This document shows, one piece after another, positions 1 to 64,000 of a DNA stretch of 64,000 bases. The translations under genes were made by a program, and so were the position numbers. Where the stretch lies: IMG/VR virus record IMGVR_UViG_3300032053_000007, one strand, 5' to 3'. The DNA comes from a virus (Duplodnaviria; Heunggongvirae; Uroviricota; Caudoviricetes). Every line of letters begins with the position of its first letter. Position 1 is the first letter of the stretch. The notes beneath the pieces are model-generated. The model was not told the DNA's origin. It searched no databases and saw only the letters and a program-made list of their open reading frames with translations.

Positions 1-43
1 CAAGAATAAGAACTACCTTCACTCTCCCTCTTTTTCCGCAAGA

Positions 44-51
44 TTTAAATA
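44..51 (+). promoter_or_regulatory. TATA box (promoter without GAGCATGG box)
   Basis: TTTAAATA about 37 nt before ATG 88. Confidence 0.35.
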
Positions 52-87
52 CTTCCTTTACTCTATGTTATCCCTTAGTGAGAAAAT

Positions 88-408
88 ATGCCTAACCCGA
101 AAATTCATGAAGATATTGATTGGAAAATTTTTGGAGAATCTTATCCCGAAGTTCATAAGTGGATAGATGGAACATATAATGGAACTAACGGACGTACTCA
201 TTGGATAGATACACACTATACAATTGCAATTTATGATAAATACAACCCAGAGGATTACCCAGATATAAAACAACGTGAAAGATTTATTGAAGTAGCAAAG
301 ATGCACGTTATGTTCGATTGGGCACTCTATTATAAGAGAATACTTCTACCAATTTCTCGTGACGATGTAATTAGAGAATTAAGGTCCGAGGGTATATTGA
401 TTGAGTGA
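88..408 (+). CDS. hypothetical protein
   Basis: track ORF; TATA upstream; no recognisable domain. Confidence 0.6.
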   Translation: MPNPKIHEDIDWKIFGESYPEVHKWIDGTYNGTNGRTHWIDTHYTIAIYDKYNPEDYPDIKQRERFIEVAKMHVMFDWALYYKRILLPISRDDVIRELRSEGILIE

Positions 409-802
409 ACGAAAGGTATATACAAAGCATGACCTATTAGGTTTCAAATTTACATGTGTTCATGAATGTAGTGAATGGAAACATGATATATGTAAACATT
501 GTCGTTCTCGACATTTATGCAATGACCATGTTCGCCCAGTTTATCTTTCCGAAACTGGGGTTTGTTTTGCAACAGAAACAGTAGAAATTGCTCCCAGATA
601 TTCTCAGGATTTAGGAACATATATTCATGAATTCACAGAAGTTGAGATTATCAAAATCCTAATAAAGTATCGCAAAGATTGGAATGCAGACTTTAACATT
701 AAAGGATATAGAGGAACTTTCATAGCTCACTTCATTTCTTTGTATGGAGTAAATGGCACTTGCCTAGAACCTGTAACAAAGAGAAATAGACCAAGATGGT
801 AA
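401..802 (+). CDS. hypothetical Cys/His-rich protein (paralog of 52399..52782)
   Basis: TTG start overlapping previous stop; YIHEFTEVEI resembles FVHEFNEVAI of 52399 gene. Confidence 0.55.
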   Translation: MSERKVYTKHDLLGFKFTCVHECSEWKHDICKHCRSRHLCNDHVRPVYLSETGVCFATETVEIAPRYSQDLGTYIHEFTEVEIIKILIKYRKDWNADFNIKGYRGTFIAHFISLYGVNGTCLEPVTKRNRPRW

Positions 803-803
803 T

Positions 804-962
804 ATGAGTTTCGAATATGATGGACTTTGGATTCATGCAACCGATAGATATAGTATAGAATGGAAAATGAAGGGCGAAAATCTTATTCCACCAGTTGAGG
901 GATTTCATCATCAATTTATTATTCTGAGACATCTTGGAAAAGAACAGAGACTCGAAAGTTGA
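804..962 (+). CDS. hypothetical small protein (52 aa)
   Basis: ATG 2 nt after previous stop; its TGA is the first 3 nt of the promoter cassette at 960; below track cutoff. Confidence 0.45.
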   Translation: MSFEYDGLWIHATDRYSIEWKMKGENLIPPVEGFHHQFIILRHLGKEQRLES

Positions 963-992
963 GCATGGTCTTTCTAGGGCAAGGTTTATATA
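960..992 (+). promoter_or_regulatory. GAGCATGG-box/TATA promoter cassette
   Basis: tGAGCATGGtctTTCT..TTTATATA; box-to-TATA offset 24; drives 1029 gene. Confidence 0.65.
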
Positions 993-1028
993 GGACGAAT
1001 GCGTGTATATATTCAAGGTAAGAAAAAA

Positions 1029-1298
1029 ATGATAAAACAAATCCGAAGTTGTATGCGGATTCCTTTAGAAAACATAAGCGAAGACGAGAAACGAAAAATC
1101 AAGGAAATGGATGGGCGAATCGTTGTAGTTAATGTTGAAGAACCGTGTCTTACTTGTGGACGACATAAACGTATGAAGTACACACAACATATTGACGGAA
1201 AGCTATTCGTTATTGAGGAATGTCTCTACTGCACAATCAACAACGGGAATGGCAAATTACATGGGATTCTCACATACGCCAATAGACAAACGAAGTAG
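1029..1298 (+). CDS. zinc-ribbon protein
   Basis: track ORF 999..1298 trimmed: ATG 999 lies 7 nt after the TATA box; ATG 1029 fits TSS; CLTC..CLYC. Confidence 0.55.
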   Translation: MIKQIRSCMRIPLENISEDEKRKIKEMDGRIVVVNVEEPCLTCGRHKRMKYTQHIDGKLFVIEECLYCTINNGNGKLHGILTYANRQTK

Positions 1299-1306
1299 AT
1301 GGTTTT

Positions 1307-1537
1307 ATGCCAGATTATATGTCAATGGTTTACATCGGAGAAAAAACTTATCTTGTTGACCGAGAAGCATACTATTTGCTTTGTAAGTTACAAGAGAAGA
1401 AGATGCCGAGAACCCCATATGAGACTATCTATCTAAAAGTTCTTAGCTGGCTAGTGGATAATAAAAAAGCCATTGAATTATCGCAGAAACCAATACAATT
1501 GGTAATACCGCATTTCAATCAATGGAGCGAAGAATAA
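1307..1537 (+). CDS. hypothetical protein
   Basis: track ORF. Confidence 0.55.
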   Translation: MPDYMSMVYIGEKTYLVDREAYYLLCKLQEKKMPRTPYETIYLKVLSWLVDNKKAIELSQKPIQLVIPHFNQWSEE

Positions 1538-1546
1538 AGGTGGTGA

Positions 1547-1933
1547 ATGAGTTTGAACCCTAGATGTCCAGAACCAAAATGTATTAGATTACTGCGAACC
1601 AGAAAACTCATAACTAACTTGGGATTATCCGAATGCCCTAACTGTAAAAGAAGTCAATCTAAGCCATTCATCTTGACCGAGAAAAAGAAAGGTATGCGTA
1701 AATGCTTGAAATGCCGCAAAGATTTCATGCCTAAATGCCGAGAAGGACTCACCAAATATTTCATATGCCAAGACCATCCGTGGCAGAAATTCAAAGTTGG
1801 TGCAGAAGTCATCTCATACAAGACTAAACCAAAGACGGCAGAAGAATTAGTTAGAGATGCTGGCGCAAAGAAACCATTCCAAGCGAAGAAGAAACAGAGG
1901 CAATCTAATGTCCAAATGCGACCACGAGCATAA
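1547..1933 (+). CDS. basic zinc-ribbon protein
   Basis: CPEPKC..CPNC, CLKC; K/R-rich. Confidence 0.6.
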   Translation: MSLNPRCPEPKCIRLLRTRKLITNLGLSECPNCKRSQSKPFILTEKKKGMRKCLKCRKDFMPKCREGLTKYFICQDHPWQKFKVGAEVISYKTKPKTAEELVRDAGAKKPFQAKKKQRQSNVQMRPRA

Positions 1934-2165
1934 GGTCTGCGAAAGTCGTTTGCGTACAGTCCTTAAAGGTGTAACCGCAAAGATGTTGGAAGTAGTATTT
2001 GACTTCATAGTTCTCGACCTTATCTTCCAACGTCCAGCGGAATCTTTAGGCGTAGCAATTGGGATAGAAGGACTTTGTTATGCTATTACCTATTTCAATG
2101 AACGTGGATGGAATAGAATACAATGGGGAAGAAAAATAATCAATGTTGCCACTAATAGAAATTGA
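1908..2165 (+). CDS. hypothetical protein, possibly membrane
   Basis: track ORF 1857..2165 trimmed to ATG 1908; hydrophobic stretches. Confidence 0.35.
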   Translation: MSKCDHEHKVCESRLRTVLKGVTAKMLEVVFDFIVLDLIFQRPAESLGVAIGIEGLCYAITYFNERGWNRIQWGRKIINVATNRN

Positions 2166-3078
2166 GGGCTTCAAAGTTTCTTTCACTCTTCTTTGGGTTA
2201 GAGATGATACCCCATTTTTAGGGAAAGTAGCTAAAGATGTAGTTCTTCTTGTGCCTATTTACAATACTACAAGACGTTGCTGGAAAGTTTTCGAACGAGC
2301 ACTTTATCGCTTAGACCCACAGCCTGAAAAAGTCATCTTCTGCGAAAACAATAGCGTAGATAATACTCTTGAACTGATTGAAAAGTTTCAGTTGCCACAC
2401 GAAGTTATTCGTATTTGGTTCAAAGAAGATGCCGCTAAGGGACAACCTTATGAGCCAATAGCTAATGTTCGTCAACTGCTTTTAACACGGGCAAGAACAT
2501 TTGGTGCAAACATAGCGATATTTCTCGATGATGACTGTATCCCACAGGATAAAGATTTTATTCAAAGGTTTTTGGATAATATTTATTACGACAATAATCT
2601 CGATATTTGTGGCGGGTCATATACTAGGGATTTTCCACAAGAAACTATGGTAGCAACCGTATGGTCTATTGATGCTCCTATTAAGGACATGCCGAAAGGG
2701 ACTGTTCCGATTATAAAACGAGGAATTGCAAAAGAGATAAGAAAAGCCAGACAACTTAATCTTAATGTTCTCGGCTTTAAATATCAAGATTATGACGAGG
2801 GAAAGATATACAAAGCGACTTGCACAAGTGCTGGTGCTTTGGCGTTAAGCAGAAAAATTCTTAATGATAAAAGATTGAATTTTGTTCCTATACGCCATGA
2901 TTTGGCTAAACAAGAAGAGGGGGCAAGCGAAGACTTTGGATTTTGTCTTTTAGCTGGTAGTTTGGGATATTCAGTTCATCTTGATTTCAGAATAAAGTTC
3001 GCTCATTTGGGTGCTATGTCTAATGAAACGGCAAAAAACCGTCCGTGGGCTACCTATGTGAAAGATTTCAAATATTGA
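2143..3078 (+). CDS. glycosyltransferase family 2-like
   Basis: VLLVPIYNT N-terminus, FLDDDC DxD motif; stop TGA inside cassette 3076. Confidence 0.65.
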   Translation: MLPLIEIEGFKVSFTLLWVRDDTPFLGKVAKDVVLLVPIYNTTRRCWKVFERALYRLDPQPEKVIFCENNSVDNTLELIEKFQLPHEVIRIWFKEDAAKGQPYEPIANVRQLLLTRARTFGANIAIFLDDDCIPQDKDFIQRFLDNIYYDNNLDICGGSYTRDFPQETMVATVWSIDAPIKDMPKGTVPIIKRGIAKEIRKARQLNLNVLGFKYQDYDEGKIYKATCTSAGALALSRKILNDKRLNFVPIRHDLAKQEEGASEDFGFCLLAGSLGYSVHLDFRIKFAHLGAMSNETAKNRPWATYVKDFKY

Positions 3079-3108
3079 GCATGGTGTTTTTTACGCAAGA
3101 TTTATATA
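3076..3108 (+). promoter_or_regulatory. GAGCATGG-box/TATA promoter cassette
   Basis: tGAGCATGGtgtTTTT..TTTATATA; offset 24. Confidence 0.65.
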
Positions 3109-3141
3109 GGACGACTGATATAATAGGATAGTGACCTAAAA

Positions 3142-3309
3142 ATGGGTAAAATAACTATAAGGGATTACGAGAGCTTGAGAAGATGGGCACAAAGAAAAAT
3201 AGGCGAATCCTATAATCTTTGGATAATGGAACAAGCTCTTAGGGAAATAAATGAAGCATTCAAAGCCTATATCGTTATGGGAGCCAAATCAGTAGAGGTT
3301 AATGAATAA
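3142..3309 (+). CDS. hypothetical small protein (55 aa)
   Basis: first ATG after cassette; TAATG overlap with next gene. Confidence 0.45.
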   Translation: MGKITIRDYESLRRWAQRKIGESYNLWIMEQALREINEAFKAYIVMGAKSVEVNE

Positions 3310-3698
3310 TGCCAGAAATACCGAAAGTACCAACAATCAAGCCAGTTCTTCCTATCAATCAAGAGAAATGTCCGAAGTGCGGCTCAATAGAAGTCAAACT
3401 TACATATGTTTCAGAAACTTATACAAAGATGGAATGTCGTAAATGTGGTTATCGGGTTGGTGACGATTGGAGACAACCAGCACCACTTAAGGAAGGATGG
3501 GTTTGGTTTCTTAATAGCAAAAAGGCACATTATGTCAAGGAACATCGTGCGCTTTGCGGACGTTGGCTATATCTAGGAAACACTTATGAGTTAGGAAATG
3601 ACGACAGCGTAGATAATTGTGCGGAATGCAAACGAAAATTGCTCAAAACGAATTGGAGAGAAGCAAAGAAATTAGCAAAGGAAGGATTGATACAATAA
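3309..3698 (+). CDS. zinc-ribbon protein
   Basis: CPKCGS..CRKCGY and CAEC. Confidence 0.6.
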   Translation: MPEIPKVPTIKPVLPINQEKCPKCGSIEVKLTYVSETYTKMECRKCGYRVGDDWRQPAPLKEGWVWFLNSKKAHYVKEHRALCGRWLYLGNTYELGNDDSVDNCAECKRKLLKTNWREAKKLAKEGLIQ

Positions 3699-4012
3699 TG
3701 CCAGTAACCATTCATTGTCCACATTGTAACGCAGAACTTCAACTCAAAGAAGAGAATAAAGGTCCAGAAGGTTTACTTGAATGTCCTAAATGTAAATGCA
3801 CATTCAGAGTTTGCTTGGCTACTTTTAATAGAGAATGTTTTGCTAAAATTTATCCAAAAACTGAGTGGAAAGCAGACAAAGACATTCAGATGGAAATTGG
3901 GGAAACTCTTGAGAAACGAAAGCGTGGGCGACCAAAGAAGGATAAAGTAGAATGGCAAGGTGGTCCTATGCAAGAAGTACCAAAAGAGAAGGAAGAAAAA
4001 AATGCCTCTTGA
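3698..4012 (+). CDS. zinc-ribbon protein
   Basis: track ORF 3617.. trimmed to ATG 3698 (TAATG overlap); CPHC..CPKCKC. Confidence 0.55.
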   Translation: MPVTIHCPHCNAELQLKEENKGPEGLLECPKCKCTFRVCLATFNRECFAKIYPKTEWKADKDIQMEIGETLEKRKRGRPKKDKVEWQGGPMQEVPKEKEEKNAS

Positions 4013-4358
4013 ATTGAATTTTCCTAATGCACCACAGATAAAGACAATACGAATAAAAGACAAGTATATATTCAAAGAACCTGATATAGATGAAGACCCC
4101 TATATTATCTGGGTCTGGAACAAAAGACTTCAATCTGGAAATACATTCTATGCAAAGCCTATTAACTTGGTGACGATGAATCTTTATATGGCTAAGAAGA
4201 TGCATGACTGTCCAGAGGATATGGTCGGAATAAGTCAATTCATGAGTGCTGTCTTGGTTGAGGAACTTTCTCATTGTGCAACTCGTTCAATGAAGAATCA
4301 TGAGAATTGGATTAGTTTCTTAGTCAAACTACAGGAGCAACTTCATTATGGCGTATAA
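4002..4358 (+). CDS. hypothetical protein
   Basis: track ORF 3960.. trimmed to ATG 4002. Confidence 0.5.
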   Translation: MPLELNFPNAPQIKTIRIKDKYIFKEPDIDEDPYIIWVWNKRLQSGNTFYAKPINLVTMNLYMAKKMHDCPEDMVGISQFMSAVLVEELSHCATRSMKNHENWISFLVKLQEQLHYGV

Positions 4359-4524
4359 GAGAAAAACTGTTGAAGAAATTCATATGATGATTGATTCTTT
4401 CAAGAAGTTGAGAGAAAAAGCTAAAGTTGACCACGAGTGGGCGATGTTCCATATTTTGAAAAGTTACATAGATTTGTTAGAATGGACTTTAGGAGAAAAA
4501 GAACTCAATGTGCCAAGTAAATGA
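4348..4524 (+). CDS. hypothetical small protein (58 aa)
   Basis: ATG overlapping the end of the previous gene; below cutoff. Confidence 0.4.
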   Translation: MAYKRKTVEEIHMMIDSFKKLREKAKVDHEWAMFHILKSYIDLLEWTLGEKELNVPSK

Positions 4525-4525
4525 A

Positions 4526-4786
4526 ATGAAACTTCACGTTCGGTGCAAGACTCTCGAAGACCCAGCCATTGTTTATATAACTTGGAAAAAGAAGGGTCAA
4601 ATAGGTGTATGTGCCAAATGCTGGGAGCGTATTGCAGATAAGGATTGGGAAACTGGTGATAGTCCCAAATCAACTATGGAAGAAATACTTTCCGATAAAG
4701 CTAGGTTCGGAGAAAATCCAGTAGAAACCGAATACAAACTTAGAGGTAAGAAACTTGAAGAGCAAAAAGACGAAGAAGATTTCTAA
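4526..4786 (+). CDS. hypothetical protein
   Basis: track ORF 4508.. trimmed to ATG 4526 just after previous stop; CAKCW. Confidence 0.5.
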   Translation: MKLHVRCKTLEDPAIVYITWKKKGQIGVCAKCWERIADKDWETGDSPKSTMEEILSDKARFGENPVETEYKLRGKKLEEQKDEEDF

Positions 4787-5030
4787 GTCCTATCGCACAT
4801 TTCTTTTTAAAGAACGCATGATAAACATAATTTCTATAATGCAAAGGTCTAATCCAACAATATGCTACTTTTGTGGTTTGCCTTTTGATGCATCCGATTT
4901 TCCGATTGATGGAAGGGACAAAGTTGATATTCACCATGTTTCTTATTCTCCTGAATATCTAGTATTGGCTCACACAAAATGTCACAAAAAGTTTCACGCC
5001 AAGCAGAAAAAAATCAGAACTAAAGTTTGA
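4755..5030 (+). CDS. HNH endonuclease-like protein
   Basis: CYFCG, DIHHVS, AHTKCHKKFH; start uncertain (alternative ATG 4818). Confidence 0.5.
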   Translation: MKSKKTKKISKSYRTFLFKERMINIISIMQRSNPTICYFCGLPFDASDFPIDGRDKVDIHHVSYSPEYLVLAHTKCHKKFHAKQKKIRTKV

Positions 5031-5096
5031 TAACTATATTATAAAGCATGTTGAAAGCATGGGAAAACGGCGGAGAAGGTTATCAAAACCAATATT

Positions 5097-5112
5097 TTAA
5101 TCAGTTGATTAA
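5097..5112. promoter_or_regulatory. TTAATCA-NN-TGATTAA palindrome (operator candidate)
   Basis: ttaatcagttgattaa, 22 nt upstream of box 5134. Confidence 0.55.
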
Positions 5113-5133
5113 CTGGCATCATAACCTTTAAAT

Positions 5134-5166
5134 TGAGCATGGTTATTCTAGCGTAAGGTTTATAAG
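5134..5166 (+). promoter_or_regulatory. GAGCATGG-box/TATA promoter cassette
   Basis: tGAGCATGGttaTTCT..TTTATAAG; offset 24. Confidence 0.65.
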
Positions 5167-5204
5167 GGACGGAGAGATTATAGTAGTTGGAGTATTGATG
5201 TATA

Positions 5205-5897
5205 ATGGCTCTTAATATAGATATGAGATTTTGGATTAACACGTTAATTTTCAATAATCTAGCTGAAATTTGTCCATTGCTAAGTCTTACTGGCGAAGAC
5301 CGAAAGGTTTATGAAATCTGCATTGAAGACTTTAAGAATTATACTGAATATCTTGACAGAAACCATATGAGTGTTGATAAACAAATATCTCAAGAGTTTC
5401 TACCTTCGCAACAAGTAATCATGGAAGAGATTATATCATTAATTGTAGAAAATTTTGGCGTAACCAAAAATTTGCAAGATATAAAAGACACAGAGGAATT
5501 TGTTCATTTTTGGGTTCAGTCGTGGTGGAAGAAATGGCAATATAGGACGAAAATTATTTTCAAAGACCAACCACATATGATTAATGTTAATTCACACTTT
5601 ACGGTGAATGATTTTACAGGAGAAGAACTTAACGAATTAACTCATGTCGTGACTGACAGACTTATACAATGTGGTGAGATATGCTGTGTCAACATTATGG
5701 CTGATGCCCTTATTAAGAAAGATATTCAAGCCGCTCAAAAATCAGAATGGACCGTTCAAGATAAACTTAATCTGATTCCAAGATTGCAAAGAGAAGTTAA
5801 GGAAATGAGTTATACCCACGGTCCACTCGTGTTCATTAAGGCAAACAAAAGTTACGGACTGAGGGAATGGCGGGATGGCTCAAACAAAATTATATAG
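5205..5897 (+). CDS. hypothetical protein
   Basis: track ORF, 230 aa, no recognisable domain. Confidence 0.6.
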   Translation: MALNIDMRFWINTLIFNNLAEICPLLSLTGEDRKVYEICIEDFKNYTEYLDRNHMSVDKQISQEFLPSQQVIMEEIISLIVENFGVTKNLQDIKDTEEFVHFWVQSWWKKWQYRTKIIFKDQPHMINVNSHFTVNDFTGEELNELTHVVTDRLIQCGEICCVNIMADALIKKDIQAAQKSEWTVQDKLNLIPRLQREVKEMSYTHGPLVFIKANKSYGLREWRDGSNKII

Positions 5898-6021
5898 GCA
5901 AATCCATAATCACAAATTTCGACTTGGAAATAACAAATGCAGAGCGGCTTTAGGATGGTACACTCGTTTTATTATGATGGCAATTAAATTTGTAGAAGAA
6001 GAAAAGGTTACGTTCACATGA
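5875..6021 (+). CDS. VxFT-tail mini-protein (48 aa)
   Basis: ends EEKVTFT, ovl ATGA; W-x-R..A..E motif shared with 6018 and 16732 ORFs. Confidence 0.4.
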   Translation: MAQTKLYRQIHNHKFRLGNNKCRAALGWYTRFIMMAIKFVEEEKVTFT

Positions 6022-6167
6022 AACCAAAAAATACATGGGGATGTATAATACCACCACCGACCACTCAATGTGGTAGTAATCATAGAGCATGTATGAGATG
6101 GTTTGTACGACTTGCTCACGAATATTACAACTATTTTCATAAAATAGAGAAGGTCCAATTCGATTGA
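6018..6167 (+). CDS. VxFT-tail mini-protein (49 aa)
   Basis: ends EKVQFD, ovl TTGA. Confidence 0.55.
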   Translation: MKPKNTWGCIIPPPTTQCGSNHRACMRWFVRLAHEYYNYFHKIEKVQFD

Positions 6168-6343
6168 AATGCCTTAATTGCGGTATCGAATTCGAATGTG
6201 ATGCCAAGTTTAAAGACTGTAGAACCAAAGAATGTTTCTGTAGAAAATGTTGGAAGAAAACTCGTTCGTATATTGAGAATCCCCATGCATTTGATGACTG
6301 TTATAAAGTTCGTGTAGAGTCTGAAAAGGTGAAGTTCGATTGA
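6164..6343 (+). CDS. ZR-F family zinc-ribbon mini-protein (59 aa)
   Basis: CLNCGIEFEC..CFCRKC; ends EKVKFD, ovl TTGA. Confidence 0.6.
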   Translation: MKCLNCGIEFECDAKFKDCRTKECFCRKCWKKTRSYIENPHAFDDCYKVRVESEKVKFD

Positions 6344-6519
6344 TAAAAGAACTTAGAATACGTCCTTCGATGGTTCAAAGAATTTATTGGACAGACCGAA
6401 AGCCTTACTTCTTTATCGAGTTGTTTCTATTTTTAGATATTCCAGAGTTTCCAAAATACCCAGATGACATTATGGTTCTCGTCAATGAATGGTTGACCCT
6501 CTCATTGATTAGAAGTTGA
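6340..6519 (+). CDS. hypothetical small protein (59 aa)
   Basis: TTG in junction; stop TGA opens cassette 6517. Confidence 0.5.
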   Translation: MIKELRIRPSMVQRIYWTDRKPYFFIELFLFLDIPEFPKYPDDIMVLVNEWLTLSLIRS

Positions 6520-6549
6520 GCATGGAGTTTCTGACGCAAAGTTTAAATA
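6517..6549 (+). promoter_or_regulatory. GAGCATGG-box/TATA promoter cassette
   Basis: tGAGCATGGagtTTCT..TTTAAATA; offset 24. Confidence 0.65.
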
Positions 6550-6584
6550 GGACGAGTGCGTAATACCTTTATAGTGATTGAAAT

Positions 6585-7298
6585 ATGAAACAAAAACAGA
6601 AATGTTCATCATGTGGACAAGATTATTTCGTAACAATGTTGAAGGTTTACGTCTTCAAGAAACATACTTGCCCTGACGACAAAACAGAATTGGCGAAGTC
6701 TATTGATGGGAATATTTTTGGTTGCCCTAAATGTAAGAAGGTATTTCGTAAAACTGTTCCAACCGAATGGAATAGTATGGGCACAAAAATTGAGGGTTCA
6801 ACTCGAAGTCTCGAAGAAAAAGGAAAAAGACTAATAAAGGAACCGAACACAGAGGTTGACAATGTTATGATTCCAGAGAAATCAATGTGCCAGAAATGTC
6901 GTAATTGGCAAATTAGAAGCGAACAAGCTACCAAGAATCGTGAACGAAAAATTGCAATGGGTGTGCCTGATGACATAAAGGTGGTTCCAGATTCGATAAG
7001 TAACGCTGATATTTACAAATATGAAATTTTCAGAAAAACCCAGACAGACTATCAGGAAACTAGAAAAGCGGAAGCATATGAACTACAGAAGAAAGAACGT
7101 GCCGCAATGGAAGCTGAACGCCAAGCAAAACTAGCCGAACAATTTAAGAAACCAGAAACTATGATACCCACAAAAGAAGAAATGATACCATTGATTGACC
7201 CCGAAACTGCAAAAATCATAGAAGAAGTAAAGAAGAAAGACGCTCACATAGCCGAACTGAAAAAGAAACTTGAGAAAGCACAAAAGGCTGAGAAGTAA
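6585..7298 (+). CDS. zinc-ribbon / coiled-coil protein
   Basis: CSSC, CPKC, CQKC; K/E-rich helical C-terminus; SD GTGATTGAA. Confidence 0.6.
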   Translation: MKQKQKCSSCGQDYFVTMLKVYVFKKHTCPDDKTELAKSIDGNIFGCPKCKKVFRKTVPTEWNSMGTKIEGSTRSLEEKGKRLIKEPNTEVDNVMIPEKSMCQKCRNWQIRSEQATKNRERKIAMGVPDDIKVVPDSISNADIYKYEIFRKTQTDYQETRKAEAYELQKKERAAMEAERQAKLAEQFKKPETMIPTKEEMIPLIDPETAKIIEEVKKKDAHIAELKKKLEKAQKAEK

Positions 7299-8416
7299 TG
7301 ACAGGCGCAGATAATCCAGACGAAATCTGGAAACCTTCCAAAGTATTCAAAAGGTTGGAGAAATTAGGAAAGAAGATGAGAAAACCACGAAAGATTCCAG
7401 AAGGATTCGAATGGGACCCTAAAGCTAAAGAATTGATTGATACTAGATGTAATAATGCAAAACTGAGAAAGTTGGTTAAGGAATCTGTTAAGGTTGATTT
7501 CGATAAACCAGCCATATGTATATCTCCATTCTTTACTGGAACAAAGAAACGCCAAAAAGAACTTCCGTGGGAACACTACCCTCATATTCCTATTTTGACA
7601 ACTAATGCCAGACTTAGAAGGTCATTGCTCGGACTTAGACTTCAATGGACAATAAAAGAAGATGGTGAAAATGTTACCATATGGAAGAGAAAGAAACCAC
7701 ATACGCGGAAACAGTTCGAGTTTGTCATATCAAGTCATAATCAAGAGATAGCCGCTAAGGATATTCAAGCCAGAGTAAGAAAAGATTGTGTAGAGGATTA
7801 TGAGAAAATCGTAGCACTAATCGAAGCTAATCCAACATTCAGAGTAATTGTAGAAGAATGTGCCAAAGGTGCAAGCGTCACAGGGATAAGAAGGTATGAA
7901 AAGCCTATCCTGTTCGTTGTTGACATCTACGATACCGCACTCAAGAATTTCCTTCCTTATACACAGGTATATCAATATTGTTATCACTCTAAAATTCCAG
8001 TTGTCCAGCTTTACGCATCAACAAGACACAGAACAATAAAGGATTTGATAAAGTTTTCTAATCACGTTCTGGAATACTGTAACACCGAAAAGGATTACGG
8101 CAAAGATGAAGGTATGGTACTGAAAACATTCGATAAAGAAGGAGAGTATATTCAAGCAAAAGTGAAACTAGATATTCCAAAGCCAATAGTCGAACGGATA
8201 CGAGAGGGACCGCCAAAGTTACCACAAATTCCAGAGAGCGAAATCATGGGTGCAATAAGCCATGTCGAAGCGGACTTTGGATTAGATGGTACACCAAAAC
8301 ATGATATGCCACTTATTGCTAAAGCCGTTTCAGAAGAATGCCGAAAACATCTCTACTCAAGTCGTGGAAACTTGTTCACATTCTATGAAGATTACATGGA
8401 GCGAAGAAAGAAATGA
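7298..8416 (+). CDS. ATP-dependent RNA/DNA ligase-like nucleotidyltransferase
   Basis: motif I KEDG (K120), motif IV EGMVLK, motif V AKVK. Confidence 0.6.
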   Translation: MTGADNPDEIWKPSKVFKRLEKLGKKMRKPRKIPEGFEWDPKAKELIDTRCNNAKLRKLVKESVKVDFDKPAICISPFFTGTKKRQKELPWEHYPHIPILTTNARLRRSLLGLRLQWTIKEDGENVTIWKRKKPHTRKQFEFVISSHNQEIAAKDIQARVRKDCVEDYEKIVALIEANPTFRVIVEECAKGASVTGIRRYEKPILFVVDIYDTALKNFLPYTQVYQYCYHSKIPVVQLYASTRHRTIKDLIKFSNHVLEYCNTEKDYGKDEGMVLKTFDKEGEYIQAKVKLDIPKPIVERIREGPPKLPQIPESEIMGAISHVEADFGLDGTPKHDMPLIAKAVSEECRKHLYSSRGNLFTFYEDYMERRKK

Positions 8417-8529
8417 GAAGGTATCCCGTTAACTTTAGACCGTATAATTGTTGTGCAACCTGTGGAAATGAAGAATGCACCCATAGATGGTGGGGAAGTT
8501 GCAGAGAATGGACGGAGAAGAAAAAATGA
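8413..8529 (+). CDS. Cys-rich mini-protein (38 aa)
   Basis: ATGA overlap at both ends; CCATCG..C..C. Confidence 0.45.
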   Translation: MRRYPVNFRPYNCCATCGNEECTHRWWGSCREWTEKKK

Positions 8530-8810
8530 AAGCTACATTTGAAGGAATATTAAATCTTTCTAATGAGGAATGGGAACAGAAAAAGAAAGAGATAGAATCC
8601 TTTCGAAATTGTACTATTTGTAATGCACGGCTTGTTATGAATCTTTGTCATCTTTACGAAGACAAATACTATTGTGAAGAACATTGCCCAGAACATAAAT
8701 GGCAAAGTGATTATGATTGGGTTACAGAATGTGCCAAATGTGGATTACATTACGAACATTATCTCCAAAAACTTCTCGAAGATAATAAAATTTCTTATTT
8801 AAAAAGATGA
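8526..8810 (+). CDS. Cys/His-rich protein
   Basis: track ORF 8487.. trimmed to ATG 8526 (ovl). Confidence 0.55.
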   Translation: MKATFEGILNLSNEEWEQKKKEIESFRNCTICNARLVMNLCHLYEDKYYCEEHCPEHKWQSDYDWVTECAKCGLHYEHYLQKLLEDNKISYLKR

Positions 8811-8839
8811 TGATAGTGATATATGGAGAGTAGAAAGAA

Positions 8840-8956
8840 ATGACCGATGAAGAATTACGAATAATTTCAGAAAGTCTTAAAGAATATTTGGAAGCAAGGC
8901 GAGAATATAACAGAGTCTATAGGTATCTTAAAGTTGTAAAGGTAATGAGAAAATGA
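8840..8956 (+). CDS. hypothetical mini-protein (38 aa)
   Basis: ATGA overlap with 8953 gene. Confidence 0.4.
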   Translation: MTDEELRIISESLKEYLEARREYNRVYRYLKVVKVMRK

Positions 8957-9174
8957 TATGTCCACATTGCAGAAAAGGAGAATTAGTAAATCCCAGACAT
9001 AACGTTCAACTAGATGCCGACCTTTATACTTGTAATGTTTGTCATCGTGGTTGGCATCAGGATAAAAAGAAGAGATGGCACAGTCACTTTGCGGCAGACG
9101 TTGAAGTATATAGTGAAAATGGGCATACTCTAATAGACTGTTCAACTTGGCACATAAATGAGGGAAGAAAATGA
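8953..9174 (+). CDS. zinc-ribbon protein
   Basis: CPHC..CNVC. Confidence 0.6.
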   Translation: MICPHCRKGELVNPRHNVQLDADLYTCNVCHRGWHQDKKKRWHSHFAADVEVYSENGHTLIDCSTWHINEGRK

Positions 9175-9596
9175 ACTGGCTTAAAAAAGCTAAAAAGAGT
9201 CTTAAAGAAAAATATAACCCCGATACACAGATAGATAAATGTGAATTGTGCGTATGTTGCTTCAAGAAATATAGAGAAGAATATGCCGTGGATTTTAACG
9301 ATGTATTTTTGAGGGCTTCTAATCTCGATAGTCGTATTAGTGGGGAATATTCACCTTATTACAACCTTATTAGGTTGAACAAAATGTATTTGAAACGTTT
9401 GTTCCAATTGAAAACCGTTGATGATGTAATTAGCCACGAGTTGGAACATGCATTAATTTATCGAATAATGCGGCGATTTGGTTTTTCAGAAGAAGTAAGC
9501 GATATTGGTTCTCTCTGTGTTTCCAAACCGTCACAATTTGATTTAAAAGATTTACGAGAGAAACTACATAAAAGGAAGCCAAAAAAATATGCCTGA
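9171..9596 (+). CDS. small HExxH metallopeptidase-like protein
   Basis: VISHELEHALIY. Confidence 0.55.
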   Translation: MNWLKKAKKSLKEKYNPDTQIDKCELCVCCFKKYREEYAVDFNDVFLRASNLDSRISGEYSPYYNLIRLNKMYLKRLFQLKTVDDVISHELEHALIYRIMRRFGFSEEVSDIGSLCVSKPSQFDLKDLREKLHKRKPKKYA

Positions 9597-10266
9597 TGAA
9601 GAGAAAAGAAAAGAAATAAGACACCCAAGTTTTGGTGTAATAAATATCTCTAGGGGCGTTTGCTCAGAGAAAATGAATTTGTTTGGAAGCAGTATCCAGC
9701 AGAGAACATTCATCAGAGTAGATATTAGCAAAGCTATTCTTATGAGGGACCTTTACAAAGATTGGATTATGTCGGACCACGGCGTACCGATAGTATCCGT
9801 TTATCTTTCGCCGTCACAGTTTGCAGATGCTATAACATCTTTGAATCAGGGTGAAGGAACCCCATGCACAATACGTTACATGGATGGACATGAAGTAAAA
9901 GAGGCACAATTTGAAAGTAAACGTGTGCAGTTCGATACCGAATTCGAAGATAAGATGAAGGAAGTCGCATCGACTACTAACCAATTTTACACCAAGATTG
10001 CTGGGATACTAGCGAAGCCGAGCATAGGAAAACATGATAGGGAAGAAATTCAAAAGCAACTCGACCAGTTAAAGATGCAGATAGAAAATAATGTTCCTTT
10101 TATAAAAAGACAATTCTCAGAACAGATGGATGAAACTGTAGTCGAAGCAAAGAATGAAGTTACCGCATTCATAGAAGACAAAATAAAGAAGTTGGGCTTA
10201 GAGGGATACAAAAAGGAACTACAGAAATCTTTAGAATTCAAGGAAGAAAAGAAGGAAGAACCATGA
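9589..10266 (+). CDS. hypothetical protein
   Basis: track ORF 225 aa; helical K/E-rich C-terminal half. Confidence 0.6.
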   Translation: MPDEEKRKEIRHPSFGVINISRGVCSEKMNLFGSSIQQRTFIRVDISKAILMRDLYKDWIMSDHGVPIVSVYLSPSQFADAITSLNQGEGTPCTIRYMDGHEVKEAQFESKRVQFDTEFEDKMKEVASTTNQFYTKIAGILAKPSIGKHDREEIQKQLDQLKMQIENNVPFIKRQFSEQMDETVVEAKNEVTAFIEDKIKKLGLEGYKKELQKSLEFKEEKKEEP

Positions 10267-10430
10267 ACTTTAACGAAGCCAGATGGAAAATTCAAGTGGA
10301 CATAATGTTTTTCCTAGATAGAAAAAATATTCCAATGGCTCTTGAAATTAGTCTATGGCTTACAACCCCGATAACTCTTTGGTACTGGATTATAGGAACA
10401 TTCGTCAAATTGGGGATTCTCGATTTATGA
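10263..10430 (+). CDS. small membrane protein (55 aa)
   Basis: ATGA overlap at both ends; W-rich TM segment. Confidence 0.4.
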   Translation: MNFNEARWKIQVDIMFFLDRKNIPMALEISLWLTTPITLWYWIIGTFVKLGILDL

Positions 10431-10615
10431 CCGAGGAAGTTAAACTTCTTAAATGCCCCAAATGTGGTGAATTGCTTATTCGGGTTAATGAAGAGAAGGA
10501 ACGTCAGCGTGTCGATTGCAAATGGATGTGTATTAACCAAGATTGTAGAAAAGGTTTAGAGTTTCCTGTCTATTATGGTTATACACAAAAAGATATTGAC
10601 AATCAGGTGAAATAA
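10427..10615 (+). CDS. zinc-ribbon protein
   Basis: track ORF 10355.. trimmed to ATG 10427; CPKCG..C..C. Confidence 0.5.
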   Translation: MTEEVKLLKCPKCGELLIRVNEEKERQRVDCKWMCINQDCRKGLEFPVYYGYTQKDIDNQVK

Positions 10616-10746
10616 TGGTTGCTATTAAATCTTGTGACCATTGTGGAAACGATGTTCTCGTTCAAGAAGTTCATCTTTACTGGAACGGCACTTCAATGTC
10701 ATGGATATGTGAAGTGTGTTGGAATAAATGTGGTAGTAAAAATTGA
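10615..10746 (+). CDS. zinc-ribbon mini-protein (43 aa)
   Basis: TAATG overlap; CDHCG..CEVCWNKC. Confidence 0.5.
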   Translation: MVAIKSCDHCGNDVLVQEVHLYWNGTSMSWICEVCWNKCGSKN

Positions 10747-10754
10747 ATGAAACA

Positions 10755-10922
10755 ATGAAACAATGGGTTAAGTCGTCTGGTAAAAAATGTAAAAGTTGTA
10801 AAAGAGAATTAACAGAAATCGAAGCGGCATATTGTGAGAATTTGCATACCTGTGCATACTATTGTATTAACTGTCTTTCAAAGAAGTATTATCTAATGCC
10901 AAAATTGCATGAGGACGATTGA
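10755..10922 (+). CDS. Cys-rich mini-protein (55 aa)
   Basis: CKSC..C..C..CINC. Confidence 0.45.
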   Translation: MKQWVKSSGKKCKSCKRELTEIEAAYCENLHTCAYYCINCLSKKYYLMPKLHEDD

Positions 10923-10936
10923 TATGTTCGAAATTT

Positions 10937-10969
10937 TGAGCATGGGCGTTCTACCACAAAGTTTATAAG
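10937..10969 (+). promoter_or_regulatory. GAGCATGG-box/TATA promoter cassette
   Basis: tGAGCATGGgcgTTCT..TTTATAAG; offset 24. Confidence 0.65.
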
Positions 10970-11008
10970 GAATGAATGCGTATTAGTGTGTAGATAGGTG
11001 AAACAGTA

Positions 11009-11404
11009 ATGTTTGAAATCTGGAAAGACCATTTGGCAACTTGTAACATCTTAGAATCTATGACTCCCGAAGGATGGATAATCGTAGATGTTAGAGATAT
11101 AAAGGATGGAACTGGCAACGATATTGAAGCTATAAAAACCAAAATACAAATCATAGCTAACCTTCTTTCTGTCGGGCAAAAAGTTGTAGTTAGATGTTGC
11201 GGCGGAATATCTCGGTCAAATACTATCGCATGTGCCGTAATGGTATTTATGCTTAATATTGACGGCAGAGATTTCGCTTATCATTGGGCAAAAGTTCGAA
11301 AAGCATGTCCACGGGCACTTATAAATATGGGATTCTTTGATGAAGTAAAGAAAGCCTTAGAAGAATTAGGCGTTGAAGAGAAACGGTTATTCTATGATAC
11401 CTAA
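11009..11404 (+). CDS. Cys-based (dual-specificity-type) protein phosphatase
   Basis: C-X5-R signature VVVRCCGGISRSNT. Confidence 0.7.
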   Translation: MFEIWKDHLATCNILESMTPEGWIIVDVRDIKDGTGNDIEAIKTKIQIIANLLSVGQKVVVRCCGGISRSNTIACAVMVFMLNIDGRDFAYHWAKVRKACPRALINMGFFDEVKKALEELGVEEKRLFYDT

Positions 11405-11651
11405 AAAGAAAGTATGGTTAGTCTGGGAATTTCAAATAGTAACTATAGAAACTGCTAAAGTTCAGTTACAGAGTCTTAGAGTTATCGCTGATACGGAAGA
11501 GAAAGGCGTTATCTATAAAGCCATATTTGAAAGAGAGAAACAATGGAAGTTTACTAAAGATGAATTATGGTTTGAACTTGAGGAAAGAGAGGTTAATCAT
11601 ATGTTCGGAATAGAAGACTTGAACAGATATGTGAGTAGAAATAGAATATGA
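11394..11651 (+). CDS. hypothetical protein
   Basis: track ORF 11373.. trimmed to ATG 11394. Confidence 0.5.
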   Translation: MIPKKKVWLVWEFQIVTIETAKVQLQSLRVIADTEEKGVIYKAIFEREKQWKFTKDELWFELEEREVNHMFGIEDLNRYVSRNRI

Positions 11652-12304
11652 ACAAACTTATTTGCTTAATGCCAGTTTACAACTCGGCTGATGTAGTTCT
11701 AGAAGCCTTAAAATCTATAGACGGCAAAGTTGATGAGATATTTTGTCTTGACGGGCGATGGATTGGTACGAGTGGTTTAGACCATTCAACTGATGAAACA
11801 CAGGAAATAATTTTGAATTTTTCTGAACATTCAAAATCTCGTGTTTGTTACACAAGATTACGACCTATGCATCAATGGGAAGCTAGGACAGAATCATTAA
11901 AATTTTGTGGTGATGGAGATTGGGCAATTTTTCTCGACTCAGATGAGATAATAATCATGTGGGGCGATAATGTTCGTAAAACGCTTGAAATATCAAATGA
12001 GAAAGTATATCGTATTTATTGGAAATTTTATAAACCTCATACGGCACTTCTAAGATATGGACTTGTTAAAAAGACAGAAACAATACATTGGTCAACAGAC
12101 CATAGGAGAATATTTGATAAAGATGGTGAATTAGATATAGTACATGCTCCAATAATCAATATTGTATTTGACCATCAAAAAATAGCCGACATAAAGAAGA
12201 TGCGTAAACGAGAGGAAGAATACAAACATTGGCTTCACGAATATGAAACTACACATTGGAATTTAGAAGATGGTCCAGACCCCAATCAAATTGATTTGGG
12301 ATAA
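11648..12304 (+). CDS. glycosyltransferase family 2-like
   Basis: LMPVYNSADVV N-terminus; FLDSDE DxD motif. Confidence 0.6.
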   Translation: MNKLICLMPVYNSADVVLEALKSIDGKVDEIFCLDGRWIGTSGLDHSTDETQEIILNFSEHSKSRVCYTRLRPMHQWEARTESLKFCGDGDWAIFLDSDEIIIMWGDNVRKTLEISNEKVYRIYWKFYKPHTALLRYGLVKKTETIHWSTDHRRIFDKDGELDIVHAPIINIVFDHQKIADIKKMRKREEEYKHWLHEYETTHWNLEDGPDPNQIDLG

Positions 12305-12555
12305 TCAAGATAGGAATTAGGTGGGTAATAAATTTTCCCATCAAAACATGGTATTTCTTTATAGTTCAATTCTTTACAACAAAAGTACCGATGATGACCA
12401 TTCAGAATTATGGCTTTTCCATCTTCACGAAACATTACTCGCAAAGGCTCTTTTAATCCATTAACTCGAATATCTTCAAGTAATACCTTCTCAACTTTGG
12501 GATTTCCTCTTGGAATTATTTTGTCTATGGGAACCATAATTATAGGGATTTTCAA
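12286..12555 (-). CDS. ParB/sulfiredoxin-like N-terminal domain protein (nuclease-type)
   Basis: PLRV..ILNGHHRYFCC..IPC; TTG start in junction. Confidence 0.65.
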   Translation of the reverse strand: MKIPIIMVPIDKIIPRGNPKVEKVLLEDIRVNGLKEPLRVMFREDGKAIILNGHHRYFCCKELNYKEIPCFDGKIYYPPNSYLDYPKSI

Positions 12556-12671
12556 GTGAACTGCACCTTAGTTTTTTCTTTTATATGTTTACAATTCTCA
12601 CAGAGCCATCGTGTCGTCTTTGGCTTCTTGTATAATACTTGAACATCTTTGCCACACCCATCGCAAATCAA
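12552..12671 (-). CDS. zinc-ribbon VxFT-tail mini-protein (39 aa)
   Basis: CDGCGK..CENC; ends TKVQFT; ovl at both ends. Confidence 0.55.
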   Translation of the reverse strand: MICDGCGKDVQVLYKKPKTTRWLCENCKHIKEKTKVQFT

Positions 12672-12850
12672 GTGAACTCGACCTTCTCTCCAAGTTCTCT
12701 ATAACCACATTCTTTAATTTGACCTTTACTTTTACAAGTGCATTTTTTACAAAGACAAACAGAAAGTCCTTTTGACACACTTTCCTCACACACTATATCA
12801 CCTTTACAGAAAAATTCTTTTCCACAATCAACACATTTCATTTTTATCAA
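12668..12850 (-). CDS. ZR-F family zinc-ribbon mini-protein
   Basis: CVDCGKEFFCKGDIVC..CLCKKC; ends EKVEFT. Confidence 0.65.
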   Translation of the reverse strand: MIKMKCVDCGKEFFCKGDIVCEESVSKGLSVCLCKKCTCKSKGQIKECGYRELGEKVEFT

Positions 12851-12960
12851 TCGAACTGCACCTTTACCCTCTCATCTTCTTTTTTCGGAAATTTAGGTTT
12901 CATTTTGTCGGCTGGAAGTAGAACAATGTTGTAATAGTCATCCCAACGATAGTTGCACAT
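12847..12960 (-). CDS. VxFT-tail mini-protein (37 aa)
   Basis: track ORF ..13089 trimmed to ATG 12960, 30 nt from TATA; ends VKVQFD. Confidence 0.45.
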   Translation of the reverse strand: MCNYRWDDYYNIVLLPADKMKPKFPKKEDERVKVQFD

Positions 12961-12985
12961 GGTAATCAATAGAACAATAACCATA

Positions 12986-13016
12986 AGACTTATATATACC
13001 TTTCTCCTTCTATATA
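12986..13016. promoter_or_regulatory. divergent promoter region (TATA boxes for minus operon and 13037 gene)
   Basis: cttatatatac plus ctatatac between divergent starts 12960(-) and 13037(+). Confidence 0.45.
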
Positions 13017-13036
13017 CAGATTGTGTAGTGATAAGC

Positions 13037-13201
13037 ATGGCAAAGCCATTTATTCCTTTGACAAAAGAGGAACAACAGGCTAGAGCCACTAGGATAGCAC
13101 AACGGGTTTGTACTTCATGCCGTTACGACTACGAAACTGGATGCAAAAAATGTATCTGGTATTTCATAATGAATGGAATGATAGGAGAGGAAGAATTTTG
13201 A
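13037..13201 (+). CDS. Cys-rich small protein
   Basis: track ORF 12953.. trimmed to ATG 13037 after SD GTGATAAGC; CTSC..CKKC. Confidence 0.5.
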   Translation: MAKPFIPLTKEEQQARATRIAQRVCTSCRYDYETGCKKCIWYFIMNGMIGEEEF

Positions 13202-13274
13202 GCGAGGAAGAATTAGAAGACGGTTCATTATTCTGGCAAGCATATCTTACTGACAATTGGGTGTTTAATCCTTC

Positions 13275-13481
13275 ATGAATCCCCTCAAGAAACTCTGGAA
13301 TCTTTTCATTACTCTACAGCTTTCTCTAATGTGGTGGCTTCTAACGGCTGTGATTCTTTTCAATTACTTTGGGTTTCTGGGATTGGTATGGGCGTTTTTT
13401 ATCATGTATTATGCCCGATACGCTAAACGAGAAGACCTCAAAAAGATGAGAGAAACCGCAAGGTTTATTAGTGACCGATAG
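13275..13481 (+). CDS. small membrane protein (2 TM)
   Basis: two hydrophobic helices. Confidence 0.55.
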   Translation: MNPLKKLWNLFITLQLSLMWWLLTAVILFNYFGFLGLVWAFFIMYYARYAKREDLKKMRETARFISDR

Positions 13482-13494
13482 ATACATTCTATAG

Positions 13495-14250
13495 ATGACT
13501 AATATGGCAAAATATATGATATGTATTTGCGGTTGGGTAAGTGAAGAATATCCAGATAATTGGATGCCTATAGGTTTAGGCGGAGTATTGGACTGTCCAA
13601 TATGTCATGCTCAACAACGAAATGCTACACTTGAAATGTGTTACGGTCACGTTTCTGTAGTTACCTTAAAGGAACTCAAAATGATTAGAGAATTTGAAGC
13701 AAGAGATATTCCGTGGGAAAAAGCAATATCGTTGTATCATGAAATAAAAATATGGGAAGGAGCTAGTGTGGAAAACTTGGCTAAAACTTATGAAAAACTT
13801 GAAACCAAATCTATTCATTGTCATCTTGCGTGGTTTGGTAGCGAGTTGGTTTGCAAAGAATGTAACCCAGTTTGCTATAAGAATCACCAGATGGGCAACC
13901 CAAATCATCTCAAATGGTGTGGCGAAGAGAAGTGTCCGATAAATCCCGAAAGATTCAAGAAACCAACATTTCCAGTAACATATAACCAAGAATTAGCTGA
14001 CTATCTAAGTTCTCCGCGAGAAGGTGTTTCTCCTAGAGAAAAAAAGGAAATAAAAAAGGGATTAGACGCATTAAAGACAGAAGAGGCTAAACCATTTGTT
14101 CCTGTAATACGTTCTCGAAGTGATGAATGCTGGGAAGAAGAGGAAGAACTGGAAGCAAAAGAGGATGCTATTCGAATGTCAAAGCGCAAGTCAATTCGCA
14201 AGGGTGGAAAATATAAAGAGCGAGGCAAGGAAAAACGGCGTGAACCATGA
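13495..14250 (+). CDS. Cys-rich protein with K/E-rich tail
   Basis: track ORF; several CxxC/CxxH pairs. Confidence 0.6.
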   Translation: MTNMAKYMICICGWVSEEYPDNWMPIGLGGVLDCPICHAQQRNATLEMCYGHVSVVTLKELKMIREFEARDIPWEKAISLYHEIKIWEGASVENLAKTYEKLETKSIHCHLAWFGSELVCKECNPVCYKNHQMGNPNHLKWCGEEKCPINPERFKKPTFPVTYNQELADYLSSPREGVSPREKKEIKKGLDALKTEEAKPFVPVIRSRSDECWEEEEELEAKEDAIRMSKRKSIRKGGKYKERGKEKRREP

Positions 14251-14411
14251 GTGATTGTAATAGATGTCCATATTGTGGTTCTGTTCCTATTCATGACCCA
14301 ATAATGTGTATAAATAAGTGCCCCCATTGTGGACGAATATGGTCTGATATTTACGCTGAGAATTATCTTTCAGATTTTTGGAACCGACCAGTAAAGGTAC
14401 AATTCGACTAA
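14247..14411 (+). CDS. zinc-ribbon VxFT-tail mini-protein (54 aa)
   Basis: CNRCPYCG..CPHCG; ends VKVQFD; stop TAA. Confidence 0.55.
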   Translation: MSDCNRCPYCGSVPIHDPIMCINKCPHCGRIWSDIYAENYLSDFWNRPVKVQFD

Positions 14412-14449
14412 CCGTAAAGTTTATATACTTCTTTTAATACAGTATCTCT

Positions 14450-14735
14450 TAGACACGGGTAATTGTTCACAACTTACATAGATGGACATGCCCCATGTTA
14501 GGACCTTTCGGGTACACGATTGGCGACAACATGATTGGTCGGACAACGAACAAGACCTATAGGAGTTGGGTGAACCCGCCAGCAATGCATTGGGGGTGGC
14601 GAAACCCTGACAAAACCGTGTCATGACCGAAGACCCACGGTGGGAGCGAAACGTACACTATGATATACGGATTGGCAGAACGGCTCGCCGTGATAGCTAT
14701 GGGGTCGGGTGTACTTTACCCGTCCCCACATTCTA
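14450..14735 (+). ncRNA. candidate structured ncRNA, class unknown
   Basis: own TATA (14420-14427); GC-richer than flanks; no + ORF; ends pair (acgggtaa 14455 / ttacccgt 14718); internal hairpins and GATTGG..ACAAC repeats. Confidence 0.45.
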
Positions 14736-14785
14736 TTTCCATAACCTTTAAATACCCGTTTTTCTTCTCATTCTAATGGATAGCA

Positions 14786-15229
14786 ATGGCTAGAATAAAG
14801 AAAAACATCAAAGGTATTCCGTTATTTTTATACGACTTTTTACAAATTTCCTTGTCAGCCTTCAAAGATTATTATCTAAAATTGAAGGTTTCTATAACAG
14901 GAGAAAATTATATTGGTCGTTATGTGGGAATCATTAGTTCATCTGAAAGACGACTTAGTTTTGAGAAATGCATAGCTGGTGGCTATACGGGGTATGTTCA
15001 GATAAAACTTTTCTCAAATCCAGATTGTGATGATTATGAAGAATGTGCAGAAGAAATTCTCAATCATGAAATACTTCATCAAGTGCTTGACAAAGTTGTG
15101 GGGCATGAAGCCAAAATGGGATTAGATAATATTCACAAGTCTTTCTATGTTCTCGATTGCAATGATAATAAGTGGCGGTTTGTGATAAAATTCATTAGCA
15201 AGAAAAAAGGGAATGTAGCCATTATCTGA
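14786..15229 (+). CDS. small HExxH metallopeptidase-like protein
   Basis: ILNHEILHQV; TATA TTTAAATA at 14747. Confidence 0.55.
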   Translation: MARIKKNIKGIPLFLYDFLQISLSAFKDYYLKLKVSITGENYIGRYVGIISSSERRLSFEKCIAGGYTGYVQIKLFSNPDCDDYEECAEEILNHEILHQVLDKVVGHEAKMGLDNIHKSFYVLDCNDNKWRFVIKFISKKKGNVAII

Positions 15230-15301
15230 GGTAAACAAAAACCTATAAGATGAACCGAAAGATTTATATATTAGTTAGAAGTATATAAGTTTGTGATTTC
15301 A

Positions 15302-15679
15302 ATGTCATTAAAAGATAGAAAACAAAAAAGACAATATATGAAAGATTATTGGATAACTCATCCAGAGAAATATGCGGACCAAAAGAAATCCATGACAAAA
15401 TTTCATAGAAAACAAAGACAATCGTTGAGAGTTGAGATTATTCAACTGCTCGGTAGCAAGTGTTCTAATACAGATTGTCCTATTCCACCTGAAAAGATGG
15501 ATATTAGATGTTTGCAAATAGACCATATAAATGGAAACGGAAATAAAGAACGAAGTCAATTTAGCAATTATAACCAATGGTTGAAATTTATCTTACCAAA
15601 AATACAAGTTGGTTCTAAAGATTATCAACTTCTTTGTGCATATTGTAATTGGATAAAACGTTATACTGAAAAATCCTAG
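15302..15679 (+). CDS. HNH endonuclease
   Basis: CLQIDHINGNGN..LLCAYCNWIK; trimmed to ATG 15302; TATA 15263. Confidence 0.65.
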   Translation: MSLKDRKQKRQYMKDYWITHPEKYADQKKSMTKFHRKQRQSLRVEIIQLLGSKCSNTDCPIPPEKMDIRCLQIDHINGNGNKERSQFSNYNQWLKFILPKIQVGSKDYQLLCAYCNWIKRYTEKS

Positions 15680-15727
15680 TATAAAAACCTATCGCAAGAT
15701 GTAAATAGGCGTTATACGTGAATTCTT

Positions 15728-15743
15728 TTAATCATATGATTAA
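15728..15743. promoter_or_regulatory. TTAATCA-NN-TGATTAA palindrome
   Basis: ttaatcatatgattaa. Confidence 0.5.
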
Positions 15744-15845
15744 ACTTTCAAAATGTGCGATTGGGCAAAAAGCGATTTCAAATCTTAACACCGTGGCTCT
15801 GCTCCGCACCATATGTTCAAACCGACTTATAAATGTTGCGGAAAT

Positions 15846-15878
15846 TGAGTATGGAGTTTCTAGCGCAAGGTTTATAAG
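15846..15878 (+). promoter_or_regulatory. GAGCATGG-box/TATA promoter cassette
   Basis: tGAGTATGGagtTTCT..TTTATAAG; offset 24; heads array 1. Confidence 0.65.
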
Positions 15879-15910
15879 GGACGAAAGACATTATTATTCC
15901 CAGATGGAAA

Positions 15911-16153
15911 ATGAGCGACAATCGTAAAACCCCATTCGGAAAACTCAACAGACGAGCAGAGCAAATTGCTGGTGATATTGATACAAAGAAGTTGGAAGAC
16001 GAGATTGGTGAGGCATTAGCAGATGCATGGCAAGCTGGCTATGACGAAGGATGCGGTACAGCACATGATGAGGGTTATCAGGAAGGAAAGGCAGAGGGCA
16101 TAAGGGAAGCCGAAGAGAAGTTTAAAGCCAAAGAGAAAGTGACGTTCACATGA
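15911..16153 (+). CDS. acidic VxFT-tail mini-protein
   Basis: ends EKVTFT, ovl ATGA. Confidence 0.6.
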   Translation: MSDNRKTPFGKLNRRAEQIAGDIDTKKLEDEIGEALADAWQAGYDEGCGTAHDEGYQEGKAEGIREAEEKFKAKEKVTFT

Positions 16154-16287
16154 TGAAGCCACCGAAAGAATGTTTTGTTTGTAGAGGAATTGGTTACGTG
16201 ATAGAAAGAAATCCAGACCCAAAAGGAGATAGATGGATTAGAGTTATGTGTAGAAGATGTAAAGGAGCGGGGTTTCTGAGAGAATGA
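16150..16287 (+). CDS. DnaJ-type CxxCxGxG zinc-finger mini-protein (45 aa)
   Basis: CFVCRGIG and CRRCKGAG; ATGA overlap at both ends. Confidence 0.55.
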   Translation: MMKPPKECFVCRGIGYVIERNPDPKGDRWIRVMCRRCKGAGFLRE

Positions 16288-16502
16288 TTCATTGTGAATG
16301 GAGAGGGTGTTCTAAGAAATCGGAATATGTTATCAATTGGAAAAACGAGCCTAGACCAATAATCATTGAACCTTTTGCGGACCATAACTTTCTTTGTGGA
16401 ACACACTTCAAAAAATTACAGCATGATTTTCCTGAGACAAAACAGAAACCTATAGAAATCTATGAACTTACAGACCCAGTTATAAAGGTGACATTTACTT
16501 GA
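16284..16502 (+). CDS. VxFT-tail mini-protein
   Basis: ends IKVTFT, ovl TTGA. Confidence 0.6.
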   Translation: MIHCEWRGCSKKSEYVINWKNEPRPIIIEPFADHNFLCGTHFKKLQHDFPETKQKPIEIYELTDPVIKVTFT

Positions 16503-16735
16503 ACTTTGACAAAATAAGGGCTGGCGACATTGTAATGTTCGAGCGAGAAGGAAAAATGCTTCATGGCAGAGTGTCAGCTAAAGGTTATCGTTATGTTGTT
16601 AGACCATTTGTGAATACTGATGAGCCAATTCTTTTCATTAGAGTGATTGAACATCCAGAATGGAAGGAAATAACTTTGTCTAGTAAAGAAGTAAAAAATA
16701 TTATCACAATAGGAGAAGTAGTGCATTTCACATGA
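16499..16735 (+). CDS. VxFT-tail mini-protein
   Basis: TTG start; ends EVVHFT. Confidence 0.6.
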   Translation: MNFDKIRAGDIVMFEREGKMLHGRVSAKGYRYVVRPFVNTDEPILFIRVIEHPEWKEITLSSKEVKNIITIGEVVHFT

Positions 16736-16833
16736 ACAGAAAAGATATAGACTATCCTCTCATCTTTAGACGACTTCGCTGGTTTAAACGACTTGCTAAA
16801 GAATATCAGAAAGAAAAGGTGCAGTTCACATGA
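16732..16833 (+). CDS. VxFT-tail mini-protein (33 aa)
   Basis: ends EKVQFT; ovl at both ends. Confidence 0.5.
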   Translation: MNRKDIDYPLIFRRLRWFKRLAKEYQKEKVQFT

Positions 16834-17102
16834 CAATCATACTTAAAAAGAACTTCAAGAAATGTCCTATGTGCGGCTCACGAAATTTAGCCCCTCATCT
16901 TCATAGCCAACATACTGAAAAGGAAGTACCGTGGGTTCGTTGCGAAGATTGTACGGCAATGTTTGTTAGAAGTTGTTCAAGTAATTCCCCAACAGAATCT
17001 ATTGTTATTTGGAATCGTAGAGGAAATGGCACTAAAATTGAGCCTGAAAGCACTAGCGTCTTTGTAACGCCAGAAGACCCAGAGGTTGTGCATTTTACAT
17101 GA
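16830..17102 (+). CDS. Lar-like (restriction-alleviation family) zinc-ribbon protein
   Basis: KCPMCGS..VRCEDC..IVIWNRR pattern; ends EVVHFT. Confidence 0.5.
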   Translation: MTIILKKNFKKCPMCGSRNLAPHLHSQHTEKEVPWVRCEDCTAMFVRSCSSNSPTESIVIWNRRGNGTKIEPESTSVFVTPEDPEVVHFT

Positions 17103-17347
17103 TTGGGTCAACTATTGCTAATATAAGAAAAGACGGACACACTAGATGTGTAGCAATGCATGGTCGGAGTGACCAATGCCCAAAAGAGGCAGAATTCTTA
17201 CTTTACTATAAAATACAAGGAAGAGTTAATGTTGAACCGTTTTGCGAAGATGACGCATATGAATTCTCAATGTATTTCTCGAATTATCTAGGGCTAAAAG
17301 TAATAATCGAAGAGATGAGACTTAAAGAGAGGGTACAATTTACATGA
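17099..17347 (+). CDS. Cys-rich VxFT-tail protein (paralog of 18682)
   Basis: AYEFSMYFSNYLGLKV shared; ends ERVQFT. Confidence 0.6.
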   Translation: MIGSTIANIRKDGHTRCVAMHGRSDQCPKEAEFLLYYKIQGRVNVEPFCEDDAYEFSMYFSNYLGLKVIIEEMRLKERVQFT

Positions 17348-17595
17348 TGAAGAGACCATGTGACAAGTGCAATAATATGTCTGATGCGTTAGTAAGAGTA
17401 CATCCAATTGATAAAAATGGACAAAATTTGGAAACTGTTTATCTTTGCCCAAATTGTCGTGCGGCGTGGGGAAAAGTTTATGATAAGGAAGTAAAGAATG
17501 TTGATTCTATTAAATTCCAAAGTGCGTGGACTAATTCTTGGGAAAACTTTATGAGTGGGAAATATGAAGAACGAGAAGTGGTGCAGTTTACATGA
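17344..17595 (+). CDS. ZR-W family zinc-ribbon mini-protein
   Basis: CDKC..CPNCRAAW; ends EVVQFT. Confidence 0.65.
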   Translation: MMKRPCDKCNNMSDALVRVHPIDKNGQNLETVYLCPNCRAAWGKVYDKEVKNVDSIKFQSAWTNSWENFMSGKYEEREVVQFT

Positions 17596-17774
17596 GTGCT
17601 GAACCAGTTCTTTTAACGCATCCTTCTAAACTGAACGTTAAATGGAGTATTTCGGGATGCACAGTACATAATTCGCTTAACAAAGAATATTGCATAAAAT
17701 CTTGCAGAATAAGAGAACATTGTACGGTTTATGTGTCAATTATGAATGAACGGGAGAAGGTTCAATTCACATGA
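17592..17774 (+). CDS. VxFT-tail mini-protein
   Basis: ends EKVQFT. Confidence 0.55.
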   Translation: MSAEPVLLTHPSKLNVKWSISGCTVHNSLNKEYCIKSCRIREHCTVYVSIMNEREKVQFT

Positions 17775-17998
17775 AACAACTCAAAGTTTTGCATTATGAT
17801 AAAGATTGTGGTTTGGTTCGTTTGACTACGCGAGAACATAGGTCTATACATTCTAATATTTGTTTCGGTTGTGGATATAATGGAGCAATAAAATGGAATT
17901 CTTATAACAAAGTTGTTCAATGTCACAATTGCGGACAGATAATAGCTAAACCAGAAAGTCATCCAGAATTAGAACGAGAGGTAGTGCAATTTACATGA
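17771..17998 (+). CDS. zinc-ribbon VxFT-tail mini-protein
   Basis: CFGCG..CHNCG; ends EVVQFT. Confidence 0.6.
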   Translation: MKQLKVLHYDKDCGLVRLTTREHRSIHSNICFGCGYNGAIKWNSYNKVVQCHNCGQIIAKPESHPELEREVVQFT

Positions 17999-18210
17999 CT
18001 GAACTACTAATTATTGGAATGATAAGTACAATTTGTGGTCTAATTATTGCAATGGTATTAGAGGCAAAAAGACAAAAACGCAAAATGATAAAAAGAGTAA
18101 GAATATATATCAAAGACCGTAATAAAACTTTACGTCTTTCAAAATGGAAAAGAATTGCTACTGAATGGAGAGAAGAATTAAAGAGACCTGTAAAGGTGAA
18201 GTTTACATGA
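17995..18210 (+). CDS. N-terminal-TM VxFT-tail mini-protein
   Basis: hydrophobic N-terminus; ends VKVKFT. Confidence 0.6.
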   Translation: MTELLIIGMISTICGLIIAMVLEAKRQKRKMIKRVRIYIKDRNKTLRLSKWKRIATEWREELKRPVKVKFT

Positions 18211-18560
18211 GCAAATTTTTACGGGCATATCTAGTTCAGGGTAACAAGAAATATGAGGGGATTTCATCAGTCGATATGACAGTAAAAGTGAATGGTGGCG
18301 ACATTTGGGAAATCGAACTTAAAATAGATAACGCACAGAAATTATGTAAAGATTGTGATAATAACAAAATGTTCAGGCTTCATATAGAAAGTACATCAAT
18401 GAAGGATTCAAAACCAATGATTGAAACTACTACAGGGGAAATACTAATAACTGAGATTGAATTTTTATCACAAACTCAATGTCGTGTAAATGGAATCGCA
18501 TCTAATATACGTTGGGCTTCCAGAGAAGGAATCACTAGAGAAAAGGTGCAATTTACGTGA
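18207..18560 (+). CDS. VxFT-tail protein
   Basis: track ORF 18165.. trimmed to junction ATG 18207; ends EKVQFT. Confidence 0.55.
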   Translation: MSKFLRAYLVQGNKKYEGISSVDMTVKVNGGDIWEIELKIDNAQKLCKDCDNNKMFRLHIESTSMKDSKPMIETTTGEILITEIEFLSQTQCRVNGIASNIRWASREGITREKVQFT

Positions 18561-18685
18561 AGTCAAAGTTATTTGATAATTGGGATACAGAAATTCAATA
18601 CAAAGCTAGAGTAATAGATTGGATGCTTGTTGTTGCAATTTGGAGACAGAACAAACACAGAAGGGAAAAGGTGCAGTTTACTTGA
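18557..18685 (+). CDS. VxFT-tail mini-protein (42 aa)
   Basis: GTG in junction ACGTGA; ends EKVQFT. Confidence 0.45.
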   Translation: MKSKLFDNWDTEIQYKARVIDWMLVVAIWRQNKHRREKVQFT

Positions 18686-18930
18686 ATGGTCGTGTTTTAA
18701 CCTGTTGTCTCGCGGTTGATTGTAGAAAAGAATCAGAGATTATTTTGTCATACAAAATGGTGCGAAGCGAAGGGAGCACTCGTGAATTTGCTACAAAAAT
18801 AACACATATATGCCACGATGAATTTTGTGAAGAACATGCTTATGAGTTCGGTATGTATTTTTCAAATTACTTAGGACTAAAAGTAAGAACAAAGAGAATA
18901 AATAGACCAGTAAAGGTGCAGTTTACATGA
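18682..18930 (+). CDS. Cys-rich VxFT-tail protein (paralog of 17099)
   Basis: track ORF 18619.. trimmed to junction TTG; ends VKVQFT. Confidence 0.6.
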   Translation: MNGRVLTCCLAVDCRKESEIILSYKMVRSEGSTREFATKITHICHDEFCEEHAYEFGMYFSNYLGLKVRTKRINRPVKVQFT

Positions 18931-19157
18931 AACGATGGTATCATAAAAAGTGTTGTTATTGCCATTGCAGTTTTATGTGTCACGGAGAATGTGGAATAGA
19001 ACTTAAAGCTAAACAAGAAACTGCTTGCTATTGTGGGGCTTGCATTCAAGAATTTGAGAGAGAGAAGGGTGGCAGAGAAATTGTCTCTGGAAAAGAGCGT
19101 TGTAGAAGTAGAATGGATTTTGGAATTGATGCAAAGGAGAAGGTGGAATTCACATAG
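18927..19157 (+). CDS. Cys-rich VxFT-tail mini-protein
   Basis: ends EKVEFT but stop is TAG (ACATAG), junction start lost. Confidence 0.6.
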   Translation: MKRWYHKKCCYCHCSFMCHGECGIELKAKQETACYCGACIQEFEREKGGREIVSGKERCRSRMDFGIDAKEKVEFT

Positions 19158-19201
19158 CTCTCAATACTTTTGGTTTAAAATTCAACTTCACTAAATGCCC
19201 T

Positions 19202-19405
19202 ATGTGCCATTCACGAAATATAGAAAAGAAAGAAGTATGTATGGAATGTAAAGATTGTCATGCTCAGTTTGTTCGAAGAGTACATCTTTTCGACAAAGAA
19301 TCATTGACGTGTATTTGGAATAGAAAAACAGATGGGACATATTTTGAGCATAGCAACAAAGTTTTTATAGTACCAGAGGACCCAGAGGTAGTGCAGTTCA
19401 CATGA
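19202..19405 (+). CDS. Lar-like zinc-ribbon protein, N-terminally compromised paralog of 16830
   Basis: homology continues upstream (FNFTKCPMC) to ATA 19154; first ATG removes first Cys; ends EVVQFT. Confidence 0.45.
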   Translation: MCHSRNIEKKEVCMECKDCHAQFVRRVHLFDKESLTCIWNRKTDGTYFEHSNKVFIVPEDPEVVQFT

Positions 19406-19692
19406 CTGTTTGGATTTGTCCGTTCTGTAAAAGTGAACTGATATTTACTGGAAAACGAAATGGCATAGGTTGGTTTGGAGATTTAGGCGCGAGTTTCTAT
19501 GCTTGTGAGTGCGGGCACAATATTATTAGCGAGGCATTCAAAAATGAAGATGGGACTCCAAAGATTTTCTATGATAATAAATGGGAACATCTTCTTAATG
19601 ACAAATGGAGATTTTATGATGAAAGGGATATGTGGGGAACGCCTAAAGATGTGCCGAAAGAATTAAAGAGAATAAAGGTGCAGTTTACTTGA
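19402..19692 (+). CDS. zinc-ribbon VxFT-tail protein
   Basis: CPFC..CECG; ends IKVQFT. Confidence 0.6.
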   Translation: MTVWICPFCKSELIFTGKRNGIGWFGDLGASFYACECGHNIISEAFKNEDGTPKIFYDNKWEHLLNDKWRFYDERDMWGTPKDVPKELKRIKVQFT

Positions 19693-19868
19693 CTGAATAT
19701 AAATGTACTTGTTGCACACTTACCAAAGGATGCATATTACGGACTAACAAACATGGAGAAATTTTTTGCACTCATGGTGGTAAAAGTATCAAAATTCCAA
19801 TTGAAAGGGAAATAAAACGTGGGGATTTAAAAGTGATAATACCGAGAGAGGTAGTGCAATTCACATGA
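19689..19868 (+). CDS. Cys-rich VxFT-tail mini-protein (59 aa)
   Basis: TTG junction start; ends EVVQFT. Confidence 0.5.
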   Translation: MTEYKCTCCTLTKGCILRTNKHGEIFCTHGGKSIKIPIEREIKRGDLKVIIPREVVQFT

Positions 19869-20104
19869 GAGCTAATTGGCTTAAAGGTAGAAAATGTGAC
19901 CGTTGTGGAAAAGAATCTGAATTGGTTTTAGGCAAATTTGAACATTTTCTTTGCAGAGAATGTAGTACAGAATGGGGTAATTTTATACAACCATTTCTTT
20001 CCAAACTTCATGATGTAGCGAGAACTCCTAAATGGTCTGAATTATGGGAAAAAATTTACGCCAAGTTTTTGGCTGAATGGATAGAGAAGGTACAATTCAC
20101 TTGA
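19865..20104 (+). CDS. ZR-W family zinc-ribbon mini-protein
   Basis: CDRCGK..CRECSTEW; ends EKVQFT. Confidence 0.65.
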   Translation: MRANWLKGRKCDRCGKESELVLGKFEHFLCRECSTEWGNFIQPFLSKLHDVARTPKWSELWEKIYAKFLAEWIEKVQFT

Positions 20105-20385
20105 CCGAAGAAATAAATCTTGAAAACCTCATTATTAAGGTGCGAAAAAGTACGCCTAAAAATCATAGACGAGCAAAAATTTGGGTTAAAAAAGGTTCGG
20201 CTAAAGTGGAGATTACTGACCAAGAAAAGTGGCTTAATGTAGAAGATATGTGTTGCGTTCTTAATCACGAGTTTCTTCATTGGATAATTACAAATATGAC
20301 AAAAACAAGACCTAAACAATATGACAAATACTTAGAGAGTCTTGGATTGTACTACCACGAAATATTAAGGGAAATATGGCAATAA
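20101..20385 (+). CDS. small HExxH metallopeptidase-like protein
   Basis: track ORF 20077.. trimmed to junction TTG; VLNHEFLHWI. Confidence 0.55.
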   Translation: MTEEINLENLIIKVRKSTPKNHRRAKIWVKKGSAKVEITDQEKWLNVEDMCCVLNHEFLHWIITNMTKTRPKQYDKYLESLGLYYHEILREIWQ

Positions 20386-20564
20386 GGGTAGTGAATAAGA
20401 TACCATTTGAAGAGATAAAGGAACGTGCAAAATGTAAGGAATGTTTAAGGGAAGAATACTGCAAGCGTATTCCAGTAAACGACCTTATCGTTCAGGCAAT
20501 AAAGGAGAATGGCAAGTGCCCAGACTTTATTACAACAGCTTCCCCGCCACCCGCTTCCTTCTGA
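20376..20564 (+). CDS. Cys-rich small protein
   Basis: CKEC..C..C; last gene of array 1. Confidence 0.5.
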   Translation: MAIRVVNKIPFEEIKERAKCKECLREEYCKRIPVNDLIVQAIKENGKCPDFITTASPPPASF

Positions 20565-20978
20565 GCATATACCAACTTTCTCTGGGATAGTCCCCTACCC
20601 CTAGCTCCCCTAGACGTTCAAAACTCCCTGAAAAAAAGACGTTTTCAGTTATTTTCTTTTCTCGAATCCTTAGTAAATCTAAATCGAAATGCTCAGGAAA
20701 TAGGAAATAAAAATAATACCAAAATAACAATCATAACAGAAATCACAAAGTTCGCCGACCAAAATCAAATTTTCGCCTGCGCGCCGCCTATGTGTGGGTA
20801 TGTGGTTTCAAAAAGTGTGACCGATGGTTTTTTCCTAAAGGTTTTTCTGCGTTACCCTTTTCCGTGTTTCCGTCTGGGTCACTTTCGAGGTTACGGTTAG
20901 TGTAACTTTCTGTGTCATTGAAAGTTCAACTCTTCCTTATATAATACGAGTTGCACCATATAAACCTTTCGGTAGTTA

Positions 20979-20994
20979 TTAATCAACTGATTAA
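20979..20994. promoter_or_regulatory. TTAATCA-NN-TGATTAA palindrome
   Basis: ttaatcaactgattaa. Confidence 0.55.
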
Positions 20995-21042
20995 AAGTTT
21001 GGGGCATGGAGCCGAGGGGGTGGAAAAAAGCCATCTGACCCC

Positions 21043-21174
21043 CGAACTGAATCGAACTCGGCAATACGAGCAAATTTCGGGGCGATTTGGCTCCCGCCCT
21101 TTCCCACCGAGAAAATTTCCCATAGGGTGAGTTTCGAACTGAGTCGAATTTCCGAAAACGAGCAAATTTCGAGG
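21043..21174 (+). repeat. two 40-nt imperfect direct repeats (period 92)
   Basis: cgaactgaRtcgaa..acgagcaaatttcgRgg at 21043-21082 and 21135-21174. Confidence 0.6.
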
Positions 21175-21311
21175 CAGATAATTTTTACAGGTCTCGCAAA
21201 TGACCATCACTTTTTTGCTGGTTGGGGATGTTTGTATGGAGAGAATGGCTTTCGAAATTTTTCGAAGTGCCAAAAAAGCTCCCAACCCTGCTGGTCATGG
21301 AAACCGAATGT

Positions 21312-21327
21312 TTAATCAACTGATTAA
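21312..21327. promoter_or_regulatory. TTAATCA-NN-TGATTAA palindrome
   Basis: ttaatcaactgattaa. Confidence 0.55.
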
Positions 21328-21392
21328 AATAGTTCCTTTTATGACCTTCGGCATGGAGAAGTCCATGCAAACCAGCGATACTCATAGGGTTT

Positions 21393-21425
21393 TGAGCATG
21401 GGAGTTCTTACTAAACCTTTATATA
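21393..21425 (+). promoter_or_regulatory. GAGCATGG-box/TATA promoter cassette
   Basis: tGAGCATGGgagTTCT..TTTATATA; offset 24. Confidence 0.65.
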
Positions 21426-21459
21426 GGGGAAAGCTATATCTCTAGGTAGTGACCGATTA

Positions 21460-21681
21460 ATGGGAAAAGTTAGAGATACAATGAAGCAGATAGGAATCAG
21501 GAACAGACCGAAAACCAATCTCGATAATGCTCAATGTCTCATTCAATGGGTTGCAAAGAAACACCCAAAAGTCTTAACTGAATATCTTGACTCCGAATTT
21601 TTCAAGATTCTAACGAGAACAAACCAATACGTTAGCGTCATGGAAGCAATGCACTTTCTTGATACAGGGAAGGATGAATAA
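21460..21681 (+). CDS. hypothetical protein
   Basis: track ORF. Confidence 0.55.
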   Translation: MGKVRDTMKQIGIRNRPKTNLDNAQCLIQWVAKKHPKVLTEYLDSEFFKILTRTNQYVSVMEAMHFLDTGKDE

Positions 21682-22337
21682 TGATTGAGGAAAAGAGAAA
21701 GAAAATTATAGTTACAATGGAACGGTTGCAAGACCTTCACCATTTAGCTATTCGACACCCGTTTCGTGTGAGTAGAAAAGGTACAACAGATGAATATTAT
21801 GACGTTCTTGATGAACTCGGTGAAGTTTTTCTAGCGTTAGTAAAGAAGTCTTTCGAGAACTCGGACATACCTTATCCGTGGTATCCGACAGGTAGATGGA
21901 TTTGGTCACACCAATATTGGTCATGCCTTCTTTCTCTCAGAGGGGAGATTGACGCTCAAACACCCGAATACATGGAAACTGTCGAACATTACCTAAATAC
22001 AATTCATCAATTCATGGAAAGAGAAAAACTCGAATCTTTCTATATGCACTCTGGTTATTCAACTTATGACAAGAAACAGCATGAAGAAAATCCCATGCGA
22101 AGTATGTTGTATGTCTATTATCCGAAAAGTAAAAGATGGGATTTGACAAAGTTCTGGGCTGAACGGGAATTGGAATATTGGAAGAAAGAACTAGCCGATG
22201 ATTTGGAACAAGTCAGGAAAGCAAAAAAAGATAAGGGACAATTCGTAAAAGTAAACGTCAACTATTATGAACGAAACACATATTACGATAGAAGAAGAAT
22301 AAAGGAATTGAAGGAGATAATAAATGGTGAAGCATAG
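21681..22337 (+). CDS. hypothetical protein
   Basis: track ORF 218 aa; TAATG overlap with previous. Confidence 0.6.
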   Translation: MIEEKRKKIIVTMERLQDLHHLAIRHPFRVSRKGTTDEYYDVLDELGEVFLALVKKSFENSDIPYPWYPTGRWIWSHQYWSCLLSLRGEIDAQTPEYMETVEHYLNTIHQFMEREKLESFYMHSGYSTYDKKQHEENPMRSMLYVYYPKSKRWDLTKFWAERELEYWKKELADDLEQVRKAKKDKGQFVKVNVNYYERNTYYDRRRIKELKEIINGEA

Positions 22338-22428
22338 ATTCATTCCGCGTCCTTTCATTGAGGACGATGAACGCCCGACTAGACCGATGCCTCACGGGAA
22401 TCCATTCGACTTAGGAGAACTTGATTAA
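22324..22428 (+). CDS. hypothetical mini-protein (34 aa)
   Basis: TAATG overlap with 22428 gene. Confidence 0.35.
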   Translation: MVKHRFIPRPFIEDDERPTRPMPHGNPFDLGELD

Positions 22429-22661
22429 TGCCTAAGAAATTCTACGCGCGTTGTGGTTTGTGCAAGAAAAACTTTGCAACAAAGAGAGGCGTTGATACTC
22501 ATTTTAAAAGTGAAGAACATCTCAGACGACTTGCAAGATGGTATGAACTTTGTACGGAAGGTAAAGAAAAAGGATTCACTTATATTTTAGGAAACATGGA
22601 AGGAAGTGCAAAGGAAGTTCTTGCAGAAGAGGAACGTCCAGAAGTTGTTAGCTTTGACTAA
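22428..22661 (+). CDS. C2H2 zinc-finger protein with VxFD tail
   Basis: C-x2-C-x12-H-x5-H (CGLCKKNF..HFKSEEH); ends EVVSFD. Confidence 0.55.
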   Translation: MPKKFYARCGLCKKNFATKRGVDTHFKSEEHLRRLARWYELCTEGKEKGFTYILGNMEGSAKEVLAEEERPEVVSFD

Positions 22662-22893
22662 AAGAAACTGTGAGAAATGTGGACGAGTTTTCACGGTGAC
22701 AGAAGATAAACTAAAATATCCTCATTCTATAGACGCTATTCTTTGTGGTTCTTGTCTAAGAAAATGGCTAGAGTTTTTTGCTGACCATAATACATTTTTT
22801 GTTGCTAAATATCCTAAGAAAATAAACCCAACTTGGGAAGTATTTAAGGGGAAAATTGCAGACTATACTAGAGAGAAGGTTGTGTTCACTTGA
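22654..22893 (+). CDS. ZR-W family zinc-ribbon mini-protein
   Basis: track ORF 22606.. trimmed to TTG 22654; CEKCG..CGSCLRKW; ends EKVVFT. Confidence 0.6.
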   Translation: MTKRNCEKCGRVFTVTEDKLKYPHSIDAILCGSCLRKWLEFFADHNTFFVAKYPKKINPTWEVFKGKIADYTREKVVFT

Positions 22894-23078
22894 CGACTTG
22901 GCAAATTGTTAAGTGTGACGTTTGCGGACGGTCTTATGAACAATACGGGGACGCTCACGATATTGGTGAACAAAACTTCTGCTGTGAACATTGCCTCTGG
23001 ACAGCAGTTAGTAATAGTGGAGAACCACAACCTAGACATACTTGCATAGAGGTAAAGGAAAAGGTGAACTTTACTTGA
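22890..23078 (+). CDS. zinc-ribbon VxFT-tail mini-protein
   Basis: CDVCG..CCEHC; ends EKVNFT. Confidence 0.6.
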   Translation: MTTWQIVKCDVCGRSYEQYGDAHDIGEQNFCCEHCLWTAVSNSGEPQPRHTCIEVKEKVNFT

Positions 23079-23263
23079 GTGGTTTATCAATTAATCGTGG
23101 TTGCTTCAACTGTAAGAAATACAAAAATTGTCGTGGTTCCATAGATAGTGAAAAAGGAATAGACCCAAAAGAAATTCAGAAAGGTAGAAATAATATACCT
23201 TATCGTGCTGGCTGTTGTTGCCAAAATTACGAGTTTGTCAAAGAAAAGGTGCTGTTCACATGA
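23075..23263 (+). CDS. GCFNC family mini-protein
   Basis: trimmed to junction TTG; RGCFNCKKYKNC..YRAGCCC; ends EKVLFT. Confidence 0.6.
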   Translation: MSGLSINRGCFNCKKYKNCRGSIDSEKGIDPKEIQKGRNNIPYRAGCCCQNYEFVKEKVLFT

Positions 23264-23535
23264 TTTGTGCTAAATGCGGAAAGGAAAACGGAAAAGCCAC
23301 GATGTTTAGGGAAACGGGGACAACCAACATTCTTAAACTAAATCCTGTATTTTATATTGGTGCTGATTGTGGTTGTTTTTGGAAGTGGTTGAAATTTCTT
23401 AAAGAGAAAGACCCAAATATCAAAATTGAAAAGAAAAGATGGGGCGCGTCTATAATATTTTCAAAGGGAATAGGTGAAGCAAACGAATTAGCCAAAGAGT
23501 TCGCGGACGATTTTGTGAAGGTGCAATTCACTTGA
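23260..23535 (+). CDS. zinc-ribbon VxFT-tail protein
   Basis: trimmed to junction ATG; ICAKCGK..CGCFWKW; ends VKVQFT. Confidence 0.6.
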   Translation: MICAKCGKENGKATMFRETGTTNILKLNPVFYIGADCGCFWKWLKFLKEKDPNIKIEKKRWGASIIFSKGIGEANELAKEFADDFVKVQFT

Positions 23536-23735
23536 AATGCCAAATTCCGATGTGCAATAAAGAAGCTGTAAAAGAAGTTCACGTTTACAAAAAGGTGAAC
23601 AGAGTAGAAATAATTTTTCTTTGTGAAGAACATTTTAAACAAGAAAATAAATGGCTCAGATATAAGAATATACAGCGAGAGATTTTCGACTTGAAACCTA
23701 AAGTGGATGATAGAATAAGGGTGCAATTTACTTGA
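23532..23735 (+). CDS. VxFT-tail mini-protein
   Basis: CQIPMC..CEEH; ends IRVQFT. Confidence 0.6.
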   Translation: MKCQIPMCNKEAVKEVHVYKKVNRVEIIFLCEEHFKQENKWLRYKNIQREIFDLKPKVDDRIRVQFT

Positions 23736-23968
23736 AACCGAAAAATAGACAAAACGTAAAATGTCCTAAATGTGGAAACGGATGGAATGAATGGGGATTT
23801 GCTTTTGAGCAAAAAGACATAAAATGGGTTCCGAACGGACATAAATTCTTAATGGGATATAAAGTTGTTGAAGGACACGACCCTTATCCTCTTAAAGTAA
23901 CTTGCAAGAAATGTGGTAAAGTTTTCAGAATAGAGTATGTTGATAAGGAAAAGGTCGAGTTCACTTGA
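23732..23968 (+). CDS. zinc-ribbon VxFT-tail mini-protein
   Basis: CPKCG..CKKCG; ends EKVEFT. Confidence 0.6.
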   Translation: MKPKNRQNVKCPKCGNGWNEWGFAFEQKDIKWVPNGHKFLMGYKVVEGHDPYPLKVTCKKCGKVFRIEYVDKEKVEFT

Positions 23969-24288
23969 CTTACTATTGTCCCTTCTGCAAACAAAAAATG
24001 TTTCATCAACCGAACAACCAAAGCGTAACTCAAGACGAAAAACTGAAAGCCAAAGTTGGAGACACTTTCAAATGTAGTTGCAGTATTTTTCAAGAAGATT
24101 CAGACGGGCAAGTTTACCAACTAAATTCGTGGAAACTTGAAAATGATGGATGGTATCATTTCGGCTCAACAAACGGCAAACCAATTAGAGAACATTTTCA
24201 CATGCACAACGAAAATGAGTGGGTAAAAATTTGTGGCAGAACTAGCGAACCATTTGATACACTTCCAGAGGTTGTGAGTTTTACTTGA
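23965..24288 (+). CDS. zinc-ribbon VxFT-tail protein
   Basis: CPFC..CSC; ends EVVSFT. Confidence 0.6.
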   Translation: MTYYCPFCKQKMFHQPNNQSVTQDEKLKAKVGDTFKCSCSIFQEDSDGQVYQLNSWKLENDGWYHFGSTNGKPIREHFHMHNENEWVKICGRTSEPFDTLPEVVSFT

Positions 24289-24443
24289 GCAAAAGAATCA
24301 CTATGAGTATAGACTACGCTGACATTCAGAAAGCCATAGAAATAATGGAGAAAGACGGGTTCTTGGTTGCTATTAGAGGAGATAAAATGATTGTCATGGG
24401 AAAACCAATAAAGGATACAAAGGAGAAGGTACAGTTTACATGA
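24285..24443 (+). CDS. VxFT-tail mini-protein (52 aa)
   Basis: junction TTG; ends EKVQFT. Confidence 0.5.
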   Translation: MSKRITMSIDYADIQKAIEIMEKDGFLVAIRGDKMIVMGKPIKDTKEKVQFT

Positions 24444-24580
24444 CCGAACTTCCAGAACATAAGTGCAAAGGTTGTCAAATGGATTGTTGGGGCAAAGAAT
24501 GGGACGATGAGAAGAAACAATATTTCTGTATAGCTGACGGATTTTATATTCAACAGAAAGAAAGAGTTGAGTTTACTTGA
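24440..24580 (+). CDS. Cys-rich VxFT-tail mini-protein (46 aa)
   Basis: CKGCQMDC; ends ERVEFT. Confidence 0.5.
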   Translation: MTELPEHKCKGCQMDCWGKEWDDEKKQYFCIADGFYIQQKERVEFT

Positions 24581-24870
24581 CAGACCTGAAAATTTGTTCT
24601 GTTTGTAATGAGGAAAAGACATGCCATTCTATTGCCCCATATACTATATGTAAAGATTGTTTTTCAAAATGGACACACTTTCTTGACAAAGGAAGTAGAA
24701 TACAAAGATTAAATGATGCTCGTAAAAATTATAACAATAGTGCAAAATTTGGAAATGATAACGATGAGGGTGAAAAAGCGTGGAAAGAATTCAGCGAAAT
24801 TTGGAACAAATATTTTGAAGAGTTTTTGAAAAACATAGAAACCAGAAAAGAGAAGGTTGCATTTACATGA
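24577..24870 (+). CDS. ZR-W family zinc-ribbon mini-protein
   Basis: CSVC..CKDCFSKW; ends EKVAFT. Confidence 0.65.
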   Translation: MTDLKICSVCNEEKTCHSIAPYTICKDCFSKWTHFLDKGSRIQRLNDARKNYNNSAKFGNDNDEGEKAWKEFSEIWNKYFEEFLKNIETRKEKVAFT

Positions 24871-25013
24871 ATGCCAAAATCACTATGGCTTATACAGGAT
24901 TAACGTGTGACGGATGCGGAAGAAAACAGATTGTGGTAGTTCTTAAAGGAAGAAAGTGGCTTTGTTATGACTGTATGCACAAAATGGACGTGGAGAAAGT
25001 AACCTTTACTTGA
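24867..25013 (+). CDS. zinc-ribbon VxFT-tail mini-protein (48 aa)
   Basis: CDGCG..CYDC; ends EKVTFT; TGA opens cassette 25011. Confidence 0.55.
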   Translation: MNAKITMAYTGLTCDGCGRKQIVVVLKGRKWLCYDCMHKMDVEKVTFT

Positions 25014-25043
25014 GCATGGTTCTTCTACCACAACCTTTATATA
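25011..25043 (+). promoter_or_regulatory. GAGCATGG-box/TATA promoter cassette
   Basis: offset 24; downstream only a 31-aa ORF (25071..25166) or noncoding RNA. Confidence 0.55.
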
Positions 25044-25369
25044 GTAGTTTGCACATACTACTTCTCAGCTATGGGTGATAGCATGGAAAACTACACCACA
25101 ACGAATCGTCTGAATGCTAGAATAGGACTTGAAACAACGATTACTGTTTCCATTATATATATTTAATGAATTGGTATATAGAATTAAAATGCGTGTAGAA
25201 AGAAACACGTACTTCTAGCCTAATCGTGCCCGTCCCGTTCAAGTGGACGAAGCGAAACCCCCTAACGGCTGTTCCGTTTTGGATGTTTCATTTTCAATTT
25301 TTCTACGTTAGTTTTTTTTCGAATGCTCAAAATTTTGCGCGAGCGCGACTCACCCGATTTTTCGAATTT

Positions 25370-25385
25370 TTAATCAGTTGATTAA
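25370..25385. promoter_or_regulatory. TTAATCA-NN-TGATTAA palindrome
   Basis: ttaatcagttgattaa. Confidence 0.55.
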
Positions 25386-25420
25386 TTATCCTATATTGTC
25401 CATGCAATATACGACCACGG

Positions 25421-25436
25421 TTAATCACCTGATTAA
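25421..25436. promoter_or_regulatory. TTAATCA-NN-TGATTAA palindrome
   Basis: ttaatcacctgattaa. Confidence 0.55.
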
Positions 25437-25439
25437 AAT

Positions 25440-25762
25440 TCTAAAATATAATTTTAATATTTTTTATATCTATGTCCTTTTGTCAAACGGGGCATTCTTA
25501 TGGCTTCTCTGGGCAATCGGATAGTTATTTTAATCCATAAAATCCTAAATAATTATATTTTCTTTTCGAAAATTGTTCGAATAGTCTATGGTAAAAGTAT
25601 GGACTTTTTGATGTTTCGAACTAACTCCGAAATCTATCAAGGATTATATTTAGGATTTATGGAATAGTTTATAACCTATGGGAAAAGACCATGAAAAATT
25701 ATATAACAGTCCCATTAAATCTTAAATTTAATTCATATACTTTTTCGAACTAACTTCGAAAC
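25440..25762. other. AT-rich noncoding block with inverted and direct repeats (origin-like)
   Basis: IR arms 25534-25558 / 25643-25663; tttcgaactaacYYcgaaa at 25614 and 25743. Confidence 0.35.
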
Positions 25763-25795
25763 TGAGCATGGCAATTCTTAGGGAAAGTTTATAAG
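25763..25795 (+). promoter_or_regulatory. GAGCATGG-box/TATA promoter cassette
   Basis: tGAGCATGGcaaTTCT..TTTATAAG; offset 24. Confidence 0.65.
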
Positions 25796-25827
25796 GGACA
25801 TTGCTATCTTAGTGTGTAGTGATTGAA

Positions 25828-26235
25828 ATGAACGACAAGAAATCAACTCAAGTCGTAGTAAAAACCTATGGAACTTCGTGGATAACTTCGCTGATTATCG
25901 CACTCATAGTCGGTGCTGTCGGCTTTCTAATTACGTCAAGCATACAAGGATTCATAGTCGGCTTCGTTATGGTTTTCCTGACTGAACTCATAATGCTGGC
26001 TTCGCTTATTCCCTACGTTGGCATATATCTCTATTGGGTCTGGGCGATACAACTAAATCAATTACTGATTAGTCTGGGAAACTTTACAACTGCACAAACA
26101 GCAACCTTCACAAACTTGCTAATCTATGCCCCATTGATTTACTGCCTGATTATCGGAATAATTCTTTTTGCCGTTTCAACACTCGTAGTCACGGTGTTCA
26201 TAGGAGCTTTGATAGGAGCATTGCTATCTCGATGA
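25828..26235 (+). CDS. polytopic membrane protein
   Basis: ATG after SD GTGATTGAA; about 4 TM helices. Confidence 0.6.
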   Translation: MNDKKSTQVVVKTYGTSWITSLIIALIVGAVGFLITSSIQGFIVGFVMVFLTELIMLASLIPYVGIYLYWVWAIQLNQLLISLGNFTTAQTATFTNLLIYAPLIYCLIIGIILFAVSTLVVTVFIGALIGALLSR

Positions 26236-26429
26236 ACACGATAAAAACCAAAAAACTTCACCTTTTTTTAGAAGGAAAGAAAATAAAACAAACGTCCGAA
26301 GAAAAAGAATGGGAAGCACATGAAGCTGGATTTTCAGAGGGTTATGACGCTGGCGCGGACGATTTTGAAGAGGTTGCAAGACGTAAAGCAAAACTTAGAG
26401 CAAAAGGAATCCCCGTGATGCACGATTAA
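26232..26429 (+). CDS. hypothetical acidic small protein
   Basis: track ORF; ATGA overlap. Confidence 0.5.
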   Translation: MNTIKTKKLHLFLEGKKIKQTSEEKEWEAHEAGFSEGYDAGADDFEEVARRKAKLRAKGIPVMHD

Positions 26430-26430
26430 T

Positions 26431-26463
26431 CGAGCATGGACGTTCTAACGCAAAGTTTATAAG
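26431..26463 (+). promoter_or_regulatory. GAGCATGG-box/TATA promoter cassette
   Basis: cGAGCATGGacgTTCT..TTTATAAG; offset 24. Confidence 0.65.
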
Positions 26464-26498
26464 TCACATTGAGATAGTATAGAAGTAAAGTGATTGAA

Positions 26499-26657
26499 AT
26501 GGTTGACAGAGATACGAAAAAGATAGATACCAAGTCCGAGAAGATTTGGATAACACAAATTCAACAAAGACATGGCTACGATACGTTAGTCACGATGCTT
26601 GTTCCAAACCCGAATTTGGGTGGAAAAAAGAACAAACGAAAACGTAGAGAAGATTAG
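26499..26657 (+). CDS. hypothetical small protein (52 aa), basic C-terminus
   Basis: ATG after SD GTGATTGAA. Confidence 0.45.
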   Translation: MVDRDTKKIDTKSEKIWITQIQQRHGYDTLVTMLVPNPNLGGKKNKRKRRED

Positions 26658-26658
26658 A

Positions 26659-26928
26659 ATGCAAGTAGAAAAACACGACAAATGGAATGCAAAAATAGGT
26701 TTCATAGTTCCAGAAGAGAAGCAACGGGGAGCAGAGTATCATTATACTGCTTATGCAGAAGGGAAAACTCCTAAAGAGTTGCGAAAAGCGATACGCGAGA
26801 AGATAAAATATCTTGAAAACAACGGAAGAGTAGTGAAAACGATTGAATTAGTTCACGATGTTAGTTTGGCTCTTATTTTTTCAAAAGAAGAATATCTAAG
26901 CGGAAAGGCAAAGGGGAAAAGAGAATGA
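26659..26928 (+). CDS. hypothetical protein
   Basis: track ORF 26599.. trimmed to ATG 26659. Confidence 0.5.
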   Translation: MQVEKHDKWNAKIGFIVPEEKQRGAEYHYTAYAEGKTPKELRKAIREKIKYLENNGRVVKTIELVHDVSLALIFSKEEYLSGKAKGKRE

Positions 26929-27242
26929 TAGACCCCTCAATGCTTTTCAACATTTCTAACATTCTCTTTCTGCTTGGCACATCTGCGCTGATTAGGGCAG
27001 TATTGAAGAACCGAAACATCTTGAAAGGCTACGATTGGCTAGGGGCATTGCTAACTTTGTCGGCGATGGCTTGCGTTCAGGGAGCGTATATTGTCTTTAT
27101 CGGACAGGGTTTGGGAAATTATTGGGTTTCATTTTTCTTCGCTCTTCCAACAGTTGCATATTGGGTTCTAGTCACAGTTTACTCGGTAAAGAACAAAATA
27201 CAAAAAGGCAAAATCGAAATCAAAGAAATAGAGGACGATTGA
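26925..27242 (+). CDS. small 3-TM membrane protein
   Basis: three hydrophobic helices; ATGA overlap. Confidence 0.55.
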   Translation: MIDPSMLFNISNILFLLGTSALIRAVLKNRNILKGYDWLGALLTLSAMACVQGAYIVFIGQGLGNYWVSFFFALPTVAYWVLVTVYSVKNKIQKGKIEIKEIEDD

Positions 27243-27243
27243 A

Positions 27244-27477
27244 ATGTTCGGATGGGGAAAGAAAGATAAATGCGATAGTTGTCCAACAGCGAAAATTTTA
27301 GAGGACGCAATGAGATTAGAGAGCGAAACGATTCGTACTTACCGCGACAGAATGGAAACACTTACGAATTATCTTCACCATTTCGAATTACGATACTTAG
27401 ACTTGAAAGAGGAAAACGAAGGTTTAAGAAAAGAGTTAAAGAAGTTGACGGGAAAAGAAAAGGTTCAATTCACTTGA
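27244..27477 (+). CDS. coiled-coil VxFT-tail protein
   Basis: heptad-like LKEENEGLRKELKKL; ends EKVQFT. Confidence 0.6.
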   Translation: MFGWGKKDKCDSCPTAKILEDAMRLESETIRTYRDRMETLTNYLHHFELRYLDLKEENEGLRKELKKLTGKEKVQFT

Positions 27478-27487
27478 GTTGATTGAA

Positions 27488-27679
27488 ATGTCCGAAATAA
27501 AATTCGTAGGTACTTTCCATTTAGGCGAAAGATTCTACGCGATGCTTTCTAATCTAGCTTTCTATTTCCAGATAGGCATAGTTCCAAACCCAAAGATAGA
27601 ACATTTTATCTATTTGCAGATAGACTTTGAGGACAAGAAGATTCATTGGAGATTCTTTAAATTCACTAATTTAAGGTGA
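27488..27679 (+). CDS. hypothetical protein
   Basis: ATG after GTTGATTGAA. Confidence 0.5.
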   Translation: MSEIKFVGTFHLGERFYAMLSNLAFYFQIGIVPNPKIEHFIYLQIDFEDKKIHWRFFKFTNLR

Positions 27680-27684
27680 TTGAA

Positions 27685-27894
27685 ATGTCTGAAAAACAAA
27701 AAGCACAAGCACAGGGAATACTAGACGCGCTGAAAGAATTAGGTTACTTGTCGATTGAATATGATTGTGGACATAGAGTAACCGTTTCTATAAGTGCTGG
27801 CGATGCACAGCGTTCAAGACCGAAAGCAACTGCGCTGGCTGTTGTAAAACTTCGAGAAATTATCCTTCAAGCGATAGTAAAGACAGAGGAATAA
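27685..27894 (+). CDS. hypothetical protein
   Basis: ATG after GGTGATTGAA. Confidence 0.5.
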   Translation: MSEKQKAQAQGILDALKELGYLSIEYDCGHRVTVSISAGDAQRSRPKATALAVVKLREIILQAIVKTEE

Positions 27895-27896
27895 AA

Positions 27897-28841
27897 ATGA
27901 GCGAAGAACAAAGTAAAAAAGAACTAGAGGAAAGAGCTAAATCTGTAATGGAGAGAATGGAAGAGATAATCGCTAAGGCTCAGAATGATGGAACGCTAGA
28001 GAGTTTTAACAAACCAATTCAACTTACTAAAGACTTTCTGACCACTAGACCGAACGATGCAAAGATAAAGACACAAATAGCATTATTCAAAAGCAGAACC
28101 TTCCTAGACAATTTCTTCTTAGACAAAGACGATAAACCTATGGGGGGCATTCCGAAAGTTGCACAGATAGGTGTGGTCGGAAACCCAGATGTCGGCAAGT
28201 CTTTAATCGCTCAGGAAGTTGCGCTCAGATTAGCTAGTGACGGAAACAAAGTTATTTTCACAACTAGCGAAGATATTTTCCAAGCTGACAACGACAGATT
28301 TGATTTGCAGAGTCGAATGAAACAGATGGCAACTTTTCTGGGACTGAGTTGGGAAAACATAAAGCAGAATCTTTTTGTGCTGGACGTTATTGCACACGGC
28401 GAACTTAGAGAATGGAATACACTTGTTTCAACTTATCGCGTACTCGTAGAACAGGAAAAGGCTGAGTTTCTAATTGTCGATTCGTTAACTCTCCTAGATG
28501 ATTATCGTGCTGGACTGAAATTCCACTTAGGCGAATTTGTCCGCTATAATCAGAAGAAAGGCGTGACAGGAATCTTTATCTCACAGAAAGCAAATGAGGA
28601 ATCAGTTGACCAACACGGACTTGCAGGGGGCATTGCATTAAGCCATTTGCTAGACGTGGAGTTTGAAATCAACTTTAAGAAACTCTCAAGTTGGGACGCT
28701 CAAATGAAAATCGACACCGAAGCAAAACAAGGCGAACTTCTACACTTCATACGGGTTCTCAAGTGTCGGCTAGGCAAGGCTGATATGCGATACCACAAAC
28801 TCCAAATAAGTAAAGATGGGATACTTCAATTAATCAAGTGA
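27897..28841 (+). CDS. KaiC/RadA-like RecA-superfamily ATPase
   Basis: Walker A GNPDVGKS, Walker B FLIVDSLT. Confidence 0.7.
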   Translation: MSEEQSKKELEERAKSVMERMEEIIAKAQNDGTLESFNKPIQLTKDFLTTRPNDAKIKTQIALFKSRTFLDNFFLDKDDKPMGGIPKVAQIGVVGNPDVGKSLIAQEVALRLASDGNKVIFTTSEDIFQADNDRFDLQSRMKQMATFLGLSWENIKQNLFVLDVIAHGELREWNTLVSTYRVLVEQEKAEFLIVDSLTLLDDYRAGLKFHLGEFVRYNQKKGVTGIFISQKANEESVDQHGLAGGIALSHLLDVEFEINFKKLSSWDAQMKIDTEAKQGELLHFIRVLKCRLGKADMRYHKLQISKDGILQLIK

Positions 28842-28846
28842 TTAAT

Positions 28847-28963
28847 ATGTTGACCGAACTTCAATTCTACGGCTTGATGGCTCTCTACTTTCTCGGTGTG
28901 GTTATATTCGCTCACTTGAAGTATGAGAAGCACAAACCCCCAGAACCGTTCAAACGTGATTGA
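28847..28963 (+). CDS. small TM protein (38 aa)
   Basis: hydrophobic core; TGA opens cassette 28961. Confidence 0.45.
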   Translation: MLTELQFYGLMALYFLGVVIFAHLKYEKHKPPEPFKRD

Positions 28964-28993
28964 GTATGGTCTTTCTAGGGAAACCTTTATTAG
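28961..28993 (+). promoter_or_regulatory. GAGCATGG-box/TATA promoter cassette
   Basis: tGAGTATGGtctTTCT..TTTATTAG; offset 24. Confidence 0.6.
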
Positions 28994-29028
28994 TTACGCT
29001 GTTATAACATAAGTATAAAGTGGTTGAA

Positions 29029-29136
29029 ATGACAAAGAAGATATTGGGCTACACAACTCAATTCGGAAAAGTTTGCGAAATCGTTGAGAAGGATAAAGAA
29101 ATAGTTGTCGAAGAAACAAACATAGATAGTGACTGA
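29029..29136 (+). CDS. hypothetical mini-protein (35 aa)
   Basis: ATG after GTGGTTGAA. Confidence 0.4.
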   Translation: MTKKILGYTTQFGKVCEIVEKDKEIVVEETNIDSD

Positions 29137-29138
29137 AG

Positions 29139-29408
29139 ATGGAAACAAGAAAACGAAAACTCGAAAGCGAATTGACGAAGATTGCAGAGATGGAAAAAGA
29201 ATCAAAACAACTCAGAACTTTTGAATCTTTTACAGACAAAGAAAAGATAGAATATTTCCGTAAAGTTTACGCATTCGCCAAAAAAATCATGGACGAAAAA
29301 CTCGGCGAAGATTGGTGTGAAGATAACGATAATGACCACTATGCTTTCGAGTTAGTTATGGAAATCTTCGGCAAAGACATTTGGAAACTCTACAATGGAA
29401 GCGATTAA
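29139..29408 (+). CDS. hypothetical protein
   Basis: track ORF. Confidence 0.55.
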   Translation: METRKRKLESELTKIAEMEKESKQLRTFESFTDKEKIEYFRKVYAFAKKIMDEKLGEDWCEDNDNDHYAFELVMEIFGKDIWKLYNGSD

Positions 29409-29409
29409 A

Positions 29410-29586
29410 ATGAAGTGTCCTAATTGCGGAAGTTCAAAAATCGCATACGATGTGAATCGTTCAAAGTTATCGAAGAAAGCAAAGGCAGAAGCGTACAGGC
29501 ATATTGAGGGAATAGTAAAGTCAGAGGGTCGGACAGATTTTCACGCAACATGTAAAAAGTGTGGCTATAAAGGAGAAATAAGATAA
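29410..29586 (+). CDS. zinc-ribbon protein
   Basis: CPNCGS..CKKCGY; alternative start 29395. Confidence 0.55.
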   Translation: MKCPNCGSSKIAYDVNRSKLSKKAKAEAYRHIEGIVKSEGRTDFHATCKKCGYKGEIR

Positions 29587-29843
29587 TGGCACACGTTAGA
29601 CTTAGAAATCGGGAAACTCCAAAGAGTGAAATAGAATGTCAAATAGGGGAAACGGTTAACCCAAAAAAGGTTTGTCCGAAATGTGCTTATGCAACGGGAT
29701 GCTCTGATTATGAGAATTATCTAAGCGAAAGGCATAGACGACATCAGGTATTAACAAAAATCAAACTAGAATTACAATATCGGTATTGGCAACTTAGAGT
29801 TTGGCTTGACAACTACAAACTGAGGTATTGGAACTATGAATAG
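29586..29843 (+). CDS. hypothetical protein
   Basis: track ORF; CPKC. Confidence 0.5.
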   Translation: MAHVRLRNRETPKSEIECQIGETVNPKKVCPKCAYATGCSDYENYLSERHRRHQVLTKIKLELQYRYWQLRVWLDNYKLRYWNYE

Positions 29844-30057
29844 CGGTTGTAACTGTCACGAGTGCAACGGTTGTCGTGAAGTTCCCCGTAAAATGCTCAA
29901 AGAAAGACTGAAAATAATTCGAACACAAGATAAACGAATCGAAAGGGATTTAGAAAAAATGATTGCTCAAGAAACCATTCGAATACTGATAATGAATATA
30001 GGTGAACTAATAGAATATTCAGACCTATACCTAGAAAGCAAAGGTGTTTTCAGATGA
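29836..30057 (+). CDS. hypothetical protein
   Basis: track ORF. Confidence 0.5.
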   Translation: MNSGCNCHECNGCREVPRKMLKERLKIIRTQDKRIERDLEKMIAQETIRILIMNIGELIEYSDLYLESKGVFR

Positions 30058-30317
30058 GCGAATGTCGAGAACATCATTGGGGTTCTAACGGGCGATGCTC
30101 AGTTTGCAGTATGCAAGCTAGATATTACGGTGAAGGTATGGGAAATTTGAGGGCTTGGTCGAAAAGAGAAATTGTTGGCGATAAGGCTCATTATGAAAGT
30201 TGTCTTGAATCTATGAAGTGTCATCCTCACGTTCATTGGTTACACACATCTCACATAATGTTGCCAACTGAGAAATCTCCACTAGCACAACTTTACAATA
30301 TGGAAGGGAACCAATAA
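30054..30317 (+). CDS. hypothetical Cys/His-rich protein
   Basis: track ORF; ATGA overlap. Confidence 0.5.
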   Translation: MSECREHHWGSNGRCSVCSMQARYYGEGMGNLRAWSKREIVGDKAHYESCLESMKCHPHVHWLHTSHIMLPTEKSPLAQLYNMEGNQ

Positions 30318-30469
30318 TGAACAAAATAAATTGGAAGAAAGAAATCCGAGATTGGCGAAATTGGGTGTGGATTGGTATGTCTAGCTTTGGAACTTGGATA
30401 TGGTTTCTTAGTTGGGTTACTTCACCACAGGGACAGCAATTCATTCAACATCTGGGGCGTTTAGCATGA
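30317..30469 (+). CDS. Trp-rich small membrane protein (50 aa)
   Basis: TAATG and ATGA overlaps. Confidence 0.4.
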   Translation: MNKINWKKEIRDWRNWVWIGMSSFGTWIWFLSWVTSPQGQQFIQHLGRLA

Positions 30470-30678
30470 ACGTAAGATGTATGAATAGGGGACAATTACG
30501 AAAACATCTTGCCATTTGGGATTATCTGGGAATATCCGAAGAGGAATTTCGAAAACGTGCGCTATATGGGTCGTGTGTCAAATGCGGTCAAACAGCAAGA
30601 GTACCAGATTCTTGTTTGTGTTTAGCGCACACGAGAGGATACCACAAATGGAGAAACACTAGAGAGCGAAAACTATGA
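30466..30678 (+). CDS. hypothetical protein
   Basis: track ORF 30412.. trimmed to ATG 30466; CVKCG. Confidence 0.5.
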   Translation: MNVRCMNRGQLRKHLAIWDYLGISEEEFRKRALYGSCVKCGQTARVPDSCLCLAHTRGYHKWRNTRERKL

Positions 30679-30839
30679 ATCAAGACGAACGCCGAGCATT
30701 GAAACTTCTTCGTGAACGATGCTTCTTAGTTGACGAAATGGAATTTAGAAAGTGGTGCGATAGCAGAGTAAAAGGCGAACGTGAAGGGCAATTACAAATA
30801 TCAGAACTTTGGTTAGCAAGGAATAGGTTGAATCAATGA
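30675..30839 (+). CDS. hypothetical small protein (54 aa)
   Basis: ATGA overlap at both ends. Confidence 0.45.
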   Translation: MNQDERRALKLLRERCFLVDEMEFRKWCDSRVKGEREGQLQISELWLARNRLNQ

Positions 30840-31060
30840 CTAAAGAAAGACATTGTATTCGATGCGGACGGAGAATCTTTAATCCTTCGGACACTTGTTT
30901 TGAATGCAATAAAGAATGGCAGACGTATATGAAAACTCATCCTTTGAAAACTAACATAGATTATTCCAGAGATAACGTAGAACAAAAACTTAGAGAAATG
31001 AGAGAGGAATCAAACAAACGCTGGAAAGGCTTTATTAGCGAAAAGGTGATGTTCACTTGA
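30836..31060 (+). CDS. ZR-W family zinc-ribbon mini-protein
   Basis: CIRCG..CFECNKEW; ends EKVMFT. Confidence 0.6.
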   Translation: MTKERHCIRCGRRIFNPSDTCFECNKEWQTYMKTHPLKTNIDYSRDNVEQKLREMREESNKRWKGFISEKVMFT

Positions 31061-31197
31061 AGTGGACAGTTGTAACTAGCAAACGTAAATTTGAAGTTAA
31101 GGCTAAAAGAAAAGCAGACGCGGAGCGAGAGGCGTGGAAACTAGCCGAGAAAGGCGAAGAAATTCTTTTTGTCGTTCCTAAATTTCCCTCTGACTAA
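31057..31197 (+). CDS. hypothetical mini-protein (46 aa), paralog of 37318
   Basis: VTSKR..EILF shared with 37318..37482. Confidence 0.45.
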   Translation: MKWTVVTSKRKFEVKAKRKADAEREAWKLAEKGEEILFVVPKFPSD

Positions 31198-31213
31198 TTA
31201 ATCAGGTGTTTAA
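31198..31213. promoter_or_regulatory. degenerate TTAATCA-NN-TGATTAA palindrome
   Basis: ttaatcaggtgtttaa. Confidence 0.4.
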
Positions 31214-31215
31214 CC

Positions 31216-31485
31216 GTGAGTGAAAAAGTAAAACAATATCTGCAATGTGGATGCAAAACAAAATTTATTCTTCTTGCTAGAGAGGAACACGAGAAACTTC
31301 ACAGAGATGCGTTTATACATTCTCTTGCACTATATAATGGTGCGATTGTTCACAACAACGTGGCACTACTTCATAGCGGAGAATCTTATTATCCTTCTAT
31401 TTCACTTAATTTAGGGGTTCGCCGTTTAGCTTGGCAAAGACGAGTTGAAATCTGGAACGAACCCGAACGTGTTCAATTTACTTGA
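31216..31485 (+). CDS. VxFT-tail protein
   Basis: GTG start; ends ERVQFT; TGA opens cassette 31483. Confidence 0.55.
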   Translation: MSEKVKQYLQCGCKTKFILLAREEHEKLHRDAFIHSLALYNGAIVHNNVALLHSGESYYPSISLNLGVRRLAWQRRVEIWNEPERVQFT

Positions 31486-31515
31486 ACATGGACTTTCTTA
31501 GCGAAGGTTTATAAG
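31483..31515 (+). promoter_or_regulatory. GAGCATGG-box/TATA promoter cassette
   Basis: tGAACATGGactTTCT..TTTATAAG; offset 24. Confidence 0.6.
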
Positions 31516-31553
31516 TGACGCTGATAACTTACTTTCAGTAAGGTCGAGAATAA

Positions 31554-32450
31554 ATGAGAAATATACTAAAGAATAAAAACGGCGAATGGAGCATTATTCG
31601 AATTGCTATTGTTGTCATCATTTCCGCATTTCTAGTGTTGACAGGCGTTCTAGGAATCAGGACTGTTCCAAGCGGTTACATAGGCGTTTCTACTCAATTC
31701 GGGCAAATTACAGGCACAACGGGTGAAGGCATTCATTGGGTCAACATTTGGTTTGGACAAGACATAGTGAACATTGACTTGCAGATTCATAAAGCAGAAC
31801 TAGCAAACATGTCTTGTGGAACTAACGACATGCAAGAAGTCACAACCACAGTTGCAATAAACTATCGAATTGAGTCTGGATTTGCAGAGGATATTTACAG
31901 AACACTCCGCACAGATTGGGAATCACGGGTTATAATCAACAACATGCAAGAAAGTCTAAAAGGTTCAATCTCTACTTTCAAAGCAGAAGAACTTCTCCAA
32001 AAACGAGATGCAGTAAAAGTTCTCTTTTTAGACACACTTCGCTCACGAATAAAGGATTATCACATAACAGTCGTTGACGTTCAGCTAGAGAACTTCGCAT
32101 TCTCAACAAAGTTCAACGAAGCCATTGAGAACAAAGTAACAGCCGAACAGCAAGCAATCACAGAAAAGAACAACTTAGAAATAGTTCGCTATCAACAGGA
32201 ACAGGAAATTCTCAAGCAACAAGCACAAGCAAACATGACAAGAATTGAAGCAGACGCATACGCATACGCAACTTTGGCAAAAGCCAATGCAGACGCGGAA
32301 GCATTGCAATTAATCGCACAGAAACTAAATGTTAGCCCAGAATATCTTCAATATCTCTATCTGCAACAATGGGACGGCAAACTGCCGACCTATTACGGAA
32401 GCGGTATAATTCCGTTCTTCCAACTGCCAACCAATTCGACAACTCCATAA
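31554..32450 (+). CDS. SPFH/band-7 (prohibitin-like) membrane protein
   Basis: N-terminal TM, RTVPSGYIGVSTQFGQ SPFH core, A/Q/E-rich coiled C-terminus. Confidence 0.75.
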   Translation: MRNILKNKNGEWSIIRIAIVVIISAFLVLTGVLGIRTVPSGYIGVSTQFGQITGTTGEGIHWVNIWFGQDIVNIDLQIHKAELANMSCGTNDMQEVTTTVAINYRIESGFAEDIYRTLRTDWESRVIINNMQESLKGSISTFKAEELLQKRDAVKVLFLDTLRSRIKDYHITVVDVQLENFAFSTKFNEAIENKVTAEQQAITEKNNLEIVRYQQEQEILKQQAQANMTRIEADAYAYATLAKANADAEALQLIAQKLNVSPEYLQYLYLQQWDGKLPTYYGSGIIPFFQLPTNSTTP

Positions 32451-32451
32451 A

Positions 32452-32470
32452 ATCTTCCTTTCTTTTTTTG
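32452..32470 (+). terminator. oligo-T terminator
   Basis: cttcctttctttttttg directly after stop. Confidence 0.5.
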
Positions 32471-32501
32471 TATATGGGTTTTCTTAGTAAACATTTATAT
32501 A
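32470..32501 (+). promoter_or_regulatory. degenerate box/TATA promoter cassette
   Basis: gtatATGGgttTTCT..TTTATATA; offset 24. Confidence 0.5.
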
Positions 32502-32537
32502 GAGGATTGTTATAGTATTCTAGTAAGGTCGAGAAAA

Positions 32538-33218
32538 ATGAAAAAAAGAAATTTGATAATAATCGCGCTTTTGATTGCGTTAGTGATACCAATAGTGATA
32601 GTTCCAGCATTTGCTTCTGACGACAATGATAAGCCAAATTGCAATGACGGTGACGATGGCAACTCTTGTAACAACAAGACCAAAATAATCTACGTGGACA
32701 GAATTGTTTACGTCAACCAAACGGTTGAAGTTCCTGTTTACGTGGACAGAATAGTGTACGTTGACAGAGTTGTTGAGAAAATCGTTTACAAAGACAGAAT
32801 AGTGGAAAAGACTGTTTACATTGACAGAATAGTTGAAAAGATTGTCTATGTTGACAAAGTTGTTGAAACAGTCGTTTACGTTGAAGTGCCAATAGAGGTC
32901 ATCAAAGAAGTCATTAAGGAAGTGCCTGTCGAAGTCATCAAGGAAGTCGAAATAATCAAATACTGCAACAACACGGTCTATATCGAAGTGCCAAAAGAAG
33001 TCATCAAGTACATCGAGAAAGTCCTTTACGTGAACAGAGTTGTTTACGTTGACAAGCCATTCTACGTCTATATCACCGACAACAAGAAAGACTGTAACCC
33101 ATGTTGGCTCTTGATAATCATACTGACTTTCATACTAGGACTGATAATTGGGGCATTGCTCAACAATCGAAAGTGTGTTTGCGTCAAAGAAACCAAAAAC
33201 AAAAATACCAAACAATAG
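32538..33218 (+). CDS. secreted/anchored repeat protein (x-V-Y-x-D-R-I-V-E-K decapeptide repeats)
   Basis: N-terminal signal/TM, Cys/Asp/Asn-rich stretch, about 10 repeats, then (E)VIKEV repeats, C-terminal TM. Confidence 0.65.
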   Translation: MKKRNLIIIALLIALVIPIVIVPAFASDDNDKPNCNDGDDGNSCNNKTKIIYVDRIVYVNQTVEVPVYVDRIVYVDRVVEKIVYKDRIVEKTVYIDRIVEKIVYVDKVVETVVYVEVPIEVIKEVIKEVPVEVIKEVEIIKYCNNTVYIEVPKEVIKYIEKVLYVNRVVYVDKPFYVYITDNKKDCNPCWLLIIILTFILGLIIGALLNNRKCVCVKETKNKNTKQ

Positions 33219-33256
33219 AGCATTTTTTTAATTGCTCTCTATATTTCTCTTTTTTA
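33217..33256 (+). terminator. hairpin plus T-run terminator
   Basis: agagca-tttttttaat-tgctct then tttctctttttt. Confidence 0.55.
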
Positions 33257-33388
33257 ATCTAGTTATCCATTTTAGGGCATACTGCTTTAATTTTCTGTAA
33301 CTTTAAAACATAACAAACTCTTCTGGTTTTATATATGAACCCTTCTTAAACACTACTACTGTGGGCGGAACGGCAAATTTGAGAAATT

Positions 33389-33404
33389 TTAATCAGTTGA
33401 TTAA
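33389..33404. promoter_or_regulatory. TTAATCA-NN-TGATTAA palindrome
   Basis: ttaatcagttgattaa. Confidence 0.55.
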
Positions 33405-33446
33405 TTAATTTATTGGAAAGACCGTGGAATTTTTTCCAAAGTCGAG

Positions 33447-33462
33447 TTAATCAACTGTTTAA
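33447..33462. promoter_or_regulatory. degenerate palindrome
   Basis: ttaatcaactgtttaa. Confidence 0.45.
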
Positions 33463-33506
33463 AAAAGTGGCTTTTGATGGCACAAGGGCTTGGACAGACG
33501 GTTATA

Positions 33507-33539
33507 TTGGCATGGATGTTCTAGGCAAAAGTTTATAAG
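33507..33539 (+). promoter_or_regulatory. GAGCATGG-box/TATA promoter cassette
   Basis: ttGGCATGGatgTTCT..TTTATAAG; offset 24; leaderless ATG 33563. Confidence 0.6.
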
Positions 33540-33562
33540 GGACGCTGATAATATATCCTAAT

Positions 33563-33853
33563 ATGACAACAAGAGAAGATGCAATAAAGCACATTCAGAA
33601 TTATAACAAGCCAAACGAACATATCTGTCTAATAATTTGGAATGTTGAGGACGTTCTGGGACGGGCAAAAGACAGGGGTATGAAAATTACCAAAAATGAA
33701 GCAGAGGAAATTATTGACATAATGGAACATAGACATGACGCAACAATAGGTGTAACTTGGGATACTATTGACTGTTATCTAGGAGATTTAGATGACAAAC
33801 GCCAAGAAGAGGAAAAGGCAAAGAATGGGGCAGAAAAGGTGTCCTTCACTTGA
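33563..33853 (+). CDS. VxFT-tail protein
   Basis: ends EKVSFT; TGA opens cassette 33851. Confidence 0.6.
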   Translation: MTTREDAIKHIQNYNKPNEHICLIIWNVEDVLGRAKDRGMKITKNEAEEIIDIMEHRHDATIGVTWDTIDCYLGDLDDKRQEEEKAKNGAEKVSFT

Positions 33854-33883
33854 GTATGGGGTTTTAGGGCAAAGGTTTATAAG
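33851..33883 (+). promoter_or_regulatory. GAGCATGG-box/TATA promoter cassette
   Basis: tGAGTATGGggtTTTA..TTTATAAG; offset 24. Confidence 0.6.
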
Positions 33884-33916
33884 GGTCGATGCTATTAATA
33901 ATTCAGGGTAGATTAG

Positions 33917-34174
33917 ATGACAAAGAAAAAAGAAACATTAATGCGTGATTTGAGTGTTAATCCAGAAAACGAAATGGATATTGAAACGGCAGTTCAAAAG
34001 CTAAAAGAAAGACAACGTAGAGCAATGCTTGTTCGAGATAAACGTATGGAAGAGTTTTCAATGTTCCGTTCGAAGAAACTTGCGTGTTTTTGGATTTTCG
34101 GGGGTTTGTTGTTAGCTTTGGCATTCATAGAGTTTATGAATGTACTATTAAGCAGTATGGCAACACCACTTTAG
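33917..34174 (+). CDS. C-terminal-TM small protein
   Basis: track ORF; hydrophobic C-terminus. Confidence 0.55.
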   Translation: MTKKKETLMRDLSVNPENEMDIETAVQKLKERQRRAMLVRDKRMEEFSMFRSKKLACFWIFGGLLLALAFIEFMNVLLSSMATPL

Positions 34175-34183
34175 GTGAATGGA

Positions 34184-35041
34184 ATGACCGAAACAGAAAA
34201 TAAAATCGCGGTTGAAATATCTGAACCCGATAAGGTTCAAGAAATGAGCGATGCAATACTTGAAATGATAGTGAAGAACCTAGTCGATAACGGAAGATTG
34301 CTTGTTATTGGGCTAGGGGGAACGGGCAAGACAAACGCCGTGAAGCACATAGTAAGATACATTCGAAACTCACAAAGATATAAAGAGGGAAAAATAGTAA
34401 TTCGAATAGGCGATAGTGCTAATACATGGAAACTCACATTTGATGAAATACCCTACGTTGACATAACAAAGAAACCGAGCATTCCAGAGGACGAGAAAAC
34501 AGTTTTGCTTGATTTGGGATTCTTATCAACTGCAAAAAATGTTAGCCTAGTCGAAAACTTAGTCGGACAAGACTATTACATTCAGAGAGAATCAATGAAC
34601 AAGAACAACGGGACGGCAGAAATCCAGAGAATCTACGTTCTGGAAGAGATTCAGAACTTGTTTGGTTCTTACAAGAAATCTGACTTCTGGTTGAAGATTT
34701 GGAGCGAATCAAGAAATTATAGTCAATTCTTCATAGGAATAGGTCAACGTCTGAGTGACATTTCTACTCAGATAGTTGAGCGCACAAAATATCTACTGAT
34801 AGGTTCTCTCGCTGGCGATAACGACATCTCGAAATTGAAAAGGGCATTTGGTTCAGAGAAGGGACAGAGAATAGCAAATGTAGTTATGAGTTTGCGAAAA
34901 GGCGAATTTCTCTGGGTTGACAGAGAGGGCGAAAACTCTATGAAAATTTCGTTTCCAAAGTTCGAACAGAACGGTAAACCTTATGAATTTAACGACAAAA
35001 CCATTAACACAAGGATTCATGCCGAGAGAGTTTTCCTATGA
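34184..35041 (+). CDS. P-loop NTPase (FtsK/HerA/A32-type candidate)
   Basis: Walker A GLGGTGKT, Walker B-like RIYVLEE; ATG 34184 after SD AGGTGA (track used GTG 34175). Confidence 0.6.
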   Translation: MTETENKIAVEISEPDKVQEMSDAILEMIVKNLVDNGRLLVIGLGGTGKTNAVKHIVRYIRNSQRYKEGKIVIRIGDSANTWKLTFDEIPYVDITKKPSIPEDEKTVLLDLGFLSTAKNVSLVENLVGQDYYIQRESMNKNNGTAEIQRIYVLEEIQNLFGSYKKSDFWLKIWSESRNYSQFFIGIGQRLSDISTQIVERTKYLLIGSLAGDNDISKLKRAFGSEKGQRIANVVMSLRKGEFLWVDREGENSMKISFPKFEQNGKPYEFNDKTINTRIHAERVFL

Positions 35042-35187
35042 ATTTCTGGAAAGTTTATCAGAAATGGGTTTTGGTTACGGGCAATATTATTGCCTATTAC
35101 ACCCATTCTGAATTTCTTCTTTTCCTTTTTTTCCTTCTCAATGACCCATTAATAGTTTTAGCATTGAAAGGGAGAACAACAGAATGA
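35038..35187 (+). CDS. small hydrophobic protein (49 aa)
   Basis: ATGA overlap at both ends. Confidence 0.4.
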   Translation: MNFWKVYQKWVLVTGNIIAYYTHSEFLLFLFFLLNDPLIVLALKGRTTE

Positions 35188-35405
35188 TTAAGGTCAGATG
35201 TGCGAATTGCAAAAAAGAATTTTACTGTAATGGTAATGATATGTGTTCTGTCGGCATTCGAGTTTCACAATTTCACAAAAAGATACATGAATGTTATTGT
35301 GAAGAATGTACGAGAAAACAACGCTTAGATACCGCGAAAGGAATTAAAAAATGCGGTTACAGAAAAGTTGAGGACGTAGAACCAGAAATGGTGAAATTCA
35401 CATGA
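35184..35405 (+). CDS. ZR-F family zinc-ribbon mini-protein
   Basis: CANCKKEFYCNGNDMC..CYCEEC; ends EMVKFT. Confidence 0.65.
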   Translation: MIKVRCANCKKEFYCNGNDMCSVGIRVSQFHKKIHECYCEECTRKQRLDTAKGIKKCGYRKVEDVEPEMVKFT

Positions 35406-35725
35406 TTGTCGGATTAAAAATCTTAGATGATTTTCAAGTTGGGGACGCGGAAGAGTTAGTCGAACAACTGAGAAAACGCGGTTTGCTAGATTTGACTCTT
35501 GAACAAGTGAAAGAGAAAGTTAAGAAAGAATATAATGGCACAGATTTTGAGGACGTAGTTTGTAACGATGATTGTATAGACTATATTCTCAAAGATTTAG
35601 CTGACGGTTGTTTTTATTGGGAATACCACAATAGTTCAGAACAATTTACGATAAACATAATTGACCCTAATAAACCATTCACTAAAGACGGTAAAGAACC
35701 AAAGGTTAAGGTGCAATTCAGTTGA
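35402..35725 (+). CDS. acidic VxFS-tail protein
   Basis: ends VKVQFS (AGTTGA junction). Confidence 0.6.
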   Translation: MIVGLKILDDFQVGDAEELVEQLRKRGLLDLTLEQVKEKVKKEYNGTDFEDVVCNDDCIDYILKDLADGCFYWEYHNSSEQFTINIIDPNKPFTKDGKEPKVKVQFS

Positions 35726-35949
35726 GTTTACCAACACAGGGCTGTTTCAACTGTTTGTTTAACAACCGAAAAAAAGGATATTGTGATACGAAAGGAGAAC
35801 AATATGGAACGAGATATGAGAATATAGGAAAACACAGCGAAAAATCCATTAAGACGACAGGAAGCAGTTGTATAACTTGGAAACAAGGAATAGACCTTTT
35901 CGCAAAATGGGATAAAGAGAAAGTAAAGGAAAGGGTGAAGTTTACTTGA
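35722..35949 (+). CDS. GCFNC family mini-protein
   Basis: QGCFNC..GSSC; ends ERVKFT. Confidence 0.6.
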   Translation: MSLPTQGCFNCLFNNRKKGYCDTKGEQYGTRYENIGKHSEKSIKTTGSSCITWKQGIDLFAKWDKEKVKERVKFT

Positions 35950-36119
35950 AGTGTAAAAATTGTAAAAAAGAGTTTAATTGCAAGCAATCATGTGATGCGA
36001 AAAATAGAAAGATGAACCAATGTTTATGTCCTGATTGTTGGGTGAAAAAGAAAGAAAGACTTGTAGAATGTCTTAAAGTCAAGCAACCAAATGAAAGGGA
36101 AATAGTGATGTTCACTTGA
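35946..36119 (+). CDS. ZR-F family zinc-ribbon mini-protein (57 aa)
   Basis: CKNCKKEFNCKQSC..CLCPDC; ends EIVMFT. Confidence 0.6.
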   Translation: MKCKNCKKEFNCKQSCDAKNRKMNQCLCPDCWVKKKERLVECLKVKQPNEREIVMFT

Positions 36120-36265
36120 ACAAAATAATACCCAGAGGACAAGCCAACAGAGAAGAGTTGAAAGTTGGAGATGTCTTTCACAAAAACGGTTATCGTTATC
36201 TGGTTCAAAAAATAGTTCATGGGATTCCATATTTAGAAGAACAAGAGGAAGTGCAATTCACTTGA
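36116..36265 (+). CDS. VxFT-tail mini-protein (49 aa)
   Basis: ends EEVQFT. Confidence 0.5.
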   Translation: MNKIIPRGQANREELKVGDVFHKNGYRYLVQKIVHGIPYLEEQEEVQFT

Positions 36266-36390
36266 ATCGAGAACAGATAATCAAAAATCTAAAATCTGTT
36301 CCAACAGGAAATGTCCAACAGAATCAGCAAATAATTGCTCAGGCATTAATTTACATCTTGGAGAATAAAGAAAAGGTGTCCTTCACTTGA
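36262..36390 (+). CDS. VxFT-tail mini-protein (42 aa)
   Basis: ends EKVSFT. Confidence 0.5.
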   Translation: MNREQIIKNLKSVPTGNVQQNQQIIAQALIYILENKEKVSFT

Positions 36391-36551
36391 GAAGAATGCA
36401 ACTGCAAGCTAACATAAAAACGGGCGTAACTACTCTGAAAGTTTTGATATGCACAAACTATTTACAAGACAGATGCCAAAAGTGTGACATGTATTCTGTG
36501 TGCGATGTTAGTGGCAAAAAGCCTAAAAAGGAAGTTGTGTGTTTCACTTGA
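36387..36551 (+). CDS. Cys-rich VxFT-tail mini-protein (54 aa)
   Basis: CQKCDMYSVC; ends EVVCFT. Confidence 0.5.
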   Translation: MRRMQLQANIKTGVTTLKVLICTNYLQDRCQKCDMYSVCDVSGKKPKKEVVCFT

Positions 36552-36763
36552 CCGAAAAAATTCCGCTAGAAGAAGATTATGACCCCCCAGATTATAGAGA
36601 GAAACTTACTTGTTATAATTGTGAGAAGTTCGCAAGTAGTATTAGAGAAATAGGCAATGGGGGAAGAGTAAAATTTGCTCACAAGTTTTGGTGGCTTTGT
36701 CCCGAATGTTTCAAAAAGCTAATTTTGAAAGAAAAAAGAAAAGAGAGGGTTGAGTTCACATGA
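36548..36763 (+). CDS. zinc-ribbon VxFT-tail mini-protein
   Basis: trimmed to junction TTG; CYNC..CPEC; ends ERVEFT. Confidence 0.6.
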   Translation: MTEKIPLEEDYDPPDYREKLTCYNCEKFASSIREIGNGGRVKFAHKFWWLCPECFKKLILKEKRKERVEFT

Positions 36764-37047
36764 CACGTAAAGTTAGTTTAAGATGGCTTGCGTATTCTAA
36801 TGACCCTCTTGCAGTAAAATTTAGAGGGGGTATAAGTGGGGGTTCAGAGGAATGTGCTCTTTGCTCTATGTTTTTTGAAGATGACTACGATGACGGAGAA
36901 CATATATCTAAATGTTCATTTGAAGAGATACACGAAAGCGAGATAGAACACTTTCAACAGATGGCAGATGAGATGATTTTGGATATTAAAATTACTTCAC
37001 TAGGCGATATAAGGAACGCTATAAAAGAAGTAGTTCAGTTCACTTGA
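36760..37047 (+). CDS. VxFT-tail protein
   Basis: ends EVVQFT; TGA opens cassette 37045. Confidence 0.6.
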   Translation: MTRKVSLRWLAYSNDPLAVKFRGGISGGSEECALCSMFFEDDYDDGEHISKCSFEEIHESEIEHFQQMADEMILDIKITSLGDIRNAIKEVVQFT

Positions 37048-37077
37048 GTATGGTAGTTCTGGGCTAAGGTTTATATA
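37045..37077 (+). promoter_or_regulatory. GAGCATGG-box/TATA promoter cassette
   Basis: tGAGTATGGtagTTCT..TTTATATA; offset 24. Confidence 0.6.
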
Positions 37078-37108
37078 GGACGATGCTAATATACTCTTGT
37101 TGATAAAA

Positions 37109-37318
37109 ATGGACTCCGAAGTTGATTTGATTATCGCCTACGAATCAGGCGAACTAGACGAACAGAAAACTCTGGAACTTTTCTCGATGCTAGTGAAAAA
37201 CGGACACGCTTGGAGTTTACAGGGAACCTACGGACGCATGGCTCACCAATTAATCGAAGCTGGCTACCTAGATAAACAGGGAAATATAACTCGAACATTC
37301 GAAGAGGACGAAGGTTAA
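37109..37318 (+). CDS. hypothetical protein
   Basis: trimmed to ATG 37109. Confidence 0.5.
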   Translation: MDSEVDLIIAYESGELDEQKTLELFSMLVKNGHAWSLQGTYGRMAHQLIEAGYLDKQGNITRTFEEDEG

Positions 37319-37482
37319 TGCCTGAACCGAAATTCAAAATAGTTACGAGTAAACGCAATTGGGTTGAGAAAGCGAAGGACAAGCAAACAGCCTACATACA
37401 GGCAGAGAAAAAGTTGGACAGGGACGAAAAGATTCTCTTCAACTTAGCATGGAATCAGGAAGCAAAACTTAGCGGTGAATGA
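37318..37482 (+). CDS. hypothetical small protein (54 aa), paralog of 31057
   Basis: TAATG overlap. Confidence 0.45.
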   Translation: MPEPKFKIVTSKRNWVEKAKDKQTAYIQAEKKLDRDEKILFNLAWNQEAKLSGE

Positions 37483-37483
37483 A

Positions 37484-37618
37484 ATGCCAAAAACCCTTTA
37501 TGATGTTGTCTTAAAGGAATTGGACAAACAATTGAAATACTACGGAGAAGATGTCGATTCAGAAATAGTTGCTTCGGAGATTGTAAAAAAAGTTGAGAAG
37601 TTTCTAGGAGAAAAGTAA
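37484..37618 (+). CDS. hypothetical mini-protein (44 aa)
   Basis: ATG 1 nt after previous stop. Confidence 0.4.
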   Translation: MPKTLYDVVLKELDKQLKYYGEDVDSEIVASEIVKKVEKFLGEK

Positions 37619-37619
37619 A

Positions 37620-37790
37620 ATGCCAAAACAAGCAACAGATGAACAAGTAAAAGACCTAGTTCGAAAGATAGACTTTCGGTCAAGAGTTTACGAAAGACTC
37701 AGAGTTCTAGGCTATTCAAAAGAAGATGCAACAGAAATAGTTATCGAATTAAGAAAAGCAATGGAGAAAATAGACGATGCCAACGCTTGA
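37620..37790 (+). CDS. hypothetical small helical protein (56 aa)
   Basis: ATG 1 nt after previous stop. Confidence 0.4.
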   Translation: MPKQATDEQVKDLVRKIDFRSRVYERLRVLGYSKEDATEIVIELRKAMEKIDDANA

Positions 37791-38013
37791 ATCTTCGATT
37801 TACATTGAAGCCCAAAAGAAAAAGAAAGACCCGAATGCAGAACTTAGACGAATGAAGGGAACGGCGATTCTTTTCATCTGCGATAATCCGACCCCGATAT
37901 TCACACGACAATTTAATGCGGAGAAACAAGCCGTTTCCGAGTTGGCGTTTTCGGAAGAAATGGTTGAGAACCCCGAAAAAAGGAAGGAAAGACTTAGAGG
38001 TTACGTTTGCTGA
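37777..38013 (+). CDS. hypothetical protein
   Basis: track ORF; TGA opens cassette 38011. Confidence 0.5.
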   Translation: MPTLESSIYIEAQKKKKDPNAELRRMKGTAILFICDNPTPIFTRQFNAEKQAVSELAFSEEMVENPEKRKERLRGYVC

Positions 38014-38043
38014 GTACGTTCGTTCTAGGCATACATTTATATA
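38011..38043 (+). promoter_or_regulatory. GAGCATGG-box/TATA promoter cassette (variant box)
   Basis: tGAGTACGTtcgTTCT..TTTATATA; offset 24; heads 17-gene array. Confidence 0.6.
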
Positions 38044-38076
38044 GGACGAACACATAGACATAACTGAGTGTCTGCA

Positions 38077-38343
38077 ATGGAAGGAAGTAAAGCGTTTCGC
38101 GCTCAGATAGACAAACTTGTTAAGCAACGAACAAAACTTAAACTAGACGATGACGTAAAAATATTGAGGGGGGAAAACAAAGGCAAGATAGGGTTCATTG
38201 ACAAAATAGGCTCTATAACAGACATTAAAGACGTAAATTCTACACACGTTCAATATCTTGTTCGTGTTGGCAAAGACCTTCTTGCATACGATGATTTTGA
38301 ATTACAGGTAACAATGAAACCTGAGAAAGTGGACTTCACATGA
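38077..38343 (+). CDS. VxFT-tail protein
   Basis: trimmed to ATG 38077; ends EKVDFT. Confidence 0.6.
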   Translation: MEGSKAFRAQIDKLVKQRTKLKLDDDVKILRGENKGKIGFIDKIGSITDIKDVNSTHVQYLVRVGKDLLAYDDFELQVTMKPEKVDFT

Positions 38344-38606
38344 TGTTGAAAACGGATTGTCTAAAATGTGGTGCATGGGTTCCTGAATATAATCGGGACG
38401 ATGATATGATAGACGTTTCTTTGTGCAAAGATTGTCTTGCGATGTGGCACAAATTTCATCACAAATATGGAAGGGATATTGAAAGAAAATATACTCAGGG
38501 CATAAATGGACATCACGCAAGTTGGGCTGTTTTTCTAGGCGAACTTCCTAACTTCTGGGATAAGAGTATAGACAAACCTAAAAAAGAACGAGTGCAATTT
38601 ACATGA
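38340..38606 (+). CDS. ZR-W family zinc-ribbon mini-protein
   Basis: CLKCG..CKDCLAMW; ends ERVQFT. Confidence 0.65.
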   Translation: MMLKTDCLKCGAWVPEYNRDDDMIDVSLCKDCLAMWHKFHHKYGRDIERKYTQGINGHHASWAVFLGELPNFWDKSIDKPKKERVQFT

Positions 38607-38761
38607 ATAACCCCGATTGTGAAAAGTGTCATTGCAACGGTTGTGCTAACTTCTGCTATAAAACTTGTAAAAGTCATTCATGTGGTGCTGACAGAGAAAA
38701 TTATCCTTACAAAATTTTGTGCAGAGAAATCAAAATCAGAGAGAAGGTATTGTTCACTTGA
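38603..38761 (+). CDS. Cys-rich VxFT-tail mini-protein (52 aa)
   Basis: 9 Cys; ends EKVLFT. Confidence 0.5.
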   Translation: MNNPDCEKCHCNGCANFCYKTCKSHSCGADRENYPYKILCREIKIREKVLFT

Positions 38762-38985
38762 AGTGCGCTAAATGTCACAAAGAAATTCAGGGACGAGAAG
38801 TTAAGATAGGAGAATCTAAAGAAACTATGAGAATTATTTGTATGGGGTGCAGAACAGTTTGGATAAAAATTTATGAGAAAAAGATTCAGATATTAGAAGG
38901 TTTCCAACTTCAAAATAAAGTTTGGAAAGAAGAGTATCACAAGTTCATAGGAATTATAGACAAAGAACAGGTAGAATTTACATGA
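38758..38985 (+). CDS. ZR-W family zinc-ribbon mini-protein
   Basis: trimmed to junction TTG; CAKC..CMGCRTVW; ends EQVEFT. Confidence 0.6.
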   Translation: MKCAKCHKEIQGREVKIGESKETMRIICMGCRTVWIKIYEKKIQILEGFQLQNKVWKEEYHKFIGIIDKEQVEFT

Positions 38986-39128
38986 ATCGAAACGAACAAC
39001 CTGATTATTGCAAAAAGTGTGAGTTGGATTGTGAGGGAAGAGTATGGGATTCAAAAAGAGGATTGTGGTATTGCACAAGTTGGACTTGCTTTATTCCAGA
39101 TAACAGAGAGCGAGTTGAGTTTACTTGA
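38982..39128 (+). CDS. Cys-rich VxFT-tail mini-protein (48 aa)
   Basis: trimmed to junction ATG; CKKCELDC; ends ERVEFT. Confidence 0.55.
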   Translation: MNRNEQPDYCKKCELDCEGRVWDSKRGLWYCTSWTCFIPDNRERVEFT

Positions 39129-39505
39129 GTGGCACTTTTTCGAATTGGACTTTACGCAAAGAACCTGAGTTTGAAACCGAACTAACAGATATTATGGAAG
39201 AATATTCAGATGACACGATAGAGAAAAATATCCTTATCATTTTGAAACGGGAGAAATTATGGGATAAGGGGTTTGAACTGATTTTTCCTATTGGAGCTTT
39301 CAAAGAGATAGATAAAGAAAATGATAGCTACCAATTTGACTATGAGATTTGGAAGGGCGATAAGGTAATTGCTAGTGGAACTTGTTACGGGACTGTCACA
39401 ACCGACTTGGCATATTCAGAAATTTTAGATATGACACTAGAAATAAATGAGGGATATAGCGAACTTGTACGTTTACATTCAAAAGAAAAGGTTGAGTTTA
39501 CATGA
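39125..39505 (+). CDS. acidic VxFT-tail protein
   Basis: ends EKVEFT. Confidence 0.6.
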   Translation: MSGTFSNWTLRKEPEFETELTDIMEEYSDDTIEKNILIILKREKLWDKGFELIFPIGAFKEIDKENDSYQFDYEIWKGDKVIASGTCYGTVTTDLAYSEILDMTLEINEGYSELVRLHSKEKVEFT

Positions 39506-39717
39506 TAGTCCCCGAACTTTTCAAAAGAACTTGTAGAACGTGTGGACGAATTTTTTACTGTGATAATGATTGTGGAAAACTTGAAAAGAGCAAACATAGT
39601 AATGGTTGTGAATGTGGATTATGCCACGCAAAAACAGTAAGGGAAAATGGTCGTTCTTGCGAAGAACGAATGGAGCGAAACAAATATCGTTATCAAGAGG
39701 TTGTACAATTTACATGA
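39502..39717 (+). CDS. ZR-F family zinc-ribbon mini-protein
   Basis: CRTCGRIFYCDNDC..CECGLC; ends EVVQFT. Confidence 0.65.
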   Translation: MIVPELFKRTCRTCGRIFYCDNDCGKLEKSKHSNGCECGLCHAKTVRENGRSCEERMERNKYRYQEVVQFT

Positions 39718-39815
39718 ACCATCTACAACATATTTTTACAAAATATAGAAGTCTCAAAAAATGGTATGACCGTTTTGAAATTGAGAAAGAACCCGTGAGA
39801 GTGCAATTCACATGA
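39714..39815 (+). CDS. VxFT-tail mini-protein (33 aa)
   Basis: trimmed to junction ATG; ends VRVQFT. Confidence 0.5.
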   Translation: MNHLQHIFTKYRSLKKWYDRFEIEKEPVRVQFT

Positions 39816-40027
39816 CACAAAAATCCTATAATCGTATTTGTGAAAAATGCGGTGAATCTTTTCAAACGAATAACGATATTCTTTGTCAAAAATGCAGAGA
39901 AAAATGGTATAATTTTTACGAACTTCACAAAAACGATGCCGACATTCCAGAATCCGAAGCAAAAGCAACCTTTCTCTGGGACAAGTTTATTAAAAGGGTA
40001 GATAAAGAGGTAGTGCAATTTACATGA
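39812..40027 (+). CDS. ZR-W family zinc-ribbon mini-protein
   Basis: CEKCG..CQKCREKW; ends EVVQFT. Confidence 0.65.
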   Translation: MTQKSYNRICEKCGESFQTNNDILCQKCREKWYNFYELHKNDADIPESEAKATFLWDKFIKRVDKEVVQFT

Positions 40028-40233
40028 AGAAATATCCATTAGCTCTAACAAAGAAGTGCGGTAATTGTGGTAGAACTTTCACTTGTAAAGGGAGAGGATG
40101 GACTAAATCTTCAATAACGGGAAAATGTCCTCACGAATATAGCGTTTGTTGGTGTGAAAAATGCAATCATGGGTCGGGTCGTCCAGAAGGTTGCGAAGAG
40201 GTTGACTTAAAAGAAGTGGTGCAATTCACATGA
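40024..40233 (+). CDS. ZR-F family zinc-ribbon mini-protein
   Basis: CGNCGRTFTCKG..CWCEKC; ends EVVQFT. Confidence 0.65.
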   Translation: MKKYPLALTKKCGNCGRTFTCKGRGWTKSSITGKCPHEYSVCWCEKCNHGSGRPEGCEEVDLKEVVQFT

Positions 40234-40373
40234 CGGAAATATACTGCGCTGGAAAAATAATTTACTGCGATGTCGGGGAGATAAATCATTATGACGATTT
40301 TTGTCAAAAGAGTTGCAGACAACGTTCGATTTGTGAAGTGAGAAAACAAAAAGAAGAGGTTCAATTCACTTGA
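40230..40373 (+). CDS. Cys-rich VxFT-tail mini-protein (47 aa)
   Basis: ends EEVQFT. Confidence 0.5.
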   Translation: MTEIYCAGKIIYCDVGEINHYDDFCQKSCRQRSICEVRKQKEEVQFT

Positions 40374-40567
40374 AAGAAATGACGTGCCAAGTTTGCGGAA
40401 AAAAGTTCTTCTGTAATTGTGACGAAGAATGTTCCCCAGACGCTACATTATGCTATTGTAAAGAATGTTCAATCAAAAAATGGGGAACAAAATTTACTGA
40501 AGATATAGGGTCACTTGAATTGTGCTATGGGGGAATACCCGAAAAAGAGAAGGTGTTATTCACTTGA
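40370..40567 (+). CDS. ZR-F family zinc-ribbon mini-protein
   Basis: CQVCGKKFFCNC..CYCKEC; ends EKVLFT. Confidence 0.65.
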   Translation: MKEMTCQVCGKKFFCNCDEECSPDATLCYCKECSIKKWGTKFTEDIGSLELCYGGIPEKEKVLFT

Positions 40568-40773
40568 CAAACAAACTCGTTGATAAAGAAGAACTTCCAG
40601 ATTTTTGTCCCGTGTGCGGAGAAAAGAATAACGGAAAATGGGCGTTTCTTTGTATAAAATGTTGGATGGTTTTTGTCAAGTGGAGTCATGAAAAATATCC
40701 GAATGACATAATAATTTCAGACCATATTCCAGAATATTTAGCCAAACTCAAAGAGAAGGTAGAGTTCACTTGA
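40564..40773 (+). CDS. ZR-W family zinc-ribbon mini-protein
   Basis: trimmed to junction TTG; CPVCG..CIKCWMVF; ends EKVEFT. Confidence 0.6.
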   Translation: MTNKLVDKEELPDFCPVCGEKNNGKWAFLCIKCWMVFVKWSHEKYPNDIIISDHIPEYLAKLKEKVEFT

Positions 40774-41048
40774 AATGTTCGAAATGTGGAAAACCAATAA
40801 CTGTAACTCTTCCAAAAAAGAAATGGTTCCACGTAAGCAATTCTAATAATTTTGAACATAAAGACGAAGATACCAAAACGATAGATGCGGTTTTAATCTT
40901 TTTAGTAAATAGCGGATTTAAACATAACATCTGGATTTGTAGAGGATGTTATGACGAATGGGGCATCTTTCATGGGAAACATTTTGGAAGATGGGAATAT
41001 TGCTGGAATCTCTGGTTTAATATGAGAGAGGTTGTTCGATTCACATGA
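40770..41048 (+). CDS. ZR-W family zinc-ribbon mini-protein
   Basis: CSKCGK..CRGCYDEW; ends EVVRFT. Confidence 0.65.
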   Translation: MKCSKCGKPITVTLPKKKWFHVSNSNNFEHKDEDTKTIDAVLIFLVNSGFKHNIWICRGCYDEWGIFHGKHFGRWEYCWNLWFNMREVVRFT

Positions 41049-41260
41049 ACAAAATTTGTGGAAAATGCGGAAAACATTTCGTGTGCAATAATGGGTGCGC
41101 TAGATTAGGTCTTAGTCATGGCAAAGTGCAATACGGGGGTTGTTATTGCTCCGATTGTGCGCGAAAGTTTGAGAAATCCGAAGTTGGGGAATACCCAAAA
41201 GATTTGAAAGAAGTTTGTTCACGATTCTGTAAAGCTAAAGAAACGGTGTCATTCACATGA
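41045..41260 (+). CDS. ZR-F family zinc-ribbon mini-protein
   Basis: CGKCGKHFVCNNGC..CYCSDC; ends ETVSFT. Confidence 0.65.
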   Translation: MNKICGKCGKHFVCNNGCARLGLSHGKVQYGGCYCSDCARKFEKSEVGEYPKDLKEVCSRFCKAKETVSFT

Positions 41261-41487
41261 CCCATAAATCTCCGCTTGCACAATGGAAAAAGAAACCACT
41301 TGTCGAATTGAAAAGTGAAATTCATACTTTACAAGCATTGAGCAACCGATTAACTAGGTCTGCGGAACTACATAAAAAAGAGAGAAATTTTCCAATGCAA
41401 ATGGTTTGTCTGATAAAGAAGAGAAAAGTCGATATTAGAATTTCTGAACTTATGTTTCGGATTCCAGAAAAGGTGAGTTTCGATTGA
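41257..41487 (+). CDS. VxFD-tail protein
   Basis: ends EKVSFD. Confidence 0.6.
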   Translation: MTHKSPLAQWKKKPLVELKSEIHTLQALSNRLTRSAELHKKERNFPMQMVCLIKKRKVDIRISELMFRIPEKVSFD

Positions 41488-41624
41488 CAGAAGAGAAAAT
41501 GATAGAATGTTTTAGATGTGGAAAACTTTGGTTCTGCAAACCCTTCGCTGGAAGTCGTGCACTTTTTTGTCCCGAATGTCTAAAACTATTGTATAAACAA
41601 AAAGAGAAAGTTCGGTTCGATTAG
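41484..41624 (+). CDS. zinc-ribbon VxFD-tail mini-protein (46 aa)
   Basis: CFRCGKLWFC..CPEC; ends EKVRFD; stop TAG, last gene of array. Confidence 0.55.
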   Translation: MTEEKMIECFRCGKLWFCKPFAGSRALFCPECLKLLYKQKEKVRFD

Positions 41625-41729
41625 TCCCCTACCCCTAGCTACATTTGACAGGTAAATAGACTAGGGAAAAAGACGTTCTGGATGCTAGGGCGAAGCCAAT
41701 GGGAACTGAAGCCTGAAGTCGGTGCTTTT

Positions 41730-41745
41730 TTAATCAGTTGATTAA
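41730..41745. promoter_or_regulatory. TTAATCA-NN-TGATTAA palindrome
   Basis: ttaatcagttgattaa. Confidence 0.55.
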
Positions 41746-41899
41746 AAGTCTGGGGAATACGTTGGGGGCTGGCAGAGGGCTTCACCATAAACCGAAATCT
41801 AATTGGGAAGAAAAAACGCCTATGTGCGTTATGTGACACTCAGGATTCTACTAAAAATTTAATTTTCGAGGGGACGGAAAGTTACACCGAAAGTGTGAC

Positions 41900-42031
41900 C
41901 TAGCCTTCGTCCTCTAGTGCTTCCTCAAGTTCTGACGGGTCGGGACAACCAACGGGTCGCCTGAAAGTTTTAACTACTTTTGCAAGAACAATTAAACCTA
42001 TTATGAAACCCAGAGTATCAAACGGAAACAT
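41900..42031 (-). CDS. small membrane protein (43 aa)
   Basis: MFPFDTLGFIIGLIVLAKVV..; ATG about 12 nt after TSS predicted from minus-strand cassette 42067-42099. Confidence 0.4.
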   Translation of the reverse strand: MFPFDTLGFIIGLIVLAKVVKTFRRPVGCPDPSELEEALEDEG

Positions 42032-42066
42032 ATTTGTGCCTCTTTGTGAATACTACAACACGGTAG

Positions 42067-42099
42067 CTTATAAATCTTTCCCTAAAAACGCCATGCTCA
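42067..42099 (-). promoter_or_regulatory. GAGCATGG-box/TATA promoter cassette (minus strand)
   Basis: reverse complement reads tGAGCATGGcgtTTTT..TTTATAAG; offset 24. Confidence 0.55.
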
Positions 42100-42164
42100 A
42101 TTTCCAGCACAGCTTTCACAATGGTCGCTTTTGCCAAACGGGACGCGGTGCGAGGCGCATTTAA

Positions 42165-42180
42165 TTAATCAGGTGATTAA
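42165..42180. promoter_or_regulatory. TTAATCA-NN-TGATTAA palindrome
   Basis: ttaatcaggtgattaa. Confidence 0.55.
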
Positions 42181-42230
42181 CTGCTTCACGCCCCTTCACG
42201 CCGAGGCACGATGCGAACTGTTGAGCTTAT

Positions 42231-42246
42231 TTAATCAAATGATTAA
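42231..42246. promoter_or_regulatory. TTAATCA-NN-TGATTAA palindrome
   Basis: ttaatcaaatgattaa. Confidence 0.5.
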
Positions 42247-42340
42247 TTTCAAAACTCGAAGCCTTTACATTCGAAGTCTGCGCGTTGCCGTTTTCCAAGA
42301 CTGATTTTCCAAAACGAACCCGAACGAAACCCAGATTCCA

Positions 42341-42520
42341 TAGGACTGATGGTCTTTTTAACATCGTTTCCATTGGTCGAAAAGCATTATTTGAGCCTCT
42401 TCGAACAAAAGAAGGACACTCGTTCAATATCGTTTATATATGTTCGAAATTATTGAACGATTTGCCCCGAAGAGAACGCTCAGGGGATGAAATTGAGAGT
42501 CGGGCATTATCCACAGTCCT
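42341..42520 (+). repeat. conserved 180-nt noncoding element, copy 1 (candidate structured RNA)
   Basis: collinear with 56347-56526: taggactgatg .. hairpin cgttcaat/attgaacg .. cgggcattatccacagtcct. Confidence 0.5.
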
Positions 42521-42629
42521 TTGGGGGACACTACTTCGGGGCACAGTTAAACTCTAGGTGTAATAAAAGTTTCGACCATGCCTTTGACCATCAACATTTA
42601 AGTCACTCAGAGTGCAACCTTTCACTTTT

Positions 42630-42645
42630 TTAAACAGTTGATTAA
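42630..42645. promoter_or_regulatory. palindrome (one mismatch)
   Basis: ttaaacagttgattaa, 7 nt upstream of box. Confidence 0.5.
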
Positions 42646-42651
42646 CTAAAA

Positions 42652-42684
42652 CGAGCATGGTCGTTCTGGGGAAACCTTTATAAG
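42652..42684 (+). promoter_or_regulatory. GAGCATGG-box/TATA promoter cassette
   Basis: cGAGCATGGtcgTTCT..TTTATAAG; offset 24; leader cgctggcatctata shared with 44919 cassette. Confidence 0.65.
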
Positions 42685-42714
42685 CTACGCTGGCATCTAT
42701 AAAGGTGTGGAAAA

Positions 42715-44442
42715 ATGACAAAGCAGAAACAAGCAAAGACGAACAACTTCTCTAAGATACTTGACGAGATGAGGAATCTTGCCATAGCAATTACGAAGGA
42801 CAAACGGATTCGTATCAAGTATATTCCAGAACAACCAACTTCTGCTTTCAATATGGAAAACTTTGAGATTTCTTTGAGTTTACAGAGTTATCCCGATTTC
42901 GTGAAAACATCGCCCCGTCTATTCCGAAAAATCCTAGACGGTGACATGGTTCACGAGTGCGGTCATCTGATTCTAACAAAACCGAATTGGGAATTTTTCA
43001 ACAATTGGACAACAAAAATCAAACGACAGAGAGGATTTTACAAGCTGGCTCACGAAGTTTGCAACATAGTTGAAGATAAGCGCGTGAATCATTTCATAAT
43101 TCTCAGATACAGGTTTGATGTCGGCAAGAGGCTACTTTTGGCGAATTTGATACTAAAAGACATGATAGACAACACAATTGAAAAGCCACAAATAGCCATG
43201 TCAACCATCTTACCGAAGGGCGAAAACTTAGGCGAAAACGAAATTCCAAACATGACAATTCAAGCTGGACAACAAGACGGGGTTTACATGGTTGCAATTT
43301 TGTGCAATGAAGGTCTATATGAGGCTAAATGCACAGAGTTATGGAACAAACTAAGCCCAGATGCTAGAAAGGACTGTGAAACAGCCCTTAAAGTGCTAGA
43401 GGGGACGAAATATCAACGTGTCAAACTCGACATAATAAGGTCTTGCCAAACGATTTATGAATTGGTAGCTAAACACTTGAACGCTGACTATACGACAAAG
43501 GAATATGTCGTTTCTAGAAGAGGGGGCAACGTAAAGGGCAAAATATCGGACAGACTTAGGCAATTACTAGAAAAAGAGGAAGAGCAAGAAAAGGCAGAAG
43601 AGGACAAGAAGAAACACCTAGAAGATTTGCAGAAAGGTTCGGGTGCTGGCGAAGGCACAGGCGAAGAGATTCCAGCCCCAGACCCAGATTTTGAGGCGTA
43701 TTCGAAACTTCTGGACGAATGCAAGCCTGAAATTTCCGAGCTATTGAATCAACTAAAGAAGAAAATGAAACCGAGAGTTCAACGGGACATTTTCCAGAAA
43801 CGCGGAAAAATGATGAGTCCAATTGTTCCACGCATCTACACAAACAGCTTTAGGGGAACCGTTCGCAATGTGTATCTGCGTACAACAACAAAATTTGAGA
43901 AGGAACAAGTCGCAATTCAATTTTGGTTCGATTTCTCAGGGTCAGTTAGTCGAATAGAGGCTGAAAAGATAACCACTATACTGAATGAGGTCTTTGGACA
44001 TTACGTTGACGATTACGGGTTCAGTATTGGGTGCTTTGGGGCAGATACCCAGAAAGTAAAGACTTTCTTTGAAACCTTCGAAAACACACGGGCAAGAATT
44101 GGAGCTATTTCGGTGAATGCTGGCGGTACTGAGGTTTCCGTTGGATTAGAGGCAAGCCTGAGAATGTTCAATACGATTAAAGGCGAACGCCGAAAGATTC
44201 TGGTCATTGCGTCCGATTTCTGCTTCTGTGGTGATGAAGAAACGAAAGCAGAGGAATTAATCGACCAATATGCGAAAGCTGGAATTGAATGTATCTTCAT
44301 AGGTTTCTGTGACTGTGAGAATGTAGAAACCTTCGCAAGCAAAGTGAAAAACTTGAAGTGCTCACGAACACGGATAAACCAAATATCCGAATTACCTCAG
44401 AGATTCCTAAACGTGTATCTAAACGTAGAAACCCAGAAGTGA
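42715..44442 (+). CDS. vWA-domain protein with N-terminal HExxH putative metallopeptidase domain
   Basis: MVHECGHLI; MIDAS-like FDFSGSVS; E/K-rich linker; architecture as in metallopeptidase-plus-VWA proteins partnered with MoxR ATPases. Confidence 0.65.
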   Translation: MTKQKQAKTNNFSKILDEMRNLAIAITKDKRIRIKYIPEQPTSAFNMENFEISLSLQSYPDFVKTSPRLFRKILDGDMVHECGHLILTKPNWEFFNNWTTKIKRQRGFYKLAHEVCNIVEDKRVNHFIILRYRFDVGKRLLLANLILKDMIDNTIEKPQIAMSTILPKGENLGENEIPNMTIQAGQQDGVYMVAILCNEGLYEAKCTELWNKLSPDARKDCETALKVLEGTKYQRVKLDIIRSCQTIYELVAKHLNADYTTKEYVVSRRGGNVKGKISDRLRQLLEKEEEQEKAEEDKKKHLEDLQKGSGAGEGTGEEIPAPDPDFEAYSKLLDECKPEISELLNQLKKKMKPRVQRDIFQKRGKMMSPIVPRIYTNSFRGTVRNVYLRTTTKFEKEQVAIQFWFDFSGSVSRIEAEKITTILNEVFGHYVDDYGFSIGCFGADTQKVKTFFETFENTRARIGAISVNAGGTEVSVGLEASLRMFNTIKGERRKILVIASDFCFCGDEETKAEELIDQYAKAGIECIFIGFCDCENVETFASKVKNLKCSRTRINQISELPQRFLNVYLNVETQK

Positions 44443-44448
44443 GTAAAA

Positions 44449-44613
44449 ATGGTTTGCATAATTGACGATAAAGAATGTAGAAAATTGGCAGACGAAATTT
44501 CTAAAGACCTCTTCGAATACAATAAACACAAGATAAAGCTAACCAAAAAATTCTTGTGGACTATGCTTTATTGCGAATTGAAACGAAGTAAACTTAACAA
44601 AACTCGAATGTGA
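44449..44613 (+). CDS. hypothetical small protein (54 aa)
   Basis: ATG 6 nt after vWA stop. Confidence 0.4.
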   Translation: MVCIIDDKECRKLADEISKDLFEYNKHKIKLTKKFLWTMLYCELKRSKLNKTRM

Positions 44614-44619
44614 TAACTT

Positions 44620-44847
44620 GTGAAATATAAAAGACATTGCACACATTGTAAGAACAATTTTTTCTGCAACGGAAAATGCAAAAGTGATAGACTTAAAAAT
44701 CCGAATGACTGTTATTGTCTTGAGTGTGTAAAAAAAGTTTCGGAAGAGTTTTCAAAGTTGTCTGGGGCAGACTCTACTTATGAATCTTTTAACGTTGTTC
44801 AATTTCATTGCCAAGAATCGGGCAGAGAAGAAGTGCAATTTACTTAA
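44620..44847 (+). CDS. ZR-F family zinc-ribbon mini-protein
   Basis: CTHCKNNFFCNGKC..CYCLEC; ends EEVQFT with TAA and no downstream gene. Confidence 0.65.
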   Translation: MKYKRHCTHCKNNFFCNGKCKSDRLKNPNDCYCLECVKKVSEEFSKLSGADSTYESFNVVQFHCQESGREEVQFT

Positions 44848-44896
44848 ACTTTTGGTGCAACCTTTGGTTCGGGCGGGAGAGGGGTTTTGAGAAATT

Positions 44897-44912
44897 TTAA
44901 TCAGTTGATTAA
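44897..44912. promoter_or_regulatory. TTAATCA-NN-TGATTAA palindrome
   Basis: ttaatcagttgattaa, 7 nt upstream of box. Confidence 0.55.
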
Positions 44913-44918
44913 CTAAAA

Positions 44919-44951
44919 TGAACATGGTCTTTCTAAGCAAACATTTAAATA
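44919..44951 (+). promoter_or_regulatory. GAGCATGG-box/TATA promoter cassette
   Basis: tGAACATGGtctTTCT..TTTAAATA; offset 24. Confidence 0.65.
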
Positions 44952-44985
44952 GGACGCTGGCATCTATACTCGTAAGGTAATAAAG

Positions 44986-45873
44986 ATGAACTCAGAATTT
45001 GAAAAGATTCATGCAAAGGTCGAATCAGCACTTGAAGGTGCTGGCATCTACGTCAAAGGCATCGAGTTCGTGGACGAACATGGCTACATTGAAAAGTCAA
45101 GAGCGATTCTTGAAATTGTCGGCAACCTTAGATTAGTCGGCGAAACGGGGACGGGCAAAACAACTCTTGTTCACAAGTTGGCTGAATTGTTAGAGGTTCC
45201 GCTTTTTGAAATTGTCTTAACACGGGACGTGACAAAGTGGGATTTGCTGGCATGTGATACTCTGAAAGCTGGAAGCACAGAAACAAGAGATGGAATCATA
45301 ATTCAATGGTTGAACAGCGAGAAAGGTCTGCTTTACATAGACGGGTTCAACTATGCAGAACCATCGATAATTTCACTTCTGGAATCATTGGCAGACTTTA
45401 GGGGAAACGTGTATATTCCAGAATACAAGAAGCAATTCACACGGACAGCACAGCACTATCTCGTTATCAGCTATAACCCCTCAGAAAAATCGGGTTACTC
45501 TGGGACATTCATCGAGAACATTGCAACCATTAGACGATTTGAAGGTCTGATAATCGAATACCTTAGCCCCCAGAAAGAACGCGAATTGGTAAAGAAGTTC
45601 TCTGGAAACTATGACTTTTCTGCGAAGTTCGTAGAAATTGCCAAAAAGACGCGAACCGAATACGAGAACGGAAAACTTAGAACGCCCCTCACGACAGGCA
45701 ACCTAATAAACTACGGCAAACTCTACAAAGCGAAGATGTCCGAAGAGGACATAATCGATATAGCAAGTTCGCTTTACACCGCAAGAGAAGAGCGCAATTT
45801 ATTTAGGTCGTTCTTCGAAGATAGCTCTGAGATAGACGTAGAAAAGTTGAAAAAGAAAGAAGAGGATACCTAA
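44986..45873 (+). CDS. AAA+ ATPase, MoxR/CbbQ/CobS-like (AAA_5 type)
   Basis: Walker A GETGTGKTT; LLYIDGFNYA Walker B region (Gly where Glu is expected); IRRFEG like the MoxR DRF motif. Confidence 0.7.
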   Translation: MNSEFEKIHAKVESALEGAGIYVKGIEFVDEHGYIEKSRAILEIVGNLRLVGETGTGKTTLVHKLAELLEVPLFEIVLTRDVTKWDLLACDTLKAGSTETRDGIIIQWLNSEKGLLYIDGFNYAEPSIISLLESLADFRGNVYIPEYKKQFTRTAQHYLVISYNPSEKSGYSGTFIENIATIRRFEGLIIEYLSPQKERELVKKFSGNYDFSAKFVEIAKKTRTEYENGKLRTPLTTGNLINYGKLYKAKMSEEDIIDIASSLYTAREERNLFRSFFEDSSEIDVEKLKKKEEDT

Positions 45874-46200
45874 ATGAATAGATTCTTTTGCAATAGAAAA
45901 ATTATAGTAGCGAACCCTGCTGGCGAAGAACCCCCAACACCACAACCGACACGAAAAACTTTGCAGAAACCGTTTGACCCCAAAAACCCCCCGAAAGGTA
46001 TCTGTGAAATTTGCCTAGACCCGAAACACAAAACTGCACATTGCGAAGCACACGGACGGATTCACTATATTCACAAAAAATGCCACAAAATTGCAGATGG
46101 AAAACTTCTCGAATTCATACGTCATTTCTACTGTAAAGAATTCGAAGAGTTACCAATTGAACAACGTGCAATTTGGCTATGGCTACACGATAAATGGTAA
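45874..46200 (+). CDS. Cys/His-rich (zinc-binding?) protein
   Basis: CEIC..HC..H..C..H; starts right after AAA+ stop. Confidence 0.5.
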   Translation: MNRFFCNRKIIVANPAGEEPPTPQPTRKTLQKPFDPKNPPKGICEICLDPKHKTAHCEAHGRIHYIHKKCHKIADGKLLEFIRHFYCKEFEELPIEQRAIWLWLHDKW

Positions 46201-46233
46201 ACCCAAAATTCCACTTTTTTGAGGAAAACCAAA

Positions 46234-46386
46234 ATGACTGATTATATTGAAGAGGCGTTAGCGCGAAGAGAAATGCAAGAATTTCTAATCGAGAGAAGAA
46301 AAGACTATCAGAAAAAATACGCTCAAACTCACAAACGAAAATCGAAACCGAAAAAGAAAGTTGAACGGGAAATTTTCCATTGGTGA
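46234..46386 (+). CDS. basic small protein (50 aa)
   Basis: below cutoff; K/R-rich. Confidence 0.4.
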   Translation: MTDYIEEALARREMQEFLIERRKDYQKKYAQTHKRKSKPKKKVEREIFHW

Positions 46387-46390
46387 AAAA

Positions 46391-46606
46391 ATGACATATA
46401 TCGGGCAAGACGAAGAATTAACGATAGAGCGTGGTTGTTTTAATTGCGCTCGATTCAAAAAATGTCATCTTATTGAGGGACAAAGAAGAAATGGAATTAA
46501 TTTTATGGAGATTTTGAAGGACGGTGCGGAAGATTATCGTTATGGTTGTTGTTGCACAACTTATCTAGCAGAATCCGAAGCTAGAGAACAGGTGCAATTT
46601 ACTTGA
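46391..46606 (+). CDS. GCFNC family mini-protein
   Basis: trimmed to ATG 46391; RGCFNCARFKKC..YRYGCCC; ends EQVQFT. Confidence 0.6.
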   Translation: MTYIGQDEELTIERGCFNCARFKKCHLIEGQRRNGINFMEILKDGAEDYRYGCCCTTYLAESEAREQVQFT

Positions 46607-46890
46607 TTCAAAATTGTCCGTCTTGCGGTTCAATTCGCTTGACTCGAAAATGTCCGTCTTGTGGTTCTATTCTGGAAGAACAAAGTGGAACACTTTTTTT
46701 CACAGATAGTTTTTCACAACACGATAGACAAAAAATAAGGGAAACTCACTTTTTGCATTATTTTTGCGAAGTTTGTCGTAAAAATGATTTGCCTTTTGAC
46801 TTTTTATTTTTCAAAGGAAAACAATTCATTTATGATAAGGGCAGATGGAACCTCTTAGCTCCTGAGAGAGAATGTGTTCAATTCACCTAA
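46603..46890 (+). CDS. zinc-ribbon VxFT-tail protein
   Basis: CPSCGS..CPSCGS; ends ECVQFT encoded GAATGTGTTCAATTCACCTAA (no SD, TAA stop). Confidence 0.6.
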   Translation: MIQNCPSCGSIRLTRKCPSCGSILEEQSGTLFFTDSFSQHDRQKIRETHFLHYFCEVCRKNDLPFDFLFFKGKQFIYDKGRWNLLAPERECVQFT

Positions 46891-46946
46891 TTAATCAACC
46901 ATAAGACTTAAATACTTAATTAACCATCTATTAATTAGTGTTTCAA

Positions 46947-47300
46947 ATGAAATGTCAAGACTGTGAAAAAGAAACAAATACAAAATCTCAAAGATGTCCT
47001 GAATGCCAAAAGATATATCACCAAAAATGGCTAGAAGAATTAAAACTCTGGGCGATTCAAAAGTTAGGCGATAAGTGTTTTCATTGCGATAAACATTTTG
47101 ATTCTTGTGTTTATGATTTTCACCATGAAGGAAACGATACATGGCTTCGTTGCAATGAACAACAAAAAAATGCGAATCGAAGAGTAAAAGAATTGGTTCG
47201 TTGGAGAAGGGCAGAGAAAATTCCAGAGGACGTTCGATTAGTCTGCGCGAATTGTCACAGAATTATTAGTCATAAATCGTTTAATCACCTGATTAAGTAA
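46947..47300 (+). CDS. HNH endonuclease
   Basis: CFHCDK..DFHHEGN..LVCANCHRIISH; 3-prime end encodes palindrome 47281 (FNHLIK). Confidence 0.65.
   Translation: MKCQDCEKETNTKSQRCPECQKIYHQKWLEELKLWAIQKLGDKCFHCDKHFDSCVYDFHHEGNDTWLRCNEQQKNANRRVKELVRWRRAEKIPEDVRLVCANCHRIISHKSFNHLIK
47281..47296. promoter_or_regulatory. TTAATCA-NN-TGATTAA palindrome
   Basis: ttaatcacctgattaa inside end of HNH CDS, 7 nt upstream of box. Confidence 0.55.
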
Positions 47301-47302
47301 AA

Positions 47303-47335
47303 TGAGAATGGAGATTCCTAGCAAACGTTTATATA
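47303..47335 (+). promoter_or_regulatory. GAGCATGG-box/TATA promoter cassette
   Basis: tGAGAATGGagaTTCC..TTTATATA; offset 24. Confidence 0.6.
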
Positions 47336-47352
47336 GGACGCTGTATTTATAG

Positions 47353-47368
47353 TTAATCAAGTGATTAA
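47353..47368. promoter_or_regulatory. TTAATCA-NN-TGATTAA palindrome on predicted TSS
   Basis: ttaatcaagtgattaa centred about 27 nt after TATA centre. Confidence 0.55.
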
Positions 47369-47369
47369 A

Positions 47370-48059
47370 ATGGCTGACCAAAAAACGACAAACAAACTCA
47401 TCATAGACGAAAAGGCTCTTGAATCGTTAGGACTACACGGCGAAACGATTTATACAATAGAGTATGACCTTTACAGCGAGAAATATCTGACGGACGCGGA
47501 AAAGAAAAAGTTGACAAAAGAACAACGGGACGCAAACACGCGATTCAACAAACTTGCGCGAATTTTCAGAAACGCAATTGTGTTCGCTCTGAAATTCAAG
47601 CTGGACGCTGTGAAACATCTCGAAAGCAGTTGGCTTCTGGACGGCGATAAGCTGGACTTAGCTGTTGCAGAAATTGAAGAGATAAAGGCAAAGGCAAAGA
47701 GCAAAGGATTTGAGGACATCGACAGACGCATAAAAATCATTCCGATTTTCACGACCCCAGAAGGATTCGAAAACTACAAAGACAAGAAAGCAGAGTTCAT
47801 TCTTAACTTCATAATGGAACACGTCAAGATGGCAGAGGACGGGTTAAAAGACAAACGCATGGCTCAGAGCACACTTTGGAGATGTCGAAAAGCAGTTGAG
47901 ATTTGCAATTCACACATCGAAAGCATGAAGGGACACGAGCGATATAACGAAATGTTAGACACCGTGAATATGCTGGACGAATTGAACGGGCAATGCGAAA
48001 GTTTTCTCTGTGACCAAAAGGCAGAAAAGGCAAAGAAGAACAAGAAAGAAGAGGACTGA
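47370..48059 (+). CDS. hypothetical helical protein
   Basis: trimmed to ATG 47370; K/E-rich. Confidence 0.55.
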   Translation: MADQKTTNKLIIDEKALESLGLHGETIYTIEYDLYSEKYLTDAEKKKLTKEQRDANTRFNKLARIFRNAIVFALKFKLDAVKHLESSWLLDGDKLDLAVAEIEEIKAKAKSKGFEDIDRRIKIIPIFTTPEGFENYKDKKAEFILNFIMEHVKMAEDGLKDKRMAQSTLWRCRKAVEICNSHIESMKGHERYNEMLDTVNMLDELNGQCESFLCDQKAEKAKKNKKEED

Positions 48060-48091
48060 AAACTTAGACAAAAATTCGAGCGTGAAAGAAA

Positions 48092-48370
48092 ATGTTTCAA
48101 TTCAATATAATTTCAACCAAAGAAATAGAAGAGGACGCTAAACTGTTCTCAAACCTTAAAGTACCATGTTCTCTGTTGCTCATTAGAAAAGACGGTTTCG
48201 ACATAGAAGAACAGGAAGATATTGACCTTATATGCAACCTTCTTTCTCAATTTGAATATGAGGTTAGTACCGAGTCCACTTTTTATGTTTCGACAAAAGA
48301 CATAGGCAAAATTAAAGAAGTCTTAGTTGCCTACGGAATTGCATTAAATCCACACATTAAGGAAGATTAA
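48092..48370 (+). CDS. hypothetical acidic protein
   Basis: track ORF. Confidence 0.5.
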   Translation: MFQFNIISTKEIEEDAKLFSNLKVPCSLLLIRKDGFDIEEQEDIDLICNLLSQFEYEVSTESTFYVSTKDIGKIKEVLVAYGIALNPHIKED

Positions 48371-48373
48371 AAA

Positions 48374-48490
48374 ATGAGTAAAGAACTAACGGGCTACGAA
48401 ATATTTCGTAAAATCTTTAGTGAAACTGAGGGTGGCAAAAAGTTTTCAGAACACCCGTTAGCGAAAAAAATCTTTAAGGAACGGACGTGA
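48374..48490 (+). CDS. hypothetical mini-protein (38 aa)
   Basis: GTGA overlap with next. Confidence 0.35.
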   Translation: MSKELTGYEIFRKIFSETEGGKKFSEHPLAKKIFKERT

Positions 48491-48648
48491 AAACTTTGAC
48501 AAAACAACCTTCGTGGACGGATAACCGAATTTTGACACGCAACGAAGTTAGACGGGGATTAGTAGAAAATTGGCTGAACGGTTGTGAATTTTCCGAAGCG
48601 TTTCTTAATTCAGACCTTTACAAACTAGAGAACAAGAGCGTGAAATAA
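48487..48648 (+). CDS. hypothetical small protein (53 aa)
   Basis: GTG start; TAATG overlap with next. Confidence 0.4.
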   Translation: MKTLTKQPSWTDNRILTRNEVRRGLVENWLNGCEFSEAFLNSDLYKLENKSVK

Positions 48649-48803
48649 TGTCTAAAAAGAAATTCTTAGTTACATACGAAGGGGACGACCCCCCGACATT
48701 GCTCGACATGAAAGACTGTCTGTTATCAAACGGAATGGACGAAGGGGGCATTCTCACAGTCGTAGAGGTCAAACGGACGAAGGAAAAGGTTGCATTTACA
48801 TGA
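48648..48803 (+). CDS. VxFT-tail mini-protein (51 aa)
   Basis: ends EKVAFT. Confidence 0.5.
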   Translation: MSKKKFLVTYEGDDPPTLLDMKDCLLSNGMDEGGILTVVEVKRTKEKVAFT

Positions 48804-49021
48804 ATCAAATAATAAAAGCTGGCGATTTTGTACGGTTGCTTAAATCAAATAATCCTTACGTTCCCGTAGGCACGATACTAGAAGTTGAATCAATTACAAA
48901 AAAAACCCCACTTGTTTTTACCGTGTGTGTGGTAAAACGAAAATGGTCAAAGTATTTCGTTCACGGTGACATAATTCGAAAGGTGAAATTCATGGTTCCT
49001 GAGAGGGTTGAATTTACATGA
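48800..49021 (+). CDS. VxFT-tail mini-protein
   Basis: ends ERVEFT. Confidence 0.6.
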   Translation: MNQIIKAGDFVRLLKSNNPYVPVGTILEVESITKKTPLVFTVCVVKRKWSKYFVHGDIIRKVKFMVPERVEFT

Positions 49022-49266
49022 CTGATTTGAAGAACGTAGCTCGAAAACTTGGGCATATTGGATTTGGAGTTCGAATTGAGGGGGACAAACTAATCGTTTA
49101 TGAGGGATGGATGAAAGATTGTCTGCTCATTCTGGGCGTTAAATCCTATAAGGACGGGCTGGCGAAGAGGGCGAAGCAATTAGAGGCTGAATATGGGCTT
49201 AAACTCGAAAGTTGTAAGATACGGAACAGTATTTCGAGAATGGTCTTTCTGGAACAACCTTTATAA
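49018..49266 (+). CDS. hypothetical protein
   Basis: track ORF; reads through cassette 49235 and stops in its TATA (tttaTAAg). Confidence 0.5.
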   Translation: MTDLKNVARKLGHIGFGVRIEGDKLIVYEGWMKDCLLILGVKSYKDGLAKRAKQLEAEYGLKLESCKIRNSISRMVFLEQPL

Positions 49267-49267
49267 G
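49235..49267 (+). promoter_or_regulatory. GAGCATGG-box/TATA promoter cassette
   Basis: cGAGAATGGtctTTCT..TTTATAAG; offset 24. Confidence 0.6.
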
Positions 49268-49284
49268 TCACGGTGTTGTTCTAG

Positions 49285-49300
49285 TTAATCAGGTGATTAA
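49285..49300. promoter_or_regulatory. TTAATCA-NN-TGATTAA palindrome on predicted TSS
   Basis: ttaatcaggtgattaa. Confidence 0.55.
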
Positions 49301-49464
49301 TACGGGAAAACTTCATAGGATAAAGCGCAAACTCGCAAAACGCAAAGTCACGGGGGTCTGCCGTTGAACGTCCGAAAACTTAGACGTTTCTATTCAAGTC
49401 TGCCGACAGGCTCACATCACGGTCAACCGTTCGCACATGGCAAGTTTAGAGAGGGGTTGAAAGC

Positions 49465-49662
49465 GTGACGGATTTAAACTTAAAGGCTCTTCTGAAAAAT
49501 CACGATGTCCCTATTTGCATTGATGAGGCAGAATGTCCTCATAAGGTTCACAGAAAGAACCCCTATAAACCTCTATGCTTATTGCCTTTTCTTAACTATA
49601 AACATAAAGAATGCAAAGCGCAAAGATACCCAGACGCAAAGGAAAAGGTGAACTTTACATGA
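49465..49662 (+). CDS. VxFT-tail mini-protein
   Basis: GTG start; ends EKVNFT. Confidence 0.55.
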   Translation: MTDLNLKALLKNHDVPICIDEAECPHKVHRKNPYKPLCLLPFLNYKHKECKAQRYPDAKEKVNFT

Positions 49663-49952
49663 CGGGTAAATGGGTCTGGGATGGAACTAATTCGTGGAGA
49701 ATAGGAACCGAATTTCTTAGTTTAGACGTTTATGAAGATTGTGAAACTCATACTCCCAATGAATGTGAGTGCACAGAGATTTGGCTCAGAGATGATAAAA
49801 CAGGAAAATACGATACTGAGGGAATCTTTAACACTTATGAAGAGGCAAAAAGTCATGCTGAACAATTTATGAGAGAAAATCCGAATGGATGGCTTTTAAA
49901 GGACAGTTTAAAAACAGAATACGACAAAAGGGAAAAGGTGACGTTTACATGA
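49659..49952 (+). CDS. VxFT-tail protein
   Basis: trimmed to junction ATG; ends EKVTFT. Confidence 0.6.
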   Translation: MTGKWVWDGTNSWRIGTEFLSLDVYEDCETHTPNECECTEIWLRDDKTGKYDTEGIFNTYEEAKSHAEQFMRENPNGWLLKDSLKTEYDKREKVTFT

Positions 49953-50068
49953 CTGACTGTGCTATAATAGTGTTCGACAAAGATACAGGAAAACTTAGAT
50001 GTTTCATTCATACGGCAGAGTTTAATCGCTGGCTAGACAGAAGAAAAGAACGGGTGATTTTCTCGTGA
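49949..50068 (+). CDS. VxFS-tail mini-protein (39 aa)
   Basis: ends ERVIFS, GTGA junction. Confidence 0.45.
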   Translation: MTDCAIIVFDKDTGKLRCFIHTAEFNRWLDRRKERVIFS

Positions 50069-50259
50069 CGTTTCAAGTTGGCGATAAGGCAAAGCTAAAA
50101 TACGCTGGCTTTAGGCATTGCCCCAAAGGTTCATTTGTTAAAATTACAAGAATTATGTCAAACAGAACCATTGATATAAGATATAAAACCGAAAGGTATG
50201 TTGTATCTGATACAGATTTAATCGAATTACAACAAAAGGAGAAGGTATGTTTCACATGA
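50065..50259 (+). CDS. VxFT-tail mini-protein
   Basis: ends EKVCFT. Confidence 0.6.
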   Translation: MTFQVGDKAKLKYAGFRHCPKGSFVKITRIMSNRTIDIRYKTERYVVSDTDLIELQQKEKVCFT

Positions 50260-50462
50260 CAACAATAGACGATAACGGTTATATCGAGTACGATTATGAG
50301 GATTTGTGTACGGAATGCAAGATGCACGATAAATGTCACGAAAACAGTATTGATTATGATGAAATTGATAAATGTTGTCAAGAACTTAATTCTCAAATGA
50401 AAGCGCGAGGAACCAAACTATATAAAACCCCAGAGCCAAAAGAGAAGGTGTTATTCACATGA
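50256..50462 (+). CDS. acidic Cys-rich VxFT-tail mini-protein
   Basis: trimmed to junction ATG; CTECKMHDKC; ends EKVLFT. Confidence 0.6.
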   Translation: MTTIDDNGYIEYDYEDLCTECKMHDKCHENSIDYDEIDKCCQELNSQMKARGTKLYKTPEPKEKVLFT

Positions 50463-50605
50463 CGGGCGTTCTCGTTATACCGTGTTCAAAATGTGGCAGA
50501 CCTCTCAATATTCCCGTTAAAAACTATGCGGATGCAAAGAAGATAGGTTCAAGAATGTGTAAGCAATGCAACAACAAAGGAAGAGAAAAGGTCTGTTTCA
50601 CATGA
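50459..50605 (+). CDS. zinc-ribbon VxFT-tail mini-protein (48 aa)
   Basis: CSKCG..CKQC; ends EKVCFT. Confidence 0.55.
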   Translation: MTGVLVIPCSKCGRPLNIPVKNYADAKKIGSRMCKQCNNKGREKVCFT

Positions 50606-50820
50606 TTTGTTCTAAATGTGGAAACGAGTTCAAACAACGAATTAACGAGAAATTATGCTTTAATTGTATGATGTACGAGCTAGACAGGCTCAGAGAGCAA
50701 GGCGAACGCATAGACAAGTTACTTTCCGATAACCCAGAGATAATGGAACTCTTAGACAAAATGAAGGCGCGAGAGATTATTAACCGTCTAAAGGGACGGG
50801 AAACGGTGACGTTCACATGA
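50602..50820 (+). CDS. zinc-ribbon VxFT-tail mini-protein
   Basis: trimmed to junction ATG; CSKCG..CFNC; ends ETVTFT. Confidence 0.6.
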   Translation: MICSKCGNEFKQRINEKLCFNCMMYELDRLREQGERIDKLLSDNPEIMELLDKMKAREIINRLKGRETVTFT

Positions 50821-50996
50821 TTTGTAAAGTTTGTGGAAAGAGATTCACTTGCAATAATATATGTGATAGTTTGCATAAATTGAGCGCGAACGTGTGTTAT
50901 TGCAAACCATGTTCAATAGAAAGAGGATTCAAAGGCAATACCCTAAATGTTTGTTATAAAAAGGCTAACGAAAAAGAACAGGTCGAGTTCACATGA
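50817..50996 (+). CDS. ZR-F family zinc-ribbon mini-protein (59 aa)
   Basis: CKVCGKRFTCNNIC..CYCKPC; ends EQVEFT. Confidence 0.6.
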   Translation: MICKVCGKRFTCNNICDSLHKLSANVCYCKPCSIERGFKGNTLNVCYKKANEKEQVEFT

Positions 50997-51232
50997 TAAA
51001 TTCAAACCGTAAAAAGTGTTGTATTTGCGGTAAAAAAGGTTATGCAAATTATCACGATATACAGACTGAGGAAAAACTTTATCTTTGCGACTCACATGGT
51101 ATTTTGTGGGAAAAATCACAAGAACGACATGACTTCTTTCACGATAGAAGAGATAATACTTGGGAGTCTTTTTTCAAAAAGTGGCTATTAAAACGCAAAG
51201 TAACAACAAAAGAGAAGGTCAATTTCACTTGA
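50993..51232 (+). CDS. zinc-ribbon VxFT-tail mini-protein (ZR-W-like)
   Basis: CCICGK..CDSHGILW; ends EKVNFT. Confidence 0.6.
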   Translation: MINSNRKKCCICGKKGYANYHDIQTEEKLYLCDSHGILWEKSQERHDFFHDRRDNTWESFFKKWLLKRKVTTKEKVNFT

Positions 51233-51456
51233 AAGAGAAAGGTTGCTTTAACTGTTCGAACAAGAGGAATCTCGACAAGATTTATTATAAATGCACAGAG
51301 ATGCGCTCACAACCTAACTTAACTGAACCGAACGGGAAAGCTACAGGATTTTTAAGGGACGTGAAAACTCCGTTAGGTAGTCCTAGACATTCTTATCGTT
51401 TAGGTTGTTCATGTGAGTATTGGAAGAGTGAACGGGAAACGGTTGAATTTACATGA
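51229..51456 (+). CDS. GCFNC family mini-protein
   Basis: trimmed to junction TTG; KGCFNC..YRLGCSC; ends ETVEFT. Confidence 0.6.
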   Translation: MKEKGCFNCSNKRNLDKIYYKCTEMRSQPNLTEPNGKATGFLRDVKTPLGSPRHSYRLGCSCEYWKSERETVEFT

Positions 51457-51695
51457 CAAAATTTAAAGGACGTTGTAGAAAATGCAAAAGAATAGTTAGC
51501 GGTCAATTTCCAATTAAACTATTATTGGCTGTTCTCTGCGAAAGTTGTAACGAAGAATGGAAGAGATATTTTTCAAAAAGGTTTGACAAAGAACATGGGA
51601 CGCTTTTAGGTTTTCATACGCCCATTGAAGAATGGGAAAAGGAAAAGTGGTTTAAGGATTTTCTCAACAGCAAAGAGAAGGTAGAGTTTACATGA
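51453..51695 (+). CDS. ZR-W family zinc-ribbon mini-protein
   Basis: CRKCK..CESCNEEW; ends EKVEFT. Confidence 0.65.
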   Translation: MTKFKGRCRKCKRIVSGQFPIKLLLAVLCESCNEEWKRYFSKRFDKEHGTLLGFHTPIEEWEKEKWFKDFLNSKEKVEFT

Positions 51696-51907
51696 TTCAA
51701 CTAACAAAAACCGATTATAATATTTGTATTTCATCAATAAGCTATTATAGTTGCACTAATTGTTGGAAAAACAGCCTAAAAGTTTATCGTTTGAAAGGAA
51801 AAGTACAAGAAAGAGGAAAAATTGGCATAACTTTAACGTGGCTCTGCCCTGACTGTTTCGAAAAAATCATCAAAAAGAAAGACATAGAACAGGTTCAATT
51901 TACATAA
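51692..51907 (+). CDS. zinc-ribbon VxFT-tail mini-protein
   Basis: CTNC..CPDC; ends EQVQFT with ACATAA (no start formed). Confidence 0.6.
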   Translation: MIQLTKTDYNICISSISYYSCTNCWKNSLKVYRLKGKVQERGKIGITLTWLCPDCFEKIIKKKDIEQVQFT

Positions 51908-51948
51908 ACCATAACCTTTATAAGCAACTTCTACTATTTTATCTTTAG

Positions 51949-52275
51949 ATGATTCAGATGCGATTAAAGTCTATTGGAAATTTTGACGTTGAAATAAAAG
52001 AGAAAACTGAATCACAAAAAAAGAGACAACGAGAACAAATAAAAATGTGGGGAAAAAAACACCCAGAGCGAACTAAAATGAAGAATGCAAAACGGCGAGA
52101 ATTAGGGTTTGACCCTTTTAATGGGAGATTTATTGGCTCTGTTGCTCATCATATAGATTTTGAATGTGTTATCTATATTCCCAGAGAACTTCATATTTCT
52201 ATTCATCATTGCGTTTGGACAGGTCAGGGTATGGCAGAAATAAATGATAAAGTTTTCGAATGGCTTACCACATAA
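51949..52275 (+). CDS. HNH-like protein (weak)
   Basis: VAHHIDFE..LHISIHH; TATA 51917; alternative ATG 51958. Confidence 0.4.
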   Translation: MIQMRLKSIGNFDVEIKEKTESQKKRQREQIKMWGKKHPERTKMKNAKRRELGFDPFNGRFIGSVAHHIDFECVIYIPRELHISIHHCVWTGQGMAEINDKVFEWLTT

Positions 52276-52305
52276 ACGTGGCGACAAGTGGTTTTTAGCG
52301 AATTT

Positions 52306-52321
52306 TTAATCAGTTGATTAA
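52306..52321. promoter_or_regulatory. TTAATCA-NN-TGATTAA palindrome
   Basis: ttaatcagttgattaa, 3 nt upstream of box. Confidence 0.55.
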
Positions 52322-52323
52322 CT

Positions 52324-52356
52324 CGAACATGGACGTTCTAGGCGAAACTTTATATA
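52324..52356 (+). promoter_or_regulatory. GAGCATGG-box/TATA promoter cassette
   Basis: cGAACATGGacgTTCT..TTTATATA; offset 24. Confidence 0.6.
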
Positions 52357-52370
52357 GCGCGCTGTACTGA

Positions 52371-52386
52371 TTAATCAGTTGATTAA
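52371..52386. promoter_or_regulatory. TTAATCA-NN-TGATTAA palindrome on predicted TSS
   Basis: ttaatcagttgattaa. Confidence 0.55.
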
Positions 52387-52398
52387 TTGGTGAACGCG

Positions 52399-52782
52399 AT
52401 GAACACGGAGAAAATTTACTTCGATAACGCTGAACTCGATGGAACAGCTTTGGCTTCTGGGACTATTTCAAGATATGATACTAAAATTACCAAAGTTATC
52501 TATTCCATTGACGGTATAATCGCTGATGATATTGGTGCTGAGTTGTTCGTTCACGAATTCAATGAAGTTGCAATTTATGAAGTATTGAATCGAATTCTTC
52601 CATACGAAAGTTTATCAGCTATTTCTCACAACTTGAACGCTGAAAGCGATAACGAGTATGTAGAAGAGAGAAACCTTTTACATGGTTATGTAAAGAGCGA
52701 TAGACTTCCAGCTATTGACAAAGTTTTCACACAACAAGAAACAGACGAGTTTAGGGCAAGAGCAAACAAACCTAGACGATAA
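52399..52782 (+). CDS. hypothetical protein (paralog of 401..802)
   Basis: trimmed to ATG 52399 after SD TGGTGA; FVHEFNEVAIYEVL. Confidence 0.55.
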   Translation: MNTEKIYFDNAELDGTALASGTISRYDTKITKVIYSIDGIIADDIGAELFVHEFNEVAIYEVLNRILPYESLSAISHNLNAESDNEYVEERNLLHGYVKSDRLPAIDKVFTQQETDEFRARANKPRR

Positions 52783-52783
52783 A

Positions 52784-52816
52784 CGAGCATGGACTTTTTC
52801 CCGAAACATTTATATA
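52784..52816 (+). promoter_or_regulatory. GAGCATGG-box/TATA promoter cassette
   Basis: cGAGCATGGactTTTT..TTTATATA; offset 24. Confidence 0.6.
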
Positions 52817-52837
52817 CTTGATTGACATCTGTAATAA

Positions 52838-53090
52838 CATGACGCACTCGCGTCTAACTAAAGGGCGCGTAAGACCGAAGGACGCACAACGTCCAAAAAC
52901 TTACCGACCCTTCAAAGTCGCTAGGGTTACGTTCGAAATAAGCGACAAGAACGGAACCGCACAAGACCGAAGGTTTGTCTCGCGGTAAAACGGGGCATTC
53001 CACCAACTTGTGCTTCAACTGACAAAAAAACCACAAACCACGTCCGAAAACGGGGCATGGCACACTCTCCATGCCCCCTCTCTCCTTTTT
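52838..53090 (+). other. promoter-to-terminator unit: GC-rich RNA or leaderless 49-aa basic ORF (52838..52987)
   Basis: ATG at predicted TSS; atypically GC-rich; repeats aagaccgaagg x2 and aaacggggcat x2; ends in hairpin plus T5. Confidence 0.35.
53052..53090 (+). terminator. hairpin plus T-run terminator
   Basis: ggggcatgg-cacactct-ccatgcccc ..ccttttt. Confidence 0.55.
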
Positions 53091-53122
53091 AAGTATGGTC
53101 TTTCTATGACAAGGTTTATATA
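53091..53122 (+). promoter_or_regulatory. GAGCATGG-box/TATA promoter cassette (variant box)
   Basis: aAGTATGGtctTTCT..TTTATATA; offset 24. Confidence 0.55.
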
Positions 53123-53144
53123 GGACGCAGACATATTACTTTTG

Positions 53145-53262
53145 GGTTCGTGCGGAACACTCTCAGATAGTCGGCGAGTTAATGAGCCATGAAAAACCGC
53201 TAGGGTATGGGAGTTAGGCGTGGGTAATGGCACTCACGGTGTATCAGCCACACGAACTCACT
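53145..53262 (+). ncRNA. candidate small RNA (about 120 nt)
   Basis: cassette-driven; no ORF over 11 aa; terminal 10-bp stem gttcgtgcgg / ccacacgaac. Confidence 0.4.
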
Positions 53263-53265
53263 AAT

Positions 53266-53298
53266 TGAATATGGTCTTTCTTAGCGAAAGTTTATATA
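53266..53298 (+). promoter_or_regulatory. GAGCATGG-box/TATA promoter cassette (variant box)
   Basis: tGAATATGGtctTTCT..TTTATATA; offset 24. Confidence 0.55.
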
Positions 53299-53319
53299 GT
53301 TGGGTGTGTATTATACTCT

Positions 53320-53436
53320 TCCGCACGTTGAAAAATCCTTATGCGGTGCGATACGACATAGGGCAAATTTCAACCTCTACATTAAATAAAACTAGGGTCA
53401 CGGCGAAACGCACTAGCCAAGACCCCCCTAAAATTT
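53320..53436 (+). ncRNA. candidate small RNA (about 115 nt)
   Basis: cassette-driven; no ORF over 6 aa before next cassette. Confidence 0.4.
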
Positions 53437-53469
53437 TGAGCACGTTCTTTCTTAGCAAACCTTTATATA
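53437..53469 (+). promoter_or_regulatory. GAGCATGG-box/TATA promoter cassette (variant box)
   Basis: tGAGCACGTtctTTCT..TTTATATA; offset 24. Confidence 0.6.
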
Positions 53470-53503
53470 GGACGGCGAACACTACATCTCAAAGGTTGAA
53501 ACT

Positions 53504-53893
53504 ATGAAATTGCAAGAACTTAGGGAAAAGTTGACATCGAAGGACGTTAAACCCTCAGAGTCATGGCTAGAAAATCAATATCCAGCACAACCATCTGAAC
53601 GATACTCTAAGCTAACATATTTGAACCTAGCGAACATTGAGGACAATTTCGGCAAAGAGGCAAAAGAACAACTAGAAAAATATCTTCTAAAGAACCCAGA
53701 AAAACGTGTCGTTGTTCTCGCGGAACTCACAGAGAAGGGCAATGTCAAAAAGCGACCCAGAATCTTCGTAGATTCAGGTGTTGGTTATGACAACTTTGCG
53801 TCATACTACGGAATCTATGAGCTATTCGCGTGTTCCGTTCACATGCACGGATTCATTGAAGTTTTCCAGAATATCAAAGACGGACAACAATAG
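53504..53893 (+). CDS. hypothetical protein
   Basis: track ORF. Confidence 0.6.
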   Translation: MKLQELREKLTSKDVKPSESWLENQYPAQPSERYSKLTYLNLANIEDNFGKEAKEQLEKYLLKNPEKRVVVLAELTEKGNVKKRPRIFVDSGVGYDNFASYYGIYELFACSVHMHGFIEVFQNIKDGQQ

Positions 53894-53904
53894 GTGACTG
53901 AGCA

Positions 53905-54252
53905 ATGAAGAACTTCCTAACATCAAAAGACAAATTCCCACCCGTCCATTGCAATGTTTTCCAAGACTATGACAGATTAGACGCGCTGGCAAAGAAACGG
54001 GGCTACCACGCTATTGAACTAGGAAATGACGACAAAATTACGACCCGTTCAGGCACAGGGCTTCAAAATGAACACCTTCATTCTGGATGGATAACAACTA
54101 TGGGTGAATCTGGAACAGACCCGAAAGCAATGACCGAATTGCTGAAAGACAAGATAAAAGAGTGCGAAACGCGCGGAGAAACCGTTATTATTGGCTTCTG
54201 CCAAACGGGATGGTTCTCAGTCGGATATACGCTTTACTTGAAGGACGCTTAA
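53905..54252 (+). CDS. hypothetical protein
   Basis: track ORF. Confidence 0.6.
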   Translation: MKNFLTSKDKFPPVHCNVFQDYDRLDALAKKRGYHAIELGNDDKITTRSGTGLQNEHLHSGWITTMGESGTDPKAMTELLKDKIKECETRGETVIIGFCQTGWFSVGYTLYLKDA

Positions 54253-54255
54253 GCC

Positions 54256-54435
54256 ATGATGGACAAAGAGTTTAAGGTCAAAATAACCCCTAAACAAGCT
54301 CGATACGTCATAAAGCTCTTGAAAGATGCCGTAAAGACGAAAAGACGCAAAAAACAGCAAAACATCGACAGCATTGAAATACTCGTCACGGACATCGACA
54401 TTCAGGTATCAACCGAGAACACACGATTTCTCTAA
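54256..54435 (+). CDS. small basic protein (59 aa), possible DNA binder
   Basis: below cutoff; KVKITPKQARYVIKLLKD strand-helix pattern (weak). Confidence 0.4.
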   Translation: MMDKEFKVKITPKQARYVIKLLKDAVKTKRRKKQQNIDSIEILVTDIDIQVSTENTRFL

Positions 54436-54450
54436 CCTTCTCTTTTTTTG
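54436..54450 (+). terminator. oligo-T terminator
   Basis: ccttctctttttttg. Confidence 0.5.
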
Positions 54451-54481
54451 TGCATGGACGTTCTACCACAATCTTTATATA
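54449..54481 (+). promoter_or_regulatory. GAGCATGG-box/TATA promoter cassette (variant box)
   Basis: tGTGCATGGacgTTCT..TTTATATA; offset 24; about 105-nt leader. Confidence 0.55.
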
Positions 54482-54608
54482 GCTGTTTGATTATTGTATT
54501 ACTCGTATGAGCACGGGAACAAGGTTTCCAAACTACGTCCTTAGCTGACGAGTGATGGACGCTTATTGGAGAATCGTCCGTGTTCCGCGCTAATCTAAGT
54601 GGTCTAAA

Positions 54609-54746
54609 ATGATAACACTAAAAACCGTGATTAAGAAAGTAAAAGAGAACGCTGGCATAATCATGGCATTTGCCCCGATAGCCTTTTTCGTAGTTGTAAT
54701 AGCTCTAATACTTTCTGGAATACTCAAAGTTCACATTGAATTTTGA
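54609..54746 (+). CDS. small TM protein (45 aa)
   Basis: hydrophobic core; TGA opens cassette 54744. Confidence 0.45.
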   Translation: MITLKTVIKKVKENAGIIMAFAPIAFFVVVIALILSGILKVHIEF

Positions 54747-54776
54747 GCATGGACGTTCTTAGGAAACCTTTATATA
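54744..54776 (+). promoter_or_regulatory. GAGCATGG-box/TATA promoter cassette
   Basis: tGAGCATGGacgTTCT..TTTATATA; offset 24. Confidence 0.65.
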
Positions 54777-54809
54777 GCTCGGTGTTGTTGTTATTATCAA
54801 GTGAACAAG

Positions 54810-55028
54810 ATGGTCAAGCAAAAAATAGGATTCTTTAAGTGGCTCTACACAAGAACCATCGAAGTCATACGTGACCCTCTAACCCAAAGTATAGGGGCAA
54901 TTCTGGGTGGAATTTTCATTTTCGCTTTTTCTGCTACTTTTGGTGCGCTATTCTCGCCTCTTCTATTTTTGGGTGTCCCTGTTGGAATATTGGTACTACT
55001 CTACGGAGTCTATAAAGTCGAACACTAG
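54810..55028 (+). CDS. small 2-TM membrane protein
   Basis: trimmed to ATG 54810. Confidence 0.55.
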   Translation: MVKQKIGFFKWLYTRTIEVIRDPLTQSIGAILGGIFIFAFSATFGALFSPLLFLGVPVGILVLLYGVYKVEH

Positions 55029-55031
55029 ATT

Positions 55032-55064
55032 CGAGCATGGTCTTTCTACCACAACCTTTATATA
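55032..55064 (+). promoter_or_regulatory. GAGCATGG-box/TATA promoter cassette
   Basis: cGAGCATGGtctTTCT..TTTATATA; offset 24; no CDS downstream. Confidence 0.6.
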
Positions 55065-55089
55065 CCCGTTTGACATACTACTCTATCAA

Positions 55090-55147
55090 GGGCGAAGGGA
55101 TATTGTTCCATTTTTTCACCGTCCTTTCTCGCGCTTTCCCTTCGCCC
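55090..55147 (+). other. 11-bp perfect hairpin at 5-prime end of a noncoding transcript
   Basis: gggcgaaggga (55090) / tcccttcgccc (55137), followed by C/T-rich tract to about 55330. Confidence 0.4.
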
Positions 55148-55335
55148 GTTCTACTCATTCCTTCTAACCTCTCTAACCCTCTACAAACTTAGACGATTTC
55201 ACTAACACTTTTTGTTAAAGACCTCAGAACCCCCGACCCAGAGAGCCTTTACACTTTTTGATTTCACCACGTCAACCGAAACTGACCCAAGTTCTGCCCA
55301 AGCCGTCTTGAGCCTCTCTCACGAAACCCAGATTT

Positions 55336-55351
55336 TTAATCAACTGATTAA
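55336..55351. promoter_or_regulatory. TTAATCA-NN-TGATTAA palindrome
   Basis: ttaatcaactgattaa. Confidence 0.55.
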
Positions 55352-55672
55352 CGAATCGTAGCTCGTAACGAGGCTGTGCACCCTTTACCCCGACCTCTAA
55401 CCATATAACACAAATTGTTAAGCAAATTCCCGAACCCCAGAGAACCCACGTCCGACCCCTAACCCAGACCCTCTAACGACCTCTAATCACTAACCCCCCC
55501 AAGAGAGCCATATACCCCCAAAAGTGGAGTCCATGCTTAAAAGAAATGCTCGATAAAAGATACTGATGACCTTTACATACGTAAAGGAAAGGGTTGTCAT
55601 ACGTAAAGGGTCTATGGAGTGGAATGTTGGCATACGACAACGGCGTGATTGACATAGTGCTGTAGCTCTATT

Positions 55673-55688
55673 TTAAACAGGTGATTAA
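55673..55688. promoter_or_regulatory. palindrome (one mismatch)
   Basis: ttaaacaggtgattaa. Confidence 0.5.
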
Positions 55689-55813
55689 CGACCCCATTAT
55701 AAAGAAGTCCCCCCCCTCTAGCTCCCCTGAATGCCAAAACAAGCCTAGAAAAAAGACGTTTTGGCAAACGGTGACTTTATTATCCGAAAGGCTCGCGGAA
55801 CTGTGGAGAATTT

Positions 55814-55829
55814 TTAATCAGGTGATTAA
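55814..55829. promoter_or_regulatory. TTAATCA-NN-TGATTAA palindrome
   Basis: ttaatcaggtgattaa. Confidence 0.55.
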
Positions 55830-56192
55830 GCAGGGCGAACCGACAGGTAGAAGGGACGGCGTGAACTCTCTGACCAGAAAATAATTGGAACCAAAAAAAC
55901 GCCTATGTGCGCTTATGTGATATTCTCAGTTGCATTCTATGGACAATTTCCTGTTAACCGAGGCGTTACCCCAAAAGTTGCACTTTTTGTTACACTAGAA
56001 GTTGTGCTAGACCAAAACGTTTATATACCCCCTATTTAAGCGTATCGCCGATAGCCTTATATAGTAGCTATTTAAACCTATCGGTTGCTTATATATGTGC
56101 AAACTTAGCAAAATTCGAACCATAAAGTACAACTCTCTATTATCACGTCCTTCGAACCATATACCGCAACTCTTATATAGATGCCATACTTA

Positions 56193-56225
56193 CTTATAAA
56201 CGTTTGCCCAGAACGACCATGCTCG
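56193..56225 (-). promoter_or_regulatory. GAGCATGG-box/TATA promoter cassette (minus strand)
   Basis: reverse complement reads cGAGCATGGtcgTTCT..TTTATAAG; offset 24; no convincing CDS downstream. Confidence 0.5.
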
Positions 56226-56346
56226 ATTTAGAGGCTGATTCAGGGCGGAAACAACTAACGGAGCACACTTACAGATTCGAACTCGCGCCGATGACTAGCT
56301 CTGAGACTGATTAACTAAAACGAACGTCATCGAACGGTGAATTCAT

Positions 56347-56526
56347 TAGGACTGATGACAATTTTGACGTTCTAACATTACCCCGAACTCCACGATTTAG
56401 CCTTATTCGACTAAACGGGGCGTACTCGCTCAATATCGTTGAGCAAATATAAAGGGAATTGAGCGTATTGCTCCGAACGACCCGCTCACAGGTTGATTTT
56501 AGAAAACGGGCATTATCCACAGTCCT
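56347..56526 (+). repeat. conserved 180-nt noncoding element, copy 2
   Basis: same landmarks and spacing as 42341-42520; hairpin cgctcaat/attgagcg shows a compensatory T-A to C-G change. Confidence 0.5.
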
Positions 56527-56792
56527 ACCCGCCATTGCTGGCGCGAACGGGCTTCGAACTTGGTTGTACTTTGAGTTACATTGAATATACATCATGCGTT
56601 ACTATGTAATATACGCTTAACGCGAACAACTCCAACTCTCTCAAACATACGTTCTCAGCGCACTATATATACGTTTGCTTTTTCCTGTACGACACATCTA
56701 CAAGTCAATGGTCGAACTGTTGGTTTAAGCTACACTTTAATGGAAACGTTTATAAGAGAGGGTGCGAACGTTATTCTAAGGACGTGAAACAC

Positions 56793-57287
56793 TTGAACGA
56801 TAAGGACGAATTGACACGACTTGAAAACTTAGCGCAAAAACTAGGTTTTACCGTGATATATAATTTAACCCTTAGCTGGAATCATTCGAAGGTTTCCTTT
56901 TATCCATGTCGAAGAATCCTTATCGGAACTAAGAACTATTCACCAAATTCAAATATCGGTTATGGAACCATACCTGATAAGGTTAAAGCGTTAATTCTGA
57001 ATCACGAGCTAGGGCATATTGTCGTATATGAAACGCTTTACCCTAACATGGATTTAGCTGATTTTTGTCTCTCAAATGATTCAAAATTCTTGGTACAACA
57101 AGAGATGTACGCATGGAAAACCGCAATAAATGAATCGCTCGATGATAATTCTGACCCTCTAGTGTTGGAATTGATACAAGAATCGATAAACCAATACATT
57201 TATTGTGAGTATATCGGAACATGCACAATAGAATCTCAGCAAGAACTACAGCAAAAAATAATTACTAAGTTTACACGTACAAAATAG
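56793..57287 (+). CDS. small HExxH metallopeptidase-like protein
   Basis: LNHELGHIVVYE; TTG 56793 six nt after AAGGACGTG (track used GTG 56784). Confidence 0.55.
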   Translation: MNDKDELTRLENLAQKLGFTVIYNLTLSWNHSKVSFYPCRRILIGTKNYSPNSNIGYGTIPDKVKALILNHELGHIVVYETLYPNMDLADFCLSNDSKFLVQQEMYAWKTAINESLDDNSDPLVLELIQESINQYIYCEYIGTCTIESQQELQQKIITKFTRTK

Positions 57288-57340
57288 TACACAAAGGTTT
57301 ATTAAGGACGGTGCTATTATACTCTTAAGGACGTGGAAAG

Positions 57341-57634
57341 ATGGTCGAAATAAAAATCTATGTCGTAACAACGGAAAACCCAGATAAGACAAAACTAGAT
57401 TCTGTGAAAGTTCAACTATGCGGTGCATTCGGCGGTTTAACCGTCATTAATAACTGTGAGGGTCTATGGCTAGATAACGGAAAATTATACGCGGACAACG
57501 TACAGATTTGGCTCATAGAAAGTTCAACTGTGGTTTCTCCTGAACAAATAATGAAATATGGTGAAGACTTAAAGGCAATATGCAAACAAAAATCTCAAAT
57601 GATAAGCATAAACGGACACCCATATTTTGTTTGA
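57341..57634 (+). CDS. hypothetical protein
   Basis: own TATA, tatact initiator region, AAGGACGTG SD. Confidence 0.6.
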   Translation: MVEIKIYVVTTENPDKTKLDSVKVQLCGAFGGLTVINNCEGLWLDNGKLYADNVQIWLIESSTVVSPEQIMKYGEDLKAICKQKSQMISINGHPYFV

Positions 57635-57645
57635 AACAATTTCCC

Positions 57646-57655
57646 TCTTTTTTTG
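57646..57655 (+). terminator. oligo-T terminator
   Basis: ctctttttttg after stop 57634. Confidence 0.45.
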
Positions 57656-57708
57656 ATATAAACCTTTATATAGAACGCTGACATTATACTATTGAAGGAC
57701 GTGTGAAC

Positions 57709-58302
57709 GTGGAACACTTACAACTTAGCGCAATATGCGAACACTTAACACAACTAGAGGACACGGACGCGGAAGGACTCTTCGATTTAAGCCTAGAATC
57801 ACAAGTGCAGTTCTTAGAATTCTTTAAACACTATAAGGACTGTGAAAAAGGCAAGGCTAAAGGAAAGGGCTTTGGAAATTGCTGGAAATTGAATTCTAAG
57901 CGTAATCCTAACGTATTTACCCATTTAGAGGCACAATTTAAGAGATTAGTGGACGACTTTAACCTAGAGTTGAACCATGAGGTACGCATAAAAGTTAAGG
58001 ATAGGTGCAACCGCTGGCACATTTTCAAATTAGACTTCTTTGACCCTAAGACCCAAATTGACATAGAAATAAGCCCAAATTGGCACAAGAATTACCTTTT
58101 AGTCGTAAGACGTGACGCATTGCGTAGAAGGCTCTTAAAACGGGTCGGGATTCGAAGTCTAACGGTTCCTGTAGTATATAAGGGCAAACACGGACACATA
58201 GATTATATAAGAGCGAAACGAATAATAAAGATAATCAAAAGTGCAACCGTCAGCCCTAACTCACTAGACTACTATACAACTAATAAAGAGGTGAATGAAT
58301 AA
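57709..58302 (+). CDS. endonuclease-fold protein (DUF559/Vsr-like, weak)
   Basis: KLDFFDPKTQIDIEISPNWH resembles DF..(h)IE.DG..H core; GTG 57709 after AAGGACGTG. Confidence 0.4.
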   Translation: MEHLQLSAICEHLTQLEDTDAEGLFDLSLESQVQFLEFFKHYKDCEKGKAKGKGFGNCWKLNSKRNPNVFTHLEAQFKRLVDDFNLELNHEVRIKVKDRCNRWHIFKLDFFDPKTQIDIEISPNWHKNYLLVVRRDALRRRLLKRVGIRSLTVPVVYKGKHGHIDYIRAKRIIKIIKSATVSPNSLDYYTTNKEVNE

Positions 58303-58535
58303 TGGAATATTTCGGAAATTGTCCCAAATGCAGACACCACACGATAGTTAAATCCGTGAAGGCTATAAAAAGTGCAACTGCGAGACTACCACAGCGTACA
58401 AGCGAATGTATCAACTGCGGAACAACTGCAAGAATAACCATAATCGGCGAAATAGTTAAACTTGCAGGGATAACTAACGTGGTCAACCCAGAGTTTGCAA
58501 CGGTAAACAGACTTGTGGTGCGCCTGTGGAGTTAA
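58302..58535 (+). CDS. zinc-ribbon protein
   Basis: CPKCRHH..CINCGT; TAATG overlap. Confidence 0.55.
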   Translation: MEYFGNCPKCRHHTIVKSVKAIKSATARLPQRTSECINCGTTARITIIGEIVKLAGITNVVNPEFATVNRLVVRLWS

Positions 58536-58537
58536 AC

Positions 58538-58577
58538 CACCGTGACATGCACGGTGCAACTTTCCCTTCTTTTTTTA
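58538..58577 (+). terminator. hairpin plus T-run terminator
   Basis: caccgtg-acatg-cacggtg ..cttcttttttt. Confidence 0.55.
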
Positions 58578-58642
58578 GTACAACTTTCTATTAACTGAAA
58601 ACTTAGCGAATTTTTAATTTTCTTCCCTGTTCGAATATTGTC

Positions 58643-58762
58643 TTCGATTCACCACAATGACGTGCTATTGAACCATACTCTCCATTGTGATGAATTTGTG
58701 TCCCACTTCGAGGTATGGTCTTTTCCCATGCTTTTCTTCGAATGTTGACTTCGATTCATCAC
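58643..58762. repeat. TTCGATTCAYCAC iteron-like repeats with hairpin
   Basis: ttcgattcaccac 58643, gtgatgaat 58687 (inverted), ttcgattcatcac 58750; related set at 59592-59780. Confidence 0.5.
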
Positions 58763-58830
58763 GAATTTTGGAAACATTGTTGGCATGGATGGAACGGTAC
58801 GGCGGAGCCGTGCGGCGAACTTAGCATTTT

Positions 58831-58846
58831 TTAATCAACTGATTAA
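58831..58846. promoter_or_regulatory. TTAATCA-NN-TGATTAA palindrome
   Basis: ttaatcaactgattaa, 20 nt upstream of TATA 58867. Confidence 0.55.
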
Positions 58847-58909
58847 CTCAGGACTGAGTAGGAATGTTTATAAGACTCGATGCTATTATACTCTTAAGGA
58901 CGTGGAATA

Positions 58910-59170
58910 ATGGCAAGAATCTTTAAAGTGAATGAAACCACAGAAATACTCTGTGAATTTGTGAGCACAAGAAGCGGTTTTAGACATGATGCAAGGCTGT
59001 TCAAAAATGGCAATGAATACGAAAAGGCTAAAGTATGCTACGTAAACAGAACATGGGAGAAATTTGACTTCGAAACCGTCATACATAAACTGCTAGAAAA
59101 GACGGACGCTTTGACCGAAACAGAAAAAGAGCAATTCAGAACCGAATTAAACAACAAATACGGCTATTAA
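58910..59170 (+). CDS. hypothetical protein
   Basis: TATA 58867, AAGGACGTG SD. Confidence 0.6.
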   Translation: MARIFKVNETTEILCEFVSTRSGFRHDARLFKNGNEYEKAKVCYVNRTWEKFDFETVIHKLLEKTDALTETEKEQFRTELNNKYGY

Positions 59171-59206
59171 CCCCCCTACCCCCTTTTTGTTTTTTTGGTG
59201 ATAATC

Positions 59207-59308
59207 ATGGAACAAAAAAGACGAATTCGGACACAACCGAAATTAAAAGGAAATCTCGGCAAACTGTTTAATAAGCGATTTTTTGAACTGCTCGAACAGA
59301 ACCGATAA
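59207..59308 (+). CDS. basic mini-protein (33 aa)
   Basis: SD TGGTGATAATC-ATG; flanked by T-run terminators. Confidence 0.4.
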   Translation: MEQKRRIRTQPKLKGNLGKLFNKRFFELLEQNR

Positions 59309-59445
59309 AACTCCCTCTTTTTTTGACTTGCAAACTTAGCGGAAAAACAAATTTTAACTTAATATATACCTATGTGCGTTACACCCCAGACAGTTACCCC
59401 CAGAAGTTCAACTTTCGGTTGACCACAACCTTTATATAGGTCGCC

Positions 59446-59497
59446 ATACCGAAACGTTTATATACTACCCTATACCGAAACCCTTATATACTACCTA
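59446..59497 (+). repeat. two 26-bp tandem repeats each carrying a TATA box
   Basis: ataccgaaacSYttatatactaccYt x2. Confidence 0.55.
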
Positions 59498-59591
59498 TTT
59501 GACTTCATAGTTCCTGTTCTAACCATACAACACCGTCACTTATAAACCTTCCTATTTAACTGTTCAACAATAATACAGTTAGTACATTGTG

Positions 59592-59780
59592 TTCGATTCA
59601 TCACAACGATGAGAGCGAAAATTTCGTTCGAGAAAATATACATGAAAACACCATAGTACGAGTAACCACTTCGAAAACACACATATGGGGCAATAAAAAG
59701 ACCATTGTGGTGAATCGTAGCCAATTTCGAAGCATGGGAAAAGCATGGTAAATTCTCGAATCGTGACTTCGATTCACCAC
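59592..59780. repeat. TTCGATTCAYCAC iteron-like repeats (second set)
   Basis: 59592 (+), 59707 (inverted), 59768 (+); central ttcgaagcatgggaaaagcatgg resembles reverse complement of 58716-58752. Confidence 0.5.
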
Positions 59781-60024
59781 GCATAGGAACAAAAGTTCAC
59801 CGTGAGTTCAACTGTGGGTGACATTCAATTCAAGTGATGCGTGTCCATGTAATATACGCTTAACGCGAGGCTCTGGTTATGAACGTGGGCACGGGACTAT
59901 TTAAACGTTTGCTTTTAACTGTTTAACGTGACTACACATGACCATATAAACTGTATATTTGACCTACACTTTAAAGCCAACCTTTAAATACTACGTTCGA
60001 CACGTTACCTAATGGTGAACAAGG

Positions 60025-60498
60025 ATGCCAATAAAAACCGTGGAATTTGTCTTATATCTCTCGGACGTTGTAAACTTAGGCTTTTCAGAATTGACGATTC
60101 AAAAAATTAAGCAGAGATTGATAGACCACTTTTCATTTGGTACGAATTTACCAGAGAATTACGTTGTAATTTATCCTCATATTGTAGCGTTTGAGATGCA
60201 CAACGAGGATAAAATTGTTCGCAAATTTAACTATACAGTTCTGCATGAATTGATACACGGATTACTTGAAGAGAGTGAACTTAATACAGAAGAGATGTGC
60301 CACGCTTGGAGTATGATACTAACCGATGACCGTGAATCAAATGTAAGCGGTCAAGGACACCACTATTATCAAATGTTAAAAGGACGAACAGAAATCGTTG
60401 TAAACGAAGAACCCAAATTCGAGGCGGAAAAGCTAAACGCGGCGCGGAATTTGTCCAGAATGCGATTAGTGAAACACCATGAGCTAACAGGACTTTAA
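60025..60498 (+). CDS. small HExxH metallopeptidase-like protein
   Basis: VLHELIHGLLEE. Confidence 0.55.
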   Translation: MPIKTVEFVLYLSDVVNLGFSELTIQKIKQRLIDHFSFGTNLPENYVVIYPHIVAFEMHNEDKIVRKFNYTVLHELIHGLLEESELNTEEMCHAWSMILTDDRESNVSGQGHHYYQMLKGRTEIVVNEEPKFEAEKLNAARNLSRMRLVKHHELTGL

Positions 60499-60581
60499 AC
60501 CGCGAAGTATATAAACCTTCTGGTTTTACCCAAACCTTTATTAATGACCGTGCTATATTATATCTCAAGGATGTTGAAAAA

Positions 60582-60884
60582 ATGGCAAACGTATTTAGTG
60601 TTAAACACTACGTAAAAATTGCCGAGCTAATAGGCAAGGCAAAAGACTTAGACGAATTTTACAGATTTTTCGTAAAGTTCGCACAAGCCGAAAACCCAAA
60701 ATTCTCTATTGAGAAGTTCTATAAAGCGGTTCAGAAAAGCCACCAATTCGGCGGAATCGGGTGCGGTGCGCCCGAATTAGCCGAGAAACCCCAAAAAGAG
60801 TGGGAATTTCCTCAAGAGGCTATAGAATCGGACGGTCAACCTGACGAAGCCCAAGAATGGCACGATTTCGACCCTGACGCTTAA
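60582..60884 (+). CDS. hypothetical protein
   Basis: own TATA (tttattaa); track ORF. Confidence 0.6.
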   Translation: MANVFSVKHYVKIAELIGKAKDLDEFYRFFVKFAQAENPKFSIEKFYKAVQKSHQFGGIGCGAPELAEKPQKEWEFPQEAIESDGQPDEAQEWHDFDPDA

Positions 60885-60901
60885 AGCGTCCCTCTTTTTT
60901 T
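60876..60901 (+). terminator. hairpin plus T-run terminator
   Basis: gacgc-ttaaa-gcgtc cctcttttttt (overlaps stop). Confidence 0.55.
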
Positions 60902-60992
60902 ATCCATAACATGTAACATAACATGTTTTCCATGCTTTGACCATGCCTGACATGACATAAAGGTTTATATAAGTCGGTTGATATAGTAGTAC

Positions 60993-61166
60993 ATGGCGAG
61001 AAAAATGAACACACACAACAACACACAAGTAAAAACTCATGTCGGGACTTTTCAAGTGAAATACCACCGTGACGGCGGAAAAGTCGGCAGTACGAGCGTG
61101 ATTATCCGAAAGAAGCTCGTTTATGAACCCTATGACATTTTAGCCTATAAATTCGGAGCAAAATAA
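60993..61166 (+). CDS. hypothetical small protein (57 aa), leaderless
   Basis: ATG 22 nt after TATA 60964-60971. Confidence 0.45.
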   Translation: MARKMNTHNNTQVKTHVGTFQVKYHRDGGKVGSTSVIIRKKLVYEPYDILAYKFGAK

Positions 61167-61168
61167 AA

Positions 61169-61291
61169 ATGCCAAAAACTTGTTTAGGAAATTTGACTCG
61201 TGACTGTTCTGGGACATGTCCAGATTATCAGGAATGCCTTAAAAAATACATGGACATGGAAATAAGAACGTCAGAACATAACAGAGATTAA
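61169..61291 (+). CDS. Cys-rich mini-protein (40 aa)
   Basis: C..C..C..C; ATG 2 nt after previous stop. Confidence 0.4.
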   Translation: MPKTCLGNLTRDCSGTCPDYQECLKKYMDMEIRTSEHNRD

Positions 61292-61522
61292 TGCAACCGA
61301 GGCGGTTCACGGGAAGTTTAACTTTAAGTTGGTTTCTAATCATGGTATCCGTGTCCATGTAATATCCCGTTTTTTCTCGCGCTGAGGTTGTCGCCCTCAA
61401 TAGTAACGTGTGCATCGAGGTATATAAACGTTTGCTTTCAAGTGTAGAACAGGACTACAGTTTAGCTACACAACAACGTTTATAAGTCACGGTGATATAA
61501 TATAGTTAAGGACGTGTGTGAC

Positions 61523-62035
61523 ATGGACGCATTAAAAAAAGCTCTTGCGGTTAAGCGTAAAATGATTCACCCAGAACGACAAAATTTTTGTCTAAACAAA
61601 CTTAGTGAATTCTCGAAACGCTTAATATTAGGAATTCAAGACACACCTTATATTTTGCTTCCTGACCAAAAACAAACCTATTCTATCGATTTGAACCTTA
61701 AGCAATGCCGAAAAGCTAAACGGGACGGTTTACAGAACGTAATTCGTGCATCATGGTCAAATCTGCCTTTTAGAAATAAAAGCGAATTTGATATTATTTA
61801 TGCTGATAATTTCGGCGATAGAAAAGACATTAACGAAATAGCGCACGAAGTAAATCGACTGAAAACCAAAAAGCTCATCGTTTTAGGTGCGGCTAGAGCA
61901 TTCAGGAAGCCAGCGAAGCGTAAATGGAAATATCTGCTCAAAACGAGGTTCCCTAAGCTAAAGCTCCAAGAATTACGGAAGGACGGCGGTTATTGTTCCA
62001 CGGTGCAATGGACAGCAATACTGTATAAGCGTTGA
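61523..62035 (+). CDS. hypothetical protein
   Basis: trimmed to ATG 61523 after AAGGACGTG; NLPFRNKSEFDIIYAD only weakly methyltransferase-like. Confidence 0.55.
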   Translation: MDALKKALAVKRKMIHPERQNFCLNKLSEFSKRLILGIQDTPYILLPDQKQTYSIDLNLKQCRKAKRDGLQNVIRASWSNLPFRNKSEFDIIYADNFGDRKDINEIAHEVNRLKTKKLIVLGAARAFRKPAKRKWKYLLKTRFPKLKLQELRKDGGYCSTVQWTAILYKR

Positions 62036-62091
62036 ACACTTAAATAGGAACGTTTATATAGCTCGCCGCATACGTTACTATTGGTGAAAAA

Positions 62092-62223
62092 ATGACCAAC
62101 AACAAAAAGCCCAAAAAGTTGAGCACGGAAGACTTTAACGCGATATTTGACGCGATAAGGAACACGGAAAAACACCCAAAAATAAAATTCTCATGTCGAA
62201 CGTTCAGAGGAGTCAGGGACTAA
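62092..62223 (+). CDS. hypothetical mini-protein (43 aa)
   Basis: TATA 62053, SD TGGTGA, T-run after stop. Confidence 0.45.
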   Translation: MTNNKKPKKLSTEDFNAIFDAIRNTEKHPKIKFSCRTFRGVRD

Positions 62224-62310
62224 AACCCTTTTTCTTTTGTAGTTCTGTTGTACACTTGAATCGAAAGGTATATAAGGAACGGTGTACACATACTATTGAG
62301 GGAAAAACTC

Positions 62311-62538
62311 ATGGCAAGGACAATAAGGGTTAACGTGGTTGTGTGCTACAGAAATAGGCTTACAAGAATGTTTAAAAACGTTGAACTTGACATAACACAC
62401 ATAAACGAACTTAATAACCGTAACATGTCAAGAGCGTTCGAAGAACAATACCCTAAACTCGTGGCAAAAATCCCAACGTGGACGGACAACCGAGGGTTTA
62501 CTTTTAGGGCTAACTTCGAATGTGAACCGCTCTACTAA
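62311..62538 (+). CDS. hypothetical protein
   Basis: trimmed to ATG 62311; TATA 62266; T-run after stop. Confidence 0.55.
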   Translation: MARTIRVNVVVCYRNRLTRMFKNVELDITHINELNNRNMSRAFEEQYPKLVAKIPTWTDNRGFTFRANFECEPLY

Positions 62539-62758
62539 AACCCCAATTTTTTGTGTATTTCTGTTCTACAGTTAAAAGCGAAGGTTTAAATAGGTCGGCG
62601 ATATACTATATTTGTCGAGCGCGGGACTCGGCGGCGCGAGCTATCGGATATTACATGGGCACGGACGGCAAGAATCCACCGAAACGTTTATAAGCAACCG
62701 CCTCACCAGAACCTTTATAAGTCTCTGTGCTATACTATTCTATAAGGACTGTGAAAAC

Positions 62759-63052
62759 ATGATAGACATGAATAAGGTCAGTATGGCGTTAACTCTAACA
62801 AACGCGAAGTTAAACGCTCTCTCAACAGAAAAATACAACACACTAAAAGCCTCTGTTGACGTACCACTTGAACCGCTGGAAATAGTGAAATATCAGAATC
62901 TAAAAGCTATCGCCCAAATAGAACAGAAAATTTCACTCGAAGTTGCACTCTGGATATACACGGCAATTGAGCATTGGGCAAAAACGACACTAGGAGAAAA
63001 AATTCTGATAACTCAAATGATAGCTGGCTGGGCTGGGATTCTTCGCAAATAA
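62759..63052 (+). CDS. hypothetical protein
   Basis: track ORF 62612.. trimmed: its 5-prime part covers two TATA boxes and a GC-rich hairpin. Confidence 0.55.
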   Translation: MIDMNKVSMALTLTNAKLNALSTEKYNTLKASVDVPLEPLEIVKYQNLKAIAQIEQKISLEVALWIYTAIEHWAKTTLGEKILITQMIAGWAGILRK

Positions 63053-63141
63053 ACCCTTTCTTTTCTGTATTATTGTTCTACAGTCAAAAGCAAACGTTTA
63101 AATACCTCTCTGAACATATACTATTATTGGTGAAAAGCGCA

Positions 63142-63288
63142 ATGAGAAACCGAAAAAGAGAATTTAGTTATGAAGAGCAACCTAGACAAATAGCTCTAGC
63201 ATTTGAACGTGAGCTATTGATAATCTGCGCTCAAGTAGAACAAGCCGAAAAAATCGAAGCACAAAAAAGACGAGGTTATCAAGTATGA
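63142..63288 (+). CDS. hypothetical mini-protein (48 aa)
   Basis: track ORF 62974.. trimmed to ATG 63142 after TATA 63097 and SD TGGTGA. Confidence 0.45.
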   Translation: MRNRKREFSYEEQPRQIALAFERELLIICAQVEQAEKIEAQKRRGYQV

Positions 63289-63377
63289 GCGAATTACTAA
63301 TAGCTCTCTTAGGCATCTTTTCAGCGTGGTTTATCTCTGACCAACTGATACAGAACGTAGGCAAAAAGAAAAAGTAA
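63285..63377 (+). CDS. TM mini-protein (30 aa)
   Basis: ATGA overlap; LLIALLGIFSAWFI. Confidence 0.4.
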   Translation: MSELLIALLGIFSAWFISDQLIQNVGKKKK

Positions 63378-63393
63378 GAGGGCTTCAATACAG

Positions 63394-63412
63394 CACGGGC
63401 TAATTGCCCGTG
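63394..63412 (+). terminator. terminator-like hairpin
   Basis: cacgggc-taatt-gcccgtg. Confidence 0.4.
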
Positions 63413-63573
63413 TTCCTAGTGATTAGCCTCTAGGTAGAATATAGCTAACTGATGAACCTTATAGGCTATGGTTTATAGGGTCAAGGTTGTTGCACTACAC
63501 TTGCAAGCTAGAGGCTATCACACAATAATACTTTTAGTACAACTAATTAGTTACACTTTTAGTTATACCAAAT

Positions 63574-63751
63574 CCTTATATACTAGCCTGTTTCACTTGT
63601 GCACAACACTACTATATAAACCTTTCACAACCCTTATATACTAGAGCCTCACTCACGAGCACAGCACTACTATATAAGGCTTACGCAACCCTTATATACT
63701 ACACCCTACCCCCTACCCCTATTTAAACTTATCGCAACGCTTATATACTAG
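63574..63751. repeat. 58-bp tandem repeats carrying inverted pairs of TATA boxes
   Basis: ccttatatactag at 63574, 63632, 63690 (and 63739); ctactatataa at 63610, 63668. Confidence 0.6.
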
Positions 63752-64000
63752 ACCCGCCCCTCTACCCCCTTATAAAGCTATCGGACAATTCTCAGTTGCA
63801 CTTTCGGTTGCACCCACAAGAGCACTAACAATTATCACAAAAAGTACAACTTTCAGTTACATCAACAAGTCCCCCGCCAGTTCCACCCACAGGCGAATCA
63901 GAGGTAATATAGTCCCCCCCTAAACACAGGAATTCGATTTTGGTGGATGGGACTAAGCTGGGTAAATTGCCCTATGTTTCAACTGGGTCATGATGTTTCA

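What the first reader, a model, noticed from the sequence alone, without database searches (positions are those of the whole stretch)
19141..19204. A decayed junction strands a Lar-like paralog without its start codon
At 19148-19157 the joint reads TTCACATAG instead of TTCACATGA. The stop becomes TAG and the embedded start becomes ATA.

The downstream reading frame still encodes ..FNFTKCPMCHSRN. This is collinear with the N-terminus of paralog 16830 (..NFKKCPMCGSRN). The first in-frame ATG (19202) removes the first Cys of the zinc knuckle.

Two explanations fit. The gene may be initiated non-canonically (ATA, or reinitiation), or it is a fresh pseudogene. Either way it is a natural experiment on how the junction works.
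Basis: seen in the sequence. Interest (0 to 1): 0.5.

Follow-up and report, generated by a model that had tools for sequence, protein, structure and literature searches.

The report
Conserved ATA start at gene junction
A small zinc-ribbon gene in a probable archaeal virus has ATA where its relatives have ATG/GTG/TTG, at a stop/start overlap (ATAG instead of ATGA); the change is old, inherited and the codons after it are still under protein-level selection, so this is most likely a working gene with a non-standard start codon, not a broken one.

Summary
Window 19149-19157 reads TTCACATAG. The upstream gene stops at TAG (19155-57). The Lar-like reading frame opens at ATA (19154), and its first canonical start (ATG 19202) lies after the first zinc-binding Cys.

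The "decayed junction / fresh pseudogene" reading fails:
- The same sequence occurs in at least 9 independent assemblies.
- ACATAG also precedes three diverged orthologs (66-84% aa identity), each behind a different upstream gene. The four form one clade.
- Six other orthologs carry ATGA, GTGA or TTGA at the same position.
- Among three ATAG lineages, the 15 codons between ATA and Met17 show pN/pS of 0.11-0.19 (binomial p 0.0002-0.011).
- The fourth lineage has gained an in-frame ATG ahead of the Cys.
- Upstream of the ATA, the junction is the best consensus match of all 65 in the window.

Best explanation: translation starts at the AUA, at low efficiency, through Shine-Dalgarno-assisted termination-reinitiation inside a 20-gene chain with 4-nt overlaps. 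That translation begins upstream of ATG 19202 is shown. That AUA itself is the start is inferred.

Context: enriched BRE/TATA promoters and a contig binned with Pacearchaeota point to an archaeal virus, so archaeal initiation factors would be involved.

The parts
15864..15878 (+). BRE/TATA-type promoter (CGCAAGGTTTATAAG), 32 nt upstream of ATG 15911. It is the only such motif upstream of the chain that holds the finding.
   Evidence: The pattern occurs 26 times against 2.5 expected. The next + strand match lies beyond 25 kb.
15911..20385 (+). Chain of 20 small genes, each overlapping the next by 4 nt (NTGA). The gene under study is number 16.
   Evidence: chain walk; ORFs.
16830..17102 (+). 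Lar-family paralog (90 aa) with a canonical ACATGA start in the same chain.
   Evidence: PF14354, 31.8 bits, cut-off 28.6; 46% identity to the gene under study.
18927..19157 (+). Upstream gene (76 aa, Cys-rich) ending ..EKVEFT and stopping at TAG 19155-19157.
   Evidence: This gene is absent from the same position in L010, L015 and L018.
19137..19153 (+). Junction core GAGAAGGTGGAATTCAC. It holds the Shine-Dalgarno-like AGAAGGTG (19138-19145) and, 8 nt before the start position, the invariant TTCAC.
   Evidence: matrix from 64 junctions; this one scores 27.5, above all canonical ones.
19154..19157 (+). The variant overlap ATAG. ATA (19154-56) occupies the start-codon position and TAG (19155-57) is the stop of the upstream gene. 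The geometry matches canonical ATGA.
19157..19201 (+). Codons 2-16 (ALNTFGLKFNFTKCP), which include the first zinc-ribbon Cys (19196-98). They are under purifying selection although they have no canonical start.
19154..19405 (+). Full Lar-like zinc-ribbon gene (83 codons plus TGA) ending ..PEVVQFT. It joins the next gene (19402) through a canonical ACATGA.
19202..19204 (+). First in-frame ATG (Met17 of CPMC). Gene callers use it, giving the 67-aa P0001. It is not conserved as Met in the family (Val in L019).

Best explanation
The Lar-like gene 19154-19405 is a functional gene. Its reading frame starts at the AUA that sits exactly where its orthologs have AUG, GUG or UUG.

Proposed mechanism: a ribosome finishing the upstream gene stops at UAG. 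It is held by the strong Shine-Dalgarno-like AGAAGGUG 8 nt upstream, and initiator tRNA then pairs with the near-cognate AUA one base back. This is the same -4 geometry as AUGA. Freshly recruited small subunits may do the same. The downstream protein is made with its complete N-terminus and four-Cys zinc ribbon, probably at a much lower rate than its neighbours.

History: the ATGA-to-ATAG change happened once in an ancestor. It travels with the downstream gene when cassettes are shuffled at the junction repeats, and it has been tolerated or selected since.

Status of each step:
- Shown: the joint is real, old and clade-specific; the frame is intact; codons 2-16 are under protein-level constraint.
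- Inferred: AUA itself is the initiation codon, Met-tRNAi is used, initiation is coupled to upstream termination, and output is low.
For: 1. The same joint occurs in 9 assemblies.
2. ACATAG also lies upstream of the orthologs in L010-12, L015 and L018/L039. Their upstream genes belong to different families.
3. The ATAG lineages form a clade in a tree built only from the gene body (235 of 300 bootstraps).
4. Ten orthologs carry ATA x4, ATG x4, GTG x1 and TTG x1 at the homologous position, so the start codon at this junction is evolutionarily labile.
5. For codons 2-16, pN/pS is 0.11-0.19 among window, L010 and L015, with binomial p of 0.0002-0.011. Variable sites by codon position are 4/6/11.
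6. There is no in-frame canonical start between the preceding stop and the ATA in the window, L015 or L018. Met17 is Val in L019.
7. Codon 2 changed from AGY (Ser) to GCY (Ala), a conservative choice given that the overlap forces G at its first base.
8. The junction upstream of the ATA is the best consensus match in the window. The region is unstructured (z +1.37).
9. 24 of 64 junctions already use TTG, so weak starts are routine here.
10. Published background. Coupling at -4 overlaps works by termination-reinitiation in Haloferax and E. coli, and the last 15 nt of the upstream gene suffice (PMC10666635). AUA initiates at 1-2% of AUG in E. coli (bioRxiv 10.1101/063800).
Against: - In an E. coli coupling reporter without a Shine-Dalgarno sequence, AUGA-to-AUAA abolished downstream translation (PMC9955659).
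- IF3 in bacteria and aIF1 in archaea destabilise complexes on non-AUG codons (PMC2268962; PMC6237735).
- No AUA start at a junction was found for any other gene family in 130 kb of this virus group, so it is an exception and not a property of the junction.
- L018 has gained an in-frame ATG at codon 10 and its first 9 codons look relaxed (pN/pS 0.35-0.63). This suggests AUA is a poor start that lineages escape from.
- There is no expression or N-terminal data.
- The selection tests rest on 15 codons and 3-4 lineages.
Confidence: 0.6

Rival explanations
1. Fresh pseudogene or truncated product. The start was lost, so the gene is dead or yields only a 67-aa protein from ATG 19202 that lacks the first Cys.
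For: No canonical start lies before 19202. Gene callers report 67-, 54- and 55-aa products. AUA failed as a restart codon in one E. coli system.
Against: Four lineages with saturated synonymous divergence keep ATAG, the frame and 83-84 codons. Codons 2-16 have pN/pS of 0.11-0.19. Met17 is not conserved across the family. A start at 19202 would destroy an invariant four-Cys ribbon: C15, C18, C32 and C35 are invariant.
Confidence: 0.07
2. Initiator-independent restart. After release at UAG the ribosome is not recycled. It shifts to the overlapping frame and resumes elongation with Ile-tRNA or Ala-tRNA, so no start codon is needed.
For: Unrecycled ribosomes restart in all frames at non-start codons in RRF-deficient E. 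coli (PMC9955659; PMC2268962). The uniform TTYAC and Phe-Thr tail at every junction has no explanation from Shine-Dalgarno pairing alone.
Against: 121 of 125 junctions followed by a gene keep ATG, TTG or GTG. That shows strong selection for a start codon at the junction. Such restarts are seen only when recycling is disabled.
Confidence: 0.12
3. Frameshift fusion. A -1 shift at ACA-UAG fuses the upstream protein to the Lar-like protein.
For: The two frames differ by -1, and a stop codon in the A site can stimulate shifting (general knowledge).
Against: There is no slippery heptamer: A-CAU-AG / UUC-ACA-UAG. The upstream partner differs in all four ATAG lineages, so no fusion product could be conserved. 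The orthologs are stand-alone genes.
Confidence: 0.04
4. Sequencing or assembly error. The true sequence would be ACATGA.
For: None beyond the rarity of the variant.
Against: The joint is identical in 9 assemblies from ENA, JGI and Logan samples that differ elsewhere. The same ATAG is present in three diverged lineages.
Confidence: 0.01

Closest known systems
Translational coupling by termination-reinitiation at -4 nt overlaps (NTGA), shown in Haloferax volcanii and E. coli (Huber et al., PMC10666635; review PMC12548453)
   Same: There is a four-base stop/start overlap and a Shine-Dalgarno-like element inside the last ~15-20 nt of the upstream gene. The genes sit in a long polycistronic series.
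   Different: The overlap here is ATAG, so the start position holds AUA, which is not a recognised start codon. The stop is UAG instead of UGA. Dependence on upstream translation was not tested.
Genes with conserved near-cognate starts, such as infC AUU (cited in PMC2268962), and AUA at 1-2% of AUG in E. coli (bioRxiv 10.1101/063800)
   Same: A conserved non-AUG/GUG/UUG codon sits at the homologous start position and is followed by constrained coding sequence. The expected effect is low or regulated output.
   Different: No regulatory logic is known here. The machinery is probably archaeal (aIF1/aIF2) and not IF3. Initiation would occur in an overlap context.
Start-Associated Sequences of cluster K mycobacteriophages (PMC3203893)
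   Same: A conserved short sequence that includes the ribosome-binding site is repeated immediately upstream of many start codons in one viral genome.
   Different: The repeat here lies inside the preceding gene and so imposes a shared E-K/R-V-x-F-T C-terminus. It is present at about 64 junctions in 64 kb and always sits in a 4-nt overlap. Homology to SAS was not tested.
Lar restriction-alleviation family (Pfam PF14354; PHROG 599)
   Same: It is a small CPxC...CxxC zinc-ribbon protein. The paralog at 16830 passes the Pfam threshold, and all eight family members give PF14354 as their most frequent hit.
   Different: The gene under study scores only 14.4 bits on its own (cut-off 28.6). No activity is known for this branch, and the host is probably an archaeon.

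Membership tests
Lar_restr_allev (PF14354) | Score at or above Pfam's gathering cut-off (28.6 bits) | tested here: not met
   14.4 bits, E 0.046 for 19154-19402. The paralog at 16830 scores 31.8 bits, and the two are 46% identical, E 4e-23. Membership therefore holds only by transitive homology.
Lar_restr_allev (PF14354) | Four-Cys zinc ribbon (CxxC ... CxxC) | tested here: met
   C15, C18, C32 and C35 are invariant in the 8-sequence alignment. The AF2 core (residues 11-40) has pLDDT of about 77, but the whole model is poor (56) and has no PDB match.
Lar_restr_allev (PF14354) | Alleviates restriction of incoming DNA | not testable with these tools
   No functional data are available.
Termination-reinitiation coupled gene pair (-4 overlap) | Stop of the upstream gene and start position of the downstream gene share a 4-nt overlap | tested here: met
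   ATA is at 19154-56 and TAG at 19155-57. The register matches the 64 canonical junctions.
Termination-reinitiation coupled gene pair (-4 overlap) | Canonical start codon (ATG, GTG or TTG) in the overlap | tested here: not met
   The codon is ATA in the window, L010, L015 and L018.
Termination-reinitiation coupled gene pair (-4 overlap) | Shine-Dalgarno-like element within the last ~15-20 nt of the upstream gene | tested here: met
   AGAAGGTG at 19138-45 matches 7 of 8 positions of the complement of the conserved 16S 3' end (that complement is from my own knowledge). The matrix score is the highest in the window.
Termination-reinitiation coupled gene pair (-4 overlap) | Downstream translation depends on upstream translation | not testable with these tools
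   This needs a two-reporter assay with a premature stop in the upstream gene.
Pseudogene | Frame disruption or in-frame stops | tested here: not met
   Intact frames of 83-84 codons from the ATA in all four ATAG lineages.
Pseudogene | Relaxed selection (pN/pS near 1) on the stranded part | tested here: not met
   pN/pS is 0.11-0.19, p 0.0002-0.011, for window, L010 and L015. It is relaxed only in comparisons with L018, which has a new ATG at codon 10.
Gene with a conserved near-cognate start codon | Same non-canonical codon conserved at the position homologous to the orthologs' start codons | tested here: met
   ATA aligns with ATG, GTG or TTG in six orthologs. The four ATA lineages form a clade.
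Gene with a conserved near-cognate start codon | Mapped protein N-terminus or initiating ribosome | not testable with these tools
   No proteomic or ribosome-profiling data are available.
Archaeal virus or element (context) | BRE/TATA promoters at a fixed distance upstream of first genes | tested here: met
   CRNAANNTWTAWWWR occurs 26 times against 2.5 expected. TTTATATA occurs 31 times against 4.7. Thirteen of the 22 + strand sites lie 22-39 nt before a start codon. The sigma-70 scan is not enriched.
Archaeal virus or element (context) | Host assignment | tested here: inconclusive
   The only hint is a 1.9-kb contig with three junctions binned in a Pacearchaeota MAG. There are no tRNAs or Rfam hits, no hallmark capsid or terminase gene was identified in the window, and nothing matches known phages or IMG/VR.

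The most novel reading that the evidence does not exclude
In this virus-host system the junction motif (a Shine-Dalgarno-like element plus the invariant TTYAC / Phe-Thr tail) holds the terminating ribosome so firmly in register that reinitiation largely bypasses start-codon proofreading. On this reading AUA works nearly as well as AUG, and the high TTG usage (38%) and the ATG/GTG/TTG/ATA turnover within one ortholog group are both symptoms. The ATAG clade would then be natural evidence for start-codon-relaxed reinitiation in archaea.
Probability: 0.15. Interest if true: 0.75.

Novelty: new variant of a known kind. Interest (0 to 1): 0.5.

Why it matters
Overlapping stop/start codons are the commonest gene spacing in bacteria and archaea, yet how the ribosome restarts there is still disputed. 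It is also unclear how strictly the restart needs a start codon.

This locus offers a matched natural series. It is one gene, with one junction sequence, carrying ATG, GTG, TTG or ATA at the same position in related genomes. One lineage has in addition "repaired" itself with a new internal ATG.

These variants can go straight into reporter assays in Haloferax or E. coli. That would measure what the start codon contributes to reinitiation when a strong Shine-Dalgarno element is present.

There is also a practical point. Public protein databases hold this gene as wrongly truncated or extended products of 67, 54, 55 and 99 aa. Standard gene callers mis-annotate genomes of this type.

Tried and rejected
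- Sequencing error is rejected, because the joint is identical in 9 assemblies.
- TAG reassignment is rejected. TAG ends 28 of 185 crude genes, including large ones.
- An alternative in-frame start upstream does not hold. ATT at 19148 is present only in the window and L018 and is GTT in L010 and L015. The ATG at -15 exists only in L010.
- A stronger Shine-Dalgarno element compensating for the weak start is not supported. ATAG junction scores are 27.5, 28.7, 18.2 and 22.6, against 17.0-25.8 for canonical orthologs.
- An RNA structure at the joint is absent (z +1.37).
- The structure route was uninformative. The AF2 model has mean pLDDT 56, and Foldseek against the PDB gave nothing with E below 1.
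- Searches of known phages (megablast and tblastn) and IMG/VR (protein patterns and the junction 21-mer) found nothing.
- Ten IMG/VR hits to a degenerate ATAG pattern are chance matches. Those loci contain no other junctions.
- Bacillus and Bathyarchaeota hits to the junction 21-mer are single matches and probably chance.
- The second ATAG motif at 45324-45340 lies inside the AAA ATPase gene at its Walker B strand, so it is treated as coincidence.
- Pfam scans of 20 larger ORFs gave no host-diagnostic family.
- Literature searches found no described AUA start at an overlap in a phage or archaeal virus, and no description of this junction repeat. This covers the open-access library only.

Full report
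**1. The observation**

TTCACATAG occupies 19149-19157.
- The upstream ORF 18927-19157 (76 aa, Cys-rich) reads ...GAG AAG GTG GAA TTC ACA TAG, i.e. ..EKVEFT-stop.
- One base before the TAG, the overlapping frame reads ATA GCT CTC AAT ACT TTT GGT TTA AAA TTC AAC TTC ACT AAA TGC CCT ATG TGC. This gives I-ALNTFGLKFNFTKCPMC.
- That frame is closed upstream by TGA at 19127-29. It has no ATG, GTG or TTG before ATG 19202.
- ATG 19202 is the Met inside the CPMC knuckle, so a product starting there lacks Cys15.
- Translated from the ATA, the gene is 46% identical (E 4e-23) to the paralog at 16830-17102 and collinear with it from the N-terminus.
- The paralog passes Pfam's threshold for Lar_restr_allev (31.8 against 28.6 bits). 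The gene under study scores only 14.4 bits on its own.

**2. The joint is a genome-wide device**

- On the + strand, 64 sites TTYAC[A/T/G]TGA separate ORFs of at least 30 codons on both sides. The starts are 39 ATG, 24 TTG and 1 GTG.
- The consensus is GAR-ARG-GTN-NNN-TTY-ACW-TGA, so most small proteins here end in E-K/R-V-x-F-T. Positions -11 (G), -10 (T), -5, -4, -2 and -1 are invariant.
- AGAAGGTG resembles the complement of the conserved 16S 3' end at 7 of 8 positions (my own knowledge of that sequence). It ends 8 nt before the start.
- Genes 15911 to 20385 form an unbroken chain of 20 genes with 4-nt overlaps. The gene under study is number 16.
- Apart from the last two letters, the junction in front of it is the best match to the matrix in the whole window (27.5; the canonical range is 8.3-27.2). 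"Decayed" is therefore the wrong word.

**3. It is not an error and not recent**

- The 67-aa product called from ATG 19202 (P0001) is on record from 15 contigs. Nine loci from nine assemblies (ENA, JGI, Logan) carry exactly the same joint. They differ from the window elsewhere by a SNP, a 333-bp deletion, or one extra gene cassette.
- ACATAG also precedes diverged orthologs in L010-12 (81% aa identity), L015 (84%) and L018/L039 (66%).
- In each case the gene upstream belongs to a different family. L015 has the homolog of window gene 18682-18930 directly upstream. Relative to it, the window has one more cassette inserted, and ATAG has stayed with the downstream gene.
- Six other orthologs have ATGA (L013/14, L017, L020, L021), GTGA (L022) or TTGA (L019) at the homologous position.
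- A neighbour-joining tree was built only from the body of the protein, leaving out the N-terminus and the junction tail. It groups the four ATAG lineages in 235 of 300 bootstraps, as sister to two ATGA lineages. The change therefore happened once and was inherited.

**4. The stranded codons are translated**

- Between the ATA and Met17, pairwise comparisons among window, L010 and L015 give 5-9 synonymous against 3-5 non-synonymous differences.
- That corresponds to pS 0.55-1.0 and pN 0.08-0.14, a ratio of 0.11-0.19. The binomial p against neutrality is 0.0002-0.011. This is the same regime as the rest of the gene.
- Variable sites by codon position are 4/6/11.
- There are no indels or stops.
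- Codon 2 is AGY (Ser) in the ATGA/TTGA orthologs and GCY (Ala) in the ATAG clade. This is a conservative replacement, given that the overlap with TAG forces G at its first base.
- Met17 is Val in L019, so ATG 19202 is not a conserved start.
- C15, C18, C32 and C35 are invariant.
- L018 is the exception that fits the picture. It has gained an in-frame ATG at codon 10, still ahead of Cys15, and its first nine codons look relaxed (ratio 0.35-0.63, not significant). That reads as a repair of a poor start.

**5. How unusual it is**

- I scanned 130 kb of this virus group: the window plus L010, L015, L017, L019-22 and L037-39.
- The strict junction core is followed by ATGA 63 times, TTGA 51 times and GTGA 7 times.
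- ATAG appears 5 times. Four are this gene and one is a chain end.
- NTAA appears 4 times. Three are chain ends without a downstream ORF, and one is a TAATG overlap.
- The AUA start is therefore a peculiarity of one gene clade and not a general licence of the junction.
- TAG is an ordinary stop here (28 of 185 crude genes).
- The RNA around the joint is not structured (z +1.37).

**6. Which translation system**

- The window matches no known phage and nothing in IMG/VR. It has no tRNA or Rfam hit.
- The BRE+TATA pattern CRNAANNTWTAWWWR occurs 26 times against 2.5 expected. None of 100 shuffles reached 26. Twenty-two of the matches are on the gene strand.
- TTTATATA occurs 31 times against 4.7 expected.
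- Thirteen of the 22 + strand sites end 22-39 nt before the first start codon of a gene series. This is the spacing expected for archaeal promoters with short leaders.
- A sigma-70 scan shows no enrichment (41 against 36).
- A 1.9-kb contig with three canonical junctions and homologous genes is binned in a Candidatus Pacearchaeota MAG. This is a weak hint only.
- I conclude that this is probably an archaeal virus or element. The start-codon gatekeeper would then be aIF1 with aIF2/Met-tRNAi and not IF3 with fMet-tRNA (PMC6237735).

**7. Mechanism**

- Termination-reinitiation at -4 overlaps is established in Haloferax and E. coli. It needs the overlap or a very short distance, and the last 15 nt of the upstream gene suffice (PMC10666635).
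- The most economical reading is that the ribosome terminating at UAG, or a small subunit bound at the same Shine-Dalgarno element, places initiator tRNA on AUA.
- AUA gives 1-2% of AUG in E. coli de novo initiation.
- In a Shine-Dalgarno-less E. coli coupling reporter, AUGA-to-AUAA gave no restart (PMC9955659). I therefore expect low efficiency, rescued in part by the strong Shine-Dalgarno element.
- Low output could be tolerated or even useful, because a canonical paralog sits ten genes upstream in the same chain. It could also throttle reinitiation into the four genes that follow. Both points are inference.
- Alternatives:
  - An initiator-independent restart of an unrecycled ribosome cannot be excluded from sequence.
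  - A -1 frameshift fusion has no slippery site, and its upstream partners are not conserved.

**8. Verdict**

The "pseudogene / decay" reading is rejected and the "non-canonical initiation" reading is supported by comparative evidence.
- This is a new variant of a known kind: a -4 overlap coupling site with AUA in the start position, conserved in a clade.
- Its interest is moderate. It mainly offers a ready-made allelic series (ATG, GTG, TTG, ATA and ATA plus internal ATG) for testing start-codon stringency in reinitiation.
- The surrounding genome architecture is the more unusual feature and deserves its own assessment. It combines uniform junctions, a shared C-terminal tail, 38% TTG starts and archaeal promoters.

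Noticed in passing
window 3772-54241, + strand (e.g. 16145, 16825, 19397); also - strand 12555-12680: About 64 gene junctions share the consensus GAR-ARG-GTN-NNN-TTY-ACW-TGA, so most small proteins end in E-K/R-V-x-F-T. Starts are 39 ATG, 24 TTG and 1 GTG. The invariant TTYAC (Phe-Thr) between the Shine-Dalgarno-like element and the start is not explained by Shine-Dalgarno pairing alone. It could reflect a recombination site, a termination context or a C-terminal peptide signal.
   Followed up: partly
window, e.g. 3094-3108, 13457-13471, 15256-15270, 15864-15878, 51910-51924: Archaeal-type BRE/TATA promoter motifs are about tenfold enriched, biased to the gene strand, and mostly 22-39 nt upstream of the first gene of a series. 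With L037 (binned in a Pacearchaeota MAG), this suggests an archaeal virus or element that is unrelated to catalogued phages.
   Followed up: partly
L001 about 400-630, against window 16833: A near-identical strain carries one extra 55-codon gene (…CSICHKEYIYNG…EKKVQFT). It is inserted exactly between two junctions, ahead of the Lar paralog. Likewise, the window has one cassette (18927-19157) that L015 lacks. The unit of gain and loss appears to run from a start codon through TTYAC.
   Followed up: partly
window 44831-44847, 51891-51907; L038 12169-12185; L021 3145-3161; L037 (- strand, about 1250 and 670): At chain ends the E-K-V-x-F-T tail is retained, but the overlap reads TTAA, ATAA, CTAA, GTAA or ATAG and no ORF follows. 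The tail therefore persists without a downstream gene. At 51904 a BRE/TATA promoter follows within 6 nt.
   Followed up: partly
window 45316-45340: A full junction-like motif (GAA AAG GTC TGC TTT ACA TAG, i.e. EKVCFT*) lies out of frame inside the AAA_5 ATPase gene 44986-45873. Its ATA is in frame and encodes the Walker B strand LLYID. This is probably coincidence, but a relic of a gene fusion is not excluded.
   Followed up: partly
window 20565-21459; L003: This stretch of about 0.9 kb has no convincing ORF. It holds a strong sigma-70-like hexamer pair (20918-20945), a - strand BRE/TATA (20957-20971) and a GC-rich hairpin (20775-20799). Strain L003 lacks 333 bp here, starting at 20997.
   Followed up: no
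P0001, P0002, P0004, P0010, P0011 (public protein records): Gene callers mis-delimit this family. They start at internal Met (67, 54 and 55 aa), miss a TTG junction start (P0011), or extend P0002 to an out-of-frame-overlapping upstream ATG (99 aa).
   Followed up: yes
L010 2711-2730: One junction reads ACATAATG, i.e. a TAA stop with ATG in a -1 (TAATG) overlap. This is a second, canonical way of leaving the ATGA form.
   Followed up: no
window 1-64000: Gene size is unusually small. Only 8 ORFs of 250 aa or more occur in 64 kb, and many products are CxxC-rich zinc-ribbon-like proteins of 40-130 aa. No capsid or terminase gene was recognised in the window.
   Followed up: partly

What the first reader, a model, noticed from the sequence alone, without database searches (positions are those of the whole stretch)
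20565..21392. Paralogous noncoding hubs punctuate the genome, and an exact 18-mer closes two arrays 21 kb apart
Hubs at 20565-21392, 41625-42651 and 55330-56780 share an ordered set of motifs:
- (a)gtcccctacccctagct or ctctagctcccct;
- (g)aaaaagacgtt(t/c)t;
- the palindrome;
- taattgg..aaaaacgcctatgtgcg(c)ttatgtga;
- a GT(T/A)NCAC-TTTC-NGTNNCAC dyad or direct repeat, such as gttacaccgaaagtgtgac or gttgcactttcggttgcac;
- TATA-like arrays and a minus-strand cassette.

Partial versions of this set occur at 59309-60000 and 63415-64000.

The 18-mer agtcccctacccctagct is identical at 20589-20606 and 41623-41640. In hub B it begins inside the stop codon of the last array gene.

Candidate roles are replication origins or iterons, module-boundary recombination sites (att-like), or packaging signals.
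Basis: seen in the sequence. Interest (0 to 1): 0.66.

Follow-up and report, generated by a model that had tools for sequence, protein, structure and literature searches.

The report
Conserved noncoding boundary modules, archaeal-type virus
The repeated noncoding "hubs" are real and conserved in related uncultivated viruses, and they look like control regions between blocks of genes (stop signals, regulator binding sites, backward-pointing promoters and small structured elements) rather than demonstrable replication origins.

Summary
The window is part of a contig of at least 151 kb from an uncultivated virus-like element with archaeal-type promoters. It has four full hubs, not three.

Each hub starts with a ~330-bp "left module" (LM), at 20567, 41603, 55697 and 59161. 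A rearranged fifth copy lies near 63.7 kb.

The LM is an ordered set of boxes that begins at or just after a gene's stop codon:
- a C-rich box;
- a GACGTTYT box;
- a T-run plus the palindrome TTAATCANNTGATTAA;
- an A-run plus a CTATGTG repeat;
- GTTNCAC repeats.

Across relatives, spacer sequences are randomised but spacer lengths stay fixed (32-35, 41-45 and 62-65 nt). No RNA fold or reading frame is conserved, so the LM most likely acts as DNA-level binding sites.

Most boxes match the element's own transcription signals. The palindrome occurs 24 times, mostly at promoters outside the hubs.

To the right of the LM lie reverse-strand promoters, a conserved 43-aa membrane-protein gene (hub B), TATA arrays and a structured ~190-nt cassette (hubs B and C).

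Best reading, confidence about 0.45: boundary and control modules between transcription units. I found no support for origins (no ORB motifs, no origin-type skew switch) or for a host att site. Contig breaks cluster at hubs, so a role as recombination junctions stays open.

The parts
20567..20903 (+). Hub A left module (LM). C-box 20589-20606, G-box 20633-20645, A-run/T-box 20764-20804. No palindrome between the G-box and T-box; an AT-rich stretch at 20647-20750 takes its place.
   Evidence: nhmmer profile E 2e-38. Motif positions. G-box to T-box spacing is 153 nt despite unrelated spacer sequence.
20877..20966 (.). Hub A GT(T/G)NAC-TTTC repeats (20877-20931) and a pair of TATA-like boxes (20935-20966).
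   Evidence: Read in the sequence. One-mismatch copy of CCTTATATACTA at 20935.
20979..21327 (.). Hub A right part. Palindromes at 20979-20994 and 21312-21327 flank a noncoding stretch that carries a ~40-nt direct repeat (about 21046 and 21136).
   Evidence: No ORF here has a match in any related locus.
21393..21427 (+). Promoter cassette of the next gene array (first gene starts at 21460).
   Evidence: nhmmer promoter profile E 1e-4. TATA to start codon distance is 42 nt.
41603..41933 (+). Hub B left module. C-box 41623-41640 (starts inside the TAG stop), G-box 41667-41679, T-run plus palindrome 41726-41745, A-run/T-box 41811-41838, dyad GTTACACCGAAAGTGTGAC 41881-41899.
   Evidence: nhmmer E 9e-63..
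41900..42031 (-). Small membrane-protein gene (43 aa, MFPFDTLGFIIGLIVLAKVVKTFRRP...). It converges on the LM.
   Evidence: tblastn finds it at the same place in L023, L003, L006, L011, L022, L010 and L020, at 46-88% identity. An analogous small gene is present in L016.
42059..42103 (-). Canonical promoter cassette in reverse orientation. It would drive the small gene.
   Evidence: nhmmer promoter profile, minus strand, E 3e-5. The same arrangement can be read in L003, L006 and L016.
42165..42246 (.). Two palindromes (42165-42180 and 42231-42246).
42330..42527 (.). Structured noncoding cassette, copy 1 (AGGACTG...CAGTCCT closing stem). It lies within the 42270-42530 paralogue.
   Evidence: About 60% identical to 56276-56536 with no indel and no period-3 pattern. 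In the shared fold, 90.5% of cells are paired, against 27-46% when partners are slid; 9 pairs show compensatory changes. Folding z-score -3.0. No Rfam match.
42626..42701 (+). T-run plus palindrome (42626-42645) and the promoter cassette (42646-42701) of the VWA gene, which starts at 42715.
55336..55688 (.). Hub C left part. Palindromes at 55336-55351 and 55673-55688 flank a C-rich noncoding stretch.
   Evidence: GC skew -0.27.
55697..56008 (+). Hub C left module. Degenerate C-box 55706-55723, G-box 55750-55762, T-run plus palindrome 55811-55829, A-run/T-box 55894-55920, GTTGCACTTTTTGTTACAC 55977-55995.
   Evidence: nhmmer E 4e-49..
56010..56175 (.). Array of BRE/TATA-like boxes.
   Evidence: Read in the sequence. 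One-mismatch copy of CCTTATATACTA at 56055.
56174..56231 (-). Canonical promoter cassette in reverse orientation. It points through the TATA array toward the LM.
   Evidence: nhmmer E 4e-10. 86% identical to 42646-42701 in reverse complement.
56336..56533 (.). Structured noncoding cassette, copy 2.
   Evidence: Folding z-score -3.4. No Rfam match.
56656..56759 (.). Divergent promoter pair: a minus-strand BRE/TATA (56656-56679) and the plus-strand promoter (56742-56759) of the gene that starts at 56784.
59161..59432 (+). Hub D left module. The TAA stop is followed directly by C-box 59171-59183 and T5GT7. G-box variant 59214-59226, T-box 59369-59378, GTTCAACTTTCGGTTGAC near 59407.
   Evidence: nhmmer E 2e-8.. 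Spacings of 46 and 153 nt.
59433..59997 (.). Hub D right part:
- tandem BRE/TATA boxes (59446-59495, period 26);
- a cassette with CGATTCACCAC inverted repeats (59586-59790);
- a minus-strand TATA (59894-59914);
- the promoter of the gene at 60025 (59974-59997).
   Evidence: The inverted-repeat stem is shared with L006, with one compensatory change.
63415..64000 (.). Hub E, rearranged and cut by the window end. TATA-box tandem repeats 63574-63783, C-box-like CTACCCC repeats 63699-63719, dyad GTTGCACTTTCGGTTGCAC 63795-63813. The noncoding stretch runs on to about 64480 in the source contig.

Best explanation
The hubs are long intergenic control regions. They separate co-directional gene arrays (transcription units) of a large uncultivated virus-like element that uses archaeal-type BRE/TATA promoters.

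Proposed mechanism, left to right through a hub:
1. Transcription of an upstream array ends in the left module (LM). The signals would be the pyrimidine-rich C-box placed at or just after the stop codon, and the T-run that abuts the palindrome.
2. The hub carries its own backward-pointing transcription unit, driven by a canonical promoter cassette in reverse orientation. In hub B and its orthologues this unit encodes a 43-aa membrane protein. In hub C it is noncoding.
3. These minus-strand transcripts run back toward the LM. They would stop at its A-run/T-box and G-box, which read as GGCG-T6 and ACGTC-T5 on the minus strand.
4. The LM is therefore a convergent stop-and-insulate zone.
5. The LM boxes are kept at fixed distances while the spacers drift. 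This points to a stereospecific protein-DNA complex. Likely members are the dimeric regulator that recognises TTAATCANNTGATTAA at about two dozen promoters, and the factor that recognises GACGTTCT upstream of ordinary promoters.
6. The right end of each hub holds the promoter of the next array.

Shown by the data: the anatomy, its conservation, the fixed spacing, the lack of coding or a conserved RNA fold in the LM, and the promoter-like nature of the motifs.

Inferred only: termination at the named boxes, protein binding, and transcription of the structured cassettes.
For: The hub boxes are made of the element's own transcription signals:
- About 30 copies of one stereotyped promoter cassette lie in front of genes. 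TATA to start codon distances cluster at 30-47 nt.
- The palindrome sits about 38 nt upstream of the TATA box or about 20-30 nt downstream of it, at many promoters outside hubs.
- The G-box core GACGTTYT occurs 10 times on the plus strand against 1 on the minus strand (1.5 expected). Four of these are in promoter cassettes and three in LMs.
- Outside hubs, the usual element after a stop codon is a pyrimidine-rich run plus T6-7 (32450, 54435, 57634, 58535, 60884, 62538). The hub D C-box carries exactly such a T-run, and several relatives also have a T-run just after the C-box.

Reverse-oriented promoter cassettes lie in hubs B and C. The hub B cassette precedes a small gene that is conserved at the same place in at least eight related contigs.

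The LM is conserved:
- It occurs in relatives whose neighbouring VWA protein is 50-90% identical to the window's.
- L004 and L006 each have two copies.
- Every copy has the orientation of the genes.
- Boxes are 70-100% identical while spacers are 40-60% identical. Spacer lengths stay at 32-35, 41-45 and 62-65 nt.
- No conserved RNA structure (consensus -0.44 kcal/mol).
- No frame stays open across copies.

Promoter-bearing intergenic repeats that keep their positions across a virus genus are documented experimentally for halovirus HF2 (PMC8707807).
Against: - No transcript data were available, so no 3' end or start site is demonstrated.
- T5+ runs are not depleted inside coding regions (87 in coding sequence; 64 expected for the whole window). 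A T-run alone therefore cannot be the terminator.
- Hubs A, B and C lack a T-run directly after the C-box.
- Terminators and promoters do not in themselves require spacing fixed to within 2 bp.
- The T-box (CTATGTG repeat with period 10) and the GTTNCAC repeats (period 12) have no counterpart in ordinary promoters. They look like iterons.
- Hub A has no canonical reverse-strand promoter cassette.
- Every gene array in the data lies on the plus strand. The constant orientation of the LM is therefore not an independent test.
Confidence: 0.45

Rival explanations
1. The left modules are replication origins, several per genome. In this reading the TATGTG and GTTNCAC direct repeats act as iterons for an element-encoded initiator. 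The A-tracts and TATA arrays would serve as the region that unwinds. Hub promoters might supply primer transcripts, as at the phage T4 origins oriF and oriG (from my own knowledge, not checked here).
For: - The box architecture is rigid, with helical-period direct repeats (CTATGTGCGC/TTATGTG period 10; GTTGCAC-TTTCG-GTTGCAC period 12). These repeats occur only in hubs.
- A-tracts lie upstream of the T-box, and AT-rich TATA arrays lie next to the LM in hubs A, C and D and in L004.
- Hub A has an AT-rich stretch of about 100 bp inside the LM.
- The LM is neither coding nor a conserved RNA fold.
Against: - Canonical archaeal ORB/mini-ORB cores (TTCC...GGAA; defined in PMC1904270) are not enriched: 30 matches against 20 expected, none in an LM.
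- The AT-rich stretch of hub A is not conserved in hubs B or C or in relatives.
- Third-codon GC skew falls from left to right across hubs A and B (0.27 to 0.10; 0.13 to 0.00) and is flat at C and D. Bidirectional origins predict a rise.
- No Orc1/Cdc6, MCM or primase domain was found among 125 window ORFs. The only helicase-like gene (27897-28841) is not next to a hub.
- Four origins within 40 kb would be unusual.
Confidence: 0.2
2. The hubs serve mainly as recombination junctions between exchangeable gene modules. Exchange could be site-specific at the C-box (att-like). Alternatively, the conserved hub sequence could simply offer homology for exchange of the variable flanking arrays between co-infecting relatives.
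For: Contig ends from independent assemblies fall at or next to hubs:
- k141_72449 ends at window position 56406;
- k141_1354018 ends at 55115;
- Ga0494785_000026 ends in the equivalent of the left part of hub C;
- Ga0373629_0012077 ends at 63718;
- the L014 contig starts 8 nt before a C-box, and the L020 contig ends 69 nt from one.

The small-gene arrays upstream of hubs are mosaic between relatives. The hub, the VWA gene and the MoxR gene stay together. The C-box is the best conserved stretch between hubs A and B, with 19 nt identical.
Against: - The 19-mer has no counterpart in archaeal genomes. It gave one chance-level hit, in a Bdellovibrionales MAG.
- No integrase or recombinase domain was detected in the window.
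- Module insertions and deletions also occur away from hubs. The 26.9-33.5 kb segment is missing in L023, and an insertion sits inside the gene upstream of hub D in L058 and L059.
- Hub positions are stable landmarks: upstream of VWA in more than eight relatives, and before the homologues of 56784-58302 in L006.
- LM paralogues are saturated in divergence, so there is no sign of recent exchange or gene conversion beyond the C-box.
- Contig breaks can equally reflect strain heterogeneity at any boundary between conserved and variable sequence.
Confidence: 0.12
3. One or more hubs, hub C above all, mark physical genome ends or packaging signals (pac or cos-like). The other copies would be related recognition sites.
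For: Three independent contigs end within about 1.3 kb of each other at hub C. Hub C has an extra C-rich left part that the other hubs lack. A relative was deposited as a viral population (vOTU) in a peat virome and metagenome study (PMC8626947).
Against: The 151-kb contig reads straight through hub C. No terminal repeat could be examined. Packaging sites are usually single, whereas the LM occurs at least four times in 64 kb. No terminase was identified next to a hub. The only terminase-like hit is a weak PHROG match for the gene at 34175-35041.
Confidence: 0.07

Closest known systems
Promoter-bearing intergenic repeats of halovirus HF2 and other Haloferacalesvirus members (Russ, Pfeiffer and Dyall-Smith 2021, PMC8707807)
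   Same: - Stereotyped intergenic repeats found only between genes.
- They contain BRE/TATA and initiator regions plus extra conserved blocks of unknown role.
- Sequence and genomic position are conserved across related viruses.
- That paper also describes a complex bidirectional promoter region and long counter-transcripts.
   Different: - HF2 repeats are 29-58 bp single promoters.
- Here the ordinary promoter cassette is the counterpart of those repeats.
- The ~330-bp left module, with five or six boxes at fixed spacing and no canonical TATA, has no described HF2 equivalent.
- There is no sequence similarity: no BLAST match to 50,697 phage and archaeal-virus records.
Archaeal chromosomal replication origins with ORB/mini-ORB repeats bound by Orc1/Cdc6
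   Same: Clusters of short repeats next to AT-rich DNA. Several origins per replicon are normal in some archaea (that last point is from my own knowledge).
   Different: The conserved ORB core (TTCC...GGAA) is absent from the hubs. No orc1/cdc6 gene lies nearby. There is no origin-type skew switch.
Operator sites of archaeal and viral transcription regulators placed upstream of or over the BRE/TATA-initiator region
   Same: A 16-bp perfect palindrome lies at two preferred positions relative to the TATA box: about -38, and overlapping the expected start site. Such positions are typical of activation and of repression by occlusion (established knowledge of archaeal promoters, not tested here). 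The half-sites are kept across a clade, and another clade (L043) uses a different palindrome.
   Different: The binding protein is unknown. The palindrome is also built into the LM at a fixed distance from boxes that are not promoters.
Multi-site recombination or architectural loci such as phage lambda attP (core plus arm sites at fixed spacing)
   Same: A region of about 250-330 bp in which several short recognition boxes keep their order and distance while the spacer sequence is free. This is a resemblance from my own knowledge only.
   Different: There are several copies per genome. No recombinase gene was seen. No matching host site was found.

Membership tests
Archaeal BRE/TATA promoter (ordinary promoter cassettes and reverse cassettes in hubs) | An A-rich BRE followed by a TTTATATA-like box about 25 nt upstream of the transcription start, hence a few tens of nt upstream of the start codon | tested here: met
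   About 30 cassette copies carry AAAC-N-TTTATA. TATA to start codon distances cluster at 30-47 nt. Actual transcription starts were not measured.
Archaeal BRE/TATA promoter (left module itself) | A canonical BRE/TATA box inside the LM | tested here: not met
   The promoter profile gives no hit inside any LM. Only a weak A-rich AAATCTAATT-type stretch lies upstream of the T-box.
Archaeal intrinsic terminator (oligo-T tract) | A run of at least 5 T on the transcribed strand just downstream of the last gene | tested here: inconclusive
   A T5-6 run abuts the palindrome 100-110 nt after the stop codon in hub B and at the matching position in hub C. T5GT7 follows the C-box in hub D. A-runs give T-runs on the minus strand. 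But T5+ runs are also common inside genes, and no 3'-end data exist.
Orc1/Cdc6-dependent archaeal origin | Clustered ORB/mini-ORB repeats with the conserved TTCC...GGAA core | tested here: not met
   TTCCNNTGGAA with up to 1 mismatch gives 30 matches against 20.5 expected. None falls in an LM and there is no clustering. Definition taken from PMC1904270.
Orc1/Cdc6-dependent archaeal origin | An initiator gene (orc1/cdc6) next to the origin | tested here: not met
   No such Pfam domain among 125 window ORFs, nor in the genes flanking hubs. The rest of the 151-kb contig was not examined.
Replication origin in general | Initiation of DNA synthesis at the site | not testable with these tools
   The only proxy was third-codon GC skew. 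It falls or stays flat across hubs, whereas bidirectional origins predict a rise.
Iteron-type origin or partition site | Several direct repeats of one 6-22 bp unit at helical spacing, confined to the locus | tested here: inconclusive
   CTATGTG occurs twice at period 10, and GTTNCAC two to five times at period about 12, only in hubs. Copy numbers are low and no binding protein is known.
Integrative-element att site | An identical core sequence in a host genome, typically in a tRNA gene, plus an integrase gene | tested here: not met
   The 19-mer gave one hit, in a Bdellovibrionales MAG, among 185,579 species genomes. No integrase domain. No tRNA in the window or in L057.
Known RNA families (Rfam 15) | A covariance-model match at or near the gathering score | tested here: not met
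   No hit at gathering threshold in the window. Hub-only searches gave only chance-level hits with E above 0.3.
Structured noncoding RNA (hub B/C cassette) | A fold conserved through compensatory changes, and stability beyond shuffled controls | tested here: inconclusive
   Three sequences only. 90.5% of cells are paired, against 27-46% when partners are slid. 9 pairs show compensatory changes, against 0-4. z-scores of -3.0 and -3.4. The structure was derived from these same sequences. The strand and any transcription are unknown.
HF2-type promoter-bearing intergenic repeats | A repeated intergenic block with promoter activity, conserved in sequence and position among related viruses | tested here: inconclusive
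   Repetition, intergenic location and conservation are met. Promoter activity cannot be tested here.

The most novel reading that the evidence does not exclude
The left module is a previously undescribed multi-copy cis-acting DNA element of a lineage of large archaeal-type viruses. It would be a ~330-bp nucleoprotein platform with five or six boxes at fixed helical geometry. Its primary role would not be transcriptional. Candidate roles are several replication-initiation zones served by a non-Orc1 initiator, or sites that organise, segment or resolve the genome. The hub-encoded structured cassettes (~190 nt, hubs B and C) would be new noncoding RNAs acting with it.
Probability: 0.2. Interest if true: 0.75.

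Novelty: new variant of a known kind. Interest (0 to 1): 0.48.

Why it matters
Very little is known about how large uncultivated archaeal-type viruses organise expression and replication of more than 150 kb of mostly unannotatable small genes.

This window gives a readable regulatory grammar:
- one stereotyped promoter;
- one operator palindrome used about two dozen times;
- a terminator-like element after stop codons;
- a conserved, rigidly spaced boundary module that splits the genome into blocks.

That grammar makes gene-block boundaries predictable in related contigs. It offers concrete DNA probes for finding the regulators among the unannotated proteins. It also points to candidate noncoding RNAs.

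If the modules turn out to be origins or recombination platforms, they would be the first such elements defined for this lineage.

Tried and rejected
- BLAST of 24.5 kb of DNA and of the VWA protein against 50,697 phage and archaeal-virus records found nothing.
- A scan of GTDB genomes with the VWA profile found no relative, so there is no host assignment.
- IMG/VR holds only one contig of the palindrome-bearing clade. A strict LM pattern found nothing there.
- The LM as a structured RNA: rejected.
- The LM as a hidden small gene: rejected, because no frame stays open across copies.
- The hub B/C cassette as a gene: rejected. There is no period-3 conservation, and the long ORFs lie on different strands in the two copies.
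- ORFs in hubs A and C: none has a match in any related locus.
- tRNA or tRNA-like genes in hubs and in the extension of hub E: none.
- The LM as a recently spreading mobile element: rejected. Paralogues are saturated in divergence (0.55-0.65 identity) while orthologues are 0.70-0.79 identical.
- The noncoding stretch after the helicase-like gene as an alternative origin: it holds a small ORF and an ordinary promoter.
- The noncoding stretch at 14412-14785 as a structured RNA: z-score only -0.77.
- Pfam scans of the genes next to hubs gave no informative domain.
- Compositional skews of the hubs did not settle which strand is transcribed.
- I could not obtain the ends of the 151-kb, 140-kb or 112-kb contigs. 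Terminal repeats and the total number of hubs per genome remain unknown.
Full report
WHAT THE WINDOW IS

The window is about 37% G+C. Almost all ORFs are small, closely packed and on the plus strand. Exact protein look-ups place it inside ENA metagenome contigs of 86 kb and 151.8 kb.

Few proteins have recognisable domains:
- a VWA protein plus a MoxR-type AAA ATPase;
- a KaiC/gp4-like ATPase;
- an SPFH protein, an RNA ligase and glycosyltransferases;
- DUF7417 and DUF7569;
- zinc ribbons, including a TFIIB-type one.

Just beyond the window lie genes for dCMP deaminase and ribonucleotide reductase. There is no match to 50,697 deposited phage and archaeal-virus genomes and none to GTDB genomes.

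The 575-aa VWA protein has 77 homologues on contigs of up to about 150 kb. They come from peat and other environmental metagenomes (JGI, ENA and Logan). One relative is a viral population (vOTU) deposited by the Minnesota peat virome study (PMC8626947). Three relatives are in IMG/VR.

Genes are preceded by an A-rich BRE and a TTTATATA-type box 30-47 nt before the start codon. From this promoter type I infer a virus of an archaeon. No host was identified.

CHECKING THE OBSERVATION

The 18-mer is exact at 20589 and 41623. A copy with 3 mismatches lies at 55706. None is expected by chance. In hub B it starts inside the TAG stop codon.

AAAAAGACGTTYT occurs three times, once in each of hubs A-C. 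The CGCCTATGTG...TATGTG box also occurs once per hub. Shared words are collinear between hubs.

I built a profile from hub copies in the window and in relatives. It scores four plus-strand sites in the window:
- 41603-41933 (E 9e-63);
- 55697-56008 (E 4e-49);
- 20567-20903 (E 2e-38);
- 59161-59432 (E 2e-8).

So the 'partial' copy at 59.3 kb is a fourth full hub that begins at a stop codon. The copy at 63.4-64.0 kb is rearranged and runs past the window end.

The palindrome TTAATCANNTGATTAA is not specific to hubs. There are 24 copies against 0.08 expected, and 15 of them are outside hubs A-C.

THE GENOME'S GENERAL REGULATORY GRAMMAR

Self-comparison shows that the commonest repeat is a 40-75-nt promoter cassette. 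Its consensus is roughly (TTAATCANNTGATTAA)-CTAAAAYGAGCATGGWCGTTCTAGGCAAAC-N-TTTATATAG-GACGCTGGCATCTATA. About 30 copies lie in front of genes.

The stop codon of the preceding gene is often the TGA inside TGAGCATGG.

The palindrome lies either about 38 nt upstream of the TATA box or about 20-30 nt downstream of it, over the expected start site. That is the behaviour of an operator for a dimeric regulator.

The palindrome is kept in every relative down to 50% VWA identity (L003-L007, L010-L023, L032). More distant contigs lack it, and one of them (L043) has a different over-represented palindrome.

Where a gene is followed by a real gap, the usual element after the stop codon is a pyrimidine-rich run ending in T6-7. 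An example is CCCTC-TTTTTTT.

ANATOMY OF THE HUBS

Each hub begins with the left module (LM). Its order is:
1. stop codon;
2. C-box (CCCCTACCCCT);
3. G-box (AAAAAGACGTTYT);
4. T-run plus palindrome;
5. CCAAAATCWAATT plus an A-run;
6. T-box (CGCCTATGTGCGC-TTATGTG, a direct repeat of period 10);
7. GTTNCAC-TTTCG-GTTNCAC-type repeats.

To the right of the LM the hubs differ.

Hub B has a 43-aa membrane-protein gene on the minus strand (41900-42031). A canonical promoter cassette in reverse orientation (42059-42103) precedes it. This pair is present at the same place in at least eight related contigs.

Hub C has a reverse cassette (56174-56231) that points through an array of BRE/TATA boxes toward the LM. 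No ORF there has a match in any related locus.

Hubs B and C share a ~250-nt stretch at a constant offset of 14006 nt. It is about 60% identical, with no indel and no period-3 pattern. Its core of about 190 nt folds into a common structure closed by AGGACTG...CAGTCCT:
- 90.5% of cells are paired, against 27-46% when partners are slid;
- nine pairs show compensatory changes, against 0-4 in the controls;
- folding z-scores are -3.0 and -3.4.

There are only three sequences, and the structure was derived from them, so this is suggestive only.

Hub D has three tandem BRE/TATA boxes. It also has a different cassette with CGATTCACCAC inverted repeats, which L006 carries as well.

No Rfam family matches any hub.

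Each hub ends with the promoter of the next array.

CONSERVATION AND THE KEY PROPERTY OF THE LM

LMs occur in relatives at two stable positions:
- upstream of the VWA gene (L003, L004, L006, L010, L011, L020, L022, L023; displaced in L007);
- a second copy 7-12 kb downstream (L004, L006). In L006 it lies before homologues of window genes 56784-58302, which matches hub C.

Across copies the boxes are 70-100% identical. The spacers are 40-60% identical, which is about the level of unrelated sequence. Yet spacer lengths stay at 32-35, 41-45 and 62-65 nt. Hub A even replaces the palindrome-bearing spacer with AT-rich sequence and keeps the 153-nt distance.

There is no conserved RNA structure and no frame stays open across copies.

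Paralogues are saturated in divergence, while orthologues among close relatives are 70-79% identical. The copies are therefore old and maintained, not recently transposed.

Fixed geometry, free spacers and no fold point to recognition as double-stranded DNA by a set of proteins.

WHAT THE BOXES RESEMBLE

- The G-box core GACGTTYT is strongly strand-biased: 10 on the plus strand against 1 on the minus strand, with 1.5 expected. It is the same element that lies about 15 nt upstream of the BRE in ordinary promoter cassettes.
- The C-box resembles the usual pyrimidine-rich terminator-like element. A T-run follows it directly in hub D and follows it closely in several relatives.
- The palindrome is the general operator.
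- On the minus strand, the A-run/T-box and the G-box read as GGCG-T6 and ACGTC-T5. These are plausible stops for the hub's own backward transcripts.

This leads to my preferred model. The hub is a boundary and control region. The LM is a zone where array transcription and hub counter-transcription both end, built as a fixed nucleoprotein platform.

The nearest documented precedent is halovirus HF2. Its intergenic repeats were shown to be promoters, carry extra conserved blocks, keep their positions across the genus, and coexist with long counter-transcripts (PMC8707807).

Origins:
- The conserved ORB/mini-ORB core (PMC1904270) is not enriched and is absent from the LMs.
- No initiator gene was seen.
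- No AT-rich element is conserved in the LM.
- Third-codon GC skew drops across hubs A and B and is flat at C and D. Bidirectional origins predict a rise.

These are weak tests. The hub-only helical-period repeats still look like iterons, so I keep this rival at 0.2.

att-like sites:
- The 19-mer has one chance-level hit among 185,579 species genomes.
- There is no integrase and no tRNA.

Module boundaries, which have circumstantial support:
- Five independent contig ends fall in or within about 60 nt of a hub.
- A sixth contig ends at the counterpart of the left part of hub C.
- Upstream arrays are mosaic.
- However, insertions and deletions also occur away from hubs, and such contig breaks are expected at any junction between conserved and variable sequence.

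Packaging: three contigs end near hub C, but the 151-kb contig reads straight through it.

LIMITS

- No transcript, replication or binding data exist for this element.
- All gene arrays are on one strand, so the orientation of the LM is not an independent test.
- T5 runs are common inside genes, so termination needs more than a T-run.
- Terminators and promoters alone do not explain the 2-bp precision of the spacing.
- I did not see the contig ends or whole genomes.

VERDICT

The finding is real and more extensive than reported. Most of its motifs belong to the element's transcription grammar. The rigidly spaced left module is a new, conserved cis-element whose exact role is open. I rate it a new variant of a known kind (virus intergenic control repeats), of moderate interest.

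Noticed in passing
window, 24 sites, for example 5097, 25370/25421, 33389/33447, 44897, 47281/47353, 52306/52371, 58831: The palindrome TTAATCANNTGATTAA occurs 24 times against 0.08 expected. It lies almost always at gene boundaries, usually after a T-run. It sits either about 38 nt upstream of a TATA box or over the expected transcription start. It behaves like the operator of a genome-wide regulator. It is conserved in relatives down to 50% VWA identity. In L043 a different palindrome, TATTACGTAATA, is over-represented instead.
   Followed up: partly
window, about 30 sites, for example 956-997, 5129-5171, 31475-31525, 44907-44981, 54744-54803: One stereotyped promoter cassette (GAGCATGGWCGTTCT...AAAC-N-TTTATATAG...) precedes most gene groups. 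The TGA stop codon of the upstream gene is often the first three bases of TGAGCATGG. Stop and next promoter are therefore fused, with no terminator between them.
   Followed up: partly
window 42330-42527 and 56336-56533; L023 about 9645-9842: A paralogous noncoding cassette of about 190 nt has a 10-bp closing stem and internal hairpins supported by compensatory changes. Folding z-scores are about -3. It has no Rfam match. Its strand and expression are unknown.
   Followed up: partly
window 59586-59790; L006 9636-9785: A second type of hub cassette is built on CGATTCACCAC / GTGGTGAATCG inverted repeats. It is shared between hub D and the hub upstream of the VWA gene in L006.
   Followed up: partly
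window 54516, 55115, 56406, 63718; ends of L003, L014 and L020: Ends of independently assembled contigs cluster at hubs, three of them around hub C. This could reflect strain heterogeneity at junctions between conserved and variable sequence, or physical DNA ends.
   Followed up: partly
window 55380-55510; L003 20130-20175: A C-rich, G-poor stretch lies left of the hub C module (…cccgaaccccagagaaccc…cccctaacccagaccctctaacg…). It is present in a related contig exactly at that contig's end. The other hubs have no counterpart.
   Followed up: no
homologues of window 42715-44442 (P0005, P0020, P0059): P0005, P0020 and P0059 (about 900 aa instead of about 575) carry intein and LAGLIDADG domains. 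P0011, P0018 and P0019 are equally long (about 920 aa), but no intein domain is on record for them. A LAGLIDADG-type ORF follows the VWA gene in L004.
   Followed up: no
L058 3781-6004 and L059, compared with window 58894-59058: Strain variants carry a 1.9-kb insertion: a 160-aa minus-strand gene plus a 94-aa gene. It is flanked by a 165-nt duplication inside the 86-aa gene just upstream of hub D.
   Followed up: partly
window about 26.9-33.5 kb, compared with L023 2076-2952: A segment of about 7 kb holds the KaiC/gp4-like ATPase and the SPFH gene. It is absent at the corresponding place in the close relative L023. Its borders in the window are intergenic regions that carry palindromes, not hubs.
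   Followed up: no
window 32450-32470, 54435-54450, 57634-57655, 58560-58577, 60884-60902, 62538-62553: A recurrent element follows stop codons: a pyrimidine-rich run (CCCTC-like) followed by T6-7. It is probably the element's usual terminator. T5 runs alone are not avoided inside genes.
   Followed up: partly
window 14412-14785: A 374-nt noncoding stretch lies between two good BRE/TATA boxes, with 47% G+C against 37% overall. It is not significantly structured (z = -0.77) and has no Rfam match.
   Followed up: partly
window 32750-32884 and 46591-46672: There are in-frame tandem repeats inside genes: 30 nt x 4.5 copies in the 226-aa ORF at 32538-33218, and 36 nt x 2.3 copies across 46361-46890.
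   Followed up: no
window 28842-28962: A small unannotated ORF lies directly after the helicase-like gene. It would encode a hydrophobic protein of about 39 aa (MLTELQFYGLMALYFLGVVIFAHLKYEKHKPPEPFKRD). The stop codon of the helicase-like gene lies inside a palindrome copy.
   Followed up: no
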